NCBI GenBank assembly: GCA_937902735.1
Contig: CALELS010000013.1
Span: forward strand, 134,523 to 198,522
Length of the DNA stretch: 64,000 nt
Direction of reading: 5' to 3'
DNA from: an uncultured Bacillales bacterium
GTDB taxonomy: Bacteria; Bacillota_I; Bacilli_A; RFN20; CAG-826
Part shown: piece after piece, positions 1 through 64,000 of the stretch
Layout of the letters: each line of letters opens with the position of its first letter
Numbering within the stretch: the first letter of the stretch is position 1
Position numbers and translations under genes: made by a program
Notes under the pieces: generated by a model
What the model was told of the DNA's origin: nothing
The model's input: the letters and a program-made list of their open reading frames with translations, nothing else
Database searches by the model: none

Positions 1-1179
1 TTGATGGTCTTTGTCCATCTTATAATAACCATTAAATACGTTATAACCTTTGATTAAGATTTCTCCTGATTCATGAGAAGATATTATCTTTTTCGTGTTT
101 GGATCCATAATAGCAACTTCAATATCTTCCATTAAAGTTCCTACAGTAGTTTTTTGTTTTTCTTTAGGTGAATCTGGATAGACAAGTGAAATCATTGGAG
201 AACATTCAGTTTGTCCATATCCATTCATAAATATTGCTTTAGAAAACCTTCTTTCTAGGAAGGCGAATTCTTTTTCACTAGTAAAGCCTCCACCAACAAT
301 ACAATGTTCTACAAATCTACCTCGATGTAGCCAAAAGAATGGAGCTCTTGCGAGTTTATCATAGATTATTGAGACAGAAGCATAGTCACCACATTTGTTT
401 TTAAGGAATTCTTTATATAACTGTTTGGCATTCAATAAATCATTTAAATATACACATCTTTGATACGCCATATAGGCATTAATAACAAGTAGACCAAAAC
501 AATGGAATACTGGAAGTAGGCACATGAATTTATCTGGGAATACAGGATCTAATTTATAGAAGTTATGGTAAATGATATTCATCAAAGAATATTGACTTAA
601 CATAGCTGCTTTAGGTTTAGCGGTTGTTCCTGTAGTAAAGATGATATATGAAGTTCTTTTACTTTCTTCTTCCCTAGAATAAGTAGAAACTACTTCTTTA
701 ATATCTTTATTATCATTTAATATTTCTTTAAAAGATAAATCGGAATTAGAGATAGATAATGTATTTTCTTTATCTATACCTACTTCTCTTAGAAGAATAG
801 TTAATTCTCTTTTATCTTTTTGTTTTGCTAAATATTCTCCATATACAAGATATTTACAGTCTGTAAAGTTAATAGCGTCCTTAATAGAATCATGTCTAGC
901 CATATAATTAAGTAAGACTGCCACTGCACCTATCTTACATATTGCAAAGAAAGACACTACCCAGTTATATGAATTCATTGAAAGAAGCGCTACATGATCA
1001 TCTTTCTTAATTCCTTTTTCTTTTAAGATTGATGCAAGATAGTTAACACTTTTATCTAATTCATCAAAACTAAATATATCACCTTTGTAATATATAGCGG
1101 GTTTATCTTTCTTATCACTATCTAAGCGATATATATCTTCGAAGATATAATTACCTATTTTTCTTTGAGCTTCATGCAT
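1..1179 (-). CDS. AMP-dependent acyl-CoA synthetase/ligase (C-terminal end runs off window start)
   Basis: Minus-strand ORF in frame down to position 1. ATG at 1179-1177 is preceded by AAAGGAG. It carries the AMP-binding signature IIFTTGTTAKPKA. Absent from the ORF track because it is truncated. Confidence 0.8.
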   Translation of the reverse strand, partial: MHEAQRKIGNYIFEDIYRLDSDKKDKPAIYYKGDIFSFDELDKSVNYLASILKEKGIKKDDHVALLSMNSYNWVVSFFAICKIGAVAVLLNYMARHDSIKDAINFTDCKYLVYGEYLAKQKDKRELTILLREVGIDKENTLSISNSDLSFKEILNDNKDIKEVVSTYSREEESKRTSYIIFTTGTTAKPKAAMLSQYSLMNIIYHNFYKLDPVFPDKFMCLLPVFHCFGLLVINAYMAYQRCVYLNDLLNAKQLYKEFLKNKCGDYASVSIIYDKLARAPFFWLHRGRFVEHCIVGGGFTSEKEFAFLERRFSKAIFMNGYGQTECSPMISLVYPDSPKEKQKTTVGTLMEDIEVAIMDPNTKKIISSHESGEILIKGYNVFNGYYKMDKDHQ

Positions 1180-1527
1180 TAGCTTGCTCCTTTTTAATCT
1201 TTCTATTTTTAATAGCCTTAACAATTAAATCAATAATGATATATAGGACTACTAAGAAGATAATGGTTATTATGACATATAAAAATGGTTGGAAATCCAC
1301 AAGCACTACATTATTTTGGAAAATAACCCTATGAATAAATGTTAAACAAATTGGATGGAGTAAATAAGTAAGCGAAGAATGAGCGCCATACCACCATTGA
1401 GGAGGGTTGTGGATAAATAACTAATTCTTTAAGGAATCAAATAGGCACTTTTTCAGCCTGCATTTTTTCCTCTTTGCTTAAGCAAAATTGATTTCGATAA
1501 AATCCCTTATTATAAGAAATGCACAAG

Positions 1528-1570
1528 AGTATTACGGTTTGGTAATAGAGCGGCTCGAAAAATATAAAGC
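1528..1570 (+). promoter_or_regulatory. Promoter-like element TTGGTA-N18-TATAAA; copy 1 of a duplicated ~43-bp leader (second copy at 12799..12842)
   Basis: AGTATTACGGTTTGGTAATAGAGCGGCTCGAAAAATATAAAGC is near-identical to 12799..12842. It lies ~55 nt upstream of the 1624 start. Confidence 0.45.
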
Positions 1571-1623
1571 AGCTTTTATTAATTGAAAGTGAATTATTAT
1601 TCATAGTCCATTAAAATAGATAT

Positions 1624-2463
1624 ATGGCTGAAGACAGAAACCTATTTGGAATGCTTGATGACATTTCGGCTGGCCAAGCTGAGATTTTAAGTGAGATCAC
1701 TGGTGTAAAAACCCATGTTAGTGATACGGATTCTAAAATTGCTGAATTGGAGCAAGAGATTCAAAAGCTTAAAAATAAACCAGTTGCCGAACCAAGACCT
1801 GCAGTAAACGCTCCTCAAAGAAGTGAAAAAGAAATACTACAGACGTTTTTAAAGCAAGCAAAAAAGAGCTGGATGTGGTTTGGTAATAGTGCAGAATTCA
1901 AGAAGTGGAAGATACTCGCTATTATATCCTTATTAATTTTATTAATAGCAGGACTTGCGACAACCATTGTTTCATCTATTTGTTTTAAGCTTTATAGCAC
2001 GTTCACATTGTTTGAAAATGCTTGGATGATATTTGGCATCATCTACTTAGTTTATGCGGCTAAAACGCAGCGTATTTATGAAGTTAATGCGCTTGCTGCT
2101 AATTCATCGACTAAATATGAAAAAGACAATCTGGGAATGATGTTTGCTAGAAAAGAGAAGGTTGTTTTTAGAATTTTCAAATGGCTTGCCATCATTTCTG
2201 TTGTTTGCAACATCATCGCTATATGGGCGGGCATGGGCAAAACAAACCAAGTGTTCGCTACCATAATGGAAGTTCTCTTCTTAGGGGCTATTATATTTGC
2301 TTATTTCATGAATCTTAATTTGTTTGCTCAATATTCAATCATTTATGTCGAAGGACACAACTTAACCACGAAAGAAAGAGTAGTGCTTGTCCTTCCACCA
2401 GGAGCAAAGAGTTTAATGCCTGAAGAAGATTTTAAAAAGAAGATGCCGTTCTTCTACGAATAG
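1624..2463 (+). CDS. Membrane protein: N-terminal coiled coil, 4 predicted TM helices, conserved acidic/KKKMPFFYE tail; paralogous to the C-terminal two-thirds of 13973..15236
   Basis: ORF-track protein with hydrophobic segments LAIISLLILLIAGLATTIV, MIFGIIYLVYAA, LAIISVVCNIIAIWAG and VLFLGAIIFAYFM. It aligns with the 427-aa ORF from RIAALEAW... through KKKMPFLYDKY. Confidence 0.7.
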   Translation: MAEDRNLFGMLDDISAGQAEILSEITGVKTHVSDTDSKIAELEQEIQKLKNKPVAEPRPAVNAPQRSEKEILQTFLKQAKKSWMWFGNSAEFKKWKILAIISLLILLIAGLATTIVSSICFKLYSTFTLFENAWMIFGIIYLVYAAKTQRIYEVNALAANSSTKYEKDNLGMMFARKEKVVFRIFKWLAIISVVCNIIAIWAGMGKTNQVFATIMEVLFLGAIIFAYFMNLNLFAQYSIIYVEGHNLTTKERVVLVLPPGAKSLMPEEDFKKKMPFFYE

Positions 2464-2472
2464 GAGTTGCAT

Positions 2473-3621
2473 ATGTATTTATCTCATTTAAGAATAAAGA
2501 ATCACCCAATTCTCAAAGATTTTGAGTTAGATTTAGTAAATCCAAAAACAGGAAAGCCGTATGCGGTTGTTGCTTTTGTTGGCGAAAATGGTTGTGGCAA
2601 GACAACTCTTTTAAACGAAATCTTTGATTATGAAAATTCCAAATATTTTGTAGATAAAGAGAAAGAGCACCCATTCTCGATCGCTCCATATTGCTCTTTG
2701 TTTTTAAGGCAAAGCAGTCTTGCTAGAAATGCCATGAAAGAAATTGGCAAATTGATTGATGGAAAAGATAGGTATGCTGTTAATAGCCAAAGCGCAGCCA
2801 TTCAAGGAATGAAAACAACCAATCCCTTAGAAGACAAACAGCAAGGACTCAAATTACTAGAAATACTTGATGATGTTGAAATATATAAGCTCTTCAAAGA
2901 AGGAGTGATTAGTGAAGTGGCTTGCGGATCTGAAATATCAAAGTTAATCGATGGTAAAGAACGCGGCTATGACATATCTAATTATTCTTCTGGACAGCAA
3001 GAGATATTACTTAAATTAAAGGACCTGAATGAATTCTATGCAAATACCGACAGTGTGCTTTTGGATGAGCCTGAAACATCACTACATCCAAGATGGCAAT
3101 TGGAAATCGTTAACTTAATTAGATTGCTCTTAACTGATATTAATGGAGACACGCCTCAAATATTCTTAGCTACTCACTCAGAAAAAGTGCTTCAGTCTTT
3201 AATTGGTAAAGAAGATGCTTTGATTGTTAGACTTTTTAAGGAAAAAGGAACCATTAAGAACGAAACTATTAGTCAAATGCAGCTCTTGCTTAGAAAACCA
3301 ACCTTTGCTGAATTAGACTATGTCATTTTCAAAATAGATTCGTATGAATACTGTAATGAATTGTTTGATCTTCTAGAGTGGAGATATGGCGTTAGTGGCG
3401 ATAGGGGCGTTGATAGGAAAATACAAAAGAGCGAATTCTATAATGATGAAAAGCACCATAAAGAGTGGCTTAATGATAAGTTTAATGAAGTTACTTGCTA
3501 CACATTGCCTGTTTATGTTCGAAATTATTTTCACCACCCAAAAGATAAGATTGAGCCCACACCTGAAGAACTGCACGAAGCAATAGAACTACTTCGTAAT
3601 GTCGTTTTAAATTTAGAGTAA
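2473..3621 (+). CDS. ABC/SMC-type P-loop ATPase (AAA_21/AAA_15-like, OLD-N-terminal-like), no nuclease domain
   Basis: Walker A GENGCGKTT, ABC-signature-like YSSGQQE, Walker B VLLDEPETSLH and H-loop LATHS. An AGGAG RBS sits 6 nt before the ATG at 2473. The track's 2467 start is TTG. It begins 10 nt after the membrane-protein stop. Confidence 0.75.
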   Translation: MYLSHLRIKNHPILKDFELDLVNPKTGKPYAVVAFVGENGCGKTTLLNEIFDYENSKYFVDKEKEHPFSIAPYCSLFLRQSSLARNAMKEIGKLIDGKDRYAVNSQSAAIQGMKTTNPLEDKQQGLKLLEILDDVEIYKLFKEGVISEVACGSEISKLIDGKERGYDISNYSSGQQEILLKLKDLNEFYANTDSVLLDEPETSLHPRWQLEIVNLIRLLLTDINGDTPQIFLATHSEKVLQSLIGKEDALIVRLFKEKGTIKNETISQMQLLLRKPTFAELDYVIFKIDSYEYCNELFDLLEWRYGVSGDRGVDRKIQKSEFYNDEKHHKEWLNDKFNEVTCYTLPVYVRNYFHHPKDKIEPTPEELHEAIELLRNVVLNLE

Positions 3622-3698
3622 AAGTGAAATAATATAGTAGACAAAGTTAATCGTCGCTTTCTTCTGTAATCTGCAGTACGAGGAGGAGGTCGCGAATA

Positions 3699-3920
3699 AT
3701 GATTAGCATTTGTCACATCTCTTCCGAAGACTTTTTGGAAGACGTCAAGATTCAGATTAAGAAACAATTCAAGAATCAAGATAACTTTGCAGAAATTATC
3801 TATCTTTCTAGAAAGCAACTTAATCGAATTCTCAATAACGCCGATGACTTAACTGTTCACTGGATTAAAGAATTCTGTGAGAAGCTTGGCTTGGACTTAA
3901 GAAACTACATCTTTGAGTAG
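3699..3920 (+). CDS. Small HTH-like protein (possible regulator)
   Basis: Strong RBS GAGGAGGAGG. LSRKQLNRILNN...LTVHWIKEFCEKLGLDL resembles a helix-turn-helix. Confidence 0.35.
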   Translation: MISICHISSEDFLEDVKIQIKKQFKNQDNFAEIIYLSRKQLNRILNNADDLTVHWIKEFCEKLGLDLRNYIFE

Positions 3921-4030
3921 ATGATAGGGACTTAGGTCCTTTTTCTTTGTCCGTTTTTTTGGGACAAAACAAAGAGTGTGTTTACTTGTGTTCTATAGTA
4001 GTGGTGTCGAAAGGCAAAGGAGAAAAACCT

Positions 4031-4312
4031 ATGGACAGAAAAACACAAGAAATATTCTTCAAAAATTCCGTTGATATGGATGTGATAGGAAAACTTGCTA
4101 GCACAATGGTTGACGGTGTTGATGAAGCAGGAAATCCAAAAAGAATCAAAATCGAAATTAGAAACACTGATGAATTTGATACAAATCTATCTATCGAAGA
4201 AGTTGTCGACAAGATAGACAAAGAGTATGCCAAAGAAGAAATGTTTAAATTAGATCTTCTCAGAGCATGGAAACAAAATAATCACTATGTGATTGTGGGA
4301 GTTAAATTATGA
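4031..4312 (+). CDS. Hypothetical protein (start moved to the internal ATG that has an AAAGGAG RBS)
   Basis: AAAGGAGAAAAACCT-ATG context; no recognisable motif. Confidence 0.4.
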   Translation: MDRKTQEIFFKNSVDMDVIGKLASTMVDGVDEAGNPKRIKIEIRNTDEFDTNLSIEEVVDKIDKEYAKEEMFKLDLLRAWKQNNHYVIVGVKL

Positions 4313-4491
4313 GCGAAAGTTTCATGCAGGTTGCTACGGTATTAGGAATTATTAACACCGTAATAAGCACAATCGCTTGTCCAATCATTGCTGGTTATAA
4401 AAATAGAAGCGTTGTTGGTTGGATATTCGGCGGATTGTTCCTTGGACTCATTGGCCTAATAATTGTTGCCTGCCTTCCACGAAAAGATTAA
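4309..4491 (+). CDS. Small (60 aa) two-TM membrane protein; paralog at 21812..21991
   Basis: ATGA overlap with the upstream stop. About 80% identical to the 59-aa ORF at 21812 (TVLGIINTVIS.IACPIIAGYKNRSV.GW.FGGLFLGLIGLIIVACLPRKD). Confidence 0.5.
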   Translation: MSESFMQVATVLGIINTVISTIACPIIAGYKNRSVVGWIFGGLFLGLIGLIIVACLPRKD

Positions 4492-4754
4492 CCACTAGAG
4501 CCGCATTGTAAATCATATTCATGCCTCCTTTCTAGAATTTACAACTCATAGTTCTTTTACACCCGGCATTCCACTCTAATAGCGGCGTTAGGGTGGGTGC
4601 CAAGCCTTAATTAACGAGATACATCATTATGATGTGATATAATATCGGTAGATTAATAATTTACTCGAAGTGATCAGACACGTTATTTGTCTCGGTAACG
4701 TATCTATCAGCCAAATGGTTATTAAATTATTAGTCACCAGAAAGGGACTCTTTT

Positions 4755-5819
4755 ATGTATAAAAAGACATTCGTGCCACTTCTAATAGCACTAGCCTCAA
4801 TTGGAGTTATTACAGGTTGCTCCAATAAGGGTGAAACTCAAGAAACAATATCTGTAACCGATATGGTCGGTACAACCATAACCATAAACAAGAACCCTAA
4901 AAAGGTAGCTTGTATCTCTAGAACAACATATGACTTGTTAGTAGCGTATGGTCTTGGAGATAAGATTGATGGAGCCTACAAAGGCACACTCAATAATAGT
5001 TGGGTGCCACTCATCTATCCTCAAAGTCAAAATCACTATGTATATGAATACAACAATAGTAGTGAGCTCTTCCTATCAAGAGGAGTAGATTTAGTGTTCG
5101 CTCCTGAAAAGTACATGGCCGATGATTTAAATGCACACGGTATCCCTGCTTTATGCGTTTCCTTATATGGAAATCCAACGTTTGACAATTACGTCACCTT
5201 CCTTTCTCAACTTGTTACTAAGATTTGGGATGGCGATGATATCAAAGCCAAAGCAGCAGCTTGGGAAAACAAAGTCACAACTGCGATTAGTGATGTTACA
5301 ACCGAATTAGTCAAGCATGATGTCTCAAAGAAAAAGATCTTCTATGTTCGTGGCGATAAAGATAAAGGTGTTTGCTATACAGATACTAAATCTTCATTCA
5401 CAGAATATGCCTATAGATCAATGGGCTTTGACTTTGTTGGTGCTTCATTAAACACAACGAACCCTTCTACTGAAGAAGTAGTAGCACAAAACCCAGACGT
5501 CTTTGTTTGCGGTGGTCAATATCAAAACAAGAACATCAATATTCTCAAGACCGAAGAGCCATACACAAATTTAGATGCAGTTAAGAATAACAAAGTCTAT
5601 AACATTCCAATTGGTTTCACTGCATTTGAGCAATTATCCGCTATGACTCCAATATTCTTCTATGACCAAGCAAATAAGATTTATCCAGAGTATTTCTCAT
5701 ATGACATCTCTTCTATGGTTAAAACAAGCGTTAAAGAGTATTTCGGGACAGATTTAACTGATACACAAGTTGGCTATATGCTAAACGGACTTAATCCACA
5801 AGGCGGCTCGTTGTACTAA
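4755..5819 (+). CDS. ABC transporter substrate-binding lipoprotein (Fe-siderophore/B12 periplasmic-binding-protein type)
   Basis: Lipobox LIALASIGVITGCSN. Position fits an operon with a FecCD permease and an ATPase. Confidence 0.75.
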   Translation: MYKKTFVPLLIALASIGVITGCSNKGETQETISVTDMVGTTITINKNPKKVACISRTTYDLLVAYGLGDKIDGAYKGTLNNSWVPLIYPQSQNHYVYEYNNSSELFLSRGVDLVFAPEKYMADDLNAHGIPALCVSLYGNPTFDNYVTFLSQLVTKIWDGDDIKAKAAAWENKVTTAISDVTTELVKHDVSKKKIFYVRGDKDKGVCYTDTKSSFTEYAYRSMGFDFVGASLNTTNPSTEEVVAQNPDVFVCGGQYQNKNINILKTEEPYTNLDAVKNNKVYNIPIGFTAFEQLSAMTPIFFYDQANKIYPEYFSYDISSMVKTSVKEYFGTDLTDTQVGYMLNGLNPQGGSLY

Positions 5820-6844
5820 TGAATGAAAAAGCATTAAAAAGAAGAACTTTAATATCATTCATCGTTTCAATAGCAGTATTTGTAGTAGTCTTCGCCCTAG
5901 CTTTGATGCTAGGAAGATACAGAATCAAGATTGATGAGTTCTTTAAAGCTGTGTTCACGGATGGCTCTGCTTTGAATACGCAAAGAAGTATTATCGTCAA
6001 TCTTCGATTCCCAAGAACCATAATGGCGGCATTTGTTGGTATTGGCTTGTCTTTGTCTGGCTTGCTTTATCAAGAAACATTTAGAAATAAGCTTGTATCA
6101 CCTGATTTATTAGGTGTAAGTACTGGCGCATCAGTTGGTGCAGCCTTAGCCATTGTTCTTGGACTATCATCTGCCTTCATTAGTGTATTTGCATTCTTAA
6201 TGGGCTTATTAACTGTGTTTGTTACAGTGATGATATCTAAGCTATTTAGAAACGGTTCATCAACCATATTGCTGTTATCAGGCATTATCGTTGGCGGTTT
6301 CATGTCTGCGATATTATCGATGATTAAGTACTTCTCGGACGATGTCACAACATTAGCCAGCATTACTTATTGGCTTATGGGTTCATTTGAGAGTGCAGAT
6401 ATGAGTAGAGACTACATCCTAATGGGAGTGGTGGTTGTCTGTGTTGTTGTTTTGCTTCTCATTTCTCATCCAATTAACTTGGTTAATCAAGGAAAGGCTG
6501 AAGCTCAAACAAAAGGCATTAACTACAACTTCTATCGTGGTTTGATCATTGTCTTATCAACAGTTCTTACTGCTATATCGGTATGTTTCTGTGGAACCAT
6601 ATCTTGGATTGGTTTGGTCATTCCACATATAGTTAGATTGCTTGCTGGAAGAGATGCGAAAAGGACCATTCCTCTATGCATAACTTTTGGCGGAACATTC
6701 ATGATTGCGGTTGATGTTTTGTCTAGATCTTTCACTGATTCAGAGATTCCTTTAAGTGCTGTGACAGGACTTTTAGGAACAGTTATATTCGTAGTTATTT
6801 TGATTATTAAAAGGAGGAAGTTAAATGAACATAAAGACATCTAA
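5819..6844 (+). CDS. FecCD-family ABC permease (iron-siderophore/cobalamin type)
   Basis: Polytopic membrane protein typical of the FecCD/BtuC family. ATGA-type overlap with the upstream gene. Confidence 0.85.
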   Translation: MNEKALKRRTLISFIVSIAVFVVVFALALMLGRYRIKIDEFFKAVFTDGSALNTQRSIIVNLRFPRTIMAAFVGIGLSLSGLLYQETFRNKLVSPDLLGVSTGASVGAALAIVLGLSSAFISVFAFLMGLLTVFVTVMISKLFRNGSSTILLLSGIIVGGFMSAILSMIKYFSDDVTTLASITYWLMGSFESADMSRDYILMGVVVVCVVVLLLISHPINLVNQGKAEAQTKGINYNFYRGLIIVLSTVLTAISVCFCGTISWIGLVIPHIVRLLAGRDAKRTIPLCITFGGTFMIAVDVLSRSFTDSEIPLSAVTGLLGTVIFVVILIIKRRKLNEHKDI

Positions 6845-7598
6845 TTTATCCTTTAAATACGATAAAAAAGCAGCAAAACCCGTATTAAATTCAATAAATC
6901 TCGAGATTAAAGAGGGAACTGTCAATGTTTTACTTGGCTTAAACGGCTGTGGCAAAACCACCCTTATTAAACTCCTTGCTGGCCTTGAAAAACCAACAGA
7001 AGGAGCCATCTATTATGATGATCAAGATTTACAAACCATACACATTAAAGAGAGAGCCAAGAAGTTCTCATATGTTCCTCAGCAAGCCAATGTAACAAGC
7101 GATGTTCCAGTTAGACAATATTTATCTTATGGAACTACAAACACGCTCGCGTTTTATGAACATCCTGGTAAAGAAGAAATGAAGTTGGTGGAAGACTCTG
7201 CAGAGAAACTTCACATCACTCATTTACTTGATAAGAATCTTGGCGAGATAAGTGGTGGTGAACTTCAAACAGTACTAATTGCGTGTTCATTAATTCAAAA
7301 CACACCAATTATGCTTTTGGATGAACCAACATCTGCTCTTGATATGAAGAACCAAAATTTAGTTTTATCCATCCTCAAAGACATTGCTAAAGAGCAAAAT
7401 AAAACAATTGTTCTTTCATCACATAATCCAAACCATGCATTGTTCTTAGATGCCAACGTTGTGCTCATACACGATGGTGTGGTGCGTGAAGAAGGAACCG
7501 CAAAAAAATTAATTAAAGTTGAAAAGCTCGTTCCAATCTATGGAGACCATGTATGCGTTTCTAAAGATTTAGGGTACGAAGAAATATCATTTAAATAG
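6825..7598 (+). CDS. ABC transporter ATP-binding protein
   Basis: Walker A GLNGCGKTT, signature LSGGELQ, Walker B LLDEPTSALD. Confidence 0.9.
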   Translation: MNIKTSNLSFKYDKKAAKPVLNSINLEIKEGTVNVLLGLNGCGKTTLIKLLAGLEKPTEGAIYYDDQDLQTIHIKERAKKFSYVPQQANVTSDVPVRQYLSYGTTNTLAFYEHPGKEEMKLVEDSAEKLHITHLLDKNLGEISGGELQTVLIACSLIQNTPIMLLDEPTSALDMKNQNLVLSILKDIAKEQNKTIVLSSHNPNHALFLDANVVLIHDGVVREEGTAKKLIKVEKLVPIYGDHVCVSKDLGYEEISFK

Positions 7599-7696
7599 AT
7601 ATAGCTACCTTTTTTGGGACAAAACAGTGCTTACTCCATTTTTCGTTATACATTGTTGACGTCGATAAGAACTCGACAGAAAGTGAGATAACCGAA

Positions 7697-8344
7697 ATGG
7701 AAAATCAAAAATTTAAGAAAAACGCCAACAACATCATGTGGGTAGAGTACTGGATTAGAAAGGCCCACCCTTCATTTGAAGAATATGAACTGTATGCTGA
7801 GAGATACGATGATTGCAGATGGATCTGCGAAATCGAATTACCTCTAATCAACAAAACAGTTAAATCTATTTCCGAAAAAGAAGTAAACGCAATGCTAAGT
7901 GCTTCAGAAAAAGCAGCAAAACTCATCAATGAATATATGAAAGAGCATCCAGAGCTCGTAATCAGAAATTCATTTAAAGGAAAACGCTGGGAAATCGTAA
8001 GCGATGAAAACGGCAAATTCCTCTCGATGGGTATGAGCAGTGCCTGGAGACGCGAACAAGGCAAGCAAATGGAAAAGATGACAAGAGATTCACTTGAAGC
8101 CGTTAAGAAAGCAATCAAAAGACTAGCCAAGATTAATGGAACCAGTAAGAATTTATTTATCCAAGTCCTAGATCAATCGCTCTTCGATGAAGACAAATCA
8201 ATCCAAGACATTATGTATGAAGTAAATAACAAAATTGAAAACGATTATCATATGAGCAACATGACAGTCTGTTACGACAAAGATGGAGATAGTGTAATCG
8301 TAGTGGGTTACACCTTCCCGTCTAAGAAAGGAGGTCTCCAATAA
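7697..8344 (+). CDS. Hypothetical protein
   Basis: Long ORF with a GAAAGTGAG RBS-like context; no recognisable motif. Confidence 0.5.
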   Translation: MENQKFKKNANNIMWVEYWIRKAHPSFEEYELYAERYDDCRWICEIELPLINKTVKSISEKEVNAMLSASEKAAKLINEYMKEHPELVIRNSFKGKRWEIVSDENGKFLSMGMSSAWRREQGKQMEKMTRDSLEAVKKAIKRLAKINGTSKNLFIQVLDQSLFDEDKSIQDIMYEVNNKIENDYHMSNMTVCYDKDGDSVIVVGYTFPSKKGGLQ

Positions 8345-9077
8345 TGAAATACTTATTCTTCGATATTGAATGTTCAAATTGTTTCAATGGTGTTGGTAAG
8401 ATGTGCGAGTTTGGATACGTCCTTACTGACGAAAACTTCAACATCATGAAACATGGCGATATACCAATGTCTCCTGGTAAAGGCAGCGACTGCAGGTTCT
8501 ATCTTAAGGGTAGGAAGCATGAAAAAGACCTAGAGCTAGCATATGAGTATGACTATTACTTCAGTCAACCAGAATTCCCATCATTCTATAACCAAATAAA
8601 AAGGATGATGGAAGATCCTGACACTGCATGCTTTGCCTACTCAATGGATAACGATATTCCTCATCTACATCAATGAATGTATGTGTTACCGCATACCATA
8701 AGTCATTCGAGTGTGGTCGTCTAAACGAGTTAGCAGATCTATTTCCAGATTTAAGTGACCATTTAAGGAATATAAGTGACCATGTTGTAGATCTAGAAGA
8801 GCCTTTTTCAAAAGGGATGTTCTATGATGTTGCGATGGGTGGCAGAAGTTCTATTAAAGTGGTGTTACCTGCCTTATATCCAAACGACCCAGAATTGGAT
8901 TACCATTCTCTTCCTCTTGTGCATAATGGTGGAGAGGCCATGGACATTTATCCGAAAATGTTAGAAGCTAATCCTGGTGAAAAAGAAAAGATTAGGCATG
9001 GTCTACTTGTCTACTGTTGCTTAGATACTTTAGCAATGGTAAAGGTGCTTAAAAAGCTCAGAGAATATATCAAATAA
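8344..9077 (+). CDS. DnaQ-like (DEDD) 3'-5' exonuclease-like protein encoded as two overlapping ORFs (8344..8676 and 8673..9077)
   Basis: LFFDIECSN...FGYV matches Exo I (DxE). HGLLVYCCLDTLAM in the second ORF resembles the Exo III region. The ORFs are in different frames and joined at cAATGAatg (ATGA overlap). This is either a frameshift-split gene or a coupled gene pair. Confidence 0.45.
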
Positions 9078-9184
9078 TAAAAACATTAAGGGCAGACGGA
9101 AAACGGCTCTACGGGGCTAAAAAGTCTGTTTTTATTATACTATTTATAGTATAATAATAGTGTAGAAAGAAAGAGGTAAGAAAT

Positions 9185-9709
9185 ATGTACGACTACACAA
9201 TTAGAATTAAAAAAGATAATAGAACCATCTGCGCCATTGGAGCAAATCACTTACAATACGACAATGTTATTTGGTGGCAATTGGCTAAATTAGTAAATAT
9301 AGTATCAGGAGGATTTGCTACAGTAGAACAATTAGCAAAAATGATTGAAGATGGAACTGAGTATTTTCACCAAGCGGCTGAATATGCTGATAGTGATCCA
9401 GTTCTTGATTTAGATAGTGAAACAATTGATATGCCATGGTTTCCGGTTTACAAACAAGAAGAGGTTTGCCCAGAAGAATGCTGTATTAGTTTAAAGATCA
9501 AAGACGGTAAATATTATTCTGTGTATGAAGATGGCGAAGAATACTTGATGAACAATGTTGAATTTGATGACGCTGATTTATTAAAGAAAAGAACCGTTTC
9601 CTTAAAAGAATTTAAGAAAGTATGCGACTTTGTTGATAGAATAATAATGAACGACGAAACAGATTTTGTTTTAAACAAAGAATTAGTTATTAGATTTAAT
9701 AATGCTTAA
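9185..9709 (+). CDS. Hypothetical protein
   Basis: ORF with an AAGAGGTAAG RBS; no motif recognised. Confidence 0.5.
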   Translation: MYDYTIRIKKDNRTICAIGANHLQYDNVIWWQLAKLVNIVSGGFATVEQLAKMIEDGTEYFHQAAEYADSDPVLDLDSETIDMPWFPVYKQEEVCPEECCISLKIKDGKYYSVYEDGEEYLMNNVEFDDADLLKKRTVSLKEFKKVCDFVDRIIMNDETDFVLNKELVIRFNNA

Positions 9710-9722
9710 GTAGGAGAATCTT

Positions 9723-10235
9723 ATGGTTATCAAAGCTATCTATATGGATATCACAAAAATAGGTGAATTAGCTGATGTTATTGTCAACGCTGCAAACGAA
9801 TCACTGCTAGGCGGTGGTGGTGTTGACGGTGCAATCCATAGAGCAGCCGGCCCAGAATTGTTAGAGGAATGTCGAACTCTTCATGGGTGTCATCCTGGAG
9901 AGGCCAAAGCTACTAAAGCGTATAGATTAAAGAACAAGTACATTATTCATACAGTTGGACCGCGTTATTATTCTGACCCGCATCCAGCAGAAACATTAGC
10001 AAATTGTTATTTAAATTGCTTAAAACTAGCAGATGAACTTGGAATGGAATCTATAGCATTTCCATCAATATCAACAGGCATATTTGGATATCCGGTTGAA
10101 GAGGCTGCTGAAATATGTGCTAAGGTAGTATGTGGCTACAAGCCAAAGCACTTGAAATATGGATACATGTGCATTCTTAATGACGAACACAACGAGGCTG
10201 TTTACAACGGAGCATTCCAAAAATTCAATCATTAG
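9723..10235 (+). CDS. Macro-domain protein (ADP-ribose/O-acetyl-ADP-ribose processing, MacroD/YmdB-like)
   Basis: [28 protein letters not shown] and [13 protein letters not shown] are canonical macro-domain motifs. Confidence 0.85.
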
Positions 10236-10273
10236 GATTGTGATATAATTTTGCAAAAGGAGTAATAGGTGTT

Positions 10274-11584
10274 ATGTTTAATCAGGAATCTATCAATTTG
10301 TTCGTTAAAAAATTCAATATCTTTTTTAGAACAAAGATGGAGATAGTTATTAAAAGAGAACAAAAGAACTATGATTTGCTCAACACTTTTTTAACCATAT
10401 TCTCTCCAGATAAAATTCCGTCATTAGCTCTTGAAGATTATTGTTTTGCAAAAGGCAATAAGAACACTATGTGCTATTGGATTGATAACACGCTTAATGA
10501 TTTGGGAGACATACACATTAATGGCCAATGTGGCTTTCAGAAATTCGGTATTCAAAATATAAATGGTGAATACGTATTCAAGAGAAGCAATCAAACAAAT
10601 TGTAAATACGGTGATAATTCTGATGACGTTTATAAAACAATTAACTCAGAGCTAATAAAAGTCATTGCTGCAGCTATTGCGTTTAATGCCGACGAAATTG
10701 ACAAATCAATGCTTCCCCAAGTTTTTAAATCGAAACTTTCATATTTATATAACAAAGATCATTGGATGCCTATTTATGTCAATACCGATGTGGATAAGCT
10801 ATTAGATGTTTTTGAAATTCCATATTATCATTCTGAATCTTTGACAAAAAAGCGAGTCAAACTATATTACTTCTACTTAGAAGTGAAAAAGCAAATACCA
10901 TTTATTACTACATGGGAATTTATGAACTTTGTTTATTCTGTTGATGGATATAGAGATTATCTAAGGAATGGTAAACCTGTTAATCATTCAAGCGCAAACG
11001 CCGAAATACGAATGAGTGGCCCAGATGACTCTACGATCAATTCTCAGGACAGCGAAGAAGACGAATTAGATTTGAGCGATGAGGATTTGATTGAATTTGT
11101 AGGCACTTATACTAAAAACGGAACAATTGATAACGGAGTTACTGCTTCCAGAAAGAAAAGAAACACACCAAGAAAGACGGACTACCAAAGAAAGCAGAAG
11201 AATAATGAGCGAAAAGGAACGATTGGAGAAAAGCTTATTTACAATGATGAAGTAAGTAAAATTGCTAATCTGAATCTTAATTTAGAAGTTATTCATAATG
11301 CTGCAAACGATGATACTCTTGGTTATGACATCACTTCTTATGATGAGAAAGGTAAAAAAATCTTTATTGAAGTTAAAACAACTACGAGTGGCAGAATAGA
11401 TGGCTTTCATCTCTCTGTTAAGGAAGTTGAGAAAGCTATTGAATTAGGAGAAAGATTCAAATTGTACCGTGTTTATAATTTAAATGTAAAAAACAAAACA
11501 TACGACGTTGAAATCTTTAATGGTGTAGAACTATTTGAAACCTTCAAACTCAAAGAAACAAGCTTCATTGCTTTAATTAATTAG
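10274..11584 (+). CDS. Two-domain protein: unknown N-terminal domain + C-terminal DUF3883-type PD-(D/E)xK nuclease
   Basis: C-terminal LGYDITSYDEKGKKIFIEVKTTTSGRIDGFHLSVKEVEKA matches the DUF3883 pattern (GyDI...IEVKtt...f.lS.nE). Confidence 0.6.
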   Translation: MFNQESINLFVKKFNIFFRTKMEIVIKREQKNYDLLNTFLTIFSPDKIPSLALEDYCFAKGNKNTMCYWIDNTLNDLGDIHINGQCGFQKFGIQNINGEYVFKRSNQTNCKYGDNSDDVYKTINSELIKVIAAAIAFNADEIDKSMLPQVFKSKLSYLYNKDHWMPIYVNTDVDKLLDVFEIPYYHSESLTKKRVKLYYFYLEVKKQIPFITTWEFMNFVYSVDGYRDYLRNGKPVNHSSANAEIRMSGPDDSTINSQDSEEDELDLSDEDLIEFVGTYTKNGTIDNGVTASRKKRNTPRKTDYQRKQKNNERKGTIGEKLIYNDEVSKIANLNLNLEVIHNAANDDTLGYDITSYDEKGKKIFIEVKTTTSGRIDGFHLSVKEVEKAIELGERFKLYRVYNLNVKNKTYDVEIFNGVELFETFKLKETSFIALIN

Positions 11585-11586
11585 AT

Positions 11587-12555
11587 ATGTCTAAAAAATC
11601 AATTTACATAGTTGAAAACGAGATTCGTCCTGGCGATTATGTTTTCTTTTATAGTGGAGAAGTTCTTACCGTAACTAAATACGATAAAGACAGACATAGA
11701 ATCACATTTGAAGATGGCTCCGTTAGAGATCTCTATGTCATATATGATAACTATGTTTCAGATATACGTCATCCGGCTGAAAAAGTTACAAAAACAAAGT
11801 CAGATAAGAAATGCAGTTCAAAATCAAAAACTACGAAAGCCAAACCCGCAAAGAGAGAATCCAAGACGTTCTCCCTTTATGCGTTAGCAAGCGGGAAACC
11901 TGGAAAGAAATTCACAATCAAAGCATTTCTGCAAATAACTAAGAACGCTAAGAAAAAGCCAGGTGGAGCCAATACTGAAAAGACAATTAAGCTCGATGAC
12001 GGTTATGTTTATGAAGCTGATTCGCAGCAAGAAATATCGACGCTTAAAAAGTTGATTTCGCATGATGCTTTTAAAAGATTGAGGGGACAATGCATTAATA
12101 TCCCGTATAGATATGGTGGTAAGACCCATAATTACTATCCCGATTTTATCATTCTCACTCAGACCAACAAGATCATTATTATGGAAGTAAAAGAAATTGC
12201 CCAAATGAACACAAAGCAGAATATCAAAAAATATGATGCTCTTAAGAGATATTGTGAGAAGAATGGTTATTTATATATCATGTGCGATAAATCATTTAAA
12301 CCATATGAAAAACTTAGTAAGTTCACTGCAAGTAGTCGAGTGGAAACTGCAATCGATGATGCTCTTGACGAAAAAGGATGTTTTGATTATTCAGATTTTA
12401 AAGAATTGATAAAAGGCAAAGACCATAAAAAGATAAAAGGCATCAGAAACTCGATCGGTATTTATATCAAATCACACAAAAAAGTCAAAATGATTGGCGA
12501 TTTAACATTCAATAGTTCAGATTTCCGTATTATTAGAATCAAGAAGAAGAAATAG
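11587..12555 (+). CDS. PD-(D/E)xK-fold nuclease-like protein with small N-terminal beta-rich domain and K-rich linker
   Basis: YYPDFIILTQTNKIIIMEVKE (PD...EVK). Begins 2 nt after the upstream stop. Confidence 0.5.
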   Translation: MSKKSIYIVENEIRPGDYVFFYSGEVLTVTKYDKDRHRITFEDGSVRDLYVIYDNYVSDIRHPAEKVTKTKSDKKCSSKSKTTKAKPAKRESKTFSLYALASGKPGKKFTIKAFLQITKNAKKKPGGANTEKTIKLDDGYVYEADSQQEISTLKKLISHDAFKRLRGQCINIPYRYGGKTHNYYPDFIILTQTNKIIIMEVKEIAQMNTKQNIKKYDALKRYCEKNGYLYIMCDKSFKPYEKLSKFTASSRVETAIDDALDEKGCFDYSDFKELIKGKDHKKIKGIRNSIGIYIKSHKKVKMIGDLTFNSSDFRIIRIKKKK

Positions 12556-12684
12556 GGGCAAAACGCTCCTTTTTTTACATTCTTATATGCAAATACGTAT
12601 TATGAACCCTGGTCAAACCCATGAGTGGTCAACTACTACACTGGGATTTTAAAGTAATATTATATATAATATTAAAATTGCATA

Positions 12685-12760
12685 AAAACATATTCCCTGA
12701 TACACCGGTTGCCTATGATATATAGTGCGTAATTAAACCCCATGTCAGGGAATATGTTTT
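12685..12760. repeat. Perfect 16-bp inverted repeat AAAACATATTCCCTGA / TCAGGGAATATGTTTT flanking a 44-bp spacer (MITE-like or large operator); third arm copy at 37329..37342
   Basis: Read directly from the sequence at 12685-12700 and 12745-12760; TCAGGGAATATGTT recurs at 37329. Confidence 0.6.
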
Positions 12761-12798
12761 ATTGTCCAATTATGCCTTCGTTATATTTTTTACGCCAT

Positions 12799-12842
12799 AG
12801 TATTACGATTTGGTAATATTACGGTTTTGAAAATATAAAATC
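12799..12842 (+). promoter_or_regulatory. Second copy of duplicated promoter-like leader (TTGGTA-N18-TATAAA)
   Basis: AGTATTACGATTTGGTAATATTACGGTTTTGAAAATATAAAATCC aligns with 1528..1570 in the same register. Confidence 0.45.
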
Positions 12843-12904
12843 CGTGCATGTGTGCGTTAATTATTTGTTTATGGCACATATCATACGATAAAATAAATAA
12901 AGAT

Positions 12905-13981
12905 ATGGATTTCGCTAAAAGGATGGAAATAGCCAAAAGGCAAGAAGAGAGGCATAGAGCTCTTTTAGAAAAAAGAGAACGCTTTACCGATGCCGAAGAA
13001 AAATATAGACAGTTCTTTTTAGATATAGATAAAAATGAAGCTCATCTTTTTGGCGATTTGCCAGAAAGAAAGACTGAATCAACTCGTCGCATTATAGAGC
13101 TTCTTCTTAAGAATCCTGAAGAATATAAAAGAAAAACAGCTGAGATTCATGCCAAATACCCCAAACTAACATCTAGTGAATTCACAGAAGCATTGAAAAC
13201 AATGTGGAAGTATCAATACGAATACTATAAAGAGCTGGTTGATTATTTAAATATGACCAACGAAGATTATGAGACTCTTTTCTCACCAGAATATAAAAAG
13301 AAAACATTCGAAATGGCCAAAAATGGGCTTTTCCTGTTTTATGAAGAAACTCCTGACATGGAAGAGTTCTTGACTGATGACACAGACAAAAATATAGAAT
13401 TTGTTTTGAATTATATCTCAATGGATGATTTTGGTCCGTTGAGACAGATGCTCATGTATTTGTATACAGAAGAAGATCCTTCAGACTTTTTAAGAACTGT
13501 TAAAACTAGAGATTTTAAAGAAGCGATTGCTTGCTTGATAAATGGTTGCTATGGATCTTGCGCTAGAACAATGCTTGCCTTGATTGAAAACGAACACACT
13601 AATGCCTCAAATATCAATAGAGATTTCTTTGAAGATAAAATTACTAAAGGCGCGGATAGAGCTATTGAAATATCCAAACAACTTGGTGAGATTCATGTTT
13701 CTTATTTCGCGGAATGTTGGAAATTAATGAATGATTATTATCAAGAAATAACGGCAAATAGCGCAAAAAAATCAACTAGATATATAAACAGAAATGAAGT
13801 TGTGCATGGTGTTTATTGGGATGCTATTTTGCCTGACAAAAAGGCGTGTACAGAACTAGTTTTGTTTTACGTCAGTTTTAAAGCGATGTCGTTTTTGCTC
13901 CAAGAAGTTTATGATATGAGAGCAAGAGTTAATGAGGAATTTGATTTAGTGATTGCAAAGGAGTTATCAGAACGTGCTTGA
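12905..13981 (+). CDS. Alpha-helical protein with a candidate HEPN-type Rx4H motif (RNEVVHG)
   Basis: RYINRNEVVHGVYWD lies near the C-terminus. The track start at 12848 sits almost at the predicted TSS, so the ATG at 12905 is preferred. The HEPN assignment rests on the motif only. Confidence 0.4.
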   Translation: MDFAKRMEIAKRQEERHRALLEKRERFTDAEEKYRQFFLDIDKNEAHLFGDLPERKTESTRRIIELLLKNPEEYKRKTAEIHAKYPKLTSSEFTEALKTMWKYQYEYYKELVDYLNMTNEDYETLFSPEYKKKTFEMAKNGLFLFYEETPDMEEFLTDDTDKNIEFVLNYISMDDFGPLRQMLMYLYTEEDPSDFLRTVKTRDFKEAIACLINGCYGSCARTMLALIENEHTNASNINRDFFEDKITKGADRAIEISKQLGEIHVSYFAECWKLMNDYYQEITANSAKKSTRYINRNEVVHGVYWDAILPDKKACTELVLFYVSFKAMSFLLQEVYDMRARVNEEFDLVIAKELSERA

Positions 13982-15236
13982 TTTCTTGAATTATTTAGGG
14001 AATAAGGTAGTTGGGCGTTATAAAACCGTTGAGTCAAACATTAGAAACCGCTCCAATTCTTTTTACGACTCCTTTCTTGATCTTTTAGAAGATACTGTTA
14101 AAGCCATTTTAATGAATGAAGATATTGGCTATGACGGCAGAACTTGTGGAGAGATATTAAGAGAACCAGATGTTAATAATTTCTTTAAACATAAAGCTAA
14201 TATAGATAAAGATCTTTATTCGAAAGTCGGAGACTATATCAAAAAGATAAACGAACACAAACACCATAATGAAAAATATGTCAATGTCGATACTGTCATT
14301 AACTATATGTCTACATATTATGGGTTTGTAACTCCTTATCTTATTTACAAAGGCATAGAAATAAAACCATTTAATGAGGCCTATTTTAGAGGCATTTATG
14401 GCGTTACTTTAGAAAGAAGCAAAGAACTTGACAATGTTTCTCAAAAAGTGGATGAGTTTGTTTCAACTACTAATGTAAAAATTGATGAGCATTCAACTAG
14501 AATTGCTGCACTTGAGGCTTGGTCACAAGAATTTAACAGAAGGCAAATGCAACCTCAACCACAGTCGAGTGTTAAACCGCCAGAGAAAAAGAGTGAAAAA
14601 GAGGTAATGCATTGGTTCTTTAGAACCTCAAAAAAGAGCTGGCGTTGGTTCGGAAATCAATTCGAGTTGAATAAAAGCAAATCACTAGCTATTTTTTCTC
14701 ATGTCTTGCTCTTGGTTCTTGGACTGTTAACAACTATTGTGACATCTATTTCTACAAAGATTTATACGACATTCACCCTATTCGAAAACATTTGGCTTAT
14801 CTTTGGAATCCTCTTGTTAGTTTATGCGGTTAAAGCAAAACTTACATACGAGAGCGGAGACTTAGCTAGAAATACCAATTATAAGTATAAACAAGACCAA
14901 TTTGGGTTATGGAATCCGGGAAAAGAGAAAGCTGTATTCAAAGTGTTTAGGTGGTTAGGAATAATAGCGGTAGTAGGGAACATTATCTATATTTGGGTTC
15001 AATCCAGTAATATAAGCTGGCTTGCAACGATATTAGAGGTGCTGTTCTTAGGCTCAATCATCTTCTCGTTCTTCATGAACGTTTCACTATTTGCGCAATA
15101 TACCATTATATATTTAGAAGGAAAAAATATGAGCGGAACCGAATATGTAAAACTTGTTTGGGACCCAATGATTAAACAATTCCTTGTGGAAGAAGAATAT
15201 AAGAAGAAAATGCCGTTCTTATATGACAAATATTAA
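13973..15236 (+). CDS. Membrane protein: unique ~180-aa N-terminal cytoplasmic domain + coiled coil + 4-TM domain paralogous to ORF 1624..2463
   Basis: An AAAGGAG RBS lies 9 nt before the GTG at 13973, overlapping the upstream stop (the track uses TTG at 13953). C-terminal homology includes SWRWFGNQFE, TFTLFENIW, VLFLGSIIFSFFMN and EEEYKKKMPFLYDKY. Confidence 0.65.
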
Positions 15237-15247
15237 TGCATCAATAA

Positions 15248-15274
15248 AGACATCGTGAAAGCGGTGTTTTTTTG
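15248..15274 (+). terminator. Putative intrinsic terminator
   Basis: ACATCG-TGAAAG-CGGTGT stem (one G:U pair) followed by TTTTTTT, 12 nt after the stop at 15236. Confidence 0.4.
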
Positions 15275-15333
15275 ATATGATAGATATTGCATCGTAATGC
15301 TCCGGAGCCTCGCAATAGCTTAGCAAAGGAGAA

Positions 15334-15552
15334 ATGAAGTTTATGATGCAAGATTCTATGTCGGCTCGCGCTGGCAAAAATCTTAAACGCATTATCAAGG
15401 AAAAAGGCTTCACTCAGGAACAATTTGCTGAGCAAATGTATGTAGATCCAACAACTGTTCGCAGATGGTTGGCACACGGGATCAAGGATATTGATACCAT
15501 CAGTACAATAGCCGAAATCTTCGATATAGACGTTATGGACATCCTTAAATAG
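15334..15552 (+). CDS. XRE-family HTH transcriptional regulator
   Basis: GFTQEQFAEQMYVDPTTVRRWLAHG is a classic HTH_3 pattern. Confidence 0.75.
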   Translation: MKFMMQDSMSARAGKNLKRIIKEKGFTQEQFAEQMYVDPTTVRRWLAHGIKDIDTISTIAEIFDIDVMDILK

Positions 15553-15569
15553 GGTGTCTTTTTGTTTTT

Positions 15570-15588
15570 GCACTATTATAAATAGTGC
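15570..15588. promoter_or_regulatory. Palindromic operator candidate GCACTAT-TATAA-ATAGTGC (NrdR-box-like half-sites) upstream of the nrd operon
   Basis: 7-bp perfect inverted arms. The half-sites resemble the NrdR-box consensus acaCtAt/aTaGtgt, but the centre is 3 bp longer than canonical. Confidence 0.4.
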
Positions 15589-15655
15589 ATTTGTTGCGCT
15601 ATTTTGAGTGTTGACAATAATTCAGAATATTGGTGTCGAAAGGAAACAAACACTA

Positions 15656-16071
15656 TGACACCAAAAAACAAATACTTCAAAGTTACAGCCAAATGCGGAC
15701 ACGTTGGTAAAGGCAATTATGTCCCAGTGGCATTCGCTGTTAAAGCAGAAAGCAGAAGTGCTGCATCTCAAAAAGTTATGACTTATCACAGAGTCAAAAA
15801 ACAATTAAACGATGCAATCATCTCCTGCGAAGAAATTGATAGAGATTCTTATAAGGAACTCATGCAGGCGAACAAAGAATTCAAATATCTCCAATGCAAA
15901 TGCAATAGACAACAAAGAGAGATTGAAGGATTCGATTCACTCATCTGCAAAAACGAATACAGAGAAGAAAGACGCAAAGTCGAACCAGCCAAATCTATGA
16001 AATATAGAAGAGCAATCTATGAGTTGGGCGGCAGAAGAAGCTCTCTCTCACTCTGCTACGGGGAGGACTAA
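15656..16071 (+). CDS. Small Cys/His-containing protein (AKCGHVG...NY family), first gene of the nrd operon; truncated paralog at 40007..40294
   Basis: AAAGGAAAC RBS. ~85% DNA identity to 40160..40294 (reverse strand) over the first ~130 nt. 4-nt gap to nrdG. Confidence 0.55.
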
Positions 16072-16074
16072 ATC

Positions 16075-16515
16075 ATGAAGATCTATATCAATTCTATTCA
16101 ATTTAACAAGAGCCTTGTTGATGGTCCAGGAGTGAGAACATTAGTTTTCTTCCAAGGCTGTGACATTCATTGTCCAGGATGTCAAAATCCATCTTCTTGG
16201 GATATTACAAAAGGAACTGAATATTCTGTCAAAAACCTATCAAAAATCATAAAAGATGGCACTTTTAACGGGAAAATCACACTTACTGGTGGTGAGCCAC
16301 TTATGCAAAAAGAAGCGTTAGTGGAGCTATTAAAAGAGCTCAAAGGTTTAGATGTCATAGTTTATACAGGACATCAAAAAGAAGACGTTCCAAATGAAGT
16401 ATGGAAACTCACTTCTTATGTCAAATGTGGTCCTTTCATTGAGCGACTTAAAACTACAATCAAGCCTTATGTGGGATCTAGTAATCAAGAATTAATTAAA
16501 TCGGAGGGCAAATAA
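16075..16515 (+). CDS. nrdG: Anaerobic ribonucleoside-triphosphate reductase activating protein (radical SAM)
   Basis: FFQGCDIHCPGCQNP (CxxxCxxC) at the N-terminus; size ~146 aa; directly upstream of nrdD. Confidence 0.85.
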   Translation: MKIYINSIQFNKSLVDGPGVRTLVFFQGCDIHCPGCQNPSSWDITKGTEYSVKNLSKIIKDGTFNGKITLTGGEPLMQKEALVELLKELKGLDVIVYTGHQKEDVPNEVWKLTSYVKCGPFIERLKTTIKPYVGSSNQELIKSEGK

Positions 16516-16517
16516 AT

Positions 16518-18224
16518 ATGAAACAAAACACTAATGAAAATGCAGCAAATAGAACCAGTTATGTTGGTCATGTCTATACGGTTGGTGAAAGAGCTTATAA
16601 ACAAGAAATACTTAACTCTCTTCCTGCTGAATGGAAAGATTTGCACACAAAAGGTTATATCCACATCCATGACTTAGATGCTTATGGATTAACTTATAAC
16701 TGTTTAACTTTTAATCTAGTTCCTAACTTTCCTTATGAAAGATTTAAAGATTTCTCTGAGCAAAGAAAGATAGTCAGATTATTTGATTTCCTTAAAGAGT
16801 TGTTTACCAAGATGGGAAATGAGCAATCTGGTGGTATGGCTTTTGCTAATTTTGATAATGAAATGGCAGAAGTTATTACCAAGCTCGGAATCACAATCAA
16901 TGATGTCAATCTTTCTTTAATCAAAGATGCTATCGGAGAGCTTATTCTCTGGTGCAACGACAACCATACTAGAATGGGTCAAACCAGCTACTATGTTACT
17001 TTTAACATCGGCTTAGCGGATAGTGACTTAGCTAGATCTATAGCTTCGTTCCTCCTTGATGAATTTTACACAGCTGGTGACCTTATCTATAAACCAAACA
17101 TTGTCTTTAAAGTCCATGCTGGTCATAACCGCTTCGCCGATGATCCTAATCATTATCTTCTTAAAAAAGCTTTACTATGTACTGCTAAGAAGATGATTCC
17201 TACCTACCTTCTTTGCGATAGTGCTCCAGATAAAAACTATGATCCATATCGCTTAGCTGTTATGGGTTGCCGCACAAGAGTTGTAACTGACGTCTATGGC
17301 TGTGAAGGCTCTATTGGAAGAGGCAATATTGATAACATTTCCATTAATCTTCCTAGACTTGCTTTAGAGATAGTCGAGAAATGGCCAAATATCGATGTGG
17401 ATGAAAGAGTCCGCAAATTTAAAAAGAGATGGAATGAAGTAGCAACTGTTACTAAAGACATCCTTTTGGATAGATATTACAAAACCTGCAAAAGACAAGC
17501 TGATGATTTTCCAACCAATTCCGAATATAAACTTTGGTGCAAAGATTTCACAACAGTTGACTCTTTAGAAGAGGTCTTTAAACACGGCACATTATCGCTT
17601 GGTTTTATTGGATTAAGTGAGGCTGTCGAAGTTTTAACTGGTGCTAAATATTACTCAAGCGCAGATAACTACGTTGTTGCATTGGGAATTGTCAAACACA
17701 TGAGAGATTTCTGTGATTTCTTAAGATATGACTACAATCTTAATTTCTCTTTGCTTGCTACTAGCGGTGAACTCATTTCAGGAAGATTTATCGATATTGA
17801 TAAAGAAATCTTCAAACCAGAAGTAGATATTTTCGCTAAAGGTTACTATACCAACTCGTTCCATATTGATGTAGATAGCGGACTTCCTGCTTACAAAAAG
17901 ATTCAAATGGAAGGATTATTTCATGAACTCTGCAATGGTGGATGCATCACGTATGTAGAGCTAGGTGAAGCTCCTTTAGGAAATTATGAAGGTCTACTTG
18001 AATATGTTGAAGTTGCCATCAAAGCAGGTACCCATTATTTAGGCTTTAATTTCCCAAAGGACATCTGTGATGAATGTGGCACAAGTGGTGTTTTTGACGA
18101 ATGCCCAGTTTGTCATAGCAAGCGCATCACTAGAATCAGAAGAGTATCTGGATATCTCGAGATATTAGATGGTTTTACCAAAGGCAAAAAGGCAGAAGAG
18201 AAAAACAGGAGGAAGAATGGATGA
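16518..18224 (+). CDS. nrdD: Anaerobic (class III) ribonucleoside-triphosphate reductase, compact phage-like form
   Basis: C-terminal zinc ribbon CDECG...CPVCH followed by the glycyl-radical motif RRVSGYLE. Confidence 0.9.
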   Translation: MKQNTNENAANRTSYVGHVYTVGERAYKQEILNSLPAEWKDLHTKGYIHIHDLDAYGLTYNCLTFNLVPNFPYERFKDFSEQRKIVRLFDFLKELFTKMGNEQSGGMAFANFDNEMAEVITKLGITINDVNLSLIKDAIGELILWCNDNHTRMGQTSYYVTFNIGLADSDLARSIASFLLDEFYTAGDLIYKPNIVFKVHAGHNRFADDPNHYLLKKALLCTAKKMIPTYLLCDSAPDKNYDPYRLAVMGCRTRVVTDVYGCEGSIGRGNIDNISINLPRLALEIVEKWPNIDVDERVRKFKKRWNEVATVTKDILLDRYYKTCKRQADDFPTNSEYKLWCKDFTTVDSLEEVFKHGTLSLGFIGLSEAVEVLTGAKYYSSADNYVVALGIVKHMRDFCDFLRYDYNLNFSLLATSGELISGRFIDIDKEIFKPEVDIFAKGYYTNSFHIDVDSGLPAYKKIQMEGLFHELCNGGCITYVELGEAPLGNYEGLLEYVEVAIKAGTHYLGFNFPKDICDECGTSGVFDECPVCHSKRITRIRRVSGYLEILDGFTKGKKAEEKNRRKNG

Positions 18225-18787
18225 TTTATTACATAGCAGATACACACTTTAGAGATCAGTCCATTTTTGATAAATGTAAGAGACCTTTTAAGTCAATCCT
18301 AGATATGGATGAGACCATTATTAACAATTGGAATAATAGAGTTAAGGATGACGACGTTATCTATGTTTTAGGTGACTTAGTTAGAGATGATGATGTTTCG
18401 GCTATTCAAATCTTTAATAGATTAAAAGGCCATAAGCACTTAATCGTTGGAAACCATGACCACCAATTATTAGACGTCATCAAAAGCTCTAACTTGTTTG
18501 AATCAATCAAGTTCATAGATTTGGTTATCGATAACAATCGCAAAGTCTGTGTTTGCCATTATCCATTAATGGATTGGATGGAATTCAATAGACAAGGCAT
18601 TCTAGTTTACGGTCATATCCATAATAAAACTGCAAAGAATGGCGATGCCTATAAACAAATAAAAGAGTTTTATAAAACATTACCTGCATATAACTGTGGT
18701 GTCGACGTATGCGATTTTGAACCAAAGACATTAGATGAGCTTATTCGTTTAAAGGAGGAAAACAAAGATGAACCATATATCAATTGA
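18221..18787 (+). CDS. Calcineurin-like metallophosphoesterase
   Basis: IADTHF, GDLVRDDD, GNHDHQ and GHIHN motifs. Confidence 0.75.
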   Translation: MIYYIADTHFRDQSIFDKCKRPFKSILDMDETIINNWNNRVKDDDVIYVLGDLVRDDDVSAIQIFNRLKGHKHLIVGNHDHQLLDVIKSSNLFESIKFIDLVIDNNRKVCVCHYPLMDWMEFNRQGILVYGHIHNKTAKNGDAYKQIKEFYKTLPAYNCGVDVCDFEPKTLDELIRLKEENKDEPYIN

Positions 18788-19346
18788 AGGCATGGATGGT
18801 GTTGGAAAGAGCACTGTCTGTCAACTTTTAGCAGAAAAGACTGGTTATACTTTTGTAACTAAGCCGCTTCATTATTTAACCGATTCCGATGATAGCAAAG
18901 ACTGGCCTAACTATTTCAGAGCCAGAGATATAGCTAACAATAGTGAAAATCGAGACTTTTCCGCATGGTTTTATGGCCTAGGCTTAATCTACAGCTACGA
19001 AAGATTCAAAAATCAAAACATCATCACGGATAGACATATCGTATCCAATTATTGTTGGAGTGGTGTTCCATCTAATATGGACATCTTTGATTTGCTTATT
19101 AAGAAACTTGGTGCGCCAACACTAACAGTGATTCTATATGCAAATGAAGATACAGTTCGTAGCAGACTCTTGAAAAGAGATCTAACAGATAGTGATTTAA
19201 AACGCGTTGATAAGACTGAAAAAGTCTATGAGAGAATGATAAGCTTCTGCGAGCTAAAACATTTCCCATACATCGTTATAGATACTTCAAAACTTAACCC
19301 AGAACAAATAGTGGACATCGTTCTTAAAAAGATGGAGGTGCTTTAA
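18768..19346 (+). CDS. P-loop nucleotide/nucleoside kinase (thymidylate-kinase/dNK-like)
   Basis: IEGMDGVGKSTV P-loop of the TMPK/dNK family. Confidence 0.65.
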   Translation: MNHISIEGMDGVGKSTVCQLLAEKTGYTFVTKPLHYLTDSDDSKDWPNYFRARDIANNSENRDFSAWFYGLGLIYSYERFKNQNIITDRHIVSNYCWSGVPSNMDIFDLLIKKLGAPTLTVILYANEDTVRSRLLKRDLTDSDLKRVDKTEKVYERMISFCELKHFPYIVIDTSKLNPEQIVDIVLKKMEVL

Positions 19347-21799
19347 TGAACTATAAATACTCAGAAGACATGAAATATTTAGCTCTTTATTGGGCTCTTA
19401 GATTTGTTGAAACAGAAGAAGACATAATGGTCAAAGAATATAAAGGCGGTTATAAAATAACCATTGATGCAGAGCACCAGTATGTTGATTTTGGCAATCG
19501 TATAACTATGATTGGCGACAAGACATTATCTTTAACCGACCATAAATCGTTTGTTGTCCTCGAATGTGTAGATAAACTTCTATCAATGGGTTACCTTCCA
19601 TCAGAGATCATCATAGATCTTCAAAATGAGTTCGATATTTATGCAAACAATTTATATATCAAATGCTTTGAATGGGGTCATATGGATGATAGCAATATCA
19701 CTCCAAAACCAGGTACATTTCTTTCGATTAAATATGAATCTAGATTAATCAGTGGAATCATTGAAAGAAAAACCGAAATCCGTGATGGATATGATACTTT
19801 CGAATATGGCATCTTTGATTTGAAAAAGAAACAACCCGTGTATCAATTAAGACATAAGAACTCCATCAAAACGGATAATAAAGACTTTGTTATCGAAGAT
19901 GATGTTTTCGTTAAATATAACGGTAATGATAAAAAAGTAGTCATACCAGAAGGCATTAAAGCTGTTGGGCCATGTGCGTTTTGGGATAATCAATCAATAG
20001 AAGAAGTGGTGCTTCCTAATTCGCTTATTAGCTTAGGCGGAGACACTTTCTATAATTGCAGAAATCTTAAAAAAGTAGTCATTCCATCTAAGGTAGAGAA
20101 AATTGCTAACAATCCTTTTGCTGGATGTCCTTTACTATCTTTAGAGAACCATTCAAAAAACTTTAAATTAGTGGATGATGTGCTCTTCGATAAAAAGAAA
20201 ACGATCCTTATCTATTACTCAATTTCTAAAAAGAATGAGAAATATAAAATCCCCTATGGTGTATCCATCGTTGGTAAGCATAGTTTCTTTATGGCGGATA
20301 ATCTTAAAGAAGTTATTATTCCATCAACAGTTAGAAAACTTGAAAACAATCCATTTTCTGGCTGTAGCAAACTAGAAGTCATTAATAAGTCTTCCTATAT
20401 TAATATTATTAATAAGGTTATATATAATCGCTTTAAATCAAGTGTCCTTGGTTGCATCAATTCAATTGAAGCAGATGAGCTTGTTTTAGAGCCAGTTAAA
20501 AGCATTGGTAGAAACTCCTTTTGGAATTGCAAAGGCATTAAGAAGATTGTTTTACCTGCTACATTGAAGCAGATTGGTTATAACCCTTTTGTTGGCTGCT
20601 CCAACATTCATTTTGAAAGCCATAGCGACGAGTATGTTGTTGATAATGACATCTTATTTGATAAGAACAAAAACAAAATAGTGTGCTATCCAGCTTGGAA
20701 AGCGGTCGGAGATGTTTATATTCCTGAATCAGTAATTGCTCTTGAAAGAGGCGCTTTTTCAGGATGCAATAGAATGACAGGCATCAACCTCCATAATGTA
20801 AACGTTATTAGCAAATCATGTTTTACAAACTGCTTATCTCTAGAAAGCATTTATTGTAGTGACTTAATCAAATACATTGGCGAATGGGCATTTGCTTATT
20901 GCACGGCGCTTAAGAACATTTCCATTTCACCTAAAACAAAAGTCGACAACAACGCTTTCTCTAATTGCAATCCATTAATTGAGATTAGAAATAATCTAAA
21001 TAACTATGTTATTGAATCTGATAACTTATTCACTTTAATGAGTATGACCGCTAATTATAGTGGAAGGATTGATTCGATTGTTATTGACCCACCATATAAC
21101 TCAAATATCGATTATATCGGCTATAAAGATTCCAATTACGATAATGGTTACATTTCTTTTATGAGGGAAAGACTAATTATTGCTTATCAGCTTTTAAGTA
21201 ATAAAGGTTTCTTGATTATCAACATAGATGATGGCGAGTTCAACAGCTTAACAACTCTATGCAAAGAGATTTTTGGTGATGATCTCGTTTCAACGCATAA
21301 ATGGAAGAAAAAGCATCCATTCTTCGATGCCAACAGGGTTGTATTGAATCCAAATAAAGTTCAAACAGATTTTGAGAACATCATTATTTGTAGAAAAACA
21401 GCTGAAGCAACCCTACATTCAATTTATCAACCTTACATTGATAATGGTGTTTTGAAAGAAAAGGAAACTAATGTACCAGATGTTTTTGATTGCTTTGGAA
21501 CAACGTCTTCTGCAAAAGATGAAATCTGCGAGTTATTTGGTACACGCGAGTATTTCTCAACACCTAAGCCGGTTAAGTTGATTAAAGAATTTGTTAGAGC
21601 AACCACTAATAAGGACTCAATTGTTGCTGATTTCTTCGCCGGTAGTGGAACTCTTGGACACGCAGTTTATGACTTAAACAAAGAAGATGGCGGCAACAGA
21701 CATTTCGTTTTAATTTCAAATAATGAATCTGATATTTGCCGCAAAGTAACTAAAAAGAGAATGGAACTGATTGGTTCAGCGTTCCAATTTCTTGGTTAG
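19346..21799 (+). CDS. Fusion protein: N-terminal domain + ~6 BspA-type leucine-rich repeats + C-terminal beta-class N6A/N4C DNA methyltransferase (PF01555-like)
   Basis: Repeats of the form VVIPEGIKAVGPCAFWDNQSIEEVVLPNSL...FYNCRNLKKVVIP. MTase motifs are IVIDPPYNS (IV), FSTPKPVKLIKEFV and DFFAGSGTLGHA (I), in beta-class order. Confidence 0.8.
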   Translation: MNYKYSEDMKYLALYWALRFVETEEDIMVKEYKGGYKITIDAEHQYVDFGNRITMIGDKTLSLTDHKSFVVLECVDKLLSMGYLPSEIIIDLQNEFDIYANNLYIKCFEWGHMDDSNITPKPGTFLSIKYESRLISGIIERKTEIRDGYDTFEYGIFDLKKKQPVYQLRHKNSIKTDNKDFVIEDDVFVKYNGNDKKVVIPEGIKAVGPCAFWDNQSIEEVVLPNSLISLGGDTFYNCRNLKKVVIPSKVEKIANNPFAGCPLLSLENHSKNFKLVDDVLFDKKKTILIYYSISKKNEKYKIPYGVSIVGKHSFFMADNLKEVIIPSTVRKLENNPFSGCSKLEVINKSSYINIINKVIYNRFKSSVLGCINSIEADELVLEPVKSIGRNSFWNCKGIKKIVLPATLKQIGYNPFVGCSNIHFESHSDEYVVDNDILFDKNKNKIVCYPAWKAVGDVYIPESVIALERGAFSGCNRMTGINLHNVNVISKSCFTNCLSLESIYCSDLIKYIGEWAFAYCTALKNISISPKTKVDNNAFSNCNPLIEIRNNLNNYVIESDNLFTLMSMTANYSGRIDSIVIDPPYNSNIDYIGYKDSNYDNGYISFMRERLIIAYQLLSNKGFLIINIDDGEFNSLTTLCKEIFGDDLVSTHKWKKKHPFFDANRVVLNPNKVQTDFENIIICRKTAEATLHSIYQPYIDNGVLKEKETNVPDVFDCFGTTSSAKDEICELFGTREYFSTPKPVKLIKEFVRATTNKDSIVADFFAGSGTLGHAVYDLNKEDGGNRHFVLISNNESDICRKVTKKRMELIGSAFQFLG

Positions 21800-21811
21800 G
21801 AGGAAGCATAT

Positions 21812-21991
21812 ATGTTCGATGTTCCAACTTGGGCTACTGTATTAGGAATAATCAATACAGTGATTAGCATGATAGCTTGTCCTATCATTGCAGGGTATAA
21901 GAACAGGAGCGTAGCCGGATGGTTTTTCGGAGGGTTATTCCTTGGACTTATTGGACTAATTATCGTTGCTTGTTTGCCTAGAAAAGACTAA
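21812..21991 (+). CDS. Small (59 aa) two-TM membrane protein, paralog of 4309..4491 (below ORF-track size cutoff)
   Basis: An AGGAGGAAGCATAT RBS precedes the ATG at 21812; stop TAA at 21989-21991. Sequence MFDVPTWATVLGIINTVISMIACPIIAGYKNRSVAGWFFGGLFLGLIGLIIVACLPRKD. Confidence 0.5.
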   Translation: MFDVPTWATVLGIINTVISMIACPIIAGYKNRSVAGWFFGGLFLGLIGLIIVACLPRKD

Positions 21992-22041
21992 ATGAAAAAG
22001 ACCACATTTCCTAAAAATAACTGGGATTTGTGGCCTTTTTG

Positions 22042-23781
22042 CTATAAAACAACAACTTTATACGCTAATGTTTGCGTCTTGAATGGGTCCTTACATTTGA
22101 TGTATCCATCTAGGATTGATGGTAGTGCAGCAATGGCTTGTCTGCTCTCTCTAAATTTATCTAGAGTGATTTTATTTGATGCATCGATTGTCACTACAAT
22201 TTCATGTTTATCAACCGCGATAATACGGTAGAAGAAGCAGTCCATCATTTCTTTGGTAAGCATCTTATAAGTTATTTCTTTGCCTTTTAAGATATCAATC
22301 ATCTTGGATAAGCGGACTTCAGCTTCTTTTCTTAAGACGGTCTTATCTTGGACCCTTTGTATTTCTGCGACTACGTTTTGATAATCATTAACTAAATCTT
22401 GGTAACGTGTATCCAATGTCTTTCTCATCTCAACCGTATTAGCGGCTGCTCTTTCTTTTAACAAGAAGTCGATATCTCCATTAAGTTGGCTCTTCTTTTC
22501 GAGTAGCCTATTGAGTTCTTCGTCAACATCTGTTTCTTCTGATAACGTAGATGTTAAAGCTTTAGATAGTTTATTAAAGGCATTAGTGTTACCCATATAA
22601 AGTTTATTAATGATATCAGCACATGCTCTTAGAATCATGTTTTCACTAAGTGGTTTTGAGTGGCATCGATGGGTTTTAGTTGGATAGATATAAGTATTGC
22701 ATTGGAACATAATCTTTGGCTGTCCATCAGGATAACCTTTATACCATGTTCTTCTTTTATAGGATGCTCCACAGCCATAGCAGATAATCATGCCGCTTAA
22801 TGGATGTTTGGTGTTGTATTTACTTAAATCTCTATTCTTCCCAACTGCTTTAGCGGATTGAGACTTAAGTCTAGCTTGCACTCTATTCCATTGTTCTATA
22901 GAAATAATGGGTTCATGTGCTCCCTCGACTTTATACTTTTGTCTTTGACCTCTATTTTCTCTACGCTTATGGGTAAGATAATCAACGGTATAAGTCTTTT
23001 GGAGTAATAAGTCACCCATGTATTTTTCGTTTCTAAGCATTCCTAGAACAGTGGTGTTATTCCAATTGGTTCTACCAGTCATGGTTTTAATGCCACGCTT
23101 TTTAAGTTCTCTACATATGGTGTCTGGTCCCTTGCCTGAATCATATAAATCAAATATCAAACGAACCACTTTAGCTTGCTCTTCATTGATGACTAATTGC
23201 TTTTTATCTTCGCTTAGGTCATAGCCCATGAAGTTTGATGGTGCTACAAATGGCACACCTTCACGCATTTTCTTTTGTACGGTCCATGTAACGTTCTCTG
23301 AAATGTGTCTACTCTCTTCTTGAGCCATAGAGCTAATTATTGAAAACATGAATTCGTTTTTAGCATCAAAGGTGCTTAGTCTTTCATTATCAAAATAAAC
23401 TTCGACACCTATTTCTTTCAGTTCACGTATTGTCTGGATTGTTAAGACAGTGTTTCTTGCAAATCTTGATATCGACTTAACTAGGATTAAATCAATCTTG
23501 CCAGCTTTGGCATCTTTAATCATTTGATTGAAACCGTTTCTACCTTTCGCTGACGTGCCGGATATACCTTCATCTGCGTAAACCTTTACTAATTGATAAT
23601 CAGGATTCTCAAGGATCCTTTTGGTCCACTCTTCAATTTGGTTGTTAAAAGAAGTGGATTGCTCTTCGCTGTCAGTACTAACACGACAGTACGCCGCAAC
23701 GCGTTTTACTCGCGACTCAGATAGATCTTTATCAAATATGCTATCCACCTTTGTAGGAGCAATAATTTGTACATTATTCAT
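22042..23781 (-). CDS. Large serine recombinase (resolvase catalytic domain + recombinase domain + Zn ribbon + coiled coil)
   Basis: AAYCRVSTDSEEQ catalytic Ser motif; CYGCG...C zinc ribbon; ~579 aa. Confidence 0.9.
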   Translation of the reverse strand: MNNVQIIAPTKVDSIFDKDLSESRVKRVAAYCRVSTDSEEQSTSFNNQIEEWTKRILENPDYQLVKVYADEGISGTSAKGRNGFNQMIKDAKAGKIDLILVKSISRFARNTVLTIQTIRELKEIGVEVYFDNERLSTFDAKNEFMFSIISSMAQEESRHISENVTWTVQKKMREGVPFVAPSNFMGYDLSEDKKQLVINEEQAKVVRLIFDLYDSGKGPDTICRELKKRGIKTMTGRTNWNNTTVLGMLRNEKYMGDLLLQKTYTVDYLTHKRRENRGQRQKYKVEGAHEPIISIEQWNRVQARLKSQSAKAVGKNRDLSKYNTKHPLSGMIICYGCGASYKRRTWYKGYPDGQPKIMFQCNTYIYPTKTHRCHSKPLSENMILRACADIINKLYMGNTNAFNKLSKALTSTLSEETDVDEELNRLLEKKSQLNGDIDFLLKERAAANTVEMRKTLDTRYQDLVNDYQNVVAEIQRVQDKTVLRKEAEVRLSKMIDILKGKEITYKMLTKEMMDCFFYRIIAVDKHEIVVTIDASNKITLDKFRESRQAIAALPSILDGYIKCKDPFKTQTLAYKVVVL

Positions 23782-23794
23782 TTATGAATACCTC

Positions 23795-23974
23795 CTACAC
23801 ATATACATCACTCTTGTTGGTATCATTATCAACAATTATGTCCCCTAAATGCAGGGTAGACTTGATACGAGCGTATTCATCTGGTGTGAGTAATTTTTCT
23901 TTATAGAAGTATGATAGGATCGCCACGATAATAGTGGCTTCCATTTCCTTATTATTAATATTTTGTATAGACAT
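23795..23974 (-). CDS. Small protein upstream of the recombinase (start at the internal ATG with a GAGGAG RBS)
   Basis: GAGGAGATTTTTT-ATG context; MSIQNINNKEMEATIIVAILSYFYKEK... Confidence 0.4.
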   Translation of the reverse strand: MSIQNINNKEMEATIIVAILSYFYKEKLLTPDEYARIKSTLHLGDIIVDNDTNKSDVYV

Positions 23975-24685
23975 AAAAAATCTCCTCGCCATTAAAGGCA
24001 AGAAGACATACGAGCAGTAAAGAATGCTCAATCTTTTCAACGCACCCTAATCTTATCACACCTAGCAGTGGTTCCCTAGATGCCCACAGGACATCAATTT
24101 CTATTAATAAGTCAAATAAGTCAAAAGCATTTACACACGCGATAACTTTAATAAATCCGATGATTTCTGCTTACGCGCGTAAAGAAAAAATTGCAAAAAT
24201 CGCTCCCATTGGTCCCATAGGGTTTGAGCGGTACAAACAAACTTTTTGGAAACCCGTCTTTTTAAATCTCACTTGTCCCTAGTGAGGTGAAAGGTGAGGT
24301 CAATGAGGTCATTTCTAAACTTTTTGTAAAAATCACTAAAAGTGAAAAAGAAAATGTGAGCAGAACAATGAGATAACCGCCATTAACTAGTGAGGGGATT
24401 AGAGTGTTTGCTTAAAAAAGTTAAAAGCTATACCCCAAAACAGCCCCACAAATGTGTGTAGTAGTGAAGAAGCTTAAGAAAGTTTGCTTCTAGGGTTAAC
24501 GATCTATCTTCTAAATGTCCTTATATCGCCTGAGATAGTAGACAAAATCTGCACACTTGGGTAACTAATTCGCCATAAACTGGTGAAAAGATGGTAGAAG
24601 GGGGGTCAAAAGACCAGATTCTTCTCCATATATAGTGAGGCTGATGTCTTGCCTAAAAAGACAAATCTTAAGAAAGGATAGTACT

Positions 24686-24937
24686 ATGAACAAAACTAAC
24701 GCAATGAGAATGTATCTTGTTATCAAAAGAGAGACTCTAGGTCTATCTATGCGCGAGACGTCACGCTTGTTACAGATGGATTTTCATTATTATTACCGTA
24801 TTGAGACTGGACTAATAACACGTGTAAGTTTTATCTCTTTGTGTAATATCGCGATGGTTTTAGGGATTAGTTTAAATGATCTCTTCAATATGGAGACGAT
24901 ATATCAAAAACAAAGCAAAGGAGCAGTGGATTTATGA
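24686..24937 (+). CDS. XRE-like HTH regulator, divergent from the recombinase
   Basis: KRETLGLSMRETSRLLQMDFHYYYRIETG. An AAAGGA RBS lies before the ATG at 24686. Confidence 0.55.
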   Translation: MNKTNAMRMYLVIKRETLGLSMRETSRLLQMDFHYYYRIETGLITRVSFISLCNIAMVLGISLNDLFNMETIYQKQSKGAVDL

Positions 24938-25025
24938 CAATCTTTTTAACGCAAAACCAGAAGACATAGTCGTTTAGTTTGCTGCTCCTAGCTTACTTGT
25001 TGGATTTAATAGGAGGCTAGTAGCT

Positions 25026-27224
25026 ATGAAGTTTTACAAATCCAATGTGTTGGGTATGCCTAGTAATACTAGATATCCTCACGAATTCGAAGCAAAACAA
25101 ACGACAAACAAAGAACAAATACGACAAATATTTAATAAGGACTATGTATGCGCTACATACAAGTATGACAAAAGGGACTGTGCTAACTTTCTAGTTTCAG
25201 ATTGTTTGGCTCTAGATTGTGACAACGACCATAGTGATGATCCAAATGCTTGGATTACTCCTGAGAACCTCATCAGTGAATTTGATAATGTGTTCATGAT
25301 CTTCCATATGTCTAGAAACAACATGAAAGAAAAAGATGGCAAAGCACCTAGACCTAAGTTTCATGTCTTTATGTCGATGGAACCAATTAAGAATCCAGAA
25401 GCATACGCGGAATTAAAAAGAAAAATTAATACCATATGGCCTTATTTTGACAAAAATGCAGAAGATGCTGCTCGTTTCTTCTTTGGCACTGAAGAACCTG
25501 AAGTTATTGTCTCTCCTGGTAAATTAACCATAAACGCTTATATCGACGCTTATGAAAAATTCGCCAATATGGACGATGATAATCAAGTCATTAAGTGTGG
25601 AGAAAGAAACTCAAAGTTATCTAAGTACGCTGCGATTATCTTAAAAAGATATGGCGATACTGAAGAAACCAGACAACTCTTCGAGGACAAAAATGAAAAA
25701 TGCTGTGAAGAACCACTTGAAGATTCTGAATTAAACCTCATTTGGAATAGTGCTCTTAAATTCTATAAAACAAAGATACTCACTAATCCGAATTATGTGA
25801 AACCAGATGAGTATGGTGGCGAATCCTATGTACCAAGTGACATGTCTGATGTTGGACAAGCATTAAAGTTTAGTGAGCATTATGGCTCTATTATCGCTTA
25901 TAACCCTGCGATGAAGTTTGTGGTCTATGACCAAAATAGATGGGTTGAAAGTGAAGAGCTTGCTCTAGCGGTCTTACATCAATTCACTAATAAACAAATC
26001 ATGGAAGCTTTTAAGCTCTATAGAGAAGCTAGTGATAGTGGTGATAAAGAAAGAATTGATAAGGCGAAAGCATATCTAAAATTTGTAACTAGCCGCAGAA
26101 ACTCTAACTATATCAACGCGACATTAAAACAAGCTACTCCTTATATAGGTGTTGATACTGAGAAATTCGATGCAGATCCGTTTCTCTTATCTACTCCTGA
26201 AGGTGTTTATGATTTAAGGATTGGTCCTTTTAGGCCAAAGCCACATAAACCAGAAGACTATATCACCAAAATGACTGCATGTTCCCCTTCTTTTAAAGGT
26301 AAGGACATCTGGGAGGAATCTTTAAATAAGATATTCTCAAACAATAAGGAATTAATTAGATACGTACAGCAGTGCTGTGGCTTAGCGGCAGTAGGAGCGG
26401 TATATGTTGAAATGATGCTTATTGCTCACGGTGAAGGCGGTAATGGTAAATCAACATTCTGGAACACCATCTTAAAAGTGTTCGGTGACTATGGTGGGAC
26501 TCTTAACAGTGACAATCTATTCGTAAATAACGGTAAATCATCTAGATTTGAAAAAGCGTTCCTAAAAGGAAAAAGACTAATCATTTCTAGCGAAAACGAA
26601 CAGGGAGCAAGGCTTAATGATGGAATGATCAAACAGCTATGTTCCACTGATAGAATCAAAGGTGAAAAGAAGTTCAAAGATGAGTTTGACTTTACTCCTT
26701 CTCATACAATGATTCTTTACACCAACCATTTGCCTAAAGTCACCACTGGTGATGATGGCACATGGCGTAGACTAAAAGTTATTCCGTTTACTAATAAGTT
26801 CACAGGCAATAACGACATTAAGAACTATTCCGAGTATCTATTTGAAAACTGTAAGGAATATATTCTATTTTGGGTCATGGAGGGTGCGAAAATTGTCATA
26901 GACAATAAATTCCACATCGAAGAGCCAAACGTCGTTCTAGAAGCTTGTAAACGATATAAGAATGAGAATGACTGGTTACATCAATTCATCAATGAGTGCT
27001 GTAAGCTCGGCGAAGATGAAAAAGTCAGCTCTGGAGAGCTTTATCTAAAGTATAGAGATTATGCTTGGCATAGAAATGAATATGTTCGTCCAAGTAATGA
27101 TTTCAAAGCAGCGATGGAGCTTGCTGGATTTAAAACGACTCATCCTCATAACAAAGTTATCTATCATGGCATCCGATTACTTACTGATAATGAATTGGGT
27201 GTCGAGGATGACTTTCTAAGTTAA
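25026..27224 (+). CDS. Phage/plasmid primase-helicase (P4/D5 family, SF3 NTPase C-terminal domain)
   Basis: LIAHGEGGNGKSTFWNTI Walker A, typical of P4-family primase C-terminal domains; 732 aa. Confidence 0.8.
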   Translation: MKFYKSNVLGMPSNTRYPHEFEAKQTTNKEQIRQIFNKDYVCATYKYDKRDCANFLVSDCLALDCDNDHSDDPNAWITPENLISEFDNVFMIFHMSRNNMKEKDGKAPRPKFHVFMSMEPIKNPEAYAELKRKINTIWPYFDKNAEDAARFFFGTEEPEVIVSPGKLTINAYIDAYEKFANMDDDNQVIKCGERNSKLSKYAAIILKRYGDTEETRQLFEDKNEKCCEEPLEDSELNLIWNSALKFYKTKILTNPNYVKPDEYGGESYVPSDMSDVGQALKFSEHYGSIIAYNPAMKFVVYDQNRWVESEELALAVLHQFTNKQIMEAFKLYREASDSGDKERIDKAKAYLKFVTSRRNSNYINATLKQATPYIGVDTEKFDADPFLLSTPEGVYDLRIGPFRPKPHKPEDYITKMTACSPSFKGKDIWEESLNKIFSNNKELIRYVQQCCGLAAVGAVYVEMMLIAHGEGGNGKSTFWNTILKVFGDYGGTLNSDNLFVNNGKSSRFEKAFLKGKRLIISSENEQGARLNDGMIKQLCSTDRIKGEKKFKDEFDFTPSHTMILYTNHLPKVTTGDDGTWRRLKVIPFTNKFTGNNDIKNYSEYLFENCKEYILFWVMEGAKIVIDNKFHIEEPNVVLEACKRYKNENDWLHQFINECCKLGEDEKVSSGELYLKYRDYAWHRNEYVRPSNDFKAAMELAGFKTTHPHNKVIYHGIRLLTDNELGVEDDFLS

Positions 27225-27239
27225 CTAAGGTTAGGCCGG

Positions 27240-27690
27240 TTAGGTTTATAACTACAACTCGCATAAGGAAGATTTTAATAGGGTCTATCCATATAGGAAG
27301 TAGTAGTTAATGAACTAACACACCTAACCTTTTCTTTATCTTAGTTTCAAAAAAAGTTATGAAATGAGTTCTCCGACCTCTCCTTATACCCCCCCTATGT
27401 ACTAAGTACATGATGCCATAGTACCGACTGGCCCGACGTCAGAAATACGGGAGGCAAATTTTCTCAGTTTTTGGATAATTCTCAGTACCATAAAGGGGAG
27501 GGGGTATCTGAATCTCTACGACTAAAAAAGTGGACACCGGCCTGGGGTTTCACGCACAAAAATCGCGAAATCAAAGGGGGAATAGGGTAAAAAGCAAACG
27601 CTGCTAATTTTATATCCATTAGGATATAACTTGCTATATTTCTCGACAAGAGCGACTATGTGTTTAGGAGGAAAAAAGCGTAAAAAACTT
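27240..27690. other. Structured noncoding region downstream of the primase: candidate replication origin of the element
   Basis: Palindrome ATGTACTAAGTACAT, complementary C-run and G-run (TATACCCCCCCT / AGGGGAGGGGGTAT), GGTTAGG/CCTAACC arms, and GC content well above the local background. Confidence 0.3.
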
Positions 27691-27946
27691 GAAAAAACGC
27701 ATTAAAAATATGAAAGAAAGTGAATTAAAAATCGGCATTAAAGTAAAAGCTATTTTAAGAGAAGATGGCAAGCATATTGTAGTCGGTGAGATCATGAGCA
27801 TTACGCTTGATAATCACCCATACCAAGAAACATGGGTATCGCTAAATGTGAGTGGTGGAGATGTTAATGATGACCAAGTCCATCTCATGATTAGAGATAA
27901 CGTGAATGTAACTATCCCGGCAGTAGATGTACTTGGATTATATTAA
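27689..27946 (+). CDS. Hypothetical small protein
   Basis: ORF only; start ambiguous between 27689 and 27710. Confidence 0.35.
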   Translation: MKKRIKNMKESELKIGIKVKAILREDGKHIVVGEIMSITLDNHPYQETWVSLNVSGGDVNDDQVHLMIRDNVNVTIPAVDVLGLY

Positions 27947-28041
27947 ATTTGTTACTAGTATATTAGCTTTTTCTTAACTAGTAATAGTGAAGAACGATAA
28001 AATATGATATCATTTTTGAGACGTGTTGCGAGGAATGTTTT

Positions 28042-31000
28042 ATGATAAACGATTCTTATTACAATGAATTTACTCAAAGAATTTTATTCGAGACCATTTT
28101 AAGTGAATTAAAAGAAAGAGGTGGCACAACATCTGGATACGGTACACTCTTTGAAAAATTCTGCCAAAAAATAATATTAACCTCGCCTTTCTTTGCTGAT
28201 GATGTTGTTAATGTTTGGTTATGGAAAGACTTTCCTGGTAACGGCGGACTTCACGATAACGGAATTGATATTGTTGTTTTGGATAAAAATAATTCTTTTT
28301 GGGCTGTTCAATGTAAATTTTACGATAAAGATGCATCGGTAAACAAATCAGATATTGATTCCTTTATTGCAGCGACAATTCGCGAATTTGTCTTTGAAGG
28401 GAGAACATATAATTTCTCACAAAGATATGTATTTTCAACAACCGAAAGTGTGAGCCAAAACGCTTCAGGCATGTTTGTCTTATTTGGGCCTGAGTCAATC
28501 TTCCAATGTGGTATTGATTGGGAACACTTTTCACTTGATGAAGTGGACAACATGCAAGCTCTCGGTAAAAAATCACCGAAGCCACATCAAGAAACAGCTA
28601 TTGAAAAAGTGTTGGAAGGATTTAAAACGAATGATCGTGGAAGGCTCATCATGGCTTGTGGCACAGGAAAAACATATACCTCATTAAAAATTGTCGAAAA
28701 GTATATTGAATTATTAAAATCAAATAGTGCTAAAAACATTCTCTATCTAGTACCTTCTATTCCTTTGCTTTCCCAAACGATTTTAGAGTGGAAAACGCAG
28801 ACATTATTGCATAATTGCAATATGTTTGGTGTGTGTTCAGATGAAACAGCTGGTCAAGATAGGAGGACAAGAAATCGTGATGAGCTGACTGTTCAAATGC
28901 CAATTCCTGCTACAACAGACTCTTCGAAAATCAAGGAAGAATTGGATAAAGGAACTGCAAATGTTAATTTCTTTTTTTCCACATACCAATCAATTGATGT
29001 TGTTAACAAAGTTCAAAATGATTGTGATATAGAATTCGATATGGTTATCTGCGACGAGGCGCATAGAACTATTGGTGCTTTCAAAGAAGAAGATGAAGAT
29101 ATTTCGTGTTTTATCAAAGTTCATGATAAGGACTTTATTAAAGCTTCAAAAAGACTTTATATGACAGCGACGGAGAAGATATATTCTTCTAATGCTAAAG
29201 CAGATGCTGAAGAAGGTGGCTGGAACGTTTATTCAATGGATGATGAATCGATTTATGGTCCTGAATTCTATTATTTATCTTTCGGTGATGCTGTAACAAA
29301 ACAACTATTGACTGATTATAGATTGTTGGTATTAAACATCAGAAAATCGGATGTAGCCAATCTAAGATTACCAGAATCTGCATTTTCAAATTTGGATGAT
29401 GCCTCACGCATAATTGGTGCGCTAACTGCTTTATCAAAAATCCCTCCAGAATATAATCCTGAGGAATTCGAACAAGACCCAAAACCAATGAAAAGAGTTG
29501 TCGCTTTCTGTTCTACTATAGCGCAAGCCGATTCAATTGCTCAATCCTTTAATCACTTAGCTGATAAAAAGTGTTTGGGTGAAGAATATATGAGAGATCA
29601 AGGCTTTGTTATTCCTCACGCAAAATTAATAACTGGTCAAGATAACACCAAAGAAAAAAATAAGAAACTCAATTGGCTGAGAGACGAAATTGAAGATGGT
29701 GAATGTAGAATTCTTACCAATGCTAGATGTCTCTCGGAGGGAGTTGATGTTCCGTCTCTAGACTCTGTTGTTTTTATGGCCAAGAAAAGATCACAAGTTG
29801 ACATTATTCAAGCTGTTGGAAGAGTCATGAGAAAGTTCGGGAGCGGTAGCGAGAAAAAATATGGTTACATTGTCATTCCTGTAGTGATTAGCGATGAAAG
29901 AATGACTGATAAAACATTATCTGCTAACGAAGACTACAAAGTGGTTTGGCAAGTAGTTCAAGCTTTAAGATCACACGACGAAAGACTAGATACAGAAATA
30001 AATAAGGTGGGTGTAACAGGACGTTTACCTCAAAGCATTTGCATTTTAAATACATTCATACCACCAATATCAAGAAAAGGACACAAAGTCAGTTCTTTGA
30101 GACAGGAGCAAGAAGAAGGCTTGGATACAGATAACCCAGTCGCTTCTGCCGGCGATTATGTTGTGAGAATCCCATCTGATGAAGAATTAAAAGAGAATGA
30201 AAAAACTTTTAGCGCCCAACTTGTTAAACATTGTGGGAACAGGTTGTATTGGGAAGACTGGTCAAAAAATATTGGCGATGTAACTAATAATGTTGCTTTA
30301 AAAATTAAATCTCAAATTACTGACTCACCTAGTGCAAACCGTTCATTTCAAAAATTTGTTAAGGATTTAAGAAAACTTTTAAATCCAAGTGTGTCAGAAG
30401 AAGATTGTGTTAGCATGCTTTCTGAGCACATTGTCACTCTCCCGGTATTAAAGAGCATTTTTTTAGAAAACACATTAATTGATAACAATCCAATTACCAT
30501 AATTATGGAATCAATGGTTAAAAGATTAAGTGATTTAAATTCAGAATTAGAAGAACTTGAGCCATTTTATCAATCTGTAAGAAAAACCGTAGAGGGTGTA
30601 ACAAGTTCCGAAGGAAGACAAGAAATCATTAGAAAACTGTTTGAAAAATTCTTCCAATATGCTCTTCCACAATCAGCTGAAAAATTTGGAATTGTTTACA
30701 CTCCGGTTGAGATAGTTGATTTTATTATCAACTCAGTCAAATATACTTTAAACGCTTCTTTTGAAGCAAATTTAACAGATAAAAACATCAAAATACTAGA
30801 TCCTTTTACCGGTACAGGAACATTTGTTGTTCGATTGCTGGATATTCTAAAAGAATCAGCAGTTTCTGAAGAAGATTTTAAATATAAATACTTAAATGAC
30901 ATCTGGTGCAATGAAATAATGCTCCTTTCATACTACATTGCGTTAATTAATATTGAGGATGCCTACACTAGAAACAACGGTTCGATTCTACCCTTTGAGC

Positions 31001-32889
31001 ATGCGGTTTTAACTGACACATTCCAATTGGCTGAGAAGAGAAAAAAGAAGTATTTCTCTACAGTTTTGTTTGAAGAACAAGAATTCACTGTTGCTAATCA
31101 AAAAGCAAGAGAAGAAGATGAGGATGATATAAGAATTATAATTGGTAATCCTCCTTATTCGGCTGGCCAAAAGAGCGCAAACGATAAAAACAAAAATGAT
31201 AAATATGACAATCTGGATGGCCGAATTTCCGACACTTATTTAAAAAATACGAGTGTTGTTGCAGCTAAGTCTATGTATGATTCATATGTTAGGGCTTTTA
31301 GATGGGCCTCTGACAGAATATCTGATAACGGGATTATTTCTTTCGTTTCCAATGGCTCGTATATAGACAGTGTTGCTTTTAATGGTTTTAGAAGAGAACT
31401 TGTGAAAGAATTTAATTCCGTTTACGTGTTCAATCTTCGAGGGAACCAAAGAACACAAGGAGAAGTTTCGAGAAAAGAGGGCGGTAAGATATTTGGGAGC
31501 GGCTCTAGGAATACTATTGCAATCATTGTTCTCGTGAAAAAACACAATCAAGCTTTTGATGGTTTTATTCACTACTATGATATAGGTGATTATTTATCTA
31601 GGGAGGAAAAACTCGATATTATTAGAAATTTCAAAAGCATAGAAAATATTCCGTGGGAGAAGATTACCCCTGACGATAACAACGACTGGATTAATAAAAA
31701 AGATACATCATTTACAAAGTTCACTGTTATAGCTAATAAAAAGGGAAAAGAAGAATCTGTTTTTGGCAGTCGTGTATCATTGGGTTGCTCTACTGCTCGT
31801 GATTCTTGGGTTTACAATTTTTCAAAGAAAACCTTAATAGAAAACGTTGATGAATTTATAGATTTTTATAACAGTCAAAGACAAGCTTTCTTTGCTGCGA
31901 AAGCAAAAAATTCAAAATTGATAGCAGAAGAATTCTTAACCTTTGATAAAACAAAGATTACATGGGGCAGAGATATACTTAAAAGATTGAAAAAGAATTC
32001 GCCTATACAAAATAATAACGATATAAGAGTTGTTATGTATCGTCCTTTCGTAAAGAAATATCTTAATTTTAACACCGATTTAATCAGCGATCCTTCTTTG
32101 GTAGACAGTATATTTCCTAGAGGCAGCAATAATGTTTGTATCGCATTAGCAGCGCCCCCATTAACTCAGGAGTTCTCTTGTATGGTTTCGAATTGTATCT
32201 GTGACTATCATTTATTAGGTCAGACACAAATGATGCCTTTGTTCTGGAACGAAGAAAGCAGTAGCGACAGCATTTCTATTTTTGATGACACCACGATAGA
32301 TGGGATCAGCGATGAGTTTTTGGCAAAATGCCGAGCTAAATTTAGCGATAATTCGTTAACTCACAGGGATATATTTGCTTATGTCTATGGTCTTTTACAC
32401 TCAAAACAATACAAAGAAAAATACAAAAATAACCTTTCTAAAGAATTGCCGCGCATACCTCTCTTGGAGGGATATAAAAAGTATATTGACATTGGTAACA
32501 AGCTTATTGACTTGCATATTAATTATGAAACCCTTAAACCTACTGATGTAGTGAAAACAAAAATCAAAAAAGATAATTACAAAATAACAACCATCAAATT
32601 CCAAAACAAAAATAAGGATGCCATCGTTTTTAATGACGATATTTTGATTTATAACATCCCTGCAAAAATTTATGATTATAAATTAAATGGTCGCAATCCA
32701 ATTGAATGGGTCTTAGATCAATATCAATATTTCGTCGATCCTTCCTCTCAGAACATTGACGACCCAAACCTTTACGATGAGAAACAAAATGGAAAGTATA
32801 TTTTTAATTTGATTCACTCACTTATTACTATGTCTTTAAAAACAATTGAATTGGCAGAGAGCCTTCCAGATTACAAAGAAATTGATTAG
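28042..32889 (+). CDS. Type ISP (LlaGI/LlaBIII-like) single-polypeptide restriction-modification enzyme: Mrr-like nuclease + SF2 translocase + gamma N6-adenine MTase + TRD
   Basis: Mrr_cat motif DNGIDIVV...VQCKFY. Helicase motifs ACGTGKTYT (I), VICDEAHRT (II), MTATEK (III), LSEGVDVPSLD (V) and QAVGRVMR (VI). MTase motifs LDPFTGTGTF (I) and IIGNPPYSAGQ (IV). 1615 aa. Confidence 0.8.
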   Translation: MINDSYYNEFTQRILFETILSELKERGGTTSGYGTLFEKFCQKIILTSPFFADDVVNVWLWKDFPGNGGLHDNGIDIVVLDKNNSFWAVQCKFYDKDASVNKSDIDSFIAATIREFVFEGRTYNFSQRYVFSTTESVSQNASGMFVLFGPESIFQCGIDWEHFSLDEVDNMQALGKKSPKPHQETAIEKVLEGFKTNDRGRLIMACGTGKTYTSLKIVEKYIELLKSNSAKNILYLVPSIPLLSQTILEWKTQTLLHNCNMFGVCSDETAGQDRRTRNRDELTVQMPIPATTDSSKIKEELDKGTANVNFFFSTYQSIDVVNKVQNDCDIEFDMVICDEAHRTIGAFKEEDEDISCFIKVHDKDFIKASKRLYMTATEKIYSSNAKADAEEGGWNVYSMDDESIYGPEFYYLSFGDAVTKQLLTDYRLLVLNIRKSDVANLRLPESAFSNLDDASRIIGALTALSKIPPEYNPEEFEQDPKPMKRVVAFCSTIAQADSIAQSFNHLADKKCLGEEYMRDQGFVIPHAKLITGQDNTKEKNKKLNWLRDEIEDGECRILTNARCLSEGVDVPSLDSVVFMAKKRSQVDIIQAVGRVMRKFGSGSEKKYGYIVIPVVISDERMTDKTLSANEDYKVVWQVVQALRSHDERLDTEINKVGVTGRLPQSICILNTFIPPISRKGHKVSSLRQEQEEGLDTDNPVASAGDYVVRIPSDEELKENEKTFSAQLVKHCGNRLYWEDWSKNIGDVTNNVALKIKSQITDSPSANRSFQKFVKDLRKLLNPSVSEEDCVSMLSEHIVTLPVLKSIFLENTLIDNNPITIIMESMVKRLSDLNSELEELEPFYQSVRKTVEGVTSSEGRQEIIRKLFEKFFQYALPQSAEKFGIVYTPVEIVDFIINSVKYTLNASFEANLTDKNIKILDPFTGTGTFVVRLLDILKESAVSEEDFKYKYLNDIWCNEIMLLSYYIALINIEDAYTRNNGSILPFEHAVLTDTFQLAEKRKKKYFSTVLFEEQEFTVANQKAREEDEDDIRIIIGNPPYSAGQKSANDKNKNDKYDNLDGRISDTYLKNTSVVAAKSMYDSYVRAFRWASDRISDNGIISFVSNGSYIDSVAFNGFRRELVKEFNSVYVFNLRGNQRTQGEVSRKEGGKIFGSGSRNTIAIIVLVKKHNQAFDGFIHYYDIGDYLSREEKLDIIRNFKSIENIPWEKITPDDNNDWINKKDTSFTKFTVIANKKGKEESVFGSRVSLGCSTARDSWVYNFSKKTLIENVDEFIDFYNSQRQAFFAAKAKNSKLIAEEFLTFDKTKITWGRDILKRLKKNSPIQNNNDIRVVMYRPFVKKYLNFNTDLISDPSLVDSIFPRGSNNVCIALAAPPLTQEFSCMVSNCICDYHLLGQTQMMPLFWNEESSSDSISIFDDTTIDGISDEFLAKCRAKFSDNSLTHRDIFAYVYGLLHSKQYKEKYKNNLSKELPRIPLLEGYKKYIDIGNKLIDLHINYETLKPTDVVKTKIKKDNYKITTIKFQNKNKDAIVFNDDILIYNIPAKIYDYKLNGRNPIEWVLDQYQYFVDPSSQNIDDPNLYDEKQNGKYIFNLIHSLITMSLKTIELAESLPDYKEID

Positions 32890-32898
32890 GGAGATTTT

Positions 32899-33630
32899 AT
32901 GGAAAAAGAATTGAAGTGCCCTATTTGTGGACAACCGACCAGAATCTATATGGGAAACGCTCGTAAAGATTTGCTTTGCGCAAAGCATGCAGAAGCTTTA
33001 AAAGCTGGCAAGATTGAAATAAATGATAAAGGTCTATTCATTGATAAAGAAACCGGCAAAGTTTTAAACATGGACTACATTGAACCCAAAAAAGAAGAAA
33101 AGAAGCAAGAGGGCGTAGTTAAATGCATTGCCTGTGGCAAAGAAACTAAACCAGGATTCTTATTCTGCGGTGGTTGCTATAAGAAATATGCAGATAAGAA
33201 ATTGCTTGTAGAAATAACAAATTGCCGCGACATAACAATTCTCGATGATTCATACGAAGGCAAATTTACATGTACTGACGGCCATATTGTTAAATCCAAA
33301 TCAGAAATGATTATCGATAACTGGCTATTTGACCACAACATTGCTCATGCTTATGAAAAGAAACTTCCAATTGATGCGGATGAAAATCATGATTTGCATC
33401 CAGATTTTTGCCTGCCAGGTTATGGAGACGACCCAGATGACATTTATGTAGAATACTGGGGATATAACGAAAGCAATATTAAATATACTGAATCAAAAAA
33501 TTACAAAATGAAAATATATAAGCAGTTAAAAGTAACTGTTATTTGTTTACAAGAAAAAGACATCATGGATATCAATGCCTCTTTAAGTAGAAAACTTAAG
33601 TTTTATAAAAAAGGCACCATTAACGAATAA
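32899..33630 (+). CDS. Two Zn-ribbons (CPICG...C, CIACG...CGGC) + C-terminal nuclease-like domain with PDF...EYWG motif
   Basis: IIDNWLFDHNIAHAYEKK...HPDFCLP...IYVEYWGYNE aligns with residues ~430-520 of the downstream helicase (IANWYFINGIDYIYEAPYEK...MPDFRLP...IYHEHYGINK). Confidence 0.55.
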   Translation: MEKELKCPICGQPTRIYMGNARKDLLCAKHAEALKAGKIEINDKGLFIDKETGKVLNMDYIEPKKEEKKQEGVVKCIACGKETKPGFLFCGGCYKKYADKKLLVEITNCRDITILDDSYEGKFTCTDGHIVKSKSEMIIDNWLFDHNIAHAYEKKLPIDADENHDLHPDFCLPGYGDDPDDIYVEYWGYNESNIKYTESKNYKMKIYKQLKVTVICLQEKDIMDINASLSRKLKFYKKGTINE

Positions 33631-33635
33631 TTCGC

Positions 33636-36629
33636 ATGGGATTATTTGGGGATATTAAGAATTGGATTGTTAATGCTTGGACCGTAAGCAATCGCTTTGA
33701 TCCTTATTTTAATAATTTCAATCGGGACTTAAGCTATCTAAAAATTATCAAGGAAGATATAGACCCTGAAATTACAAAGATTTATAACCAGATTAAGGCC
33801 ACAGCTCCTCAAAAATATGCGAAACAAATAGCCCAATATGAAGGAGCGATTGTTAAGATTAGAGACCACAATAATAAAGTTAATAGAATTAACGATGGGA
33901 TGAGTGGCTTTGATTATGACAAAATCTTGGATAACCCGCATCACTTTGATTGCTCCTTAATTTCGAAGTATGTTGAAATAGCTAATTTAATTAAAACCTT
34001 CCCCAAATATGGCTCACCGTATGATGAGTTTGTTGAACATGTTGATGATATACAGAAGTTTTATTACCAGTTAGTAGAAGAATATGATGCTGTTCTTGAA
34101 TACAACGAATTGGCAACGATAGATTCGTCTCTAGGGTATATCGATTCAAGGCACAAAAACCAAATTATTGGAAAAAGAAACACTCTAAAAAATAAGATAT
34201 CTGCTCACGGTAAAACGTTTTATATTTGGAGCAATAATTCAGTAGTTACCAATGCAATTAAAAAACACAACGAAGTGTTTATAGAAGAGAACAAATCAAA
34301 TCCATTATTTAATTCTATTAATGAAAGAAGTTTAGACTCTGAACAAAGAGAAAGTGTTCTGACTGACGAATCTTCAACTTTGGTAGTAGCTGGTGCTGGC
34401 AGTGGGAAAACATTAACAATATGTGGCAAGGTTGAGTATCTTTTAAAAGTTCAAAAGGTGAACCCTTCTGATATTCTTTTACTTTCTTATTCTAAGAAAT
34501 CCGCTGAAGATCTTCAAAAAAAGGTAAGCAAAATTGATAGCAGACTAACCGTGGGCACATTTCATAAAATAGGTCTTGAAGTTTTAAAAGAAACCCAAAA
34601 CAAAACCTTCATGGTCGAAGATCAATATAAGGCAATTATTGAAGCATATTTTAGAGAAGAGATGAGAAAAAGGCCTCATATGCTTCAGACGATTTTAACT
34701 TATTATGGTTTGTATTTAACATCTGATAAGCATGATAAAAAATATAAAAATGAAGGTGAAATGTACGAAGACTTAAGAAAGTCCGATTTTTCAACATTAA
34801 GAACCCAACTTCTTTCATTAACAAACGATATTAATAAACGTGAAACAATTAAAAAAGAGTTAGTAAAGAGCTTTGAAGAAATGGCCATTGCTAACTGGTA
34901 TTTTATTAATGGTATAGATTATATCTATGAAGCCCCATATGAAAAAGATGTCTCCACCGCAGACAAAAGACAATACATGCCAGATTTTCGCTTGCCTAAG
35001 TACAAAATCTATCATGAACATTATGGAATTAATAAACAAGGCAGAGCAGACCAATTTGAAGGTCAAGAAGCAGCGATGTATGTTGCTAATATGCAATGGA
35101 AGAGGACTATTCACCAGCAGAACAACACGGTTTGTATTGAAACCTATTCGTATGAATTTGATGATGGTACTGTCTTCGATAAGTTGGAAAAGGAACTCAA
35201 GAGCAGAGGCGTGATTTTTAAGCCACTTGAGGATGATCAAATATTCAATGCTCTAGAGTCAATTTATGAAGGCCAGGCTTTTAAGTCGTTTATTAACTTG
35301 ATTAGAACATTTCTAAGTCTTTATAAGGCGGTTTATAGAAGTGCTGATGGTTTTGAGGAATTAAAGAAATTTGAGTTCGCAAATAGATATGAAAGAAAGC
35401 GCGCAGATTTTTTCTTAGATATTGTCAAAGACGTTTATCTTTACTACATGGAGTATTTACGTAGAGAGGACAAAATTGACTTTGACGATATGATTCTTCA
35501 ATCAACAATTGATTTAGACAAGACAGATAAATTCAAATACAAATACATTATTGTTGATGAGTTCCAAGATATTTCTGTGAGCAGGATGAAATTCCTTAAA
35601 AAGCTCATTTCTCACGGAGATTCAAAACTATTTGCCGTTGGTGATGACTGGCAGGCTATTTATAGATTCTCTGGATGTGATTTGAATATATTCTTAAAAT
35701 TCCCAGATTACTTTGGTGAATCAGCAATTACTAAAATAACAACCACTCATAGAAATTCGCAGGAACTTCAAGATATTGCTGGACCATTTATCAAGGCTAA
35801 TCCAGAACAATTTGATAAGAAGATTAACTCTGCTCGTCACCTAGAACACCCTGTTCAGATTATGTATTACTCCGATAAGAAATATTATGCCTTTTTGGAT
35901 GTTCTTAAAGAAATTGCAAAGATTAATAAAGAAGCAAAGGTATTGATTTTAGGCAGAAATAATAAGGATTTTGAGGATATTGCATTAGACACCAGAGTGT
36001 ATATTGATTTCAGAGAATCTAATGAAACCAGAACAGTAGTTAAGGTGAGAGATTATCCTAAAATGCAATTATCTTATAGTACAGTTCATGGTTCAAAAGG
36101 TTTAGAAGAAGACTATGTCATTATTATTAACGCAGATGATTCTAGGCTTGGATTCCCAAATAAAATGGAAGATGATGAACTTCTTGATATGGTTTTGAGT
36201 TCAAAAAGTGGCTACGAATATGCTGAAGAAAGACGTCTGTGGTATGTTGCTTTGACCAGAACAAGAAATTATACATACATAATCGCAAACAATGAAAACC
36301 CTTCTATCTTTGTAAAAGAAATAGAAAATCAATGTTTAGTTATGAATCCAAATATGGAAGTAAGCCATGAAGGAGAAATATCTTGTCCTCGCTGCAAATC
36401 CGGTAGATTAGTTTTAAGAGCTAATGAAAGTGATGGCAGCAAATTCTATGGTTGCTCTAACTATCCATATTGCAACTATTCCATTAATGATTTTAGGGCC
36501 GTCAAAAGAAATAAACGTTGTCCTCATTGCGGAGATATCATGGTCTTCAAAAAGGGCCCATATGGAGCTTTTTACGGTTGCCACAATTATCCTAGATGTA
36601 AGCACAAAGAGGAGTATGATGGCAAATAG
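33636..36629 (+). CDS. UvrD/PcrA-like SF1 helicase with a nuclease-like (PDF...EHYG) insertion domain and two C-terminal topoisomerase-type C4 zinc fingers
   Basis: AGAGSGKT (I), IIVDEFQDIS (II), GDDWQAIYRFSG (III), TVHGSKGLEEDYVIII (V), YVALTRTRN (VI); CPRCKSG...YGCSNYPYC and CPHCGD...YGCHNYPRC. Confidence 0.85.
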   Translation: MGLFGDIKNWIVNAWTVSNRFDPYFNNFNRDLSYLKIIKEDIDPEITKIYNQIKATAPQKYAKQIAQYEGAIVKIRDHNNKVNRINDGMSGFDYDKILDNPHHFDCSLISKYVEIANLIKTFPKYGSPYDEFVEHVDDIQKFYYQLVEEYDAVLEYNELATIDSSLGYIDSRHKNQIIGKRNTLKNKISAHGKTFYIWSNNSVVTNAIKKHNEVFIEENKSNPLFNSINERSLDSEQRESVLTDESSTLVVAGAGSGKTLTICGKVEYLLKVQKVNPSDILLLSYSKKSAEDLQKKVSKIDSRLTVGTFHKIGLEVLKETQNKTFMVEDQYKAIIEAYFREEMRKRPHMLQTILTYYGLYLTSDKHDKKYKNEGEMYEDLRKSDFSTLRTQLLSLTNDINKRETIKKELVKSFEEMAIANWYFINGIDYIYEAPYEKDVSTADKRQYMPDFRLPKYKIYHEHYGINKQGRADQFEGQEAAMYVANMQWKRTIHQQNNTVCIETYSYEFDDGTVFDKLEKELKSRGVIFKPLEDDQIFNALESIYEGQAFKSFINLIRTFLSLYKAVYRSADGFEELKKFEFANRYERKRADFFLDIVKDVYLYYMEYLRREDKIDFDDMILQSTIDLDKTDKFKYKYIIVDEFQDISVSRMKFLKKLISHGDSKLFAVGDDWQAIYRFSGCDLNIFLKFPDYFGESAITKITTTHRNSQELQDIAGPFIKANPEQFDKKINSARHLEHPVQIMYYSDKKYYAFLDVLKEIAKINKEAKVLILGRNNKDFEDIALDTRVYIDFRESNETRTVVKVRDYPKMQLSYSTVHGSKGLEEDYVIIINADDSRLGFPNKMEDDELLDMVLSSKSGYEYAEERRLWYVALTRTRNYTYIIANNENPSIFVKEIENQCLVMNPNMEVSHEGEISCPRCKSGRLVLRANESDGSKFYGCSNYPYCNYSINDFRAVKRNKRCPHCGDIMVFKKGPYGAFYGCHNYPRCKHKEEYDGK

Positions 36630-36793
36630 GCAAAAATGCTGACAAACTGTTAAAACGAAGAAAATAGAAAAAAATTTAATATCAACTAACTCTTTGAGTT
36701 AAAAAATATTAATAAAATTTGTTTGGAAAAAAATAGAAAAAGTCCCCTACGGAAATACTTTGTATTTCCTTATATATAATAGGAGGACTATTT

Positions 36794-37204
36794 ATGAAAA
36801 CAGTCAAAAATATGAACAGCGAAAAGCTCTCTTCAGATCTCAAAGAATCGTGGAGAATCGAAGAAAAACTACTGAAAACAAACGATTCACTAACCGATGC
36901 AGAAATTCTGTTTTTAAAGACTAGAGCAGAAGAAGGCGTGCCCCTCGGTGAATTTGACTATGGTCTTTATTATTTGTTGGTGCAGAACGATGAAAAAACT
37001 GCAGAGGAATGGTGGAGTAAATTCTTTTATCACAGTAATGGCTTTGGCCTTTGGAAGGCTAGTGGCATATTTGCTTATTTAGGCGATCAGTATTACGACT
37101 GGTCTATGAGATGCTTGCGAAGAAGCGCTTGGAGGCAGTTTAAGCTTTCTAAGATGATGCTCGCCGATATGAAGAAAAATCCATATAAATTTCCAGAAGC
37201 ATAA
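36794..37204 (+). CDS. Hypothetical protein
   Basis: AGGAGGACTATTT-ATG RBS; no motif. Confidence 0.45.
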   Translation: MKTVKNMNSEKLSSDLKESWRIEEKLLKTNDSLTDAEILFLKTRAEEGVPLGEFDYGLYYLLVQNDEKTAEEWWSKFFYHSNGFGLWKASGIFAYLGDQYYDWSMRCLRRSAWRQFKLSKMMLADMKKNPYKFPEA

Positions 37205-37457
37205 AAGTATTAGGTGGCGTAAATTGCCACTTTTCTTTTAACCACCATCGTGATATGATTTTAAGGTCAAAAATGCCACTTTTATATAATACTTTGTATT
37301 ATATAAGTCCAAGGTCTTGCACCCTGTATCAGGGAATATGTTAGAAGTTTATTGCATTGCAATACTTTTTTAAAAATGCAGATTATTTTGTAATAAAAAT
37401 AAGCACATATTGATAACGTGCACAAAAAATGATAAAATTTGGGCACGAGGTAAATAT

Positions 37458-38513
37458 ATGCACAAGTTACCGCTTGATTATAACTATAACGATATTGATG
37501 TTTTAAAAGCATTAAATTCTGCAAACAATAAGATTGGAGAATTGAATGGCATTATCAATTTATTACCGAACCCGAACATTATTTTAAATGCAGTTATATT
37601 GGGTGAAGCTAAAGAGTCCAGTGAAATCGAAAACATAGTAACTACATTTGATGAAATCTTTAAAGAAATAACGTTGAAAGTTAATAATACTGCCTCTAAA
37701 GAAGTAGTGAATTATCGACAAGCTATTTTAAGCGGCTATAAATTTATTAAGGATAATGGTTTTATTTCTTCAAGAATGTTAATTAATATCCATCACATTA
37801 TTGAACCAGATGTTGGGGGTATTAGAAAAATACCAGGTACAGTTGTTAAGAATACCAAAACTGGTGAAATACTACATACTCCTCCTCAAAACGAAGAAGA
37901 AATTAGAGATTATTTGTCTAATTTGGAAAAATACATTAATTATGATGATTTAGAAGATGTTGATCCAATTATTAAAATGGCAATTATTCATTATCAATTT
38001 GAATCTATTCATCCTTTTCATGATGGGAACGGAAGAACTGGTAGGATGCTTAATGTTTTATATTTAGTGCTTAAAAATAAAATAAGCCTCCCTATCTTAT
38101 ATTTGTCAAAATATATTAATTTCACCAAAGATGAATATTATAAGCATCTCTATAACATTAGGTTAGATAATAAATATATTAAGGATTATTTACTTTACAT
38201 GATTGAAGGCGTTAATAAGATGTCATCTTTTACTATTGATTTCATTAAATCTTTTAGAAATCTGATGGATGACGCTTCAGAGCTAATTAAAGAAAAATGC
38301 CCAAAAATCTATTCTCATGAACTTGTTGAATATCTATTCTATGACTTTTATACAAAAAACGAATATTTAAGAGACGCTCTCAACATTTCTAGAAATACTG
38401 CATCTAAATATTTGAAAGAATTAGAAGAAGCTGGAGTTCTTATTTCTGAAATGGTTGGTAAAGAAAAAATATTTAAAAACGCTTATTTATATTCTCTTAT
38501 CGAAAAATGGTGA
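37458..38513 (+). CDS. Fic-family protein (AMPylase-type motif)
   Basis: HPFHDGNGRTGR Fic motif. Start moved to the ATG at 37458, which has a GAGGT RBS. Confidence 0.85.
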   Translation: MHKLPLDYNYNDIDVLKALNSANNKIGELNGIINLLPNPNIILNAVILGEAKESSEIENIVTTFDEIFKEITLKVNNTASKEVVNYRQAILSGYKFIKDNGFISSRMLINIHHIIEPDVGGIRKIPGTVVKNTKTGEILHTPPQNEEEIRDYLSNLEKYINYDDLEDVDPIIKMAIIHYQFESIHPFHDGNGRTGRMLNVLYLVLKNKISLPILYLSKYINFTKDEYYKHLYNIRLDNKYIKDYLLYMIEGVNKMSSFTIDFIKSFRNLMDDASELIKEKCPKIYSHELVEYLFYDFYTKNEYLRDALNISRNTASKYLKELEEAGVLISEMVGKEKIFKNAYLYSLIEKW

Positions 38514-38837
38514 TAAAAAGAAATGCTTTTATTGCATTTCTCAAAAACATAGTTAAGCGACACAAAACAGTGACTAAAAAATGCCCAAAAACATAGTAGA
38601 CCAACCTATAATTTGGCTTTGTTTTCACAATCTTGGATATCATTTTTCAGCATGTACCGTGTACTCTTATTGTTTTTATGTTCAATAAGGAACTCTTTTT
38701 ATAGGTTAAACCTATAAGAATGAAAGAACTATTGAGCTAATTTGCTTAAAATATACCTATTTTTCGGCGAAATCTAAAAATATACCAACTTACAAGTAAA
38801 ACTTTACATATATGTCTAGTTGTGCTTAAATTATGGT

Positions 38838-39572
38838 ATGAAAACTCTACCAATAATCTTTAAATATGAAGATATAAAGGTATTTTATCCAAATGTAGCA
38901 GCCTTTTATGCTTTTGTTGATCGCGCTTCAAAGCGTGGAGAGATTAAACAAATAAAAAGAGGGATATATGCACTAGTAAATCCATCTACCGGAAATATCT
39001 TTGCAACTAAATTCCAAATAGCAAGCCATCTATTTAATGACGCTTATTTTTCATATCATGAGGCTCTAGAATACTATGGTTTAGCTAATCAATCTTTTGT
39101 TTCCTATTTCACTTATTTAACCCATGTTTATGTTGATGATGTGGTTTTTGATGACATAATATATCATTCAAAAAAGAGCGGATATGATTTAGAAATTCTT
39201 AACCGTATGAAAGAAGAAGATATTCGCGTTGTTTCTTTAGAACGCGCAATAGTGGATTCGATAGATTCTCCTTCTCTTGCGGGTGGTCTTGAAGAAATAG
39301 AATACGCTCTTAGTAATTGTCGTAGACTTAAAATAGATAAGATCGAGATGCTTTTAAAGCATTATGATAAATCATTCTTATATCAGAAAGCCGGATATTT
39401 ATTTGAAAAACATTTTGGTGAAAAAATACCAGAATCGTTTTATAAATTATGTTTATCTAAGATAGGCAACAAGATTAATTATTTTGAATCTAAAGTTGGC
39501 CACTCTAAATTAATACTTAAGTGGAAATTAATGGTGCCATTAGAAAGGAGCATGCCTGATGAATTATACTAG
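38838..39572 (+). CDS. AbiEi-family antitoxin/transcriptional regulator (type IV TA)
   Basis: N-terminal wHTH pattern ASKRGEIKQIKRGIYALVNP (l..G.l.rv.rGvY) typical of AbiEi. Confidence 0.65.
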   Translation: MKTLPIIFKYEDIKVFYPNVAAFYAFVDRASKRGEIKQIKRGIYALVNPSTGNIFATKFQIASHLFNDAYFSYHEALEYYGLANQSFVSYFTYLTHVYVDDVVFDDIIYHSKKSGYDLEILNRMKEEDIRVVSLERAIVDSIDSPSLAGGLEEIEYALSNCRRLKIDKIEMLLKHYDKSFLYQKAGYLFEKHFGEKIPESFYKLCLSKIGNKINYFESKVGHSKLILKWKLMVPLERSMPDELY

Positions 39573-40098
39573 AAAATATATTGAATCATTAAACAAAGAC
39601 AACAATTTCATTCAAAACAATCTTGAAAAAGTAGTTAGGCTTTTAGACGTTCTTATATTTATATCCACTGAATTAGATCCATATGGGGACAAGCTTGTTC
39701 TTAAAGGCGGTACCGCCATTAATTTGATGTATACCAATTTAGCAAGATTAAGCGTTGATATTGATTTAGATTATATTGGTTCACTTGATAAAGAAAAAGC
39801 TAGCAAAGATAGAGATATAATCATGGACGCTTTGGATAATTATATGCTTGGCGTAGGCTATGACATTTCTTCTAAATCTAGAGGAAGTGTTATTCTAGCC
39901 AGTAGAACATATTCATTTACCAATGCTTCTCACAATAAAGACAATATTAAAGTCGAAATCAATTTCATTGATAGAATCCACATTAGTCAAAGCATTAGAA
40001 AGAAAATTACTTATTTTGAAAAAGAAGTAATGGTGCATACTCTTCCTTCTCCGTACTATTGTGGACTAAGAAGTATGAATCATTACTGGTTTTATTGA
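39559..40098 (+). CDS. AbiEii/AbiGii-family nucleotidyltransferase toxin, apparently 3'-truncated (179 aa vs ~280-300 typical)
   Basis: AAAGGAG RBS. LKGGTAINLMY...RLSVDIDLDY matches DUF1814 (lkGGTal...RfSeDiDf). The ORF runs into a reverse-orientation duplicated segment at about 40090. Confidence 0.6.
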   Translation: MNYTRKYIESLNKDNNFIQNNLEKVVRLLDVLIFISTELDPYGDKLVLKGGTAINLMYTNLARLSVDIDLDYIGSLDKEKASKDRDIIMDALDNYMLGVGYDISSKSRGSVILASRTYSFTNASHNKDNIKVEINFIDRIHISQSIRKKITYFEKEVMVHTLPSPYYCGLRSMNHYWFY

Positions 40099-40294
40099 GG
40101 CCATTAAGGTATTCGTCATAATCAATTTCAGCAACGCTTCTTATCGCGTCTTTATGATGATGTTTAACTCTAGGGGAATTTCTCACCTTAAGAGCGGCTT
40201 CTTTACCATCTTCAGCACATACGTAGAACATCTTAATAATGTAATTGTTTCTACCAACGTGTCCGCATTTAGCTTCAACCTCGTAATACCTCAT
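40007..40294 (-). CDS. Truncated paralog of the AKCGHVG small protein (15656..16071); its 3' end is read antisense through the AbiEii remnant
   Basis: GAGGAGG RBS. The first ~62 aa are homologous to ORF 15656, then homology stops near 40090. Confidence 0.45.
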   Translation of the reverse strand: MRYYEVEAKCGHVGRNNYIIKMFYVCAEDGKEAALKVRNSPRVKHHHKDAIRSVAEIDYDEYLNGLNKTSNDSYFLVHNSTEKEEYAPLLLFQNK

Positions 40295-40697
40295 ACTTTT
40301 TGCCTCCTCAACTTTGACGCTGATAGTTTACAACGCCGAGGAAACAAAAATAACGAGTGTGTACTTAATTCATTTCTAAACACAATTTTATCAGTTTAGT
40401 TTTACTTTAGAAAGCACCACAGTCGTTAAAGTAAAGATATGTTCCCGCCTTCAAGGGTAAAGCGGAAAATCTGGGTTGAGAAGAAGATAAAAATAAAAAG
40501 CCAACTTTCCACTTGATTTTTTCAGAGAGCTGGCTCTTTTCAGTTAAGGAAATTGGCACTAAAAGCATATACAATATACTTTTATTCATGCATTATTTCT
40601 TTAAAGCTAATCCCACAATGGTTTCAACGTGGGGTTGAAATGGAAACATGACAAGCTTTGTTATTTTAAGAAAAAAAGCAAAAAATGCTTAGATAGA

Positions 40698-41639
40698 CTA
40701 GAATCTCATCCAACAATTCCTTAAAAATAGTTTAATTGATACTAAATCTTTATCTTCGTAATAGTTAACAAGATTCTTCTTAAATTCATCAACCTTGCCA
40801 TAATCGATTACAAGCAAGCCCTGTCCTTTAGAAATCAAGTAATGATTCGCATATATAATAGCAGTTCTTTTATTGCCGTCATTGTAGATTTGAGTCTTCA
40901 TAACATAAAGGCATAGCTCTATGGCCTTATCGATATCGTCTAATTTGCTTTCTAATAAGTCTCTAATATCTTGCTTTACTTTATCTTCAAATGGGATAGG
41001 TGGAATATAAGAAGAACCTCCAATTGTCACTGGTACACCTCTTATTCTTCCTCCATCAGGAATTGCTAATAGACCTTCATTTACTAGCCTAGCAATATAA
41101 GAAGCTAAGTAATAATCACTTGGAGTTTGAATAACATCTTTATCTAAAATGAACTGCCAGGCGTGCTTTAAATTAATAATCTTTTGAACATCTTCAGCCT
41201 TAACATTTTTAACAATGCCGTTATCTATAATTGCTTCGGTATCTGGAAAAGTGGTTCCCACGCCTTCTAATACTGCTTGATCATAAATAATTTTTTTCAT
41301 ATTGGTACGAGCAAAATCTAAATTGAGAACAACTCTGTCTGACAATTCTTCTTCCCTATAGCCAAGTAAGGCCAGTTCTTTTTCAATTTGTCTAATTTCT
41401 TTTCGTATTGTTTTAGCTTCAACATTATTACGAAGCAAAGTGGTATATAGTTCCTCACTATATTCGCCAACATAAGTAGATTTAACTTTGTCTAATTCTC
41501 TTTTACGAATATATACATATCTTTTATTAGAGATTGTCTTAATCTCGGGAGTGCCATCGTATGGTAAAAGATTTAAACGTGCTTGTAGCTCAGCGCGTCT
41601 GTTGAGTAACTCTTGAATTTTAGAAACTAAATTTTCCAT
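40698..41639 (-). CDS. Fic/Doc-like protein with degenerate motif (TQIYNDGNKRTA)
   Basis: GNKRT core of the Fic/Doc motif without the canonical His. Start at the ATG at 41639, which has a TAAGGAGG RBS. Confidence 0.5.
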   Translation of the reverse strand: MENLVSKIQELLNRRAELQARLNLLPYDGTPEIKTISNKRYVYIRKRELDKVKSTYVGEYSEELYTTLLRNNVEAKTIRKEIRQIEKELALLGYREEELSDRVVLNLDFARTNMKKIIYDQAVLEGVGTTFPDTEAIIDNGIVKNVKAEDVQKIINLKHAWQFILDKDVIQTPSDYYLASYIARLVNEGLLAIPDGGRIRGVPVTIGGSSYIPPIPFEDKVKQDIRDLLESKLDDIDKAIELCLYVMKTQIYNDGNKRTAIIYANHYLISKGQGLLVIDYGKVDEFKKNLVNYYEDKDLVSIKLFLRNCWMRF

Positions 41640-42027
41640 ACAATACCTCCTTAGGGAACTTTTCGCTTTGATTATATTATATTTGTTCCCTAAATTCAAT
41701 GTAAACTATGTTCTAACACAAGCAAAAAGAAATGTTTCCAATAACAACGGTTAAGCATCGATATAAAGCACTTTTTCAATAGACATGTTGCCGGCGACAA
41801 GATGGTTGACACAAATACTAAAAATCATAAAGAAAAAAATATTACTTAATGGGTTTCGGCTCTAACAATTATATTAAAAAGTATATATTATACTTTATTG
41901 TTTCAAAGATAAGCCCACAATTGTCTCAACGTGCGATGACACAAAACTTGAATAATTATCCCCTAACGTGGAGACTAGTTAAATAACATGTCTAAAGGCA
42001 TACAATTGCTAAATAACATGTCTATTA

Positions 42028-43320
42028 CTAATTCTTTAAACAACCAATTGGAATAATGTAGATTCCTTCATTACTTAAATAGCCATATTGATCATCAGTA
42101 ATAATGGCTCTAACTGTTGGAAGAGGCATGGTGTTCTTTGGATTGGCAATATTGTATTCTTTGATTAATCTAACCATTTTTTCTAGATTAGCGATTCCAT
42201 CAGAAATATGTTCGTCGCTACTTTTTACTTCAAATAGGCCATATCTTCCATCAGGTAGATGAATTACAAAGTCACATTCTAATCCAAGTCTATCTCTATA
42301 ATATGAAATTTCTCCATCAATTGTTTTTGAATATACTTCTAAATCTCTTCCCACTAGGCACTCAAAAAAGAAACCTCTTGTTTTTGGATCTTTTGATAAA
42401 CCATCAGGACCGATACCTAATGCAGCACAGGCTAAAGATGGATCGAAAAATTCTTTCTTAGGCAAAGAGCGAATTGATGTTTTACTTCTTATATTTGGAC
42501 ACCATGCTGGAATTTCTTTAATAACAAACAGCCTCAACAAAGCGTTGTAATAATCATAAAATGTACTTTCTGATAATGAGTGTCCAGATTTATTAACATC
42601 AGCAATAATCGTCGTATTATCAACGTTTTGTGAAAGCGTTCTAGCGAGGGATCTCAGCAAAACTCTTGTAGTTGTTGGATTTAAATTCATTCCACTTGCT
42701 TCTTGGATGTCTGTTTCACATACACTAGTTAATGCTTGCTTACCATAAGAAAGTAAATTATGAGGAGGATTAACGACGCCTTCTGGCCATCCGCCTTTCA
42801 CAATTAAATCATTAATTATTTCTTTTTGTTTGTCTAAAATCACTGAGATGGGTCTACCAGGGTTGTCAAAAAGATCTTTTAATGACACTTCTCCAGTAGA
42901 ATCTCCACTTTCAAAGAGTGTCATTGTTGTCATATCAATTTTGACAATTCTCATTGAGCCTGTGTGATTAGTTGAACCAGCTTTTGGAGAAAAAGAACCT
43001 GTTAAAATGAATTGATTTTTGAGATGGGTCTCATCAGCGTAGTTTTTAACTTCATCCCATATTGCAGGATATAGTTGCCATTCATCAATCAATCTTGGTT
43101 TTTCGCCGTCGAGAAAGAGTTTGGGATTAGCTAAATACATTCTATCGAATTCTTCTCTTTGACTTTTTGTGTTAAGTTTAATCTCGCTATTAGCAAAGAA
43201 TTCAGAGGTGTATGTTTTACCACACCACTTAGGACCTCTGATGTGCACCGCAGTAAAGTCGGCTAAATAATTATTAATTATATTATCAATAATTCTTGGA
43301 ATGTATTTTTCTTTTTTCAT
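42028..43320 (-). CDS. P-loop ATPase of the AAA_14/DUF4143 type
   Basis: N-terminal IRGPKWCGKTYT P-loop; ~430 aa architecture typical of AAA_14 + DUF4143 proteins. Confidence 0.55.
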   Translation of the reverse strand: MKKEKYIPRIIDNIINNYLADFTAVHIRGPKWCGKTYTSEFFANSEIKLNTKSQREEFDRMYLANPKLFLDGEKPRLIDEWQLYPAIWDEVKNYADETHLKNQFILTGSFSPKAGSTNHTGSMRIVKIDMTTMTLFESGDSTGEVSLKDLFDNPGRPISVILDKQKEIINDLIVKGGWPEGVVNPPHNLLSYGKQALTSVCETDIQEASGMNLNPTTTRVLLRSLARTLSQNVDNTTIIADVNKSGHSLSESTFYDYYNALLRLFVIKEIPAWCPNIRSKTSIRSLPKKEFFDPSLACAALGIGPDGLSKDPKTRGFFFECLVGRDLEVYSKTIDGEISYYRDRLGLECDFVIHLPDGRYGLFEVKSSDEHISDGIANLEKMVRLIKEYNIANPKNTMPLPTVRAIITDDQYGYLSNEGIYIIPIGCLKN

Positions 43321-43355
43321 GACTAATCACCTCGACATTATTATAGCATAATCAA

Positions 43356-43414
43356 AGTGATTTGCAATGTTTTGTCGGAGTGATTTGCAATATTTCGCTG
43401 GAGTGATTTGCAAT
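43356..43414. repeat. Three 23-bp direct repeats (GAGTGATTTGCAAT core), iteron/operator-like, upstream of the ATPase gene
   Basis: AGTGATTTGCAAT at 43356, 43379 and 43402, with exact 23-bp periodicity. Confidence 0.6.
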
Positions 43415-43644
43415 AGCTAATATACCACGAAATGATGGGTTTATCTGCACTTTTTTTGATTTTTTTAAAAATATTTCAGTTTAGACTACTATTTCGGAGA
43501 ATTAAGCTAACAACAGTCTCACAATGTACTGCTATTCAATATGTATAGCCTTTAATTCGTGGAAACAACAAATGATATGTCTTTTTCACCACCTGAAACA
43601 AAGTATGACGAGCCTTTTCGGGTGATTGGGAACATATCCTTTTG

Positions 43645-43968
43645 TTAAACAGCAACTATAAATTCGACATATGAATTGTGCTCTTTTGCCAAACGTAAAA
43701 ATTCAATAATCTTTTCTAAATAAAATTTGCATTGCTGATATCTTGGTTTATCTATGCTTTTCTCAATTAATTCTATTGCCGTATCAATTTGTGTTCCTTC
43801 AAGAATTTGTTCTTCTCCTCTATCTAGAAAATATGCGTCGCATTTTTCGCGGATTTGTCTAAATAATTCGCTATCAAGCATCTTGTCAAAAGTGCCATCA
43901 TCTGTAAAAATAAATTGTTCAAATATCTCATCTTCCGCAATCGGATTATTTGTTTTATAAACAATCAT
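43645..43968 (-). CDS. Hypothetical protein (start at the internal ATG with an AAAGGAAAC RBS)
   Basis: ORF plus RBS context. Confidence 0.4.
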   Translation of the reverse strand: MIVYKTNNPIAEDEIFEQFIFTDDGTFDKMLDSELFRQIREKCDAYFLDRGEEQILEGTQIDTAIELIEKSIDKPRYQQCKFYLEKIIEFLRLAKEHNSYVEFIVAV

Positions 43969-44016
43969 TTTGTTTCCTTTTGTCGGAAATGATTTTTCTT
44001 TCTTTTTCTTCATATT

Positions 44017-45333
44017 TTATCGTGACCAATGTCCACCTTTCTTAGGACCAACACGTTTAATGAATCCGATTTCTTGCAAAGAAGCAACTATTTTCTTTAC
44101 TCCGCTGACGCTTAGTCCTACGTGCCTTGCGACTTCTTCCAAACTTGAATTTGGGTTATTTAAAAGATAATCGAGGATTTTTCTATGAGTTTCTTTTAGA
44201 TTTGCAGACTCTATTTCTCTAACTTTTCTAGCAGATACGCTATCTGGAACAAAAGCAAATGGCAATGTAACCAAAATAGTTGAACTCGATATATTAAAAG
44301 CATTTTTTGAATATTTGTTTACAATAGTAGGAATTCCATGACCGCTTTGTTCGGCAAAATCAGAAATAGAAAAGATTCTAAAAAGCGCCTCATTAACAGG
44401 CATGCTTTGACCACTATAAAATTGATCAAGCGTTAATCTAAATGGAATTTGTCCATAGGAGAACACTTCAATCCTATCATCATAGATAAATACCGATGGT
44501 GACAACATATGAATCCAGTCGTTATGGACGACAGCATTAATCCATGCTTCTTTAAATGATTCGACATCGAATAAATTTGTTTCTACTCTCACACCACTAG
44601 ACAAATCAACTCTAGTTACATTAAGACTCCTTACATAATTCAATATGTCCCTGCAACCTGTCAGCAAAGAACGATTACCATATTCCGTTCTTTCTGACAT
44701 AGCAGTTTTATCAGTCCCGGAAAATCTTACAACCTTGAGTGATATTGTATTGCTGTCGCTCAATAAATAAGCAACTTTATTAAACTTTCCATAGCTTGTA
44801 ACCAAACCAAAGCTTTCAAAGAAAGATTGTTCATATCTTGGATGAACTCCGTTTGCAGCAAAATAATTGAACAGGTCATTAAATTTTAAATCTTGTAACT
44901 CTGATTCAGACGTTTTCAAAATATCAGAGATGCTCGAACTCATTGCATGCCTAATCATGTTGTTGTCCATTAATTCATCAGACCTTATGTTTCTTATGTA
45001 ATATCTTCCGTCAAAACTATATGGAATGTCATTTCCTTCTGCAGTCAATTCAATGTACAAAAGATTGCCGTCGTATTTTTCTTCAGTTTTATATAACAAT
45101 TGTGGTTGGACAAAATTGGATATCTTATCCCTAATCTCATCAAGATATTTTTTTCCTAGTTTCAAGCCAACAACATCGCCATTATCGTTTACTCCAAAAT
45201 AAATGGTTCCCCGACCATTTTTGTTAACCATTGCCGTCAAAGATTTAATCGCTTTATCAAGTTGTGCCAAGCTTTCTTTAAATTCTTGGTATTCGTTTTC
45301 TATTCCAAAATTCATAAGTTTGACCTCCTGCAA
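44017..45333 (-). CDS. AlbA_2 (Schlafen-like divergent AAA) domain protein with C-terminal wHTH
   Basis: N-terminal ...QEFKESL...GRGTIYFGVNDNGDVVGL pattern of AlbA_2; C-terminal EVARHVGLSVSGVKKIVASLQEIGFIKRVG HTH. Confidence 0.5.
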   Translation of the reverse strand: MQEVKLMNFGIENEYQEFKESLAQLDKAIKSLTAMVNKNGRGTIYFGVNDNGDVVGLKLGKKYLDEIRDKISNFVQPQLLYKTEEKYDGNLLYIELTAEGNDIPYSFDGRYYIRNIRSDELMDNNMIRHAMSSSISDILKTSESELQDLKFNDLFNYFAANGVHPRYEQSFFESFGLVTSYGKFNKVAYLLSDSNTISLKVVRFSGTDKTAMSERTEYGNRSLLTGCRDILNYVRSLNVTRVDLSSGVRVETNLFDVESFKEAWINAVVHNDWIHMLSPSVFIYDDRIEVFSYGQIPFRLTLDQFYSGQSMPVNEALFRIFSISDFAEQSGHGIPTIVNKYSKNAFNISSSTILVTLPFAFVPDSVSARKVREIESANLKETHRKILDYLLNNPNSSLEEVARHVGLSVSGVKKIVASLQEIGFIKRVGPKKGGHWSR

Positions 45334-45357
45334 TATCAGTATACTTTAAAGTCTCTT

Positions 45358-45405
45358 TTTAGTCTACTTTTTAGTCTACTTTTTAGTCTACTTTTCCATT
45401 TCTGA
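45358..45405. repeat. Tandem 12-bp repeats (TTTTTAGTCTAC x3 plus a degenerate fourth) in the promoter region of 44017..45333
   Basis: AGTCTAC at 45371, 45383 and 45395; AGTCTC at 45360. Confidence 0.6.
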
Positions 45406-45609
45406 TTATCAGACAAAAAAATAGATAACAGCATATTGCCATCACCTATTCTTCTTGATATTTATGGTTTATTATATTTATATAATAAGTGATAGATGTT
45501 ATCACTCTTTTAGTCGTAGACATGCTACAGTCTCAACATGGGTACAGTTATAATAAGTGCTGACAAAACATCATTTTTCAGGGTGTGCGATTATTGTAGT
45601 GCTGATATT

Positions 45610-46362
45610 TTATTTTAAAACATTATGTAGTTTTAAGAATTTTGTATCATTCATTTGTTCGTTAGTGACATATTTACCATCTTTAAATAATGCATATGTT
45701 GTAATAGGTGTAGGAGCATTTTGTGCTTCTTCCTTACTATTTATATGAACTGCTTTAAATGGAATATTATTGTCTTTAGCTGTTTGTTCTACAATAGGAA
45801 CATATTTCCCATTGAACGGGCATTGACTTGTATAATACAAAACATAGCCAGATTCTTCAATACGAGGATGTTTTGCACATTCTTTAAACATTGGTTTTGA
45901 TGCATTCTTATCAAATGGAAAATACCATAACTGTATTCCATTATCAGCTTCATCTGCTACTTCAAAACCTTTATACTTTAAATATTTTGGGTCAGCTAAA
46001 AATGGTAATTTCTTTTTGCTAGACAAAATACATAATCCAAGCTTTCCTTTTGACTTAGAATCTTTAATGCAAGCATCTAATAAATCGTTTGAATAGCCAT
46101 GACCTTTAAATGATCCTGATACCCATAAACAATCTATATACATGTAACCATTTGCATCTAATGGATTCCAAGCATTTTCTGCTGGTAAATACTCAATAAA
46201 ACATTTACCTCTTTCAACTGATTTTAAAAATACTAATCCATCATCAAATCTATCTTTTAACCAATTCTTTTTCGATGACACTTGAATATCATTATTATTA
46301 GATATCGCACAACATATATGTTCTTTTTCTAAATTATCTTTTGTTACTAAAATATACTCCAT
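45610..46362 (-). CDS. GNAT-family N-acetyltransferase with YoaP-like C-terminal domain
   Basis: YIDCLWVSGSFKGHGYSNDLL (GNAT motif A-like); C-terminal Cys-containing YoaP-like region. Confidence 0.5.
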   Translation of the reverse strand: MEYILVTKDNLEKEHICCAISNNNDIQVSSKKNWLKDRFDDGLVFLKSVERGKCFIEYLPAENAWNPLDANGYMYIDCLWVSGSFKGHGYSNDLLDACIKDSKSKGKLGLCILSSKKKLPFLADPKYLKYKGFEVADEADNGIQLWYFPFDKNASKPMFKECAKHPRIEESGYVLYYTSQCPFNGKYVPIVEQTAKDNNIPFKAVHINSKEEAQNAPTPITTYALFKDGKYVTNEQMNDTKFLKLHNVLK

Positions 46363-46807
46363 ACTTATACTCCTAAATTAATCTTTCAAACATCCAATCA
46401 GAATAACTAAAACTCCGTCTTACTTCAATGAAATTTAACACATTTGAAAATTTTAAATATTTTGTTTTTGGCTGATATGTTCTTATGCTCAATATAGTTG
46501 CAACTATAAAAAGTTAGGTTTAGTGCTGACAAGTGCCTAAAATATGTTTCCTAAGACATCTCGTTTTTTAGTTACAACCCTTAGTTGAAACTACTTAAAT
46601 GCTGACAAACTTTGAATACCGATTGAATCGCTACAGACTCCAATTATCCGAAATAAGATGAAAATGCCTTAAAATATGTTATTTTTACACTATTTTTAGC
46701 TATTTTGGACTATTTCTTTGTCAGCAAACAAACAGTTTCGACATGTGTCGTCACTACAATAGGGATATATCAAATCGTTTTTTGGATAAGAGTTGTTAGG
46801 GTGTTTT

Positions 46808-47878
46808 TTAAATCCTGTCTCCAAAAGGAAGTGATTTTATATACGATTCCATAAATCCCCAATCAGGTTCGCCATTTTCATCAATTGGCAGTTTTAAAAA
46901 CGAATTCTTCATTTGGTCGAGATTCCATTTTCTTCCGTAGGAATACTTAAATTTTTCCATTTTGATAAGACTACAAAGAAATAAACCAATATATTTATTC
47001 ATTTCATGGTCTCTTAAAAAGAGGACGTTTACGTCATCGCTCGCCCAAAAAGGTTCAAACTGATAGAAGGCCTCGCCAACACTCCCGTTATAGTTAACAG
47101 TAATGCAATTTCCAGAAAACATTGATCCGTTTCCTATTTTTTCTCTAACTCCATTGTTGCTATCTATAGCTCCAATAAAATTAATTTTGCCTTCTTCCAT
47201 ATCTTCTTTTGTTAGTCTTGAACCTTTTTTTATCACGAAAAGTTTATTAAAACTAATCAATTTCCAACCGCTTGTATCAAATTTCATTGGATTATTATTT
47301 TTGGTTCCTAAAGAATTCCTTAAAGAGCCCTCTTTCCCGTTTTCTCGAGATTGGAGCACCTCGACACAATCTTCCATATATTTCCAATCAGGTTCGTTAT
47401 TTTCATCGACAGGGAGTTTTATTTTCATTTGCTCAACAACTGAACTATATACAGCTCTACCATATGAATATTTGAACTGTTCCATGTTTATTAATGTCGC
47501 TAAAAATAAACCGATATTGGCGTTCATTTGAAATTTAGGAATTAGAATGTTGACTCTACCGTGTGATACAGCATAAAACGGGTTTGGTTGATAAAAACAA
47601 TTGCAAAACATATCAACCGTTAAACAGTTTCCATTAAATATTTCAGCCTTTCCATCTCCCTCTTCACCTATAAACTTAACAACACCGTTGTTTGTAGATC
47701 CAGAACTAATCAAAGGAATTGGTCCATCTGAACACTCTTCTTCTTTCAAATCGCCTTTACTCAAAACACAATCAAACAAAGAAGAGATTCCAAATTCTTT
47801 CCAACCAGAAGTATCAATCACCGTCAACACCTCCGTTTTTAACTTTATAAGCATAAAAATCTCTGACAGTTTGTTCAA
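46808..47878 (-). CDS. Specificity (S) subunit with two target-recognition domains (HsdS/BcgIB-like)
   Basis: Two repeated halves, each ending ...ENNEPDWKYMEDCVEVL / ...ENGEPDWGFMESYIKSL. Overlaps the 3' end of the R-M gene. The true start may be 47854. Confidence 0.65.
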   Translation of the reverse strand: MNKLSEIFMLIKLKTEVLTVIDTSGWKEFGISSLFDCVLSKGDLKEEECSDGPIPLISSGSTNNGVVKFIGEEGDGKAEIFNGNCLTVDMFCNCFYQPNPFYAVSHGRVNILIPKFQMNANIGLFLATLINMEQFKYSYGRAVYSSVVEQMKIKLPVDENNEPDWKYMEDCVEVLQSRENGKEGSLRNSLGTKNNNPMKFDTSGWKLISFNKLFVIKKGSRLTKEDMEEGKINFIGAIDSNNGVREKIGNGSMFSGNCITVNYNGSVGEAFYQFEPFWASDDVNVLFLRDHEMNKYIGLFLCSLIKMEKFKYSYGRKWNLDQMKNSFLKLPIDENGEPDWGFMESYIKSLPFGDRI

Positions 47879-49835
47879 AGTCTGATTCTTTTAGAAGAGA
47901 ATAATCCGTCTCCATGTATGCTTCAATCAACCATTCGTCTTCTTCGCGGATGTCCATGTAAACAGATTTGATTGGATCAACCGTTTTGCTTACATAATAG
48001 TCAATCCAGCTTTGAACTCTTTCTCCACCGAGTCCTTTTTTCTTCTCTACTCTAGTATTTTTAAGAATCTTATATCCATCGTCTTTACAATACATTAAGA
48101 ACGTTTTCTCGTTTGGTATCTTTCTTCCGTCTTTGTCTAATTCAAAGGATCCGCTTGAATCCTTTTTGAAATGTGGAACTCCGGTTTCAATTATTAATGT
48201 TGTAACAACAGTAGAAGCAGAGACTCCAAATGTTCCATCAGCAAGAGAGAAAGACGCTAGTAAGGTGTTATTCTCTAGTAAATCTTTATGAAATTGTGTT
48301 GCGTCAAAACCATTAGACTTTGAGCTGCCTATCGCAAACACATAAGGTAAAATCACTGCAAAAAGGCTACCTTTTGGCAATATTTCGCATCCTTTTAAAA
48401 CTAATTTTGCGGCTACAGCATTGTCTTTTCCACCAAATGGCGGATTCATACATGCTCCCACTTTGTAGTTTGAATTATAAGACGGAATTAAGTCATTAAC
48501 ACTCGTAAGTTTTAACATATCACCGTTCAATGCTTGGATTAAATTCAAGCCTATAATTCTGAGAGTGGTTATATAAAACAGATAAATATAGTCTTCGCTT
48601 TCAATTCCAGACACCTTATTTCCATTTACACCACCATAGTTATTGATAATGTGAAGCAAATAAGAAAGTGTAAAGTTTCCAAACCCACTGCAAAATTCAA
48701 CAAAGAAATCATCTTCTTTTAAATCTAACAGCTTAACCATAAAAGTAGTAATGTTGGCTGGCGTTGAGATAATGCTGTTTTTACCGTTCTTGTGGATATA
48801 GATGTACTTATAAATTGTTTCAGAAATCAGGAGTTTGTCTTCGTTTGTTCCGTAACTAATAATTGGGAACACTTTATTAGCTAAATCCTTTAAAAAATCC
48901 AACAATGAGTAGATAGAACTATCCAACTCTTTTTTGGTTTTCATCGATGTACACGTTGATTTAATTAACGAAGTAACAGAAATCTTATTACTTGTATTGG
49001 TGAAAGAATATTTGTCTATTTCTCCTCCAGTTCTCACAATAACGGTTTGCATTTCATCAATTATGGAAACGATGGAGTCACTATCATACATGCCAGTAAC
49101 TACGTTTTTTCTAAAATCATCGTTAAACAAGGCCAAAATACATGTGTTAATAAACAATAGAGAATCCTTAACTTCTGTATACTTAATGTGTTGATTTAAT
49201 GAACTAATAATGCCTTCTATTCTGCTATCAACATCGTTCACGCCGAAAGAACGCTTCGCAGTAGAACTTGGCGCCACGCTATAGCTTGATAATAAATTTG
49301 GATGATAATCAGGACTATCTTTCCATTTTGAATAAGTATCGTATTTTTTATAGTCAATTAGTGTAACAACTTCAGAACAATCCAGTTCATTAAGAGAACA
49401 ATAAACTAAGTAATCTATGTGATTTGATTCGCTATTAACTTCTTGAGCTGCTAAAGCATAGAGTTGATGCTCAATTGCTTTTGATTTTTCGTCCTTATAC
49501 TTATCAGGGGCTTTTAGTTCGATGAACATGAAAATATCGTTACTATGTGGCTTGTAAACAATAATGTCAATTCTAGCTTTCTTTTTACTTGGTCTGCCAA
49601 TCGAGTACTCTTTTTCAAAAGCAATATCAGCCATATCATATCCAAGTTCGTTAACCAATTTGGTTACAACATAAGCTCTAACATATTCTTCATCTCCGGG
49701 GAGTTTAGTAATTGTTCTACTATCCCTCCTTGCTCCATATTGAATCTCGTCCTTAGAGAAATCAAAAGAAGTAATCGCTGGATTGCTAGGCCATTGCTTA
49801 AGATATTCTTCTACAAGCTTTCTAAACGATTCCAT
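47814..49835 (-). CDS. Fused restriction-modification subunit (BcgIA-like): N-terminal HsdR_N-type PD-(D/E)xK nuclease + gamma-class N6-adenine MTase
   Basis: ARIDIIVY...FMFIELKAP (D...ELK); MTase motifs FVEFCSGFGNF (I) and GACMNPPFGG (IV). GAGGAGG RBS. Confidence 0.7.
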   Translation of the reverse strand: MESFRKLVEEYLKQWPSNPAITSFDFSKDEIQYGARRDSRTITKLPGDEEYVRAYVVTKLVNELGYDMADIAFEKEYSIGRPSKKKARIDIIVYKPHSNDIFMFIELKAPDKYKDEKSKAIEHQLYALAAQEVNSESNHIDYLVYCSLNELDCSEVVTLIDYKKYDTYSKWKDSPDYHPNLLSSYSVAPSSTAKRSFGVNDVDSRIEGIISSLNQHIKYTEVKDSLLFINTCILALFNDDFRKNVVTGMYDSDSIVSIIDEMQTVIVRTGGEIDKYSFTNTSNKISVTSLIKSTCTSMKTKKELDSSIYSLLDFLKDLANKVFPIISYGTNEDKLLISETIYKYIYIHKNGKNSIISTPANITTFMVKLLDLKEDDFFVEFCSGFGNFTLSYLLHIINNYGGVNGNKVSGIESEDYIYLFYITTLRIIGLNLIQALNGDMLKLTSVNDLIPSYNSNYKVGACMNPPFGGKDNAVAAKLVLKGCEILPKGSLFAVILPYVFAIGSSKSNGFDATQFHKDLLENNTLLASFSLADGTFGVSASTVVTTLIIETGVPHFKKDSSGSFELDKDGRKIPNEKTFLMYCKDDGYKILKNTRVEKKKGLGGERVQSWIDYYVSKTVDPIKSVYMDIREEDEWLIEAYMETDYSLLKESDFEQTVRDFYAYKVKNGGVDGD

Positions 49836-50026
49836 TATTCTACCTCCTCTATGCTGTGTTTTTTAAACAAGACAGCAAGTTTTCTTTTAATTTTCATAGT
49901 TGGTTCACAGTGTTCGTTTTCCCATCTATTTACACTAATAAAAGCAACTCCCAATTCATCTGCTAATTCTGATTGGGTAAGTAACATCTTTTTTCTTAAT
50001 AATTTAATAGCTTCTGAATATTTCAT
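49835..50026 (-). CDS. Controller (C) protein-like XRE HTH regulator of the R-M operon
   Basis: LTQSELADELGVAFISVNRWENEH. Its TAA overlaps the ATG of the R-M gene (TAATG). Confidence 0.6.
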   Translation of the reverse strand: MKYSEAIKLLRKKMLLTQSELADELGVAFISVNRWENEHCEPTMKIKRKLAVLFKKHSIEEVE

Positions 50027-50087
50027 TACGTAATTTACAAATCTACTTTAATATATCACTTTTATCTCATTTCTTCATCATTGATTG

Positions 50088-50118
50088 TAATAAAAAGCCA
50101 CCTTCAGGCATGGGTGGC
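50088..50118 (-). terminator. Putative intrinsic terminator on the minus strand
   Basis: GCCACC-TTCAGGCATG-GGTGGC hairpin followed, on the minus strand, by TTTTTATT. Confidence 0.4.
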
Positions 50119-50890
50119 AACCACTACTCTTTCGGTAGTCGAATGTGCTCTAGCTTTTAACGAGCCCTAGGCACGACGCTAAACTCGATTCCACAATAAC
50201 TTAGGAACACCTATGAAGCATTCGCGACTGCTTAAGATATATTTTACATATCTTTCATAAACAAATCATCATTATCGATCACTTTTTTTCACATTTTTGT
50301 ATAAAATGACGTTATTTTTATAAAAATAATGCTTTTTTATAGTAATTGAATTGCTTTTTGGTAAATTTCTACAACGCATCAATTGTTCAAATTTTATTAG
50401 TAATAATAAATTATATGTGAAGCGTTATGTGGCTTCAGAGGAGAACTACATATTAGTTGTAGCTTATAAAAAGCTAATAATCAAAACTGGATGATGAAAA
50501 ACAAAACCAGCACATGATGTGACTAGAGGCCTATGTACGTTCAGGGATGTCAGGTTAACGCTGAAAACTGTAGGTCTTTCATTATGGCTACCGAATATTA
50601 GTCCAAAGTATCGGATGGCTAACTGATTTGGATAAATCTAGTCCGGCGCGCACCTACGGATTAGTGGGCGATGACATTGGCGGAAACGTTCTACACTACT
50701 ACGAAAAGTTGCATGAGTTATGCTTTGCAACGCGTAGGGCGTTTCTATTGGACTATTGGACCTATTGGACAAGATTGGAGAAAATTTATGAACATTTCAA
50801 AGAAAAGAGAACACTGGATAGAGATGACGAGAGATGCAAAAGACATTATGAGAAAGATTAATCGAATTAAAAAATATGGAGGACCGGATA

Positions 50891-51286
50891 ATGAAAAAGA
50901 TAACAGACGTAATAAAGAAAAAAGAAACAAAGGCAATCATTCTGGTAGACGAATCGTTAATAGCAGAAAATGAAGACACTTATAGAAGATTCTTTGAATT
51001 ATATAATAGTTTTACCAAAGGTAATAATATTTATAAAATTGACTGGAAACATGATTTTTACGTCGTAAATATGAAAAATGTTAAGCAACTTATGAATACC
51101 ATTGATGATATTTCCGAAAAAATAAAACCCTCACAAGTATTGTTTCTTAGCCAAACAATATATGAGGATGTTTTAAGGTATTATGATAACGCCGCACCGT
51201 ATTTTGAATTAATGGCTAGAGCAAGCAATAGGATGATAGTCATTAGTAATTTACTGTTGGAGATGTATAAATTAAACGATTGCTAA
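50891..51286 (+). CDS. Hypothetical protein
   Basis: GGAGGACCGGATA-ATG RBS; no motif. Confidence 0.45.
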   Translation: MKKITDVIKKKETKAIILVDESLIAENEDTYRRFFELYNSFTKGNNIYKIDWKHDFYVVNMKNVKQLMNTIDDISEKIKPSQVLFLSQTIYEDVLRYYDNAAPYFELMARASNRMIVISNLLLEMYKLNDC

Positions 51287-51945
51287 AGCAACTTAAACAT
51301 ATTTGCTTGGGCAATATCATCAATTTTTAAAAGGATAAAGAGAATAAAATGTATTGGTAAATTGAATGAAGGTAGATCACAGAAAGAATAATCAACCTTG
51401 AGTCGAATTGAATCAACGAGCTCATTCAATTGCAATTCACTAAATTTAGTAAGGTCAGCATTTTTCGACTTTAAAATAGAACTCGTGCTTGTTTCTAAAG
51501 CTAAAAATTCTAAACAGCGAGGAAAAATACTTGGGTTTAATCTCCATAAAGCAGTGAATGGAGCAGTATAGATGAAAGTATTTATGGAAGGTAATTCTTG
51601 CTCAAGAAAATTTATAGCAGTCTCAGAAGGTAAATTAGCTATTCGTTTAGTGGTTAAATATTTATATTGAATTGTTGCATGTTTACCTTTGGCAATCGTG
51701 TTTGCATATTTGAATAATTTAGTGTACTCAGGATTGTTTTTAAAAGCACCTTGAAGGAACAAAGTATATACATCGTAAGCATACTTATCCAAAAGATCCA
51801 TATGGTCACCTGATGCTAAAATCAGACAAGCTCTCCTATTTTTCTTTGTGCCACCATATGTAAGCCTTATTTTGTTTTGCTTGCAGTATGCTTCAAGCCA
51901 CAATAATCGAAAATGATTATTATCTCTCATATTTTTCTCCTTCAA
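51283..51945 (-). CDS. Hypothetical protein
   Basis: ORF only. Confidence 0.4.
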   Translation of the reverse strand: MKEKNMRDNNHFRLLWLEAYCKQNKIRLTYGGTKKNRRACLILASGDHMDLLDKYAYDVYTLFLQGAFKNNPEYTKLFKYANTIAKGKHATIQYKYLTTKRIANLPSETAINFLEQELPSINTFIYTAPFTALWRLNPSIFPRCLEFLALETSTSSILKSKNADLTKFSELQLNELVDSIRLKVDYSFCDLPSFNLPIHFILFILLKIDDIAQANMFKLL

Positions 51946-52018
51946 AAAGCAATGTCAAAATCGGTGTTCTCGCTTATATATTATCATACTGACTATAAGT
52001 CAAAGGAGATAATTTATA

Positions 52019-52756
52019 ATGAAACATTCATCAAAATCTATTTTAATGTGGCTTTCAAAAAAGAACAAAGGAGACTGGTTAGGGATATTTAAAGATATCC
52101 AAAATAAGACCGAGATACCAGACGAAATTGATGTCAGCAACGATTACGATTGTGTAACAATTTTAGACCCACAATATAGCAATAAGCTACGTCAATGTTG
52201 GCATCCACCATTCGTGTTATGGCACCTCGGAGACCTTAATTTATTGAACGAGCCAAACATCATGTGTGTCTGTGGACAAAATAGTCCTAATAAAGACACG
52301 ATCAACTTAATTAAGCATATTTGCGATAGCTACGTAATCATAAATGGCGACGACTCTGCTTTGGAAAGAGTCGCTCTTCAAACCGCTATGGCTGAAGGCA
52401 AAAAATTTATCATGGTATTGAATCAAAGCCTCTACAATATCGATTACGATGACACACTAATTCAATACGCAATCCATAACGGATGTTTACTTCTCTCGGA
52501 ATATGGTTGGGAAGATCCTGACGACATCGAGAAAAGTGAAAACGAAAAACAACGTATCATAGGTTTCTTAGCTGATAAGATGCTTGTGACAAGTGCATCA
52601 AGAAACAATATGAGACTTAAATTATTAATCGACGAGTGCCTTAGCAAAGGCTCTGACCTTTTTGCCTTGCCTGCACCGCCATTCAAGGGAGAACTCACCA
52701 ACGATTTACTAAGGGATGGGGCTATCCTTGTTAATAAAAATTCAGATATTTTCTAA
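52019..52756 (+). CDS. DprA/Smf-like Rossmann (SLOG-superfamily) protein, divergent
   Basis: GCLLLSEYG..., QRIIGFLADKMLVTSASRNN and GSDLFALPAPP parallel the DprA motifs (llSEyp, RNRiiagLs..vvea, vfavPG). Confidence 0.45.
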   Translation: MKHSSKSILMWLSKKNKGDWLGIFKDIQNKTEIPDEIDVSNDYDCVTILDPQYSNKLRQCWHPPFVLWHLGDLNLLNEPNIMCVCGQNSPNKDTINLIKHICDSYVIINGDDSALERVALQTAMAEGKKFIMVLNQSLYNIDYDDTLIQYAIHNGCLLLSEYGWEDPDDIEKSENEKQRIIGFLADKMLVTSASRNNMRLKLLIDECLSKGSDLFALPAPPFKGELTNDLLRDGAILVNKNSDIF

Positions 52757-52777
52757 AGAAAGGAGGCAAACTCTTAA

Positions 52778-53209
52778 ATGTTACCATGTTGTTGTGTTAA
52801 GCGTTTATTAACGGTTCTAGAAGCCAAGCCAAGACCAAACCGAAAGGTAAAAACAGCTATCTATTGTTCAAATACAGCTGATGTCGATGGATTAGGACGC
52901 TATGTTAAGCAATATTTAACTGATGAGTCCTATATTTCTCGTAATCAATATTGGTTTGACTACGATAACGAAAACGTTTACATAGATAAAAGCGACAACC
53001 ATAAGATGTTCAATTATGTTATTGCACAAAATTATGAAATAATTTTCATGATGGTAGGTGATGACGAAGAAGAATTGATGGATATTGTGAATCAATTACC
53101 TGATAGTAATAACACCGTATTCATTACTATGGACTGTAAGCTTAGAAGTTATCAATTTCTAGATACAAATAATAGACCTAGACAATTAAAACGTAAGGCA
53201 AGCGATTAG
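52778..53209 (+). CDS. Hypothetical protein, partner of the SLOG-like gene
   Basis: AAAGGAGG RBS; TAIYCSNTADVDG... could be a small Rossmann-like domain (speculative). Confidence 0.4.
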   Translation: MLPCCCVKRLLTVLEAKPRPNRKVKTAIYCSNTADVDGLGRYVKQYLTDESYISRNQYWFDYDNENVYIDKSDNHKMFNYVIAQNYEIIFMMVGDDEEELMDIVNQLPDSNNTVFITMDCKLRSYQFLDTNNRPRQLKRKASD

Positions 53210-53546
53210 GCTTGTCTTTTTAAATATTTAAGAGCTACTGCTATGAAAAAATATCCAATTCAAAGAAGAAATACAGGACAGCACAACAATAATTTTATTG
53301 TTCCTGTTACTAAACCCAATATCCAAATCCCAAATGCCTTTGGTGTGCTGTCTGAAGGTTCCAGGTTTAGAGATCATAATATCGCTGGCCAGATTTACAC
53401 CAGAATAGATCTCCAAGATAAAAACGGAAACAGAATGAGTATCCATCAAAGACAGCAGGTGTTGAATTTGGTAAACAACACTAGGAATTTCTTTCATGTT
53501 AGCGATGGAGCAAATAATCGTAGACAGAATATAAGGAGGTTTAGAC

Positions 53547-53822
53547 ATGTCAAACGATAAATTATCACAATTAGTCAAGGACTACATTGAAGTTGATTCC
53601 GAGATTAAGGCTAATCAATTATTAGCCGATGAAATCAGAACTCAAATCAAAAATGAGATGGCAGAAAGAGGTTTAGAAGAGATTGAGGTCGACTCATTTC
53701 TTGTTAAATCTCGCTCACAACTCGTATCTGTGTTTGACACAAAGAAATTCAAGGAGATGTTACCACAAATTTATGGACAGTTCCTTAAACAAGTCAGCCG
53801 TTCTCAGTTTTCTATTAGCTAA
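53547..53822 (+). CDS. Small coiled-coil protein
   Basis: Perfect TAAGGAGG RBS 8 nt before the ATG. Confidence 0.5.
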   Translation: MSNDKLSQLVKDYIEVDSEIKANQLLADEIRTQIKNEMAERGLEEIEVDSFLVKSRSQLVSVFDTKKFKEMLPQIYGQFLKQVSRSQFSIS

Positions 53823-54343
53823 TACCGGCAAATCTCGTATACCGGCAAATATTACGGCGGTATCAAAAATTATGGAAAACAAGCCCCGTAAGCCTCTCCG
53901 GTTGTAACGATTATCATTCCAAAAAAAGATAAAAATTACGTCATGAGGGGCTACGGTGCTTAGATTTTACACAATTTAGCGAGTATATCTCTCGCGCGCA
54001 CGCGTATGCGCGCAAATATTTATATATGTACAACTTCAAATGCGTAAATCGCTCTTTGTATTAAATAAAAAAGAGCCACCAACAAATTCATTAGTCAGAT
54101 GACTCTGGCTGGAAAAGAGGACCTTGCAATGACAAGAACAACATTAAATTTTCCTGATGATGACGGTGGCATCAATTCAGGAGCAACAAACAAAACCACC
54201 AAAATAAAATTCAATGAAGACGCTTTGTGCAGAGCTTTTATCAGAAAATTCTGCACATTAGGTTATCTAACCTCTTCCGAAACGGGAGAAATGCTAGGCC
54301 GAATTGGCGGCACTAACTATCCAAGAGTGTAGAGGTATTAATA

Positions 54344-56080
54344 ATGAAAGAAGTTAAGGTGATAGCCCCCGTTAAAGACGAGGGCTCTTTAAATGACGGA
54401 TCAAAAGAAATGCCAAAAAGAAGAGTCGCAGCGTATGCTCGTGTCTCTACTGGAAGCGAAGAACAAGCAACATCGTTTGAGAATCAAGTAAGCTATTGGG
54501 AAAAATGGATCTCCGAACAAAAGGACTGCGAATTAGTCAAGGTATATGCGGATCACGGAAAAAGTGGCACCTCCACAAAAAAGAGAGTGTCCTTCAACGA
54601 AATGATTCGTGATGCCCTTGATGGAAAAATAGACCTCATTGTATGTAAATCTATTTCTCGTTTTGCTAGAAACACCCTAGACTCCATCGCTACCGTCAGA
54701 CAGCTTAAAGCGGTTGGAGTTGAAGTTTATTTTGATAACGAACACTTATGGTCGCTAAAAGCAGGGAGTGAATTCACACTCACCGTTTTATCATCTATGG
54801 CGCAAGAAGAATCAAGGCATATTTCAGAAAACATCACATGGGCATTTCGCAAAAAGATGCAAGATGGAAAGCCTTTTGTCTGCACAACCAGATTCCTCGG
54901 ATATGATAAAAACGAAGCGGGCGATCAACTCGTTGTAAACAAAGACGAGGCAGTAATTGTTAAATTGATTTTTGATTTATACGATTCAGGAATTGGCTGT
55001 TTGAGAATTTGCAACGAGCTAATGAGACGTGGATATAGAACAGTCACAGGAAATGTTTTTTGGCATACATCAGTAATAATGGACATTCTAAGAAATGAAA
55101 AATATTGTGGTGATTTAATGCTCCAAAAGACATATACATTCGATTACCTCACCCATACGAGAAGAGATAATGACAATGTGCTTCCAAAATATTATGTAAA
55201 GGATGCGCACGAAGCTATCGTTCCTCGTGACCAATGGAAAAGAGTCCAAGCAAGAATCAAGGACAGTTATGAATCGATTGTCGGGCCAAATTTTGATAAG
55301 AGCAAGCACAACAACAAATATCCTTTAAGCGGTGCCATGATTTGCCAAAACTGTGGACACACATACAAAAGAAGAATATGGAATTCAAAGCATGATACCG
55401 CTAAAAAATATGTTTATCAGTGCACTCATTACGTCATAAAAGACGAAAAAGGAGAAACTTGCCACAGCAAACCAATCGGCGAAACAACAGCACATGAGAT
55501 TTGCTGTGATGTCATCAATAACGTCTATCTAAAAAACAGCAGAATATTTAGCAAAATGACTAATCTCATTCAAAGCACATTCAAACTTGATAAAATTGAG
55601 TCCGAAAAACGCAAATTATCGAGAATTAAAGAGGATTTGAGTGAGAAAATTGATGTTTTGATGGTTGAAAGACTAGATGCCAAGAATCTCGAACTTAAAG
55701 AAAAAATAGACAAGAAATACCAACAGTTACTCGATCAATATGAACATATCGATAATGAGTTAGCTTATCTTACCCAACGCGAAATAGTTGCTAATAACAG
55801 CAAAAGCAGAATGGATAAGATGTTAGCTGTTTTAAACAAAAATAAAGTTACTCCAGATATGCTCACAAGAGAAATGGTAGACGTCTTCTTTTATAAAATA
55901 TTTGTATCAACTTCTTCAGAACTAACATTTGTAATTGACACATCACACACTCTTACACTCGAAAAATTAATCGAGAAGAGAGAAGAGATTGCCAATTATG
56001 AATCGATTTACAGTTCAGAGAAAGCTGATAGAGAATCTAGATTTAAAAATATCGTGAAATATAAGGTAGTTTTAGTCTAG
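54344..56080 (+). CDS. Large serine recombinase (paralog of 22042..23781)
   Basis: VAAYARVSTGSEEQATSFENQ; same domain order as the first recombinase; ~45% identical by eye. Confidence 0.9.
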   Translation: MKEVKVIAPVKDEGSLNDGSKEMPKRRVAAYARVSTGSEEQATSFENQVSYWEKWISEQKDCELVKVYADHGKSGTSTKKRVSFNEMIRDALDGKIDLIVCKSISRFARNTLDSIATVRQLKAVGVEVYFDNEHLWSLKAGSEFTLTVLSSMAQEESRHISENITWAFRKKMQDGKPFVCTTRFLGYDKNEAGDQLVVNKDEAVIVKLIFDLYDSGIGCLRICNELMRRGYRTVTGNVFWHTSVIMDILRNEKYCGDLMLQKTYTFDYLTHTRRDNDNVLPKYYVKDAHEAIVPRDQWKRVQARIKDSYESIVGPNFDKSKHNNKYPLSGAMICQNCGHTYKRRIWNSKHDTAKKYVYQCTHYVIKDEKGETCHSKPIGETTAHEICCDVINNVYLKNSRIFSKMTNLIQSTFKLDKIESEKRKLSRIKEDLSEKIDVLMVERLDAKNLELKEKIDKKYQQLLDQYEHIDNELAYLTQREIVANNSKSRMDKMLAVLNKNKVTPDMLTREMVDVFFYKIFVSTSSELTFVIDTSHTLTLEKLIEKREEIANYESIYSSEKADRESRFKNIVKYKVVLV

Positions 56081-56089
56081 CGTTATAAG

Positions 56090-56115
56090 ACAGTATCTTC
56101 GATACTGTTTTTTTA
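56090..56115 (+). terminator. Intrinsic terminator
   Basis: ACAGTATC-TTC-GATACTGT perfect 8-bp stem followed by TTTTTTT, 10 nt after the recombinase stop. It overlaps the convergent rlmD stop. Confidence 0.65.
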
Positions 56116-57471
56116 TTGTTTGTCCTTGCGATATAGTCCTACTATAGTTTCCACATGATATGTCATAGGGAATAAATCTACAGCATGTACTCTTTCGATA
56201 TTGTATTTAGTTGTTAACTTAACCAAATTTTCTCCAAGTGTTTCAGGATTACAAGAAATATAAACAATTCTTTTTGGAGCAACTTCTAATAAAGAATCTA
56301 TAAATTTATCATCAAGTCCCTTACGTGGAGGATCGACAAAAACACAATCAAATTTATGTCCTTCTTCTTTATATCTTTTTAAGAAATTAGAAGCATCATC
56401 ACAATAGAATTTAGCGTTAGCTATATTGTTAATCTTTGCATTATCTTTGGCATTCTTAATTGCATCATCTATTATTTCTACACCTACTACTGATTTACAT
56501 TGTCTTGAAGCAATTAAACCAATAGTGCCTATTCCACAATAAGCATCTAACACTTCATCATCTTTACTTAAGTTAGCTTCTTTAATTGCTAAATCATATA
56601 ATTTTTCAACTTGGATAGGATTTACTTGATAGAAAGATTTGGATGAAATTCTAAACAAAACACCCAATATAGAGTCTTTAATATAAGATGTTCCATATAA
56701 TGTCCTACATTTATCACCTAGTATGACATTTGTATGTCTACTATTAATATTTTGAACAACTGATTTGATACTAGGATGAAGTTCTACTAAAGCCTTTATA
56801 AAAGCGTTCTTACTTTTAAATTCATCCTTGGTTGTTACTAAGGTAACCATTATTTCATCAAAGTGATATGAAGTTCTAATTAATATATGTCTTATTAAGC
56901 CAGTCCCTTTATCTTCGTCATATGGTTCTAGATGAAATTCTTTCATTAGTTTTTTAATTGTCACAATGATTTCACTTGCTTTAGCATTTTCAATATAACA
57001 TTTAACAATTGGAATGATTTCGTGGGAGTTCTGACGGTAAAATCCACTAATAAGGCGGCCATGAGAATCTTTTCCTAATGGCACTTGAATCTTATTACGA
57101 TATTCATATGGATAGTCCATCCCAATAGCAGGACTAACTTCATATTCTTTTTTAAGATGTCTACGTAAAGCATCTTTTACTTTGTTGGTTTTATATTCAA
57201 GTTGAGCTTTGTAATCTAGTTGTTGAAATTGACATCCTCCACAGGCAGTGCACACTCCACAGAGAGGTTGAATACGGTCTTTGGATTTAGTAATTAGATG
57301 ATGTACTTTACCAAAAAGTGCTCCATTGCGACGATACAAAACTTTTACATCAGCTTCTTCACCTATAAATAGGCCATCAACAAAAACAATACCAATATCA
57401 GATTTAAGAACGCCTTTACCTTCGAATGAAAGGTCAATACATTTTCCTCTTACAATCTCAAACTTGTTCAT
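56113..57471 (-). CDS. rlmD: 23S rRNA (uracil-C5)-methyltransferase RlmD/RumA family (TRAM + Fe-S + SAM MTase)
   Basis: CGVCTACGGC Fe-S cluster motif, DAYCGIGTIG (motif I), VDPPRKG (motif IV). Confidence 0.85.
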   Translation of the reverse strand: MNKFEIVRGKCIDLSFEGKGVLKSDIGIVFVDGLFIGEEADVKVLYRRNGALFGKVHHLITKSKDRIQPLCGVCTACGGCQFQQLDYKAQLEYKTNKVKDALRRHLKKEYEVSPAIGMDYPYEYRNKIQVPLGKDSHGRLISGFYRQNSHEIIPIVKCYIENAKASEIIVTIKKLMKEFHLEPYDEDKGTGLIRHILIRTSYHFDEIMVTLVTTKDEFKSKNAFIKALVELHPSIKSVVQNINSRHTNVILGDKCRTLYGTSYIKDSILGVLFRISSKSFYQVNPIQVEKLYDLAIKEANLSKDDEVLDAYCGIGTIGLIASRQCKSVVGVEIIDDAIKNAKDNAKINNIANAKFYCDDASNFLKRYKEEGHKFDCVFVDPPRKGLDDKFIDSLLEVAPKRIVYISCNPETLGENLVKLTTKYNIERVHAVDLFPMTYHVETIVGLYRKDKQ

Positions 57472-57530
57472 AGCACATATTATCGCACATATATTACGTA
57501 TTTATAAAAGAAATATGCTAGACTAGGTGT

Positions 57531-60035
57531 ATGAAAAATAAACATTTCTTAATCACTTCAATCTTATCTCTTTCATTACTTGCTTCTTGTGGAGTTAATG
57601 TTGATTTATCTCATTTAGATGATCAACCAAATGATAACACCCAAGAAGAAGGTGAATCTCAACAACAAGAAGGAGAAGGCGAAGGGGAAGATGTTCCCCC
57701 CAGTAGTGAGGAAACAAAATATCAAATAAGTCAAAGCGACTATAACTATCTATTTTTTAATTTACATATCACTCATGATAATTTTTTAATTACTTTTAAA
57801 GAAAATAAATATTACGTAGATGATACAAAAATACGTATAGAAAAAAATAATGAGATTATCTACTACGATGCATACGCTTCTAATTATGCAGATTATTATG
57901 AATGTGTAGATGAAACTTGGTATGTAACTCGTTCAACAAGTTTTAATGTTAAATCATATTTCCAAAAAGAACATTTAGTGTTCCCTATTGCCTTTCAAGA
58001 TTTAACGTATTCTAAGAATAAACATGGATATACATGTGCATCATATCAAGTTATTGATGAAACAATAGTCAGTGATGTCTTATATAAGTTTTATGATGGT
58101 GAATGGAAATCTCTTGAATATGATATTGGAGATGAACATTTTGTAGTTAATGTTTCAAATTGGAATAAAACTTCTATTGTGTTACCTACCGCTCAAGAAA
58201 AAGAAGAAGTAGTAATTACTGATGGTAAATTTGAATTAAATAAGTATAATCCAGTTGAGAATATATATGATAAATATGTCTTTATGGCAGGAGGTTATCG
58301 CTTCGAGATAACTAATGTCTATCCTCATCCAAGTAATGGGTATGCCACTATTAAACAAGGTGGATATTTTAGAAATATTGATCCTATTGAGAATCTATCT
58401 TCAATATCTCCTATATTCACTAATGATTCTATTAACCTAATAGTGACTTATTCATTTGGAAGTACATTAATTGATGTACCTGAGCATTCTTATTATCAAT
58501 TAAATAGTAACAACGAAGTAATTTTATCTTATGACTATTTTGCTATCTATGTTCCTATTGGGGATATGGATATTACAAAAATAACCTTCGAACTTAAAGA
58601 AGGAATAACTCATGAAGAAGATGAAGTTGTAAATAATGACATTGATATATATTTCATGAACGATATTCATGGAAGAGTTAATTATGAAGCTAGTAATCAA
58701 CCAGGTTTACTTAGAGCCACAACTACTTTAAGACACAAACATTTAGATAACCCAAAAGGAAATATCATGCTTTCTCTTGGTGATCAGTACCAAGGTACCG
58801 CTCTATCTAATATGACTAGAGGTAAAGTCGTTAATGATTTAATGAACTATATTGGCTTCGATGCCCAAATTGTTGGTAACCACGAATTTGACTGGGGATA
58901 TGATGTACTTAAGAATGCTTTATCCTCAACTAATTTCCCTACTTTAGGAATTAATGTTATTGATGATAAAACTAATCAAAGAAGCGACTTCCTACTAGAT
59001 AAAATGATTCTAAATAGGAACGGACATAAGATTGGTTTAGTAGGAAGTGTTGGAGATTGTTATAACTCAATTGCAGAAGCTAAAAGATGCGGTTATCACT
59101 TTATTACTAAAGAAGATATGACTACTCTAGTTAAGAATGCTTCTAATGCTTTAAAACAAAGTGGTGCCGAATTCATTATATATATGGAACATGGCAATAC
59201 CTATGATGAAAACTATTATGACATCACATTATCAAAAGACCATTATGTTGACTTAGTCCTTAATGGACACTCACATTCTAGATACTGCGAATTAGACTCT
59301 GAAGGTGTCTATCATATTCAAGCGGGACAATATACTTCAGATTATGGCCATATCAATCTTAAATATGATGAAGATGAGCATAAGTTTACCATTACTCCAG
59401 AACTTGTCTCTGCGCCTTATCAATATAACACTGATGATTTTTCAATGAAGAATCTCGTCAAATACTATAACGATGTTGTTTTAGATGGACTTCCTGATGA
59501 AGTTTTAGCTAGTAATGCTTCATATCTTTCTAGACAAGCTGGTGGAGAATTACTTCCATCTTTATACGATCATTACTTAAGAGACGCTAGTAATGATTTG
59601 CTAGAAGAACACAATATTTTAGATACCACCCTTTTAGCGCTTAATTACCCAATACTTAGAAACTATATTTCATCAGGTAAAGTCACATTTGATGACGTAT
59701 ATACTGCCCTACCATTCGATAATGAACTTGGAGTAGCAAAAATTAAAGGAAACACTCTTAAAACAAGAGTGCTTGAAAGAGACGATTATTATACTTATCC
59801 AACATCAATTACTTCCTCAGATATCGACTCAAATAAGTATTATTACATAATCTGTGATGTCTATAATTACGGATATTCTTACAACGAAATGGAGTTAGTA
59901 GGTAATTTCTCTATTTCTTCATTAAAGAATAAATATCCTACGACATTTACTAATCTTAAAGTTGTCCAAGGAATTGATGATTTATACGCTAGAGATATCC
60001 TTAGGATGGCGTATCTAGATAATCTAGTAAATTAA
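57531..60035 (+). CDS. Surface lipoprotein with C-terminal 5'-nucleotidase/metallophosphatase domain
   Basis: Lipobox LSLLASCG; acidic low-complexity QEEGESQQQEGEGEGED; IYFMNDIHGR, GNHEFDWG and NGHSHS metallophosphatase motifs. Confidence 0.8.
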   Translation: MKNKHFLITSILSLSLLASCGVNVDLSHLDDQPNDNTQEEGESQQQEGEGEGEDVPPSSEETKYQISQSDYNYLFFNLHITHDNFLITFKENKYYVDDTKIRIEKNNEIIYYDAYASNYADYYECVDETWYVTRSTSFNVKSYFQKEHLVFPIAFQDLTYSKNKHGYTCASYQVIDETIVSDVLYKFYDGEWKSLEYDIGDEHFVVNVSNWNKTSIVLPTAQEKEEVVITDGKFELNKYNPVENIYDKYVFMAGGYRFEITNVYPHPSNGYATIKQGGYFRNIDPIENLSSISPIFTNDSINLIVTYSFGSTLIDVPEHSYYQLNSNNEVILSYDYFAIYVPIGDMDITKITFELKEGITHEEDEVVNNDIDIYFMNDIHGRVNYEASNQPGLLRATTTLRHKHLDNPKGNIMLSLGDQYQGTALSNMTRGKVVNDLMNYIGFDAQIVGNHEFDWGYDVLKNALSSTNFPTLGINVIDDKTNQRSDFLLDKMILNRNGHKIGLVGSVGDCYNSIAEAKRCGYHFITKEDMTTLVKNASNALKQSGAEFIIYMEHGNTYDENYYDITLSKDHYVDLVLNGHSHSRYCELDSEGVYHIQAGQYTSDYGHINLKYDEDEHKFTITPELVSAPYQYNTDDFSMKNLVKYYNDVVLDGLPDEVLASNASYLSRQAGGELLPSLYDHYLRDASNDLLEEHNILDTTLLALNYPILRNYISSGKVTFDDVYTALPFDNELGVAKIKGNTLKTRVLERDDYYTYPTSITSSDIDSNKYYYIICDVYNYGYSYNEMELVGNFSISSLKNKYPTTFTNLKVVQGIDDLYARDILRMAYLDNLVN

Positions 60036-60293
60036 TAACATAATTCAGTTAGATTCAATCATTTGGAATACCATTTCACATTTGCGCAAGGAAATTTTAA
60101 TATTATTTTCACATTTGCGCACCAATGTGTTTAACCCTTCTTTCCAAAAAAATATAGATCCAATATCTAATATAGGGTTTAAAAACACACGTAAATCAAC
60201 AGAGAATTAGCAACAATATCATAATAAACAGTTGTATATGCTAATGAAAAAGTCGCCCGATACTGGACGACTTAATCGCGTATATCTTATTGA

Positions 60294-62684
60294 TTATCCA
60301 ATTTGTGGGGCATTATACATGCCAAGCACAATTGACATACCATAGTAATATAAACAGATATTTTCGCTGATAGATGGAACGAATGGATCATCTGAAGTCA
60401 TATCGTATCTATTACCAGCATTATCAATACCATTTAACTTATTCATAGCATCATTAATTGAAGCAACTTGGCTACCTGTATAGAATGCAGGTCCACCTTT
60501 TTTATTAACTTCACGAATCTTTGTATGTAATGCTGCAGCAACGCCATATTGATCAGAATAGCTTTGAGCTAATGCACCTAATTCCTCAACGCTTGAAACA
60601 CCATATGCAACGCACATCTTGTAAACAAGTTCATCAACAGTACTTGCACCATATTTTTGCATTAATGCAGCAATGATGCTTGGATCTTGACTTGCAAATC
60701 CTTGAATTTCAATAGCACCTTCTAACATATATATTTCAGGTTGAGCATAATCAAATACATTCGTAACATTTGTTTTGTTATTAATGATTGTGACATTTCC
60801 ACAAACAGGAATATTTGTCATGCCTTCAGCAGCACCAGCTTTATTAACAGCAATTAAGTTGAGGTAACTTACACCACCCATTTGAACGATGACACCTTGT
60901 GGATTAACTGCATCACCATCGCAAGCGTATGCTTTGCCAAATTCAAGGAATAAATCTGACATGGCTTTGATTGTTGGAACTAATCCAGCGGCGTTAAACT
61001 TAACAAACCATTGTTCTGTACCTGCAACATAGTTTCTTAATTCGCAATCAATAAATGTTGTGGTTGGGGTTCTACCGACAATTGTCCAAACTGGTTTTTC
61101 ATAGTATGTACTTTCAATTTCGTATTTGTCGTTTTCACCAACATGATCTTGAATGACGATTGGGCCACCAGCGCCTTCACAAACAGAGTTTGAAACTGTA
61201 AGGGTTCCACCCCAGTTATAGTAGAAACAGTTGAAGTTATCGTAGTTGCGACATTTATCAACTGTAAATGAAAGGTTAGGATCGTTTACTTCTTCAGTCA
61301 TAAGGTTGATATAGCAACTTCTAGTAATTGAATTAGTAAATGAAACATTACCAGTGTTACGACCAGCTTTAACAAGCATTAAACCACCTTGATATTTAAT
61401 ATCATCTTGGGTTTCAGCTTTTGGAGAGTTACCTTCAATGTTTAAATTCTTCATATGGAATTCACCATTGCAAACACGAACTAAAGCAGTATGAGAATCA
61501 ACAGATCCCGAAGATGCTTCACCTCTGAAACGTGTGATTAATGGGAAGTCTTTTATTGAGATTTTGAAGTAGTTACCATTCAAGGTAATGTTTTCACCAG
61601 CAACAAAGCGGCCATAAATGTTGGCAGTATCTTTCAATGTACCAACAATTGATTGATCACCAGCGGCTTGTGCTTCTTCTCGATTGTAGAAAAGTTCTGC
61701 TGGAACATCATCTTTTGTAAGAGTGAGGTTATCATGTAGAATGAGAGCTTTTGGAGCTTTTGATTTATCTAAACCATTGGCATCTTTAAATTCATCCCAT
61801 TTGAACGCGATGTTGGCGACATCACCAGAATGCCAGTCGCCATCACTACCGTTACCATGTCTATTATCGAGATAGGATAATTCTTTAGCGTTATATACAT
61901 TGTATCCTTCAACAACATTAACTTCATAAGTAACTTTGTAGTTAGGATTTGCTTTTTGTGCATCGGTCAAACCACCAGGCATAACTGTAACTAAGAATGT
62001 TTTGCCGTTAGCAGCAGCTGAGAATTTAACATCGCAGTTTCTCGCATCAACGACCTCATATTGTGATGGAAGAGCATCTTCACTGCCAGATTCGGTTTTA
62101 ACTTTAACAGTGAATTCGTAGTCGTGCTTCCATTCACTTTGTGGGACTTCATTCAAATCTTCATCAAGTACACCAAATTGAGGTAAGAAGTTGACAGGGT
62201 TATCATAACCAACGGAGTAACCTTGTTCTCTATCAATGAATTCTTCTTTCTTTTCTTCCTTTACTTGGATGTTATGAGCATAGTTGATAAAAGACTCACG
62301 CTTTGTAACAGGACCAAGAGCAATAAGTTTGTCTTCAACCTCGTCAACGACTGTGATTTCACATCTCGCAGTTTTGCCTTGATCAAGTGTCGAAACAGTA
62401 ACTATTGCTTCTCCAAGTTTGGTTGCAGTAACAAGACCATTGTTATCAACGGTGACACAGTCGCCATTAACCGACCATCTAACAGCTTTGTTTGTAGCGT
62501 TTTCTGGTAAAACAGTGGCTTGGAGTTGTTCCGAAGTATTAATCACCATTGCAAGTTTGTTCTTGTTAAGAGTAACGCTTTCGACTGCCACTACTTCAGG
62601 AGTAGGCTCGACTGGCTTAATACAAGCAGCAAGTGACATTGAAGCAAGACTCACAACAACATATTTTATGAGTTTACTTTTCAT
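60294..62684 (-). CDS. Large surface lipoprotein with N-terminal Big_2 (bacterial Ig-like) domain
   Basis: Lipobox MSLAAC; VTLNKNKL...AVRWSVNGD...TVDNNGLVTATKLGEAIVTVST Big_2 pattern. Confidence 0.75.
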   Translation of the reverse strand: MKSKLIKYVVVSLASMSLAACIKPVEPTPEVVAVESVTLNKNKLAMVINTSEQLQATVLPENATNKAVRWSVNGDCVTVDNNGLVTATKLGEAIVTVSTLDQGKTARCEITVVDEVEDKLIALGPVTKRESFINYAHNIQVKEEKKEEFIDREQGYSVGYDNPVNFLPQFGVLDEDLNEVPQSEWKHDYEFTVKVKTESGSEDALPSQYEVVDARNCDVKFSAAANGKTFLVTVMPGGLTDAQKANPNYKVTYEVNVVEGYNVYNAKELSYLDNRHGNGSDGDWHSGDVANIAFKWDEFKDANGLDKSKAPKALILHDNLTLTKDDVPAELFYNREEAQAAGDQSIVGTLKDTANIYGRFVAGENITLNGNYFKISIKDFPLITRFRGEASSGSVDSHTALVRVCNGEFHMKNLNIEGNSPKAETQDDIKYQGGLMLVKAGRNTGNVSFTNSITRSCYINLMTEEVNDPNLSFTVDKCRNYDNFNCFYYNWGGTLTVSNSVCEGAGGPIVIQDHVGENDKYEIESTYYEKPVWTIVGRTPTTTFIDCELRNYVAGTEQWFVKFNAAGLVPTIKAMSDLFLEFGKAYACDGDAVNPQGVIVQMGGVSYLNLIAVNKAGAAEGMTNIPVCGNVTIINNKTNVTNVFDYAQPEIYMLEGAIEIQGFASQDPSIIAALMQKYGASTVDELVYKMCVAYGVSSVEELGALAQSYSDQYGVAAALHTKIREVNKKGGPAFYTGSQVASINDAMNKLNGIDNAGNRYDMTSDDPFVPSISENICLYYYGMSIVLGMYNAPQIG

Positions 62685-62747
62685 AGTTTTCTCCTTTTTT
62701 CGCCTTTATAAAGGCGTGCGTTTATGTTAACAAGTAAATAAAATAAA

Positions 62748-62769
62748 AGCAACTTTATTTCAAGTTGCT
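62748..62769 (-). terminator. Intrinsic terminator of the lipoprotein cassette (identical copy at 63315..63336)
   Basis: AGCAACTT-TATTTC-AAGTTGCT perfect 8-bp stem; on the minus strand it is followed by TTTATTTTATTT. Confidence 0.6.
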
Positions 62770-62795
62770 CACTTTTATTATCAATTATTTGTCTA

Positions 62796-63251
62796 TTAGC
62801 TAGGTAGAGCAAATATAGTTACAGGAACTTGTAATTTGTTTCCATCTGTTGATTGCACAGCAAATTTAGCTCTGGCAGATGTATTGAAATGAACATGAAT
62901 GTAATACATGTCCACAATGTTAACTGTGTACATAGGTTCAACACCTTCTTCTTGTTCATCAGTGACAACTTCAACTCTCTTAAATGATGTGTTTGTTGGA
63001 TATACTTCTGCTTTTAGAACAACAGTAATACCTTCACCACCGTTTTCATTGAAATGAGTGGAGAATTCATATTCTGTTTTTCCATCCTTGGTCTCACTAC
63101 GATCTTCAATATCTAGTGTTTGTTCTGGAAGAATGATTTTGATTTCTTCAACATAGACATCTTCTGGTGCAGGATCAACATGTTGATTACAAGCAGCAAG
63201 TGACATTGAAGCAAGACTCACAGCAAGAAATTTAATGAGTTTGCTTTTCAT
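62796..63251 (-). CDS. Small lipoprotein, tandem paralog
   Basis: Signal peptide MKSKLIKFLAVSLASMSLAAC identical in style to 60294..62684. ~90% identical to 63363..63824 over the C-terminal ~120 aa. Confidence 0.65.
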   Translation of the reverse strand: MKSKLIKFLAVSLASMSLAACNQHVDPAPEDVYVEEIKIILPEQTLDIEDRSETKDGKTEYEFSTHFNENGGEGITVVLKAEVYPTNTSFKRVEVVTDEQEEGVEPMYTVNIVDMYYIHVHFNTSARAKFAVQSTDGNKLQVPVTIFALPS

Positions 63252-63362
63252 AGTTTTCTCCTTTTTTCGCCTTTATAAAGGCGTGCGTTTATGTTAACAA
63301 GTAAATAAAATAAAAGCAACTTTATTTCAAGTTGCTCACTTTTATTATCAATTATTTGTCTA

Positions 63363-63824
63363 TTAGCTAGGTAGAGCAAATATAGTTACAGGAACTTGTA
63401 ATTTGTTTCCATCTGTTGATTGCACAGCAAATTTTGCTCTGGCAGAAGTATTAAAATGAACATGGATGTAATACATATCAACAATATTTACTGTATACAT
63501 AGGTTCAACGCCTTCTTCTTGTTCATCAGTAACTGCTTCAACTCTTTTAAATGAAGTATTTGTTGGATAAACCTCCGCTTTCAAAACTACAGTAATTCCT
63601 TTCCCTTCATTATCCAAATAGTGGGTTGCAAACTTGTATTCAGTTTTACCATCTTTTGTTGTACTACGATCTTCGATATCTAATGTTTGTTCTGGAAGAA
63701 TGATTTTGATTTCTTCAACGTAGATATCTTTGAAATATCCTTTGATAGCAATACCAAAAAGACCAACTACTAAGAAGGAGACAATATAGACGATAGCTAC
63801 AAACAATATAGTGGACTTTTTCAT
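63363..63824 (-). CDS. Paralog of 62796..63251 with an alternative N-terminus (TM helix instead of lipobox)
   Basis: C-terminal YVEEIKIILPEQTLDIEDRS...VPVTIFALPS is near-identical to the neighbouring gene. Confidence 0.6.
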   Translation of the reverse strand: MKKSTILFVAIVYIVSFLVVGLFGIAIKGYFKDIYVEEIKIILPEQTLDIEDRSTTKDGKTEYKFATHYLDNEGKGITVVLKAEVYPTNTSFKRVEAVTDEQEEGVEPMYTVNIVDMYYIHVHFNTSARAKFAVQSTDGNKLQVPVTIFALPS

Positions 63825-64000
63825 AATTTATTTCTCACTTTTCATAATAGTACGCCTTAATGTAAAGGATATATAACGCTAGGCAGGAAGCAAATATTCC
63901 CGCAGAAATAATAAGTAGTTTAATAAACCCAATTGTGAATGAATGATGCAACGTTTGAGATTCGGTTAAGAAGAAATATGTTAAGCCTGTTAAGACAAAC

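Follow-up and report, generated by a model that had tools for sequence, protein, structure and literature searches.

The region lies in a 64-kb window, by which we mean the whole stretch of DNA analysed, and consists of two parallel three-gene units, each running from a leader through two genes and a small HTH gene to a terminator-like hairpin (Table 1). The ATPase gene of unit 1 starts 10 nt past the end of the membrane gene, while the long-form membrane gene of unit 2 overlaps the gene for the 358-aa protein by 8 nt. Because of this tight packing, and because terminator-like hairpins were seen only 3' of each HTH gene, we read both units as operons. For the long-form membrane gene the GTG start is most likely, rather than TTG 13953, and the upstream gene of unit 2 starts at ATG 12905 as originally predicted, since its homologues begin there too. 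An HTH gene also follows the ATPase gene in all six related unit 1-type loci with sufficient downstream sequence. An Rfam search of the window gave no matches.

Table 1. Coordinates of the features of the two units within the window.
Feature	Positions	Strand	Description
Unit 1 leader copy	1528..1568	+	TATTAC-N6-GTAATA overlapping TTGGTA, then AAAATATAAA
Short-form membrane gene, 279 aa	1624..2463	+	Coiled coil, 4 TM, cytoplasmic beta-sheet cap, tail EEDFKKKMPFFYE
ABC-type ATPase gene, 382 aa from most likely start, ATG 2473	2473..3621	+	AAA_15/AAA_21
Unit 1 XRE-type HTH gene, 73 aa	3699..3920	+	Final gene of unit 1
Unit 1 terminator-like hairpin and T run	3926..3951	+	
Unit 2 leader copy	12799..12839	+	33/41 identity to copy 1
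358-aa all-alpha protein gene	12905..13981	+	Clade-specific upstream partner
Long-form membrane gene, 420 aa from most likely start, GTG 13974	13974..15236	+	N-domain, coiled coil, 4-TM, tail
Unit 2 XRE-type HTH gene, 72 aa	15334..15552	+	HTH_3 1.1e-7; final gene of unit 2
Unit 2 terminator-like hairpin and T run	15537..15569	+	

The two units share a coiled coil plus four-helix membrane domain, which we name cc-4TM. BLASTP aligned the 279-aa protein with the 427-aa ORF at E 1e-80, 49% of 273 aligned residues being identical. ORF 1624-2463 is thus paralogous to the C-terminal half of ORF 13974-15236, and the alignment contains all of the motifs on which the paralogy had been proposed (SW(M/R)WFGN, TFTLFEN(A/I)W and EE(D/E)(F/Y)KKKMPF(F/L)Y). 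Four hydrophobic segments and an AlphaFold model confirm the original prediction of four TM helices after a helical/coiled-coil stretch; in the model (pLDDT >90) these form a four-helix bundle with a cytoplasmic beta-sheet cap. Two charged residues, E64 in TM2 and E149 in TM4, are invariant, conserved glutamates lie near the outer end of the bundle, and the acidic/aromatic cytoplasmic tail, which in the short form reads EEDFKKKMPFFYE, is conserved.

By profile search the cc-4TM family comprises about 173 clusters, among which the same two architectures recur. It is a small family, whose known members come only from metagenome sequences and from a few MAGs of gut Bacilli/Mollicutes, and it is absent from plasmid records and IMG/VR viral contigs. 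The expectation that it belongs to no named family held: no family of Pfam, NCBIfam, PADLOC or PHROGs matched it, nor did any solved fold match specifically, none of 99 members matched a permease family, and no housekeeping transporter match, which the original prediction had named as evidence against itself, was found. In PADLOC, the short form gave nothing significant at E<=0.1 (only Csx18, at E 0.035), the 427-aa ORF no match at E<=0.1, and one long form, P0192, and a short form of the split type none at E<=0.01; known TM defence proteins in that collection, including KwaA and ZorA/B, gave no profile match. Two candidate families were rejected. DUF2207_C produced nine weak Pfam matches among the 99 members, which merely reflect TM helices and form no consistent family, and SLATT_5 matched a single member of the 99 (E 0.016; 15 bits, below the cut-off of 29.5). 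We found no description of the family in the literature on AAA_15/transmembrane pairs, DUF4238, PDC-M01 or RF39 defence.

The cytoplasmic partner in unit 1 was rightly recognised as an ABC-type ATPase. It matches AAA_15 (3.4e-18) and AAA_21 (2.4e-13) in Pfam and PtuA (1.3e-24, the best score) and AriA (6.5e-20) in PADLOC, and it carries a Walker A motif (GENGCGKTT), a signature (SSGQQ), a Walker B motif (LLDEPE) and an H-loop (ATHS); against the NCBIfam PtuA model it reaches 31 bits, the cut-off being 500. Its match to ABC_tran is limited to the P-loop (residues 33-53), and a complete separate importer lies downstream of unit 1 at 4755-7598. To judge by these domain matches, it is an ATPase of the AAA_15/AAA_21 defence-associated type and not a transporter ABC subunit; unit 1 also differs from an ABC transporter in that cc-4TM has 4 TM helices and matches no permease family.

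As in PARIS, a two-gene unit is built around an AAA_15/AAA_21 ABC ATPase, and PARIS AriA is the closest solved protein (E 1.2e-4); the likeness may extend to an ATPase that restrains and then releases an effector. However, AriB is a DUF4435/TOPRIM nuclease, whereas the partner in unit 1 is a coiled-coil 4-TM protein encoded upstream of the ATPase, and DUF4435 had no match in the ATPase or its neighbours. The unit 1 ATPase also has its own C-terminal domain of ~115 aa, with an RxxFHH motif (R350/H354/H355) inside the invariant LPxY(I/V)R(N/D)(Y/F)FHH. Septu pairs a PtuA ATPase with the HNH nuclease PtuB. The PADLOC PtuA models match the unit 1 ATPase, the NCBIfam PtuA score stays below its cut-off, and the HNH partner is lacking: neither HNH nor PtuB matched any protein of either unit.

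For unit 2, the 358-aa protein had been put forward as the partner of the membrane protein and as HEPN-like. The first assignment did not survive, because the recurrent partner is the ~150-aa N-domain, while the 358-aa protein is confined to a small clade (21 clusters) and is also found without the membrane gene. The second was retained in part. Two motifs are invariant, CLxNxCxxSCxRTMxALxENEHxNAS and RxINRNExxHG, the latter of the Rx4H type, with R296, N297, E298 and H301 invariant or nearly so across 15 homologues. An Rx4-6H motif is a hallmark of HEPN RNases, and the invariant RNEVVH is the one feature by which the 358-aa protein may be called HEPN-like; no family or fold match was obtained, whether to a HEPN Pfam family, the HEPN four-helix fold or a solved HEPN structure. 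Together with the ATPase C-terminal domain, which is also all-alpha, it recalls HEPN abortive-infection proteins (R-N-x-x-x-H in the 358-aa protein, R-(N/D)-x-F-H-H in the ATPase domain), but both differ from these in matching no HEPN Pfam family or solved HEPN structure, and hhalign of the ATPase C-terminal domain against the C-terminal region of the 358-aa protein was negative. The 358-aa protein has a weak match to Shedu SduA (E 0.042) and by hhalign shows no detectable relation to DUF4238 (probability 0.2%).

The N-domain is all-alpha and lies N-terminal to cc-4TM in the long form; elsewhere it has a gene of its own immediately 5' of the cc-4TM gene, often behind a DUF4238 gene. Its invariant residues are R15, T18, S27, S29, D32, E39, N93, K96 and H97, and its KxNxHKH motif lacks the arginine of the Rx4H type. 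The structural model is poor (pLDDT about 40), the alignment behind it holding only five homologues. RNase L was considered as a relative and rejected, the PDB profile match being weak (E 0.72) and NxHKH not aligning with the catalytic motif, and hhalign comparisons with the 358-aa protein and with the ATPase C-terminal domain were both negative. One phage record (PV036423.1) carries an N-domain protein, in a segment with nrdDG that may be either phage DNA or host flank.

The original claim that one membrane domain is wired to different partners in the two units extends to the family as a whole. Among 50 metagenomic cc-4TM loci, the ATPase lies immediately downstream in 11, the N-domain is fused in 4 and a separate N-domain-plus-coiled-coil gene lies immediately upstream in 26; the other 9 are too short for partners to be judged. 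No cc-4TM gene with visible neighbours lacks both partner types. The partnership is thus obligate, and swappable between ATPase and N-domain. Three further proteins were compared with those of the window, of 340 aa (upstream of unit 1 in L063), 321 aa (L036) and 137 aa (L067), and all proved unrelated.

The N-domain/cc-4TM pair of about 20 human-gut loci shows translational coupling to a DUF4238 gene, which Pfam identifies at 1.6e-16 and which scores 61-64 bits in the related loci, the cut-off being 27. DUF4238 is absent from the window, where the 358-aa protein stands in its place. In the work of Rousset et al. 2022 (PMC9122126), one DUF4238 protein on its own gave E. coli protection from T7; the system described there is a single gene, unlike these coupled loci. 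Other surroundings are similarly rich in defence-type genes, in line with the original prediction. The window itself holds a PD-T4-1-like/NOV_C protein and a TnsA-like nuclease, and related loci carry NERD, STAND ATPases, AbiEii, DUF4143 ATPases and Gabija-like and Wadjet genes. Unit 1 occurs in at least five differing gene contexts.

Because the surroundings are rich in defence-type genes, our best reading, with moderate confidence, is that the cc-4TM units form a modular membrane-effector anti-phage system, whose gene context suggests the abortive-infection type. One membrane domain with exchangeable cytoplasmic partners is a typical pattern among anti-phage suicide systems. A defence role, an effector role for the membrane domain and a sensor role for its partners are what we infer; neither the 358-aa protein nor cc-4TM nor the N-domain showed homology to validated defence proteins, and PADLOC gave no matches for them. 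In AriA/PtuA two-gene systems the effector is the non-ATPase partner. By the proposed mechanism, cc-4TM would be the effector, oligomerising through its coiled coil and then damaging or depolarising the membrane, and the cytoplasmic partner would restrain it and sense infection. That partner would be the AriA/PtuA-like ABC ATPase in unit 1 and the fused N-domain in unit 2, where the 358-aa protein would serve as a lineage-specific accessory. Lambda RexAB, Kiwa KwaA, the CBASS/Pycsar TM effectors and SLATT likewise combine a small multi-pass membrane protein with a cytoplasmic partner and show modular exchange of that partner; RexB and KwaA have four TM helices each.

The same components could also serve defence with their roles reversed, an arrangement that we regard as unlikely. 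Here cc-4TM, anchored in the membrane, would act as sensor or scaffold in the manner of KwaA (Kiwa) or ZorAB (Zorya) and respond to a perturbed envelope or to phage DNA entering the cell, and the effectors would be DUF4238, the 358-aa protein and the C-terminal domain of the ATPase. Each unit of the window does have a partner with an Rx4H-type motif, and the cytoplasmic cap and conserved tail of cc-4TM could dock such partners. DUF4238, which protects E. coli alone, could be the effector in the three-gene loci. However, the three motif-bearing domains have no detectable homology to one another or to HEPN families or structures, the N-domain motif is without the arginine, and the distant fused N-domain-cc-4TM proteins are encoded solo, with no partner of this kind beside them.

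Those distant fused forms, two in number, lie among housekeeping genes, and they bear equally on the idea that the units have nothing to do with defence. They would then have a lineage-specific membrane function in small-genome gut Bacilli, for example in envelope-stress signalling or as a regulator tied to the adjacent nucleotide-metabolism cluster or an iron/B12-type importer, and their defence-like neighbours would be coincidental. The N-domain versions lie directly upstream of HTH-KCGHVG-nrdG-nrdD in 23 of the 24 loci with enough sequence, and NrdD is 63-71% identical across the genomes that share this synteny. A place by nrdDG that is fixed despite such divergence looks like that of a gene long inherited vertically, not of a mobile defence gene, and the N-domain/cc-4TM genes have diverged about as fast as the adjoining HTH and KCGHVG genes. 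The lack of cc-4TM in plasmid records and viral contigs fits the same idea, as does the frequent position of unit 1 beside a Peripla_BP_2/FecCD/ABC importer; yet unit 1 is elsewhere found apart from the importer. The slot upstream of nrdG, moreover, holds alternative cassettes: DUF4238 with N-domain and cc-4TM; the 358-aa protein with the fusion; nucleotidyltransferase-like genes with the fusion; and the N-domain with an unrelated TPR-TM protein. This swapping of partners and architectures, the defence-associated type of the ATPase, a four-helix domain that matches no permease family and the small, restricted family all speak against a non-defence function, which we judge improbable.

Returning to the membrane-effector reading, we tentatively propose a new anti-phage family in uncultured gut Bacilli, with cc-4TM as its effector. 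The domain would be pore-forming or depolarising and would operate with at least three alternative control modules, namely an AriA-like ATPase, a fused N-domain, and a separate N-domain gene plus DUF4238, the N-domain versions occupying a long-lived variable slot upstream of nrdDG.

How the two units might be controlled together is suggested by the duplicated leader, which is present upstream of both as first described. AGTATTACGRTTTGGTAATA occurs exactly twice in the 64 kb, starting at 1528 and 12799 on the + strand, against a chance expectation of 0.02 matches, and two copies arose in 0/100 shuffles. The core is identical at 19 of 20 positions, and a scan of the 64 kb allowing three mismatches yielded no third copy. 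The common stretch is 41 nt (33/41 identical), with a TATTAC-N6-GTAATA inverted repeat and AAAATATAAA at its 3' end, and it ends 55 nt upstream of ATG 1624 in unit 1 and 65 nt upstream of ATG 12905 in unit 2; the flanks on either side are unrelated between the copies. Far from being ubiquitous, which was the result expected to count against the prediction, the full leader was found beyond the window in only two related genomes among 185,579, L036 and L042 (both Bacilli MAGs), with one copy each. When these species genomes were scanned exactly for the 18-mer core, 57 loci came up, which is about chance level, and neither the JGI metagenome contigs nor IMG/VR contained the 39-nt pattern. The leader is missing from orthologous loci whose proteins are 54-82% identical, and in the 94% orthologue it is degraded. 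With mismatches tolerated, the related loci as a whole yielded a degraded copy in L074/L075 and no other, L074 being orthologous to unit 2. The leader is thus a lineage-specific element.

Of the claim that one promoter serves both units, the common leader stands, but the leader is absent from those orthologues and so not conserved across these systems, and a sigma-70 consensus scan, for two hexamers 16-18 nt apart, called TTGGTA-N18-TATAAA at neither site; its second hexamer, TATAAA, is without the conserved final T of the -10 consensus. We take it for a putative promoter/operator element, recently spread and lineage-specific, that would put both units under one control. Pairwise comparison of the two HTH proteins gave no detectable similarity, which argues against each unit carrying its own repressor for a common operator. 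It is very unlikely that the leader is primarily a recombination or cassette-boundary site, whose two direct copies 11.3 kb apart rearrange the intervening genes: the same flank and leader do join differing downstream genes (copy 1 with its upstream flank precedes the KCGHVG gene in L042, and the copy-2 flank and leader precede the unrelated 321-aa gene in L036), gene order in the window differs from L001, a small TM gene has a second copy at 21833-21991, serine recombinases lie nearby and the core is an inverted repeat, but all four instances have the same orientation 55-170 nt 5' of a start codon, as fits a promoter/operator, the 64 kb hold only two copies, and neither adjoins a recombinase gene.

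To our knowledge, the phage defences of uncultured small-genome gut Bacilli are essentially unstudied. Should the genes by nrdDG have a conserved non-defence function, they would caution against inferring defence from domain shuffling and context alone. If the defence reading is confirmed, the known immune modules of bacteria would gain a membrane-effector domain and a sensor-like N-domain, both of them new, DUF4238-linked operons would gain a first functional handle, and the ATPase-paired, fused and split architectures would offer a natural comparison set for asking which part senses and which kills.

The 279-aa membrane protein of unit 1, the ATPase-paired operon behind the first leader copy, can be aligned to the last 270 residues of its counterpart in unit 2, the operon behind the second copy, at 49% identity (E 1e-80), and the alignment contains every motif quoted when the original prediction called them paralogs. 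Hydropathy gives four TM segments. An AlphaFold model of the 420-aa long form, in which a ~150-aa all-alpha domain (the N-domain) precedes the shared coiled-coil/four-TM domain (cc-4TM), was based on an alignment of 82 sequences and has pLDDT >90 at residues ~205-420. From N- to C-terminus it has a short amphipathic helix and strand (KKSWRWFG motif), the first TM pair, a TM2-TM3 loop containing three short strands, the second TM pair, and finally three C-terminal strands with a short EEEYKKK helix. The chain reaches TM1 from a cytosolic N-domain or coiled coil, so its N-terminal strand, C-terminus and TM2-TM3 loop should all face the cytoplasm, where the modeled strands would make a small beta-sheet cap beneath the four-helix bundle. 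Invariant residues include a Glu-Asn pair opening TM2, an Asn in TM3 and a Glu opening TM4; going by DNA identity between the paralogs (84%, against 71% in the TM3-TM4 core), the C-terminal tail is the protein's most constrained segment.

Both units are built as leader, two protein genes, HTH gene and terminator-like hairpin, with no terminator-like sites found inside either. The membrane gene of unit 1 is followed 10 nt on by the ATPase gene and then by a 73-aa HTH gene, while in unit 2 a 358-aa gene, the membrane gene (8-nt overlap) and a 72-aa HTH gene follow one another; the HTH proteins belong to the broad XRE family and show no pairwise similarity. Start codons were chosen by comparison with homologues, which suggests ATG 2473 for the ATPase, ATG 12905 for the 358-aa protein and GTG 13974 for the 420-aa membrane protein.

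Features of the window and of related loci (handles beginning with L), with positions and strands
Feature	Source	Position	Remark
Unit 1 membrane gene	window	1624-2463	short form
TM3-TM4 core DNA	window	1951-2081; 14721-14851	paralogs 71% identical
C-terminal tail DNA	window	2422-2459; 15189-15226	paralogs 84% identical
Unit 1 terminator-like hairpin	window	3926-3941	
60-aa two-TM protein gene	window	4333-4491	downstream of unit 1
Adjacent ORFs, RNase_T/DUF2779-like	window	8344-8676; 8673-9077	
Macro-domain protein	window	9723-10235	between the units
PD-T4-1-like/NOV_C protein	window	10274-11584	PADLOC 2.7e-29
TnsA-like endonuclease-domain protein	window	11587-12555	immediately upstream of unit 2
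Long conserved hairpin	window	~12677-12757	upstream of leader copy 2
Unit 2 membrane ORF	window	13953-15236	long form
Unit 2 terminator-like hairpin	window	15537-15559	
KCGHVG gene	window	15604-16071	
Two-TM gene copy, 159 nt	window	21833-21991	77% identical; immediately after LRR/DNA-methylase gene
Two large serine recombinases, D5-type primase-helicase	window	22042-23781 (-), 25026-27224 (+), 54344-56080 (+)	
Second KCGHVG copy	window	~40010-40327 (-)	50% similar; detected via PV036423.1
Nucleotidyltransferase-like pair	L070	5808-9086	
Nucleotidyltransferase-like pair	L085	1017-2190	
Nucleotidyltransferase-like pair	L116	6638-7928 (-)	weak Abi_2 match

A word-indexed search returned 132 clusters of the short form (279-aa type), from gut and rumen metagenomes, the few named ones being MAGs labelled Bacilli, Mollicutes or Candidatus Enteromonas. 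Profile searching of 1.84 billion representatives gave 173 cc-4TM clusters in two length classes, 250-290 and 400-500 aa. All long forms inspected carry the N-domain of the window's 420-aa protein (RYxTLExNIKxxSNSFYDSYLDLLE, TCG, DYxxKxNxHKHxxEK), then the coiled coil and 4-TM domain. Among 50 metagenomic loci, a separate N-domain and coiled-coil gene (~270 aa) lies immediately 5' of the short-form gene in 24, plus two cut by contig ends; the ATPase directly follows the short form in 11, the fused form occurs in four (two with the 358-aa gene upstream), and nine were too short to classify. No membrane gene with visible neighbours in this set lacked both ATPase and N-domain. The idea of one membrane module with different partners therefore held in general, but in unit 2 it is the N-domain that recurs as partner, rather than the "HEPN-like" 358-aa protein originally proposed. 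The N-domain protein can alternatively pair with a 427-aa TPR and TM protein; in L070, such a protein takes the place of cc-4TM. N-domain genes are also recurrently adjoined by a gene pair for a small nucleotidyltransferase-like protein (~210 aa) and a 186-228-aa protein, the latter giving the Abi_2 match.

In the ABC-type ATPase the Walker A and B, signature and H-loop motifs are all intact, and its top PADLOC scores are defence-type ABC ATPases (PtuA 1.3e-24, AriA 6.5e-20), with AriA the closest solved protein. Despite these likenesses to Septu (PtuA) and PARIS (AriA), membership of either was rejected because unit 1 lacks their defining nuclease partners. At the C-terminal end of the ATPase, ~115 residues make up a conserved domain of their own, marked by an invariant LPxY(I/V)R(N/D)(Y/F)FHH. 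The 358-aa protein is all-alpha (pLDDT 79), bears invariant ENEH and RNEVVH motifs and is more narrowly distributed (21 clusters), homologues at 65-94% identity pairing with the fusion and those at 45-57% standing without it. Rx4-6H is the signature of HEPN RNases, and motifs in both the ATPase C-terminal domain and the 358-aa protein resemble it; profile, fold and profile-profile comparisons, however, gave neither of them HEPN membership, nor any homology between these two and the N-domain, which leaves "HEPN-like" as a lead at the level of motifs. Ten residues of the N-domain, nine polar ones and a leucine, are invariant, but the arginine of Rx4-6H is missing; AlphaFold modeling of this domain was unreliable with the shallow alignment used. 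A DUF4238 gene (Pfam 1.6e-16) overlaps the N-domain gene start in ~20 split loci. A reversal of roles, in which cc-4TM would be the sensor in the membrane and the effectors would be cytoplasmic Rx4H or DUF4238 proteins, would make use of these motifs and genes, but we regard it as improbable.

The duplicated leader was also borne out. The window contains just two occurrences of the 20-mer AGTATTACGRTTTGGTAATA, both on the + strand (1528 and 12799; 0.02 matches expected by chance), and a window scan for the core at ≤3 mismatches found no further copy. The copies share 41 nt, 33 of them identical, with an inverted repeat (TATTAC-N6-GTAATA) inside and AAAATATAAA at the 3' end; flanking DNA is unrelated on either side. 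The leader's conservation (80%; core 19/20) far exceeds the 49% identity of the coding paralogs, so it is no relic of the duplication that made them; it either spread later or is kept by selection. It is missing from orthologous loci at 54-82% protein identity, and in a 94% orthologue of unit 2 it is altered at 8/32 specified positions, including both hexamers and one inverted-repeat arm. Across 185,579 species genomes it was found in two Bacilli MAGs only, one copy each. In these MAGs the leader, with the same upstream flank, stands before other genes: in L042 one homologous to window ORF 15604, in L036 one for an unrelated 321-aa protein. The leader is thus not a conserved feature of these systems. 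In 4/4 instances it is oriented toward a start codon at a distance of 55-170 nt, as expected of a portable promoter/operator. A sigma-70 consensus scan, however, does not pick up TTGGTA-N18-TATAAA, whose -10 hexamer lacks the final T, so the promoter is a putative one. The long hairpin (AAAACATATTCCCTGA ... TCAGGGAATATGTTTT) upstream of leader copy 2, also found upstream of the corresponding genes in L072, L036, L042 and L074, may be a terminator or repeat element.

The neighbourhood bears on function in both directions. Counted for defence were the PD-T4-1-like/NOV_C and TnsA-like proteins, which with the macro-domain gene form a defence-island-like stretch between the units. Neighbours of either unit in related loci (NERD, STAND and DUF4143 ATPases, AbiEii, an SRA-NUDIX-NOV_C protein, Gabija-like genes, Wadjet), at least five different unit 1 contexts and alternative cassettes upstream of nrdG were counted likewise, as was the anti-T7 defence shown experimentally for a single DUF4238 protein (PMC9122126). 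Counted against it, of 24 loci offering sufficient sequence, 23 have an N-domain version immediately 5' of HTH-KCGHVG-nrdG-nrdD, a synteny that persists across genomes with NrdD 63-71% identical. The membrane and N-domains (33-46% identity) diverge at about the rate of the HTH and KCGHVG genes, and this arrangement looks as though vertical inheritance has long kept them in place. Two distant fused forms stand alone amid amino-acid and tRNA-modification genes, an iron/B12-type importer often adjoins unit 1, and cc-4TM was not found in plasmid records or IMG/VR. These latter observations would suit a lineage-specific membrane function outside defence, which we consider unlikely.

PV036423.1, a metagenome-derived GenBank phage (Ca. 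Heliusvirales), encodes an N-domain protein, TPR-TM protein, KCGHVG, nrdG and nrdD (67% identical to the window's) with a kinase and LRR protein, adjoining its serine recombinases. A serine recombinase likewise immediately follows this gene cluster in the window, and the window's recombinases and D5-type primase-helicase, genes also common to PV036423.1, suggest an integrated element after the nrdDG/kinase/methylase cluster. This stretch of the phage record could be host DNA flanking a prophage that had integrated at the same site, or could genuinely belong to the phage. The uncharacterised KCGHVG protein (138-165 aa) had no family match; related loci always place it after the HTH gene and before nrdG. 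In L001, a related locus, methylase and RNase_T genes come first, followed by membrane gene, ATPase, HTH and genes for 114 aa and 59 aa; given the position of the two-TM gene copy, the window looks rearranged relative to L001. The adjacent RNase_T/DUF2779-like ORFs, intact as one 309-aa gene in L001, are probably a frameshifted pseudogene.

Taken together, the original observation stands and its interpretation does so in part. We would give about an even chance to a modular defence system in which cc-4TM would act as membrane effector, controlled by either the AriA-like ATPase or the N-domain. Among the readings weighed, such effector-type defence is the best-supported mechanism, one that could equally prove right or wrong. 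The protein families of these units are undescribed; the logic of the system is familiar.

Follow-up and report, generated by a model that had tools for sequence, protein, structure and literature searches.

Two adjacent nuclease genes in a defence-rich island

The window analysed in the current study is a 64,000 nt stretch of a contig from an uncultured Bacillales bacterium. Two ORFs lie close together on its forward strand, gene 1 at nt 10274 – 11584 (436 aa) and gene 2 at nt 11587 – 12555 (322 aa). The TAG stop codon of gene 1 (nt 11582 – 11584) and the ATG of gene 2 (nt 11587) are separated by a gap of 2 nt, and the ORF positions confirm the arrangement given in a first-pass annotation of this DNA. 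The latter had also assigned both proteins to the PD-(D/E)xK nuclease fold, and this holds: both pass the Pfam cut-offs, their catalytic residues are intact and conserved in homologues, and the quoted motifs are present in each (LGYDITSYDEKGKKIFIEVKTTTSGRIDGFHLSVKEVEKA, the DUF3883 motif of gene 1, and YYPDFIILTQTNKIIIMEVKE in gene 2). DUF3883 occurs in gene 1 only, so the locus carries two different PD-(D/E)xK families and not the pair of DUF3883 proteins that had been supposed. As judged from the comparisons below, gene 1 encodes a predicted single-chain nuclease of the PD-T4-1 family and gene 2 a predicted stand-alone nuclease of TnsA fold (YagJ type).

Neither ORF is a product of chance, and both represent genuine genes. 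The dN/dS ratio of gene 2 is 0.03 – 0.08 in comparison with four homologues (a fifth, from locus L013, gave a saturated dS), and that of gene 1 is 0.2 in comparison with its 99% identical relative. Neither G+C content nor GC3 separates gene 1, gene 2 and their neighbours from one another. The surrounding island also harbors Type ISP R-M, AbiE, Fic and Schlafen/AlbA_2 genes as well as Type I fragments. Recombinase genes are limited in this window to two, both for large serine recombinases, at distances of about 10 kb and 42 kb.

Gene 1 and its N-terminal domain

Gene 1 matches the PADLOC model of PD-T4-1 (PDLC04021; E 2.7e-29, 100 bits), with aa 19 – 428 aligned to positions 18 – 370 of the 383-position profile, and its earlier placement in a defence family is thereby upheld. 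By this profile match it is a new member of PD-T4-1, a known single-gene anti-phage family. The C-terminal PD-(D/E)xK domain (nt 11174 – 11584, + strand; aa ~301 – 436) contains a match to PF13020, NOV_C (renamed DUF3883), at aa 319 – 409 (E 2.8e-17, 63 bits, cut-off 22.1). Residues G315, E319, D352, E366 and K368 are all present and show at least 90% conservation across 68 members of the family (alignment A3). The AF2 model of the whole protein has a mean pLDDT of 87.5. A linker (nt 10979 – 11173, + strand; aa 236 – 300), acidic and then basic, is predicted to be disordered; its pLDDT falls below 50 at aa 236 – 263 and 285 – 294, and the stretch is variable and gapped across alignment A3. The N-terminal domain is accordingly about 235 aa long, rather than the ~330 aa first estimated, which took in this low-confidence linker. 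NCBIfam and PHROGs profiles gave no match for gene 1, and no loci related to its family were found in JGI metagenomes. In tblastn searches of phage records it was matched via the C-terminal nuclease only, in Vibrio and Listeria phages. Searches of PDB sequences with single sequences and family profiles of genes 1 and 2 produced no meaningful match.

PD-T4-1 is a validated anti-phage system of E. coli UMB0934, listed as a single CDS of 400 aa (RRM93940.1) in Tables S1 – S3 of Vassallo et al. (2022). It is labelled there as DUF3883, and the HHpred result given places this domain at aa 271 – 360 only (Vassallo et al. 2022). Gene 1 shares its architecture, a single polypeptide of some 400 aa with an unannotated N-domain of ~240 – 260 aa and a C-terminal DUF3883/NOV_C domain, a likeness drawn through the family HMM. 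Gene 1 differs in belonging to a low-GC Bacilli MAG lineage, in having a longer acidic/basic linker (436 vs 400 aa), and in lying within another gene's leader (described below). It appears to stand alone, no partner being conserved, as its neighbours differ in all six other contexts, and such a lack of conserved neighbours is expected for a one-gene system of the PD-T4-1 type.

The N-domain (nt 10274 – 10978, + strand; aa 1 – 235) is predicted to be mostly alpha-helical with one beta-hairpin, and is modelled with a pLDDT mostly above 95 (86 – 99 per 10-residue block; AF2). Residues F39, Y56, C67, G78, K154 and Y159 are conserved. No Pfam family, including those of newer precomputed Pfam annotations, matches aa 1 – 300, and a Foldseek search of PDB with the gene 1 model returned nothing below E 0.1. 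The weak matches to PD-(D/E)xK proteins in that search (SPARDA, Cas4 SSO0001) are presumably to the C-terminal nuclease domain. The profile of the N-domain family did not match any PDB sequence, and tblastn against plasmids found no match for the domain. When the gene 1 family was aligned by hhalign with an MrcB_N+NOV_C protein (P0014, used as a single-sequence template), only the nuclease part could be aligned, a weak negative in view of that template. As neither a Pfam family nor a significant PDB fold match was obtained for it, SRA, EVE, YTH and McrB-N were rejected as identities of the N-domain. These are the modified-base readers that the first-pass annotation had suggested for comparison, and the N-domain of neither gene is one of them.

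Relatives of the gene 1 N-domain are numerous (585 cluster representatives at E<=1e-3). Among 78 that were scanned, 55 carry NOV_C and 15 carry AAA_5. One of the latter, P0190, has the N-domain at aa 24 – 229, followed by AAA_5 at aa 258 – 415 and McrB_lid, and an McrC gene lies downstream (E 1e-37); from its domains and neighbour it is a genuine McrB beside McrC. The N-domain is, by its distribution, a mobile module found on both NOV_C nucleases and McrB GTPases. Since in the latter it is N-terminal and its host gene stands next to McrC, it can be placed in the slot of Type IV enzymes that is used for target recognition, and by analogy the N-domain of gene 1 is probably a target-recognition domain.

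DUF3883 fusions had been described at the outset as typical of Type IV (modification-dependent) restriction and other defence nucleases, and for gene 1 this stands in part. DUF3883 is the catalytic domain of the characterised modification-dependent enzymes YenY4I and McaZI, and their architecture is likewise an N-terminal module joined to a DUF3883 nuclease (Lutz et al. 2019, PMC6765204). Gene 1 resembles these enzymes in combining a probable reader module with a nuclease of the same catalytic domain family, and it resembles McrBC in that its N-domain occupies the N-terminal reader position of a McrB-type enzyme. The part that does not stand is a recognised modified-base reader: unlike Type IV enzymes and McrBC, gene 1 has an N-domain that is not of the PUA, SRA, EVE, YTH, DUF3427 or McrB-N types, and it has no GTPase. 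In the mechanism proposed here, the N-domain (~235 aa) would recognise a target that is most probably some feature of invading DNA, as the same domain sits at the DNA-reader position of McrB. The C-terminal NOV_C/DUF3883 domain would then cut the DNA with neither a methyltransferase nor an NTPase partner, for which reason gene 1 would be classed as a single-chain, Type IV-like restriction nuclease. A broader proposal can be advanced tentatively, with more doubt than confidence. It is that the PD-T4-1 N-domain is a previously undescribed helical recognition fold swapped between DUF3883 nucleases and McrB, and that the proteins carrying it are Type IV-like enzymes of a new class, made of a single chain and independent of NTP, with a new reader of DNA, perhaps of its modification. 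The sharing of this domain with genuine McrB makes a DNA-reader function, possibly modification-dependent, a testable hypothesis. Dependence on modification, if true, would fit the selection of PD-T4-1 on phage T4.

Domains and relatives of gene 2

In gene 2, aa 165 – 231 match PF08722, Tn7_TnsA-like_N (E 2.8e-8, 34.6 bits, cut-off 26.5), and its homologues carry both PF08722 and PF27151 (YagJ) in precomputed annotations. The best PDB matches found by Foldseek are TnsA structures (1t0f, 1f1z; E 2e-4 over ~265 columns), and residues E149, D186, E200 and K202 do not vary among 24 homologues. Gene 2 is therefore described here, on the strength of profile and model, as a predicted two-domain nuclease of TnsA fold and YagJ type. 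In front of the nuclease, the AF2 model bears out the small beta-rich N-domain and, together with the K/R count, the lysine-rich linker that had been noticed earlier. The beta-domain (nt 11587 – 11775, + strand; aa 1 – 63) has strands at aa 18 – 61 with a pLDDT of ~77, and is weakly Tudor/SH3/Sm-like, with fold matches to PHF1 Tudor and Hfq at E 0.1 – 0.8 (Foldseek). The Lys-rich linker (nt 11776 – 11865, + strand; aa 64 – 93) is predicted to be disordered (pLDDT <50), and there are 13 K/R in 36 residues in this region. The N-domain is missing from homologues of ~240 aa, and in homologues of 450 – 490 aa it is swapped for another domain of ~200 aa. It is an optional module in the family, and may well bind DNA or a ligand.

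The similarity to TnsA of Tn7 (1f1z, 1t0f) extends to a catalytic PD-(D/E)xK domain followed by a C-terminal domain, with corresponding E/D/E(Q)/K positions. On one view, gene 2 would be a TnsA subunit belonging to a Tn7-like transposon or to its remnant, which is favoured by the Tn7_TnsA-like_N match and by TnsA being the best PDB fold match across both of its domains. Against this, identity is only ~12 – 13%, the NCBIfam TnsA_like score (24 bits) is far under the cut-off of 110 bits, and, while the catalytic fold and residues are TnsA-like, neither TnsB (rve/Mu-type) nor TnsC genes occur in the window or at the homologue loci. The recombinases of the window, both of the large serine type, likewise speak against it. 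Gene 2 further differs from TnsA in its additional N-terminal beta-domain, Lys-rich linker and conserved FSLYxLAxGKPG segment, and it behaves genetically as a monocistronic cassette. A Tn7 origin was rejected on the absence of TnsB and TnsC, and is considered exceedingly improbable. A further parallel is YagJ (PF27151) of the E. coli cryptic prophage CP4-6, which, like gene 2, is a stand-alone gene on prophages and other mobile genetic elements (MGEs); the titles and abstracts retrieved under the name YagJ contained no functional report.

For gene 2, NCBIfam and PHROGs offered nothing beyond families called "endonuclease", a generic name, or "head closure", a misnomer. Its best viral fold matches, in BFVD, are phage TnsA-N nucleases and proteins called "homing endonuclease" and NUMOD3, with Endonuclease I also among the matches; these names are annotations and not tests. 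No related loci were found in the viral contigs of IMG/VR. With tblastn, one weak match was recovered from 50,697 phage records (a Mycobacterium prophage), and three weak TnsA-N matches from plasmids. Could gene 2 be a separate, stand-alone defence nuclease, Type IV-like or an Abi effector, so that two defence genes are simply stacked in an island? The richness of the surrounding island in defence genes is compatible with this, as are a local match of gene 2 to the C-terminal end of a restriction endonuclease family, BPTD_3080, and the variable N-terminal module, a property of many defence nucleases. PADLOC, however, has no model that matches gene 2, and the neighbours of its relatives (Macro, ARH, PARG, NADAR) have the appearance of a phage/MGE accessory or counter-defence region more than of a host defence locus. 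Such a role is doubtful, if far from negligible.

Junctions of the gene 2 unit and the origin of the pairing

Upstream of gene 1 lies a Macro-domain gene of the ADP-ribose hydrolase type (nt 9723 – 10235, + strand; Pfam Macro, E 8e-47), with 76 – 77% aa identity (tblastn) to the Macro genes of L008, L009 and L013. In related elements gene 2 has such a gene as its conserved neighbour on the upstream side. Here it marks the left edge of a variable slot that holds gene 1; L013 has only 72 nt between its Macro gene and gene 2. Directly after the Macro gene is a conserved promoter-like motif, GATTGTGATATAAT (nt 10236 – 10249, + strand), which includes an extended -10 sequence, TGATATAAT (nt 10241 – 10249), and is followed by an AAGGAG ribosome-binding site (nt 10257 – 10262). 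It was not listed by a promoter consensus scan because it has no -35 match, and it may act as a promoter. The core GATTGTGATA is invariant in the window, L013, L008 and L010 (alignment A4), with a near-copy in L014. In the relatives, GATTGTGATA(A/T)A directly precedes the ATG of gene 2, and in the window it precedes gene 1, which occupies the space between the GATTGTGATA motif and the gene 2 start codon.

The downstream end of gene 2 is similarly well defined. A hairpin resembling an intrinsic terminator, AGGGGCAAAACGCTCCT followed by TTTTTTT (nt 12554 – 12577, + strand), comes right after the stop codon and is kept in L007 and L010 (alignment A5); it appears to mark the end of the transcription unit. 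A conserved 3' tail follows (nt 12578 – 12622, + strand; alignment A5 and blastn end points), and blastn similarity ends at nt 12621 in L007 and in L010/L011/L012, and at nt 12622 in L014. By these alignments nt 12621 – 12622 is a recurrent breakpoint, beyond which a second variable slot begins. In L014, where gene 2 is 98% identical at the aa level and gene 1 is absent, similarity to the window spans exactly nt 11587 – 12622 (96.6%).

The first-pass description of the locus as an operon of two nucleases is correct in that the genes are adjacent and tightly spaced, but the pairing and the junctions argue against a functional unit. Both genes occur together only in the window and in the 99% identical contig L007, so the arrangement persists in at least two genomes. 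Six other contexts of gene 1 are without gene 2 and have unrelated neighbours, and in the gene 1 contexts L001-4, L005, L006/L018, L019/20 and L021 the gene 2 HMM found no match even at E<=10. Seven other contexts of gene 2 are without gene 1 (L008/9, L010, L013, L014, L015, L016 and L022). One gene without the other is thus the state of all thirteen of these contexts, in a sample of ~6 – 7 independent contexts per gene, mostly on short metagenomic contigs, and co-occurrence does not extend across lineages. A true two-nuclease defence operon, in which the proteins would cooperate as sensor and effector or by cutting one strand each, would be in accord with the 2-nt gap, a lone promoter-like motif before the two genes and a lone terminator after them, the same arrangement in L007 at 99% identity and the intact catalytic residues of both proteins. 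It is nevertheless improbable, as the partner is absent from every other context of either gene, PD-T4-1 works as a single gene, PADLOC offers no model for gene 2, and the motif-ORF-terminator unit of gene 2 recurs intact without gene 1 in L008, L010, L013 and L014.

The pairing is therefore probably an ordinary juxtaposition within a defence island and not a conserved system. The explanation favoured here, with reasonable though not full confidence, is that two independent nuclease genes have recently become neighbours through an insertion into a variable slot, within a mobile-element/defence island of a rumen-type Bacilli genome. Parsimony suggests that gene 1 was inserted here rather than lost elsewhere. 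Gene 2 would be the resident, a self-contained backbone unit of promoter-like motif, ORF and terminator, and gene 1 would have landed between its upstream motif and its start codon. Given this landing site, the two genes would now be co-transcribed and probably translationally coupled; gene 2 lacks its own Shine-Dalgarno sequence at the start codon. Joint expression at this locus is also implied by the 2-nt gap and by the upstream motif and terminator that both genes have in common. Their linkage would have arisen by accident when gene 1 was inserted, with no two-component mechanism behind it. That the insertion into the gene 2 leader has created a newly coupled two-nuclease module is less likely. 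Read in this way, the junction comparison presents a defence gene that has landed in the leader of a gene already resident there, and the locus serves as a caution that close spacing and a common fold superfamily do not make a system.

Gene 2 itself would act alone, most likely as a free-standing homing-endonuclease-like nuclease or as a defence nuclease of phage-like elements. The first of these possibilities, that it is a homing-endonuclease-like selfish cassette of phage-like elements with gene 1 as neighbouring cargo, is compatible with juxtaposition by insertion. It would account for the sharp boundaries that recur in different backbones (the ATG at nt 11587, and the break at nt 12621 – 12622), for the cassette having its own promoter-like motif and terminator, and for a basic linker preceded by an N-terminal module that can be swapped or missing. 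The BFVD matches to phage proteins bearing the names homing endonuclease, NUMOD3 and Endonuclease I point the same way, as does a distant gene 2 homologue on a 148-kb contig of mostly Pfam-less genes. On the other hand, no target site and no intron or intein context were identified for gene 2, the searches of IMG/VR and phage records were all but empty, and the strong purifying selection on gene 2, seen in its low dN/dS, also fits a function of benefit to the host, as does the position of a homologue between housekeeping genes in Sodaliphilus (L016). Selfish homing is on balance an unlikely role for gene 2, yet one to be taken seriously. Under the favoured explanation of juxtaposition by insertion, the sharp recurrent boundaries and the variable slots on either side point to the gene 2 cassette as the site of a hot spot for exchange among the mobile elements that rumen Bacilli carry.

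In the relatives, the slots flanking the gene 2 cassette hold ROOL RNA, HTH genes or other cargo. Genes for the removal of ADP-ribose (Macro, ARH, PARG and NADAR) are found beside gene 2 in relatives.

Gene 1 and its N-terminal module

The two ORFs lie at nt 10274..11584 (gene 1, + strand, 436 aa) and nt 11587..12555 (gene 2, + strand, 322 aa), run in the same direction, and are separated by only 2 nt between the gene 1 stop (TAG, 11582-11584) and the gene 2 ATG, as read from the window sequence, which also bears out the motifs quoted in the first-pass annotation. The PD-(D/E)xK nuclease folds proposed there for both proteins are supported by Pfam matches and conserved catalytic residues, but they do not form a pair of DUF3883 proteins. 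DUF3883, since renamed NOV_C, is found only in gene 1 (PF13020, aa 319-409, E 2.8e-17), while gene 2 carries Tn7_TnsA-like_N (PF08722, aa 165-231, E 2.8e-8), both matches being above the curated Pfam cut-offs. Both genes are under purifying selection, with a dN/dS of 0.2 for gene 1 against its 99% relative and of 0.03-0.08 for gene 2 against four homologues; a fifth gene 2 comparison (L013) is saturated in dS.

Gene 1 matches the PADLOC model of PD-T4-1 (PDLC04021, E 2.7e-29) nearly end-to-end (aa 19-428 on profile positions 18-370 of 383), and the PDC-S36 and TmtA models more weakly, largely over its C-terminal half. PD-T4-1, from E. coli UMB0934 (Vassallo et al. 2022, Tables S1-S3), is a validated system made up of a single CDS (400 aa) and carries the label 'DUF3883'; the HHpred entries in those tables give DUF3883 alone (aa 271-360) and leave the N-terminal 260 aa without annotation. 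The architecture of gene 1 is the same, and it is a new, divergent member of this known family. Nuclease residues G315, E319, D352, E366 and K368 are at least 90% conserved in a 68-sequence alignment, and all are present in gene 1.

The family-level result on the PD-T4-1 N-domain is the most interesting outcome of the analysis. An exhaustive phmmer search with gene 1 aa 1-300 (E<=1e-3) matched 585 cluster representatives, mostly about 400 aa long. Among 78 scanned N-domain relatives, NOV_C was found in 55 and AAA_5 in 15, and a Pfam family covering the N-domain in none. Residues F39, Y56, C67, G78, K154 and Y159, all found in gene 1, are at least 90% conserved in the 68-sequence alignment. The AF2 model built from that alignment (mean pLDDT 87.5, N-domain mostly >95) is largely alpha-helical in this part, with one hairpin, and reduces the N-domain from the roughly 330 aa first estimated to about 235 aa, placing a disordered linker of some 65 aa behind it. 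Foldseek of the model against PDB gave no match below E 0.1, the family profile matched no PDB sequence, and hhalign against a DUF3883 protein whose N-domain is MrcB_N aligned the nuclease part alone. Because these comparisons were negative, the domain is none of the readers suggested earlier (SRA, EVE, YTH, McrB-N), all of which are ruled out.

The same domain is found in genuine McrB proteins, at the position of the reader. In one of these, P0190, a domain search placed it at aa 24-229, ahead of AAA_5 (258-415) and McrB_lid; the gene overlapping it downstream encodes McrC (PF10117, E 1e-37), with one in-frame TGA read as Trp. The McrB/McrC contig with this N-domain (L017, from SRR30067304) shows TGA codons within reading frames when translated with table 11, and its source organism therefore probably uses genetic code 4. 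The PD-T4-1 N-domain is an unannotated, confidently folded module without a PDB relative that also occurs in McrB. Its position in McrB, together with DUF3883 serving as catalytic domain in YenY4I and McaZI, two modification-dependent enzymes that have been characterised (PMC6765204), supports the inference that gene 1 is a Type IV-like restriction nuclease that works as a single chain and independently of NTP, and whose recognition module is undescribed. The first reading is supported in two further respects, the defence affiliation of gene 1 and the Type IV-like architecture.

A TnsA-like nuclease of the YagJ family

Gene 2 belongs to an uncharacterised YagJ/TnsA-like family, the 24 homologues found having the precomputed annotation PF08722 plus PF27151 (YagJ). 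The conserved core runs from about aa 94 (FSLYxLAxGKPG...) to the C-terminus, and E149, D186, E200 and K202 are invariant. The small N-terminal beta-domain (aa 1-63) and Lys-rich linker (aa 64-93), correctly recognised in the first reading, are optional: homologues of about 240 aa are without them, and those of 450-490 aa have another N-terminal domain instead. In fold searches the beta-domain weakly resembles Tudor/SH3/Sm barrels. The AF2 model (pLDDT 78) matches both domains of Tn7 TnsA (1t0f, 1f1z; E 2e-4, about 265 columns), but TnsB and TnsC genes are found neither in the window nor in the homologue loci, which rules out gene 2 being part of a Tn7-like transposon. Among viral proteins, the best-matching folds are those of phage TnsA-N nucleases and of proteins annotated as homing endonuclease, NUMOD3 or Endonuclease I. 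No PADLOC model matches gene 2. A homing-endonuclease-like cassette is a tentative reading of its role, and a stand-alone defence nuclease a slightly less likely one.

Gene contexts and junctions

An operon of two nucleases is not supported as a unit. Relatives of gene 1 are preceded by an HTH_3 protein and followed by opposite-strand genes (L001-4, 63% identity), or are followed by an unrelated 290-aa protein (L005, 58% identity), a membrane protein (L006/L018), an epimerase-like gene (L019/20) or an unrelated 251-aa protein (L021), and the gene 2 family HMM found nothing among these neighbours even at E<=10. Gene 2 relatives follow a Macro gene after 72 nt (L013), a Macro gene and then a cassette of HTH_3 gene and ROOL RNA (L008/L009), the same cassette with Macro about 3 kb further upstream (L014), or ARH, PARG and HTH_3 genes (L010); elsewhere gene 2 precedes a large P-loop protein (L015), lies between PolC-like and GGDEF/EAL genes (L016, Sodaliphilus), or sits in a 148-kb contig of mostly unannotated genes (L022). 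In none of these did tblastn detect gene 1. The L014 gene 2 protein is 98% identical to that of the window. The only compared locus with both genes, L007, is 99.2% identical to window nt 9952-12621 and parts from it 66 nt past the gene 2 stop. Source names of the relatives suggest uncultured rumen Bacilli/Erysipelotrichaceae.

In L013, L008 and L010 the sequence GATTGTGATAAACT directly precedes the gene 2 ATG, with a near-copy, GACTGTGGTAAACT, in L014, and in all four a terminator-like hairpin precedes this motif. In the window the motif (GATTGTGATATAAT, nt 10236-10249, containing a putative extended -10, TGATATAAT) directly follows the Macro stop codon; after it come an AAGGAG site and then the ATG of gene 1. 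The stretch that L014 shares with the window runs from exactly 11587 to 12622, the similarity of L007 and L010 breaks at 12621, and another terminator-like hairpin (12554-12570) lies at the end of gene 2. The recurrence of motif, terminator and breakpoints indicates, at the level of sequence, that gene 2 with these elements is a discrete unit between two variable slots. In the window and L007 the upstream slot, between motif and gene 2 start codon, is filled by gene 1. Co-transcription and translational coupling of the two genes are therefore probable in the window, but would follow incidentally from the place at which gene 1 inserted.

Full-length ROOL RNA (RF03087) lies just upstream of gene 2 in L014 (7383-7932 (-), 217 bits) and L008 (5399-5932 (-), 202 bits), in the slot taken by gene 1 in the window. 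In the window as a whole, no Rfam match reached the gathering threshold. The second slot holds different genes in L007, L010, L013 and L014; in the window it contains two overlapping ORFs of 377 and 427 aa (12848-15236), which come immediately after the gene 2 unit. Neither matches anything in Pfam, PADLOC, NCBIfam or PHROGs, and the 427-aa product has predicted hydrophobic segments.

The surrounding island

Both genes lie within an island of about 48 kb (nt 7600-56100), bounded on the left by a FecCD-type ABC transporter, whose end is at 7598, and on the right by a tRNA-U5 methyltransferase gene (56113-57471, -). Two large serine recombinases (22042-23781, -; 54344-56080, +) suggest two tandem integrative elements. 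As a gene 1 homologue adjoins the orthologous methyltransferase gene in L001-3, this site is a recurrent hot spot of integration and defence. The island harbors a D5-type primase and a phage-like nucleotide-metabolism block (16075-21799; NrdG, NrdD, metallophosphoesterase, dNMP/thymidylate-kinase-like), at the end of which is an unusual 817-aa fusion of BspA-type leucine-rich repeats to an N6/N4 DNA methyltransferase. Other defence-type genes (28042-32889, 33636-36629, 37410-40098, 42028-49835) include a Type ISP R-M enzyme (1615 aa), a UvrD-like helicase with Topo-type zinc ribbons, Fic/SoFic, AbiEi/AbiEii, a DUF4143 ATPase, a Schlafen AlbA_2 protein, and Type I R-M fragments (HsdS and an HSDR_N protein).

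Near the left flank, abutting ORFs of 110 and 134 aa (8344-9077, overlapping at 8673-8676) look like one gene split by a frameshift or internal deletion; the first opens with an FDIE motif resembling that of DEDD exonucleases, and for the second the match is to the C-terminal end of DUF2779 (E 1.7e-14). ADP-ribosylation-reversing enzymes (ARH, PARG, Macro, NADAR) are abundant around gene 2 relatives (L010 2632-4634; L013 5413-5928 and 8263-8982; L008 4125-4634; window 9723-10235), accompanied by CpXC, AAA-trypsin and RNAP-alpha-CTD genes, and may mark the part of a phage-like element that serves counter-defence.

Follow-up and report, generated by a model that had tools for sequence, protein, structure and literature searches.

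The stretch of DNA analyzed here, referred to as the window, comprises 64,000 nucleotides from an uncultured member of the Bacillales. It harbors a pair of overlapping genes, termed ORF A and ORF B in the following, which reside within a strain-variable defence hotspot upstream of the gene order HTH-x138-nrdG-nrdD (Table 1). ORF A is flanked by a gene for a TnsA-like endonuclease on one side and by ORF B on the other, and a PD-T4-1-like protein is encoded two genes upstream. The assigned start of ORF A is supported by related loci, in which upstream conservation spans the last ~25 nt only, and by the length of the homologous proteins (355–359 aa). The promoter-like site upstream of the gene is weak evidence because such sites are no more numerous in this region than in shuffled sequences. 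Further upstream than position 12619, the strain variant L072 departs from the window sequence. The HTH_3 gene downstream of ORF B has counterparts that follow the ORF A homologues in loci L063 and L066.

Table 1. Coordinates of the A–B locus and of the related unit near the beginning of the window
Feature	Position (nt)	Strand	Remarks
Coiled-coil + 4-TM paralogue	1624..2463	+	279 aa; paired with PtuA/AriA-like ATPase at 2467..3621
Terminator-like hairpin	12554..12570	+	Pattern scan, consensus match only; ends the upstream TnsA-like gene, separating it from A–B
Promoter-like site TTTACA-18-TATTAT	12574..12603	+	10/12; scan; upstream of ORF A
ORF A	12905..13981	+	358 aa; cytoplasmic all-helical protein of unannotated family
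C-terminal HEPN-like helical-bundle domain of ORF A, residues 186–358	13460..13978	+	AF2 model + Foldseek
E228-N-E-H-T232 on helix 2, corresponding to E-x3-[K/R] of the family	13586..13600	+	E/D at 228 in 38/39; K/R at 232 in 23/39
Predicted catalytic Rx4H motif R296-N-E-V-V-H301-G302-V-Y304	13790..13816	+	R, H, G in 39/39
Shine-Dalgarno sequence AAAGGAG of ORF B, inside ORF A 3' end	13957..13963	+	Read from sequence; 10 nt before GTG 13974
8-nt overlap GTGCTTGA, ORF B start/ORF A stop	13974..13981	+	Sequence; TGA at 13979–81
ORF B, N-domain + coiled coil + 4-TM module	13974..15236	+	420 aa; fused from two genes that occur separately in other loci
ORF B N-domain (BN), residues 1–150	13974..14423	+	Alignment A3
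Coiled-coil/low-complexity linker of ORF B, residues 151–225	14424..14648	+	Seam between ancestral genes; least conserved part
4-TM module of ORF B	14649..15233	+	Hydropathy, alignment A5; TM ~14679–14747, 14763–14846, 14934–14999, 15009–15098
Xre-type HTH gene	15334..15552	+	Pfam HTH_3; downstream of ORF B, followed by terminator-like hairpins 15537–15589

The GTG start codon that a preliminary description of the locus had placed at position 13973 does exist, but it lies at 13974; the frame beginning at 13973 contains 42 stop codons. The ribosome-binding site proposed in the same description is present where expected. An identical eight-nucleotide overlap of the two genes is found in loci L002 (ATGCTTGA, with ATG as the start codon), L005 and L006, and it is kept despite protein identities of 65–81%. 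All in all, the A–B pairing was seen in four diverged loci and, in addition, in two strain variants that are near-identical, and our scan did not reveal any terminator-like site between the genes. Co-transcription and, as originally suggested, translational coupling of A with B are thus supported, since ORF A is located directly upstream of ORF B, overlaps it by eight nucleotides and occupies a slot that is usually held by another coupled gene, that for a DUF4238 protein (see below). With equal justification, the recurrence of the overlap in every A–B locus could be read as a sign that both proteins work together.

ORF B had been described as a soluble N-domain fused to a paralogous membrane module, and the paralogy is real: residues 152–418 are 49% identical (E 3e-75) to the product of the gene at 1624..2463. 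Hydrophobic segments span about residues 236–258, 264–291, 321–342 and 346–375, and the 4-TM module carries the conserved motifs KKSWRWFG and Y-x-x-F-T-x-F-E-N (alignment A5). A profile search of the PDB with A5 returned nothing significant. In BN, 15 positions are invariant (R15, T18, N28, F30, D32, L35, L37, E39, G59, K84, K91, N93, K96, H97 and E100; alignment A3). Neither a PDB search with the A3 profile nor a Pfam scan of 32 individual BN domains gave a match or anything consistent, and comparison of BN with the C-terminal domain of ORF A by hhalign indicated that the two are unrelated. A precomputed Abi_C (PF14355) flag on the BN homologue P0130 could not be recovered with hmmscan (E up to 1), and the idea of BN as an Abi_C/HEPN domain was dropped for want of evidence. 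BN also carries a K91-x-N93-x-H95-K96-H97 motif. A scan of plasmids for BN found none. For ORF B as a whole, no Pfam family at E up to 1 and no PADLOC, PHROG or NCBIfam entry stood out from noise; PADLOC-DB 2.0 yielded zero families not only for ORF A and ORF B but also for the BN-only protein P0116, the 4-TM paralogue and three DUF4238 neighbours.

Of the ORF B homologues, 39 are fused proteins, 39 consist of the C-half only and 36 of the N-half only. At 51 genome loci the gene for the N-half is immediately followed by a gene for a membrane protein, with junctions of -1 or -11 nt, and the N-termini of the stand-alone 4-TM proteins match coiled-coil peptides only. Judged by this gene architecture, ORF B is a clean case of a Rosetta-stone fusion, derived from an autonomous two-gene module with a wide distribution in gut Firmicutes and a presence in at least one temperate phage. 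The first ancestral component would have consisted of the 150-aa BN with a coiled-coil tail, the second of a 4-TM protein headed by a coiled coil. The existence of both fused and split forms implies an interaction between the BN protein and the 4-TM protein. BN, a domain of no recognizable fold or family, may be a cytoplasmic sensor or regulator, the role as a sensor being a guess, and the 4-TM part is a candidate for a membrane-perturbing effector. Alternative multi-TM genes take the third position in other loci, and the paralogue in the window adjoins a PtuA/AriA-like ATPase; both observations point to the 4-TM module as a putative swappable effector.

The genetic environment of BN was informative in another respect. 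In 36 loci, BN is adjoined by a tightly coupled and usually overlapping gene for a DUF4238 protein, the identity of which was confirmed in five loci (45–125 bits); three of the 36 (L024, L040 and L050) have DUF4238 downstream of the module. DUF4238 ('Rst_DUF4238') has been validated as a one-gene defence against T7 in E. coli (Rousset et al. 2022, PMC9122126). In the lineage of the window, ORF A occupies the slot directly upstream of ORF B that is otherwise usually held by DUF4238, with the same 8-nt overlap, and in locus L062 DUF4238-B occupies the very site near nrdDG that A-B takes in the window. The two proteins share this translationally coupled position but no detectable homology: hhalign comparison of ORF A (A2 or A4) with a 33-sequence DUF4238 alignment gave probabilities of 0.1–0.2%, and no common C-terminus that would mark a recombination seam was found. 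The linkage signal for DUF4238, BN and the TM protein is inflated by shared ancestry, as much of it comes from loci with nrdDG synteny, which 31 of the ~55 co-occurrence loci have in common.

The preliminary description proposed A and B as a candidate RNase-toxin/membrane pair. In an obligate two-component system of this kind, which the fused B would effectively render three-part, A would be a nuclease or sensor that either sends signals to BN or is restrained by it. BN would gate the 4-TM effector, and the same machine could take either DUF4238 or A as its first component. The conserved overlap, the uninterrupted junction and the position of A exactly in the DUF4238 slot agree with this proposal, as does the coupling of DUF4238 with BN, which is equally tight and whose linkage persists even where the gene order is inverted. 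The distribution of the genes, however, argues against it. At least four other defence islands (L001, L063, L066 and L067) contain ORF A family genes but no B, B-type modules occur without ORF A in more than 50 loci, and BN-TM modules lacking both A and DUF4238 are present in ~15 loci and in phage NatCom_17901. DUF4238, moreover, suffices on its own in E. coli (PMC9122126). BN is 84% identical whether its neighbour is A or DUF4238, and ORF B is no more diverged beside DUF4238; B thus does not show partner-specific co-divergence. Taken together, a dedicated pair is not supported, and we consider an obligate system unlikely.

Our preferred reading, which we hold to be somewhat better than an even guess, is that A, as an HEPN-type RNase of a new family, and the fused B are two separable abortive-infection-type modules stacked in one operon. 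Abortive-infection systems routinely contain HEPN nucleases and membrane effectors, and no general principle is altered by these findings. The linkage of the module offers a concrete handle on DUF4238 as a validated defence gene. A more far-reaching proposal would unite DUF4238 or A, the BN-coiled-coil protein and the coiled-coil multi-TM protein in one modular defence system of gut Firmicutes and temperate phages. We regard it as doubtful. If it were true, interchangeable cytoplasmic enzymes would be coupled via a coiled-coil adaptor to interchangeable membrane effectors, DUF4238, known as a stand-alone gene only, would gain a natural set of partners, and the exchange of A for DUF4238 would constitute a natural experiment in the replacement of a first component.

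The assignment of A to the HEPN proteins in our preferred reading rests on its C-terminal domain. As stated in the preliminary description, ORF A is predicted to be all-helical and carries R-N-E-V-V-H-G close to its C-terminus (residues 296–302, nt 13790–13810). Neither Pfam and NCBIfam nor PADLOC and PHROG searches with the protein yielded a match above noise. Its family is small, comprising 64 clusters at 50% identity. ORF A was not found in GTDB genomes, in IMG/VR or in 50,697 phage records, and JGI metagenomes contained two near-identical strain variants only; the family appears to be confined to gut metagenomes. We compared the C-terminal domains of 39 diverse family members that share 18–65% identity with ORF A (alignment A4). 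Only R296, H301 and G302 are invariant, and the motif can be written as R-[N/H]-x3-H-G-x-Y, with N (31/39) or H (8/39) at position 297 and Y or F at position 304 in all 39 sequences. HEPN domains are characterized by Rx4-6H, a polar residue (N, D or H) next to the arginine and a second, upstream acidic residue, typically in the context Ex3[KR] (Anantharaman et al. 2013, PMC3710099). All three hallmarks are seen in the ORF A family: the arginine and the histidine are spaced by x4 throughout, position 297 is polar, and the acidic residue is located on helix 2, although the window protein itself has T232 instead of K or R. Taken by itself, the bare motif is within chance expectation, since R.{4,6}H appeared in 68% and RN...H in 1.7% of shuffled versions of ORF A, and of the 66 ORFs in the window with a length of 100 aa or more, 5 contain RN...H. 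On alignment evidence, its conservation across the family exceeds chance.

A full-length AF2 model of ORF A (pLDDT 77) retrieved long-helix junk only from the PDB (ABC exporters, spectrin), and residues 186–358 were therefore folded separately on the basis of A4, resulting in a model with a pLDDT of 94.6 and a pTM of 0.87. The motif resides on a short helix between H81–97 and H127–172 (domain numbering). When this model was compared with the PDB by Foldseek, 18 of the top 50 matches were HEPN structures, and these also provided the three highest target-normalised TM-scores (2hsb, 0.68; 3o10, 0.54; 1wol, 0.54). The alignment with 2hsb has TM-scores of 0.52/0.68, an rmsd of 4.5 Å and a probability of 0.80, whereas the rmsd of non-HEPN matches exceeds 12 Å. 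No single structural match is significant; the best Foldseek E-values range from 0.2 to 1.4, and all PDB E-values are above 0.5. In BFVD, the best probability (0.98) belongs to an uncharacterised protein, and a DUF4209 protein is found at rank 13. Among 41 family members scanned with hmmscan, sub-threshold matches to HEPN_MAE_28990 (E 0.017, one member) and DUF4209 (E 0.06, two members) were obtained. These pointers to the HEPN-clan families DUF4209 and HEPN_MAE_28990 are weak but consistent. Profile searches of the PDB with alignments A1, A2 and A4 gave nothing significant, and a homologue search with profile A4 returned family fragments only and no Pfam-annotated remote relatives. A borderline match of A1 to the linker of Shedu SduA (E 0.045) disappeared with the broader A2 profile. 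The families originally named as candidates, Abi_2, AbiU2, Swt1 and RloC, did not match the window protein at E up to 10, and in the scan of the 41 members, which matched 61 families, they are not among the 25 encountered most often.

The original HEPN proposal was bound to two observations, conservation of the motif among homologues and similarity to HEPN folds; the first is clear-cut, and the second is real but statistically weak. The combination of the invariant R/H/G motif, the upstream E-x3-[K/R] position and the best fold fit to solved HEPN domains suggests that ORF A probably represents a new HEPN family, an assignment that relies on alignments and a structural model. The protein could instead be a generic helical or dead HEPN-like scaffold in which R, H, G and Y serve structural or ligand-binding purposes and which acts as a regulator or adaptor. 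Helical bundles do yield many spurious fold matches, the Rx4-6H pattern is frequent by chance, significant profile or structural matches to any HEPN family are missing, and HEPN domains that are inactive or not RNases exist (PMC3710099). It is, however, precisely the R, H and G within R-[N/H]-x3-H-G that are invariant in the 39 diverse sequences, the polar residue following the arginine and the upstream acidic residue conform to the HEPN definition, and the best fold matches are strongly enriched in HEPN structures, which also give the highest TM-scores. We consider this alternative quite improbable.

The C-terminal ~170 residues of ORF A probably form an HEPN-type helical bundle. If ORF A belongs to the active HEPN proteins, it would be a metal-independent RNase, like other HEPN domains that keep Rx4-6H. 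H301 would act as the general base, and R296/N297 together with the upstream acidic residue would complete the site, probably across a dimer. The helical N-terminal two-thirds may represent a regulatory or oligomerisation part. An active enzyme would add a family that is undetected by Pfam, NCBIfam, PADLOC and PHROGs and would thus represent a defence or toxin gene that has been overlooked by standard defence-finding pipelines.

Among known HEPN proteins, the nearest to ORF A in these comparisons are the HEPN-T-type AF_0298 (2hsb), sacsin HEPN (3o10), ST0689 (1wol) and the DUF4209/C6orf70 family. ORF A has in common with the superfamily the predicted all-helical bundle, Rx4H with N or H after the arginine, an acidic residue further upstream within an Ex3[KR]-like context and the location in defence islands. 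It differs by the lack of a significant HMM or profile link to any described HEPN family, by the extended signature R-N-x3-H-G-x-Y that is its family's own, by an extra helix (about residues 249–263) inserted between helices 2 and 3, and by an N-terminal helical region of ~185 residues without known counterpart. [quoted passage not shown] Like ORF A in its predicted role, it is a phage-defence HEPN-type protein in a two-gene unit, and its structures are among the fold matches, but they superimpose poorly (TM about 0.33, rmsd 11–12 Å). Beside ORF A, neither a tandem repeat nor an Rfam match above noise pointed to an AbiV-like RNA antitoxin, and conservation of the upstream RNA in L002, L005 and L006 ends beyond ~25 nt, a finding that applies to repeat-type RNAs and leaves room for non-repetitive ones. 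The HEPN toxins of HEPN-MNT (HepT-MntA) type VII systems have an Rx4H-x-Y-like motif, and HepT structures (6m6w, 5yep and 8xeh) likewise appear among the fold matches. ORF A is distinguished from them by its size of 358 aa with a large N-terminal region and by the position of the tyrosine at H+3 rather than H+2, and no nucleotidyltransferase antitoxin gene is adjacent to it. An MNT-HEPN pair does occur in L066, as a module separate from the ORF A homologue.

The wider surroundings are in line with a role in defence. ORF A homologues are accompanied by AbiEii, Gabija-like and Wadjet genes in L001 and by genes for NOV_C proteins and SLFN helicases in L067. Least probable of the readings considered here is that the genes serve a mobile element or phage, through superinfection exclusion, lysis timing by a holin-like 4-TM protein or host takeover from within an nrdDG-linked block: the BN gene and a 412-aa downstream gene of the temperate phage NatCom_17901 do adjoin a serine recombinase upstream of an x135-nrdG-nrdD-kinase block, the window shares a block of this type and a D5-type primase-helicase with the phage, and the module stays beside nrdDG in 31 loci, but the window does not contain phage structural genes matching NatCom_17901, A and BN were not found in IMG/VR, A is absent from the phage records, and the module is also found at sites not linked to nrdDG, for instance in L060, where restriction genes and further defence genes surround it. 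This explanation overlaps with the preferred reading of two stacked abortive-infection-type modules, since prophage-borne exclusion systems are themselves defence systems.

With respect to the membrane component, RexAB of phage lambda offers an analogy for how B might work. There, the cytoplasmic sensor RexA acts together with the 4-TM channel RexB, and abortive infection is brought about by depolarisation. B resembles this system in the coupling of a cytoplasmic component to a small 4-TM protein, in its association with mobile elements and in its defence context. The resemblance is architectural only, as a Pfam search gave no similarity of ORF B to RexB, and in our case the cytoplasmic domain is either fused to the TM part or connected with it by coiled coils. 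In Septu/PARIS-type ABC ATPase systems (PtuA, AriA), HNH or TOPRIM nucleases serve as effectors. Similarity to these concerns not A–B but the paralogous unit at 1624..3621, the ATPase of which matches PtuA in PADLOC (E 1e-24) and AAA_15/AAA_21 in Pfam and has no nuclease partner. By analogy, the position of the 4-TM paralogue directly upstream of this ATPase suggests that it takes the effector role held by the nucleases in Septu and PARIS.

The upstream gene, A, probably encodes a member of the HEPN superfamily that would work as such, judging from its relatives and a predicted fold. The motif alone is not meaningful and its weight comes from the relatives: the pattern R.{4,6}H is present in 68% of shuffles of A, which itself has three matches, and RN...H occurs in 1.7% of shuffles and in five of the 66 window ORFs of ≥100 aa. 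Clustering at 90% identity divides the A family into 21 clusters; at 50% identity it has 64 representatives among 1.84 billion searched, and no Pfam domain was found in these. In an alignment of 41 sequences reaching down to 17% identity, R296, H301, G302 and Y304 (numbering of the window's A) are among the nearly invariant positions. The conservation in homologues on which the preliminary description had made its HEPN proposal depend was indeed found, as R296, H301 and G302 are the only invariant columns in the C-terminal domain alignment (39 sequences); column 297 holds N (31) or H (8), column 304 Y (37) or F (2), column 228 E/D in 38 and column 232 K/R in 23 sequences. HEPN hallmarks are Rx4-6H, a polar N/D/H after the arginine and an upstream acidic residue, typically in Ex3[KR] (Anantharaman et al. 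2013; PMC3710099), and the column pattern of the A family matches them. In one copy of A (P0018; L003 and L004, 8001-9056), the last ~70 residues including RNxxxH are swapped for unrelated sequence and a B gene is absent downstream; this gene appears to have decayed or recombined. P0205, a protein of 180 aa encoded on a 214-kb contig, is the C-terminal domain of A standing alone, which suggests that the HEPN-like domain also occurs as an independent small protein.

The model of full-length A had a pLDDT of 77 with low confidence near the motif, and a PDB search with it yielded long-helix noise only. When residues 186-358 were refolded with the 39-sequence alignment, pLDDT rose to 94.6 (pTM 0.87), and the model places the motif on a short helix flanked by two core helices. 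Among the top 50 Foldseek matches of this C-domain model in the PDB, 18 were HEPN structures, including AbiV (9bj5-7), HepT (6m6w, 6m6u, 5yep, 8xeh), 2q00, 1ufb, 1wol, sacsin (3o10) and AF_0298 (2hsb), with no E-value being significant. The closest fit was 2hsb (TM 0.52/0.68, rmsd 4.5 Å, probability 0.80; E-value not significant), 3o10 and 1wol reached a TM of 0.54 by target, the best fits were all HEPN, and the non-HEPN matches (CorA, OspC, RIFIN) had rmsd values >12 Å. Though no single match is significant, the pattern is informative and would speak for a HEPN fold. A BFVD search with the C-domain returned an uncharacterised siphovirus protein at the top (probability 0.98, TM 0.53) and a DUF4209 protein at rank 13; DUF4209 is a HEPN family (PMC3710099). 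It was also weakly matched in Pfam scans of individual A-family members, as the only family found by more than one of them, and HEPN_MAE_28990 was weakly matched as well; both pointers agree with the HEPN reading of A. The narrow family profile (A1) matched residues 110-177 of the Shedu protein SduA (chain 8ti8, E 0.045) with A residues 139-204 (13319..13516), aligning the invariant G141, F143, F145, P150, D151, E153 and L156 of A. The SduA stretch is Shedu's dimerising linker domain (bioRxiv 10.1101/2023.08.10.552793); the match was gone with the broader profile A2.

A fits none of the described HEPN families tested: HepT systems have an MNT partner and AbiV an RNA partner, whereas neither was found beside A. 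RexAB exemplifies systems of a sensor and a 4-TM channel, and the resemblance of A-B to this type is architectural only. PADLOC-DB 2.0 gave no match for A, B or their DUF4238 neighbours.

The two-gene arrangement with overlap and AAAGGAG, as first described, proved correct on reading the sequence, apart from the start of B, placed one base off at 13973, a frame whose translation contains 42 stops; B starts with the GTG at 13974. The paralogous 4-TM module was confirmed as well, the ORF at 1624..2463 sharing 49% identity with B residues 152-418. A starts at 12905 and not at the upstream ATG 12848, in agreement with homologue lengths of 355-359 aa, and conservation upstream of its ATG in related loci is limited to the last ~25 nt. 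The GTG of B and the TGA of A share an 8-nt overlap (GTGCTTGA) that is kept in L002, L005 and L006, with an ATG at the equivalent position in L002. Consensus matching revealed no terminator-like sites in the A-B interval. Upstream of A lies a ~80-nt palindrome (12682..12762), in Rfam a sub-threshold miRNA-like hairpin on both strands, part of which is a terminator-like stem on the minus strand.

Features of the window and of related loci (L numbers) from other genomes or metagenomes
Feature	Location	Strand	Remarks
ORF A	12905..13981	+	358 aa
ORF B	from 13974	+	420 aa
AAAGGAG	13957-13963		upstream of B's GTG 13974
Terminator-like hairpin	12554-12570		precedes A; consensus match only
Promoter-like site	12574-12603		precedes A; consensus match only
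Region with NOV_C protein	10274..12555
NOV_C-type gene	L001, 8441-9820
NOV_C-type gene	L067, 1285-2956
Upstream of A	window		PD-T4-1-like NOV_C protein, TnsA-like endonuclease
Upstream of A	L002		NERD
Upstream of A	L005, L006		AAA_14/DUF4143
A without B	L001		AbiEii, SRA-NUDIX-NOV_C protein, Gabija-like genes, Wadjet
A without B	L063		defence island
A without B	L066		adjoins MNT-HEPN pair
A without B	L067		NUDIX, MrcB_N-NOV_C, MazG, SLFN-type helicases
Dense defence-type run	28042..45333
Type ISP restriction-modification enzyme	within 28042..45333		1615 aa
UvrD helicase	within 28042..45333		topoisomerase-type Zn ribbons
Fic/SoFic-like protein	within 28042..45333
AAA_14/DUF4143 ATPase	within 28042..45333
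Schlafen (SLFN) AlbA_2 protein	within 28042..45333

B has four hydrophobic segments (about residues 236-258, 264-291, 321-342 and 346-375) behind an N-domain (BN, residues 1-150) and a coiled coil. Its 114 homologues divide into 39 with both halves, 39 with coiled coil and 4-TM only, which is the type of the window's paralogue, and 36 with BN and a coiled-coil tail only. In 51 BN loci from GTDB species genomes, mostly of uncultured gut Bacilli, Mollicutes-like and Clostridia lineages, a membrane-protein gene lies directly 3' of the BN gene, typically with a start/stop junction of -1 or -11 nt; it usually belongs to the 4-TM family and sometimes encodes a different multi-TM protein whose helical head at the N-terminus is similar. 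B thus joins the two genes of a module into one, implying that the products of the separate genes would interact. BN has a conserved signature (R15, T18, N28, F30, D32, E39, G59, K84, K91-x-N93-x-H95-K96-H97-x-x-E100), found no match in Pfam or the PDB and is unrelated to the C-domain of A; a precomputed Abi_C flag on one BN homologue was not reproduced. Its invariant K-x-N-x-H-K-H-x-x-E-K motif (B residues 84-101, 14223..14276) resembles a HEPN-type motif in which lysine replaces arginine.

When the ORFs from all retrieved loci were clustered, one array kept recurring: DUF4238 - BN - membrane gene - (HTH) - ~140-aa gene - nrdG - nrdD - (metallophosphatase) - nucleoside/nucleotide kinase - LRR/methyltransferase. 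DUF4238, verified at 45-125 bits in five loci, adjoins BN in 36 loci, mostly with an overlap of 8-17 nt or a gap of <40 nt, and lies downstream of the module in three of them; experiments have shown that a DUF4238 gene from a P2 hotspot acts against T7 on its own (PMC9122126). A occupies the slot upstream of B in the window, L002, L005, L006 and the near-identical L072 and L073; at the corresponding position near nrdDG in L062, that slot holds DUF4238, and the B protein after it shares 75% identity with the window's. A and DUF4238 share neither homology nor a C-terminal seam. As the coupling is tight throughout, A and B may still form a single machine. In four other defence islands, however, A-family genes at 20-50% identity lack an accompanying B-type gene, and both A and DUF4238 are missing from about 15 BN-TM loci. 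BN identity to the window's is 84.0% beside DUF4238 vs 84.7% beside A, so that the swap shows no sign of co-adaptation. Taken together, these observations speak more for separable modules stacked within an operon than for an obligate pair; of the pair in the preliminary description, the translational coupling stands and a dedicated pairing is not supported. More far-reaching, and rather doubtful, would be a modular system of DUF4238 or HEPN protein, BN and TM part.

The second 4-TM copy (1624..2463), a stand-alone coiled coil and 4-TM protein, lies 4 nt upstream of a PtuA/AriA-like ABC ATPase (2467..3621; PADLOC E 1e-24; Pfam AAA_15/AAA_21); no BN gene precedes it, and 1624..3621 may be a separate pair of membrane effector and Septu/PARIS-type ATPase. 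The 4-TM part therefore has at least two kinds of cytoplasmic partner, and in BN loci it can give way to other multi-TM proteins; such exchange of partner and membrane part is expected of a swappable effector, for which we infer N-in/C-in topology and a pore-forming or depolarising action. On infection, A would cleave RNA via H301/R296, probably acting as a dimer under the control of its helical N-terminal region. BN would sense a signal and, via the coiled coil, open or assemble the 4-TM part, so that membrane integrity would collapse; either action would abort infection.

The window contains many defence and mobile-element genes. Upstream neighbours of A vary between strains and species, and the strain variant L072 departs from the window upstream of 12619. 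NOV_C (DUF3883) proteins are found beside A-family genes in three independent loci, with NUDIX alongside in two; the window's protein is PD-T4-1-like (PADLOC E 3e-29) and is followed by the TnsA-like endonuclease. This recurrence could reflect a real association or no more than the clustering of genes in defence islands. Two large proteins encoded next to distant A homologues have RNxxxH motifs of their own: one of 593 aa (L063, 2341-4122) contains RNINAH and RNYLSHGY, and one of 570 aa (L064, 751-2463) ends in RNKNYH, so that A-family genes sit among other putative HEPN proteins. Links to phages are limited: A was absent from 50,697 phage records, IMG/VR and GTDB representative genomes, and the window has no structural genes that match those of the temperate Heliusvirales phage NatCom_17901 (PV036423.1). 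An nrdDG block (~140-aa protein - nrdG - nrdD - kinase - LRR/methyltransferase) and a D5-type primase-helicase are common to both (15604..21799 and 25026..27224; 38-67% protein identity), and the BN gene of the phage adjoins a serine recombinase. The nrdG-nrdD block is syntenic in >30 MAG contigs whose taxonomic assignments differ widely, with Bacteroides and Parasutterella among them; this may point to a mobile element or to mis-binning.

Follow-up and report, generated by a model that had tools for sequence, protein, structure and literature searches.

A leucine-rich-repeat solenoid joined to a Type III Mod-like DNA methyltransferase in a nucleotide-metabolism cassette of gut Bacillota

Solitary DNA methyltransferases influence how DNA escapes restriction, how it is transferred horizontally and how it is regulated epigenetically, and little is understood, to our knowledge, about their accessory domains. 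N-terminal fusions to PF01555 methyltransferases, such as ParB-MTase, presumably occur in phages and plasmids. Like them, the gene described here (hereafter LRR::MTase) places an accessory N-terminal module on a solitary beta-class methyltransferase of mobile DNA; unlike them, its module is a nuclease-like domain followed by a leucine-rich repeat (LRR) instead of ParB, and it also occurs as a separate subunit.

For the catalytic half, the closest described enzymes are the Type III Mods. EcoP15I Mod (4zcf), Mbo45V Mod (7dsu) and H. pylori Mod (6k0w) were its best matches in sequence and in fold, being the top methyltransferase matches both by PDB sequence and by Foldseek. They share with LRR::MTase the placement of DPPY before FxGxG and a DGGNR tail after motif I, with 44–55% identity in the blocks flanking the TRD. 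The N- and C-terminal extensions of the Mods are absent from the LRR::MTase core (271 aa versus 561 aa), and whereas Type III systems have res, LRR::MTase lacks it and carries a nuclease-like domain and an LRR, 548 residues in all, ahead of its core. Small Type II beta-class methyltransferases are similar in size and fold (TMt against the catalytic half of 0.70–0.74 for M.BceJIV, M.MboIIA and M1.HpyAVI, 0.63–0.64 for M.RsrI and 0.51 for CcrM), but their identity to the core is 16–22%, lower than that of the Type III Mods, and they carry neither LRR nor nuclease-like partner. By analogy, the catalytic half is plausibly self-sufficient for catalysis.

The two domains ahead of the core also have described relatives. 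Type IIB/IIG single-chain restriction-modification enzymes (BsaXI, 8w0p) and HsdR_N domains present an N-terminal domain of apparently similar fold ahead of a methyltransferase. However, the methyltransferase of the Type IIB/IIG enzymes is gamma-class while that of LRR::MTase is beta-class, their helical connector is here replaced by the LRR, and the catalytic D...(D/E)xK of Type IIB/IIG and HsdR_N domains is not conserved in LRR::MTase. LRR_5/BspA domains usually belong to surface proteins, and the LRR solenoid fold normally serves extracellular protein recognition. The BspA-type LRR_5 proteins matched by the LRR part in PDB sequences (4fs7 of Bacteroides ovatus, 4gt6 of Faecalibacterium prausnitzii, 4h09 of Eubacterium ventriosum and PcpA, 4cp6) have the same repeat type and the same 'dgvLy.kd..Li.yp' hairpin inserts. 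These proteins are secreted or exposed at the surface, whereas LRR::MTase has no export signal, lies in a cytoplasmic nucleotide-metabolism operon and joins its LRR to a DNA enzyme by fusion or by gene coupling.

Architecture of the fused protein

LRR::MTase was found in a window of 64,000 nucleotides (the whole stretch of DNA that was analysed), to which all coordinates below refer, the listed parts of the gene and the listed genes of its operon lying on the + strand. Reading of the sequence, Pfam and homologue alignment define a single open reading frame at 19346..21799, with an ATG start and no internal stop, encoding 817 aa that comprise an N-domain, an LRR_5 array and a beta-class methyltransferase. 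The gene is preceded by a GGAGG Shine-Dalgarno sequence 8 nt 5' of the ATG, and in a TAATG it begins within the stop codon of the kinase gene before it (both elements within 19334..19348). No simple-sequence repeat of the kind used for Type III-style phase variation was found in the gene. The LRR::beta-class methyltransferase fusion reported in the first-pass annotation is genuine: the reading frame was exact, with neither stop nor frameshift, and the Pfam domain check that it proposed placed both LRR_5 and N6_N4_Mtase far over their gathering scores. In the AF2 whole-chain model (pTM 0.67) the LRR runs into the methyltransferase with nearly no linker.

Inspection by eye revealed no signal peptide, lipobox or anchor, in agreement with the earlier impression that no signal peptide was obvious. 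The N-terminus (MNYKYSEDMKYLALYWALRFVETEED) is polar and acidic, without a hydrophobic h-region, and the C-terminus is the methyltransferase itself. The sequence is consistent with a cytoplasmic protein that would combine a nuclease-like domain without catalysis, an LRR solenoid and a DNA adenine methyltransferase cut down to its core.

The methyltransferase core (aa 549–817; 20990..21796) was recognised by Pfam, PADLOC and Foldseek as derived from the Type III Mods. Pfam N6_N4_Mtase (PF01555) covers aa 575–780 with 119.8 bits, well clear of its cut-off of 26.7 (E=2.2e-34), PADLOC MTase_III matches with E=5e-46, and phrog_67, 'DNA methyltransferase', also matches the core. The catalytic motif IV, DPPY (aa 581–584; 21086..21097), and the SAM-binding motif I, FAGSGT (aa 764–769; 21635..21652), are both invariant in an alignment of 14 homologues, and DPPY lies N-terminal to FAGSGT, in the circularly permuted order of beta-class enzymes. 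Since DPPY instead of SPPY suggests N6-adenine as the target, the enzyme is probably N6-adenine-specific.

The nearest annotated relative is the Mod of an E. faecium plasmid (WP_002346636.1), which is followed by a Res helicase gene. Compared with this Type III Mod, the TRD-like insert of LRR::MTase (aa 646–735; 21281..21550) is reduced, the unaligned gap spanning 57 aa against 148 aa; the insert is 61% identical within the clade of fused proteins and 37% identical to the clade with split genes described below. The initial description of a complete beta-class enzyme holds for class and motif order, while the TRD gap marks the protein as a pared-down relative of Type III Mods. The window has neither res nor any other nuclease gene next to LRR::MTase, and no helicase family occupies a conserved position in 87 loci. 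Because of this missing neighbour we call LRR::MTase solitary, in line with the orphan enzyme first offered as one possibility.

The N-domain (aa 1–178; 19346..19879), initially listed as unknown, resembles the PD-(D/E)xK nuclease domain found at the N-terminus of Type IIB/IIG/HsdR enzymes, and appears decayed. Its AF2 model (pLDDT 83, pTM 0.82) gave the BsaXI restriction-modification subunit as the top three Foldseek matches (prob 0.89–0.98, TMq 0.43–0.48), PADLOC REase_MTase_IIG (PDLC03624) matches aa 22–89 with E=5e-7, and hhalign scored its match to an HSDR_N protein at 97%, in an alignment that ends before the catalytic strands. The profile found no match among PDB sequences and nothing significant among the BFVD viral structures. 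Over 68 sequences the D...(D/E)xK triad is not conserved (D97 in 44, K106 in 32 and E109 in 32), E73 alone is invariant in these column counts, and the window itself reads K-C-F at the ExK position. Invariant core residues are kept although the catalytic ones are lost. On this residue conservation, an active nuclease in the N-domain was rejected.

The BspA-type solenoid (aa 179–548; 19880..20989), delimited by Pfam, PDB matches and a list of units, was matched by LRR_5 (PF13306) in four stretches over about aa 190–560 (E=6e-52). It contains about 11 canonical units of 22–24 aa (ten found by regular expression and one, at aa 480, by eye), nearly twice the "about six" first counted, broken by three beta-hairpin inserts; the AF2 model displays about 14–15 solenoid strands. 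In the same 68 sequences, 22% of the LRR columns are at least 95% identical, a conservation equal to that of the catalytic core. The LRR has a pI of 8.7 in the window, but family-wide its net charge is about 0 (sd 4.9), the N-domain being acidic (-5.2), and conserved K/R occupy just 8 of its 370 residues. The argument that a basic LRR implies DNA binding was dropped because charge varies across the family. None of the PADLOC defence families spans the LRR part. In a search of representatives with the whole protein, giant LRR_5 surface proteins swamped the output and few members of the family emerged.

Fused and split forms, operon and genomic setting

The architecture is not rare, as might have been supposed: full-length fused proteins form more than 120 clusters at 90% identity and occur in at least 102 species-level genomes. 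They are common in gut metagenomes, and public records name them 'leucine-rich repeat protein' or 'DNA modification methylase'. The family is plentiful among Bacillota of the human and animal gut (RF39- and Mollicutes-like Bacilli, Christensenellales), many carriers being Mollicutes-like, and extends to one or more widespread lineages of gut phages. The view that the architecture is undescribed survived our literature searches, which found no paper describing it; full-text searches returned no description of LRR::MTase or of its operon, and a broader search led to general restriction-modification and BREX papers only.

A sister clade, which includes the phage NatCom_17901, encodes the N-domain plus LRR (N-LRR) and the methyltransferase as two translationally coupled genes. 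At least 19 loci are split, at residue 549/551, through junctions of three different types, and the stand-alone methyltransferase gene of this clade (276–292 aa) covers exactly the methyltransferase part of the fused protein. N-LRR without a methyltransferase was found at two loci. A stop between the two parts, which the first-pass annotation had named as evidence against a fusion, is thus absent from the window and the fused clade and present in the sister clade, there as a boundary between coupled genes. A frameshift artefact as the origin of the fusion was rejected: the full-length form is conserved in more than 120 clusters, and the three junction types are real gene boundaries. Because the split clade breaks at the same residue, into coupled genes, the two halves are, as judged from their sequences, functional partners, and the translational coupling lends further weight to a joint function.

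LRR::MTase is nearly always the last gene in the order NrdG–NrdD–(phosphoesterase)–dNMP kinase–LRR::MTase. Its immediate upstream partner is a dNMP/thymidylate-kinase-like gene (18768..19346; Pfam), adjacent in 75 of 76 loci. Before it lie a metallophosphoesterase (18221..18787; Pfam and phrog_547; 48 of 87 loci), the anaerobic ribonucleotide reductase NrdD (16518..18224; Pfam E=4e-106; 66 of 66 loci) and the NrdG activase (16075..16515; Pfam; 61 of 62 loci). The first gene of the operon, u155 (15604..16071), is conserved in 45–46 loci and encodes 138–155 aa; a terminator-like hairpin lies just 5' of it (15537–15559). PHROGs and Pfam searches with the conserved upstream proteins (u155, u427 and those of 271, 390 and 423 aa) gave no match, and no Rfam element was found in 14000–25500. 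That LRR::MTase is so strictly linked to an anaerobic ribonucleotide reductase and to a dNMP kinase is a hint that dNTP supply and DNA methylation are functionally connected.

Unlike its constant operon partners, the flanks of the cassette are variable; defence genes and serine recombinases occur there. In the window the downstream neighbour is a convergent serine recombinase, and recombinases are adjacent to the cassette in nine other loci as well; the window also carries Type ISP and Type I-like systems. The cassette is present in the temperate gut phage NatCom_17901 and in the IMG/VR contig L088. With these two carriers and the adjacent recombinases, LRR::MTase combines the two marks of a phage orphan methyltransferase, namely a mobile or phage-encoded location and the lack of a cognate nuclease. 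Recognised viral contigs rarely carry the cassette, however, with one IMG/VR locus and one GenBank phage. Because the IMG/VR scans returned one locus for the fused clade and none for the split clade, its reading as a typical phage gene is unsupported. A megablast of window positions 1–24500 against phage genomes gave no match, and no plasmid with a full-length LRR::MTase was found. Phage genes are absent from many loci. In some genomes the cassette sits between housekeeping genes and could therefore belong to the core operons of the host instead of being mobile cargo. In that case, an epigenetic or replication-linked role would be favoured over anti-restriction.

Proposed role and competing explanations

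We propose, with a probability of about 0.5, that LRR::MTase, encoded in a mobile DNA-metabolism cassette, methylates DNA at N6-adenine as a solitary enzyme in which N-LRR acts as a non-catalytic adaptor. The catalytic core would be a Type III Mod by descent, without the large TRD, the extensions at both termini and the Res partner. The 548 residues ahead of it would be a non-catalytic partner module, made of a nuclease-dead PD-(D/E)xK-like domain and a BspA-type LRR, which is a separate coupled subunit in the sister clade and would have been fused here through loss of a stop codon. Mechanistically, LRR::MTase would be produced from the final cistron of a portable operon for DNA precursors (u155–NrdG–NrdD–phosphoesterase–dNMP kinase). 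This operon is carried by a temperate gut phage and by islands of gut Bacillota that are rich in recombinase and defence genes. Expression of the cassette would lead to adenine methylation of the element and of host DNA, which would label the DNA as self for restriction systems or have an epigenetic effect, while N-LRR would dock or regulate the methyltransferase via protein–protein contacts or oligomerisation. The specificity for m6A, the protective role of the methylation and the binding target of the LRR are what we infer; the adaptor role is suggested by the fission/fusion pattern and by conservation. More tentatively, and with more doubt than confidence, the nuclease-dead domain plus LRR could be a new kind of accessory subunit, either the first LRR to serve a prokaryotic modification enzyme as a DNA target-recognition element or ruler, or an adaptor that physically ties DNA methylation to the dNTP-synthesis and replication machinery of its own operon (NrdDG, dNMP kinase).

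Other explanations of the N-LRR module start from the same observations. The short TRD gap, the nearly linkerless join of LRR and methyltransferase in the whole-chain model, the core-like conservation of the LRR, the fact that the two halves are obligate neighbours or fused and the basic pI in the window would all suit an LRR that, with or without the N-domain, binds DNA in place of the Type III TRD, or acts as a ruler or clamp over about 20 bp. We consider this unlikely, given the near-neutral LRR and acidic N-domain across the family, the few conserved K/R and the fact that M.BceJIV, M.MboIIA and M1.HpyAVI, of the same size, are sequence-specific unaided. N-LRR could instead sense or decoy in phage–host conflict, by binding a phage or defence protein or, as a dead nuclease, by poisoning dimeric restriction enzymes, and this recognition would control the methyltransferase or be coupled to it, in defence or counter-defence. 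LRRs are typical protein-recognition sensors, and a nuclease-like domain that keeps its core without its catalytic residues, flanks crowded with defence genes (with the Type ISP and Type I-like systems of the window) and a temperate phage carrier agree with such a role. But the LRR is highly conserved, not diversifying as arms-race sensors do, its constant partners are nucleotide-metabolism genes and not defence genes, and no PADLOC defence family covers it, which leaves this role rather improbable.

The two remaining explanations concern the protein as a whole. The likeness of the N-domain to the BsaXI nuclease domain and to a Type IIG profile, in a nuclease–spacer–methyltransferase order that mimics Type IIG, could point to a Type IIG/IIB-like enzyme that combines restriction and modification in one chain, its N-terminal nuclease being active and the LRR serving as spacer. 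That would call for the catalytic triad that the family does not conserve (K-C-F in the window), for strands that the hhalign match does not reach and for a gamma-class methyltransferase, and we judge it very unlikely. Even less credible is a BspA-type adhesin or effector, secreted or displayed at the surface and bearing a methyltransferase by chance, for instance a host-directed nucleomodulin of Mollicutes-like gut bacteria: the usual surface location of LRR_5/BspA domains, the Mollicutes-like hosts and a weak NCBIfam match to the adhesin HupY/LrrG speak for it, but that match scores 64 bits against a cut-off of 1250, the N-terminus lacks signal peptide and lipobox and no anchor was seen, the operon is shared with cytoplasmic nucleotide enzymes, and the split form has a stand-alone methyltransferase in a family that a phage also carries. 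A surface adhesin was rejected on the absent export signal and the cytoplasmic operon context.

If N-LRR is indeed a new accessory subunit, the cassette would represent a 'precursor supply plus methylation' module, undescribed and widespread both in gut Bacillota and in their phages. Should the LRR read DNA, or tether the enzyme to replication, it would reveal a new principle for targeting DNA modification. The naturally split and fused forms offer a ready-made experiment on the function of an LRR in a DNA enzyme.

A methyltransferase fused to a BspA-type solenoid

The gene at 19346..21799 (+) is a single open frame of 817 codons, whose start codon shares bases with the stop of the kinase gene before it (TAATG), with GGAGG further 5'. 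As the first-pass annotation had proposed, its product (LRR::MTase) joins leucine-rich repeats to a DNA methyltransferase in one frame: a Pfam search matched PF13306 (LRR_5/BspA) in four stretches over about aa 190-560 (E=6e-52) and PF01555 (N6_N4_Mtase) at aa 575-780 (E=2.2e-34), and NCBIfam, PHROGs and PADLOC concur on both parts. DPPY (aa 581-584) and FAGSGT (aa 764-769) follow each other in the order of the beta class, and both motifs are invariant in the alignment of homologues, bearing out the claim of a complete beta-class enzyme. The gene contains no simple repeat capable of phase variation.

The methyltransferase core (aa 549-817; PDB sequence and fold matches, PADLOC) has Type III Mod subunits as its nearest neighbours by both sequence and fold (Mbo45V, H. 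pylori Mod, EcoP15I), with a PADLOC MTase_III match at E=5e-46. Among annotated proteins, the nearest is a Mod from an E. faecium plasmid, 561 aa long and encoded ahead of its Res helicase. Two conserved blocks of the core are 44-55% identical to that protein, but the TRD between them measures 57 aa against 148 aa, and the N- and C-terminal extensions of the E. faecium Mod are missing. The catalytic half is a PF01555 member derived from Type III Mods but, unlike a Type III system, it has neither a large TRD nor a res gene. The core resembles in size and shape the complete small Type II beta-methyltransferases M.BceJIV, M.MboIIA and M1.HpyAVI (TMt 0.70-0.74), so that a short TRD alone is no proof of outsourced recognition.

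The repeat region (aa 179-548) is a standard BspA-type solenoid, closest in PDB sequence to 4fs7, 4gt6, 4h09 and PcpA. The "about six" units first reported prove an undercount: approximately 11 canonical units of 22-24 residues were found (10 by regex and one, at aa 480, by eye), laid out as three '...NNPF(A/S/V)GC + beta-hairpin' super-repeats and a terminal unit block, and the AF2 model displays about 14-15 solenoid strands. The window protein shares its repeat type with BspA-type surface proteins but shows, by inspection, no lipobox, anchor or, as anticipated, signal peptide. Columns at least 95% identical make up 22% of the LRR and 21-35% of the methyltransferase core over 68 aligned family members; the solenoid is thus conserved equally to the catalytic part, and is under strong purifying selection without the diversification expected of a receptor-binding array. 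Its net charge averages 0.0 over the family (sd 4.9), so it is not consistently basic, and that of the N-domain averages -5.2.

The N-domain (aa 1-178), initially described as unknown, has no Pfam match and is folded confidently by AF2 (pLDDT 83, pTM 0.82). Three independent weak signals agree on a resemblance to Type IIB/IIG nuclease domains: the top three Foldseek/PDB matches are the BsaXI (Type IIB) RM subunit (prob 0.89-0.98, TM 0.43-0.48, E=0.02-0.1), positions 17-85 of the PADLOC Type IIG RM profile match aa 22-89 (E=5e-7), and hhalign pairs aa 18-91, at 97% probability, with a protein in which Pfam recognises HSDR_N/HSDR_N_2. However, where this HSDR_N relative keeps the canonical nuclease core 'D...IIECK', the window protein reads 'D97...YIKCF', and D97, K106 and E109 are present in 44, 32 and 32 of the 68 family members, respectively. 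E73, F69, V70, L72 and W110 are (nearly) invariant over the same set. Loss of the catalytic motif is directly observed, and there is moderate evidence for the fold assignment as a decayed PD-(D/E)xK nuclease domain. A profile search with the N-domain matched almost only fragments of LRR::MTase proteins, making it essentially family-specific. Two further proteins carry related segments: P0338 (283 aa), an internal deletion that joins the first ~60 N-domain residues directly to the methyltransferase just past DPPY and so has no catalytic motif, and P0336 (305 aa, marine sediment), in which a 27%-identical N-domain precedes a radical-SAM-like segment.

Fused and split forms across the family

The fusion is no artefact but a conserved, common arrangement. 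Among 5.8 billion proteins searched there are more than 120 matching clusters (90% identity), all with both Pfam domains, 805-822 aa long apart from a few shortened entries and 57-98% identical to the window protein. Scanning one genome per species located relatives in 102 species-level genomes; among these, several with odd taxonomic labels are short MAG contigs that may have been misbinned. Carriers are mostly uncultured gut Bacilli (RF39-, Mollicutes- and Acholeplasma-like), Clostridia (Christensenellales, Borkfalkiaceae) and Treponema, with Ureaplasma ceti as one isolate. Public names are limited to 'leucine-rich repeat protein', 'DNA modification methylase' or 'uncharacterized'. Full-text literature searches found no description of LRR_5+MTase proteins or of their operon with NrdD, NrdG and a kinase, in line with the initial impression of an undescribed architecture; among common protein clusters, the Heliusvirales paper names only 'a DNA methyltransferase' (PMC11283538).

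In a sister clade (45-48% identity), two adjacent genes encode the same protein at no fewer than 19 loci, including that of phage NatCom_17901. Gene 1 encodes the N-domain and LRR, together N-LRR (527-567 aa, query residues 6-549), and gene 2 the methyltransferase (276-292 aa, query residues 551-815), the break always falling at the same residue. Junctions comprise an in-frame TAA with ATG one codon later (loci L061, L065), a start one base past the stop in another frame (ATG in L069, TTG in L072 and L074) and an 11-nt ATG...TGA overlap (L001). The three junction types mark true gene boundaries under tight translational coupling rather than sequencing errors. The stop that the first-pass annotation had considered between the two parts is absent from the window ORF (+) and occurs naturally in the sister clade, between coupled genes. 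Compared directly, the window reads '...IEIR-NNLNN-YVIESDNL' and the split form '...IEIR*HMENLIIEGENL', so the fused form corresponds to stop-codon loss at the split junction. This fission and fusion pattern is the strongest evidence that N-LRR and methyltransferase act together. Two MAG loci keep N-LRR with no methyltransferase gene downstream (L071 9974-11602, with pyrG and fba directly 3'; L067 9980-11602), and there the protein may persist or decay alone.

A nucleotide-supply operon in variable surroundings

LRR::MTase closes a near-invariant operon (15358-21799 in the window, and 87 related loci) consisting of an XRE-type HTH gene, u155 (138-155 aa, conserved, unknown), NrdG, NrdD, a metallophosphoesterase (48/87 loci) and a dNMP/thymidylate-kinase-like gene. 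The block from u155 to LRR::MTase is on one strand, with a terminator-like hairpin ahead of it. Where upstream DNA suffices, the dNMP kinase lies directly 5' at 75 of 76 loci (median gap 17 nt), NrdD is present at 66/66 and NrdG at 61/62; gene order is identical in 66/66. An RNase_T/DEDDh-like exonuclease gene (376-400 aa, phrog_192 'DNA polymerase exonuclease subunit') directly follows LRR::MTase at 23 loci (e.g. L002 12550-13734, L089 12549-13751) and is absent from the window. The window kinase, at 18768-19346 (+), matches the PADLOC candidate-defence profiles PDC-M51B (E=1.7e-16) and VakA (E=1.3e-12), as well as thymidylate kinase and dNK Pfam families. The u155 gene at 15604-16071 (+) has a partial, inverted second copy at 40007-40294 (-), with a 47-nt arm 79% complementary (15673-15719 / 40242-40288). 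Further 5', u427 (13953-15236, +; 427 aa), for which no family assignment was found, combines a soluble N-terminal half with several predicted transmembrane helices; its N-terminal part has a paralogue at 1624-2463 (+), and relatives (271- and 423-aa genes) precede the cassette at many loci as well as in NatCom_17901.

Outside the block, flanks vary: GmrSD, DUF4238, HNH, membrane proteins, Type III/SNF2 systems, DUF2130, HTH genes, resolvases and housekeeping genes. An identical protein (P0091) occurs with differing flanks, and at L008 the block copy is 97-99% identical, yet the gene just upstream only 51%. The complete genome of NatCom_17901 (Ca. Heliusvirales, human faeces) carries the block next to two serine recombinases and 5' of tail and head genes; one IMG/VR contig likewise has block and two serine recombinases, and the block is otherwise rare in viral collections. 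In the window, a convergent large serine recombinase (22042-23781, -) follows LRR::MTase, and a 46%-identical paralogue lies in opposite orientation at 54344-56080 (+). The ~30 kb between them carry defence and mobile genes, among them a D5 primase, a Type ISP RM gene (28042-32889), a UvrD+Top1 Zn-ribbon helicase, SoFic, AbiEi/AbiEii, Fic, a DUF4143 ATPase, Schlafen/AlbA_2 and Methylase_S with an HSDR_N_2 protein, and may represent elements integrated in tandem, or else an island able to invert or excise. Given these variable flanks and phage, recombinase and defence settings, the block acts like a portable cassette for DNA metabolism that sits in islands rich in recombinase and defence genes; it may also be a host-core operon with integration hotspots on its flanks. 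On the 5' side, a NOV_C-domain gene (10274-11584, +; PADLOC PD-T4-1, E=2.7e-29) and the TnsA-like endonuclease-domain gene after it (11587-12555, +) are likely a defence pair. A 300-nt direct repeat, 94% identical (62594-62893 / 63161-63460), overlaps two adjacent paralogous minus-strand ORFs of ~150 aa each.

Proposed function

The beta-class core is intact and of Type III Mod ancestry, LRR::MTase has no adjacent nuclease partner, N-LRR is a conserved non-catalytic module occurring as a fused or coupled subunit, and co-transcription signals link the enzyme with nucleotide-supply genes. We give about an even chance (roughly 0.5) to a solitary N6-adenine methyltransferase of the cassette with N-LRR as its adaptor. 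Upon cassette expression, the enzyme would methylate adenine N6, as DPPY and Type III ancestry lead one to expect from the family, which would guard the DNA of both element and host against restriction or mark it epigenetically. N-LRR would serve in docking, regulation or oligomerisation: protein docking or regulation is the tentative first choice, DNA targeting only slightly less likely, oligomerisation unlikely and any other role less likely still. The operon ties a DNA methyltransferase to anaerobic ribonucleotide reduction. LRR::MTase proteins are common in nature without functional annotation, and their split and fused forms offer a clear experimental handle.
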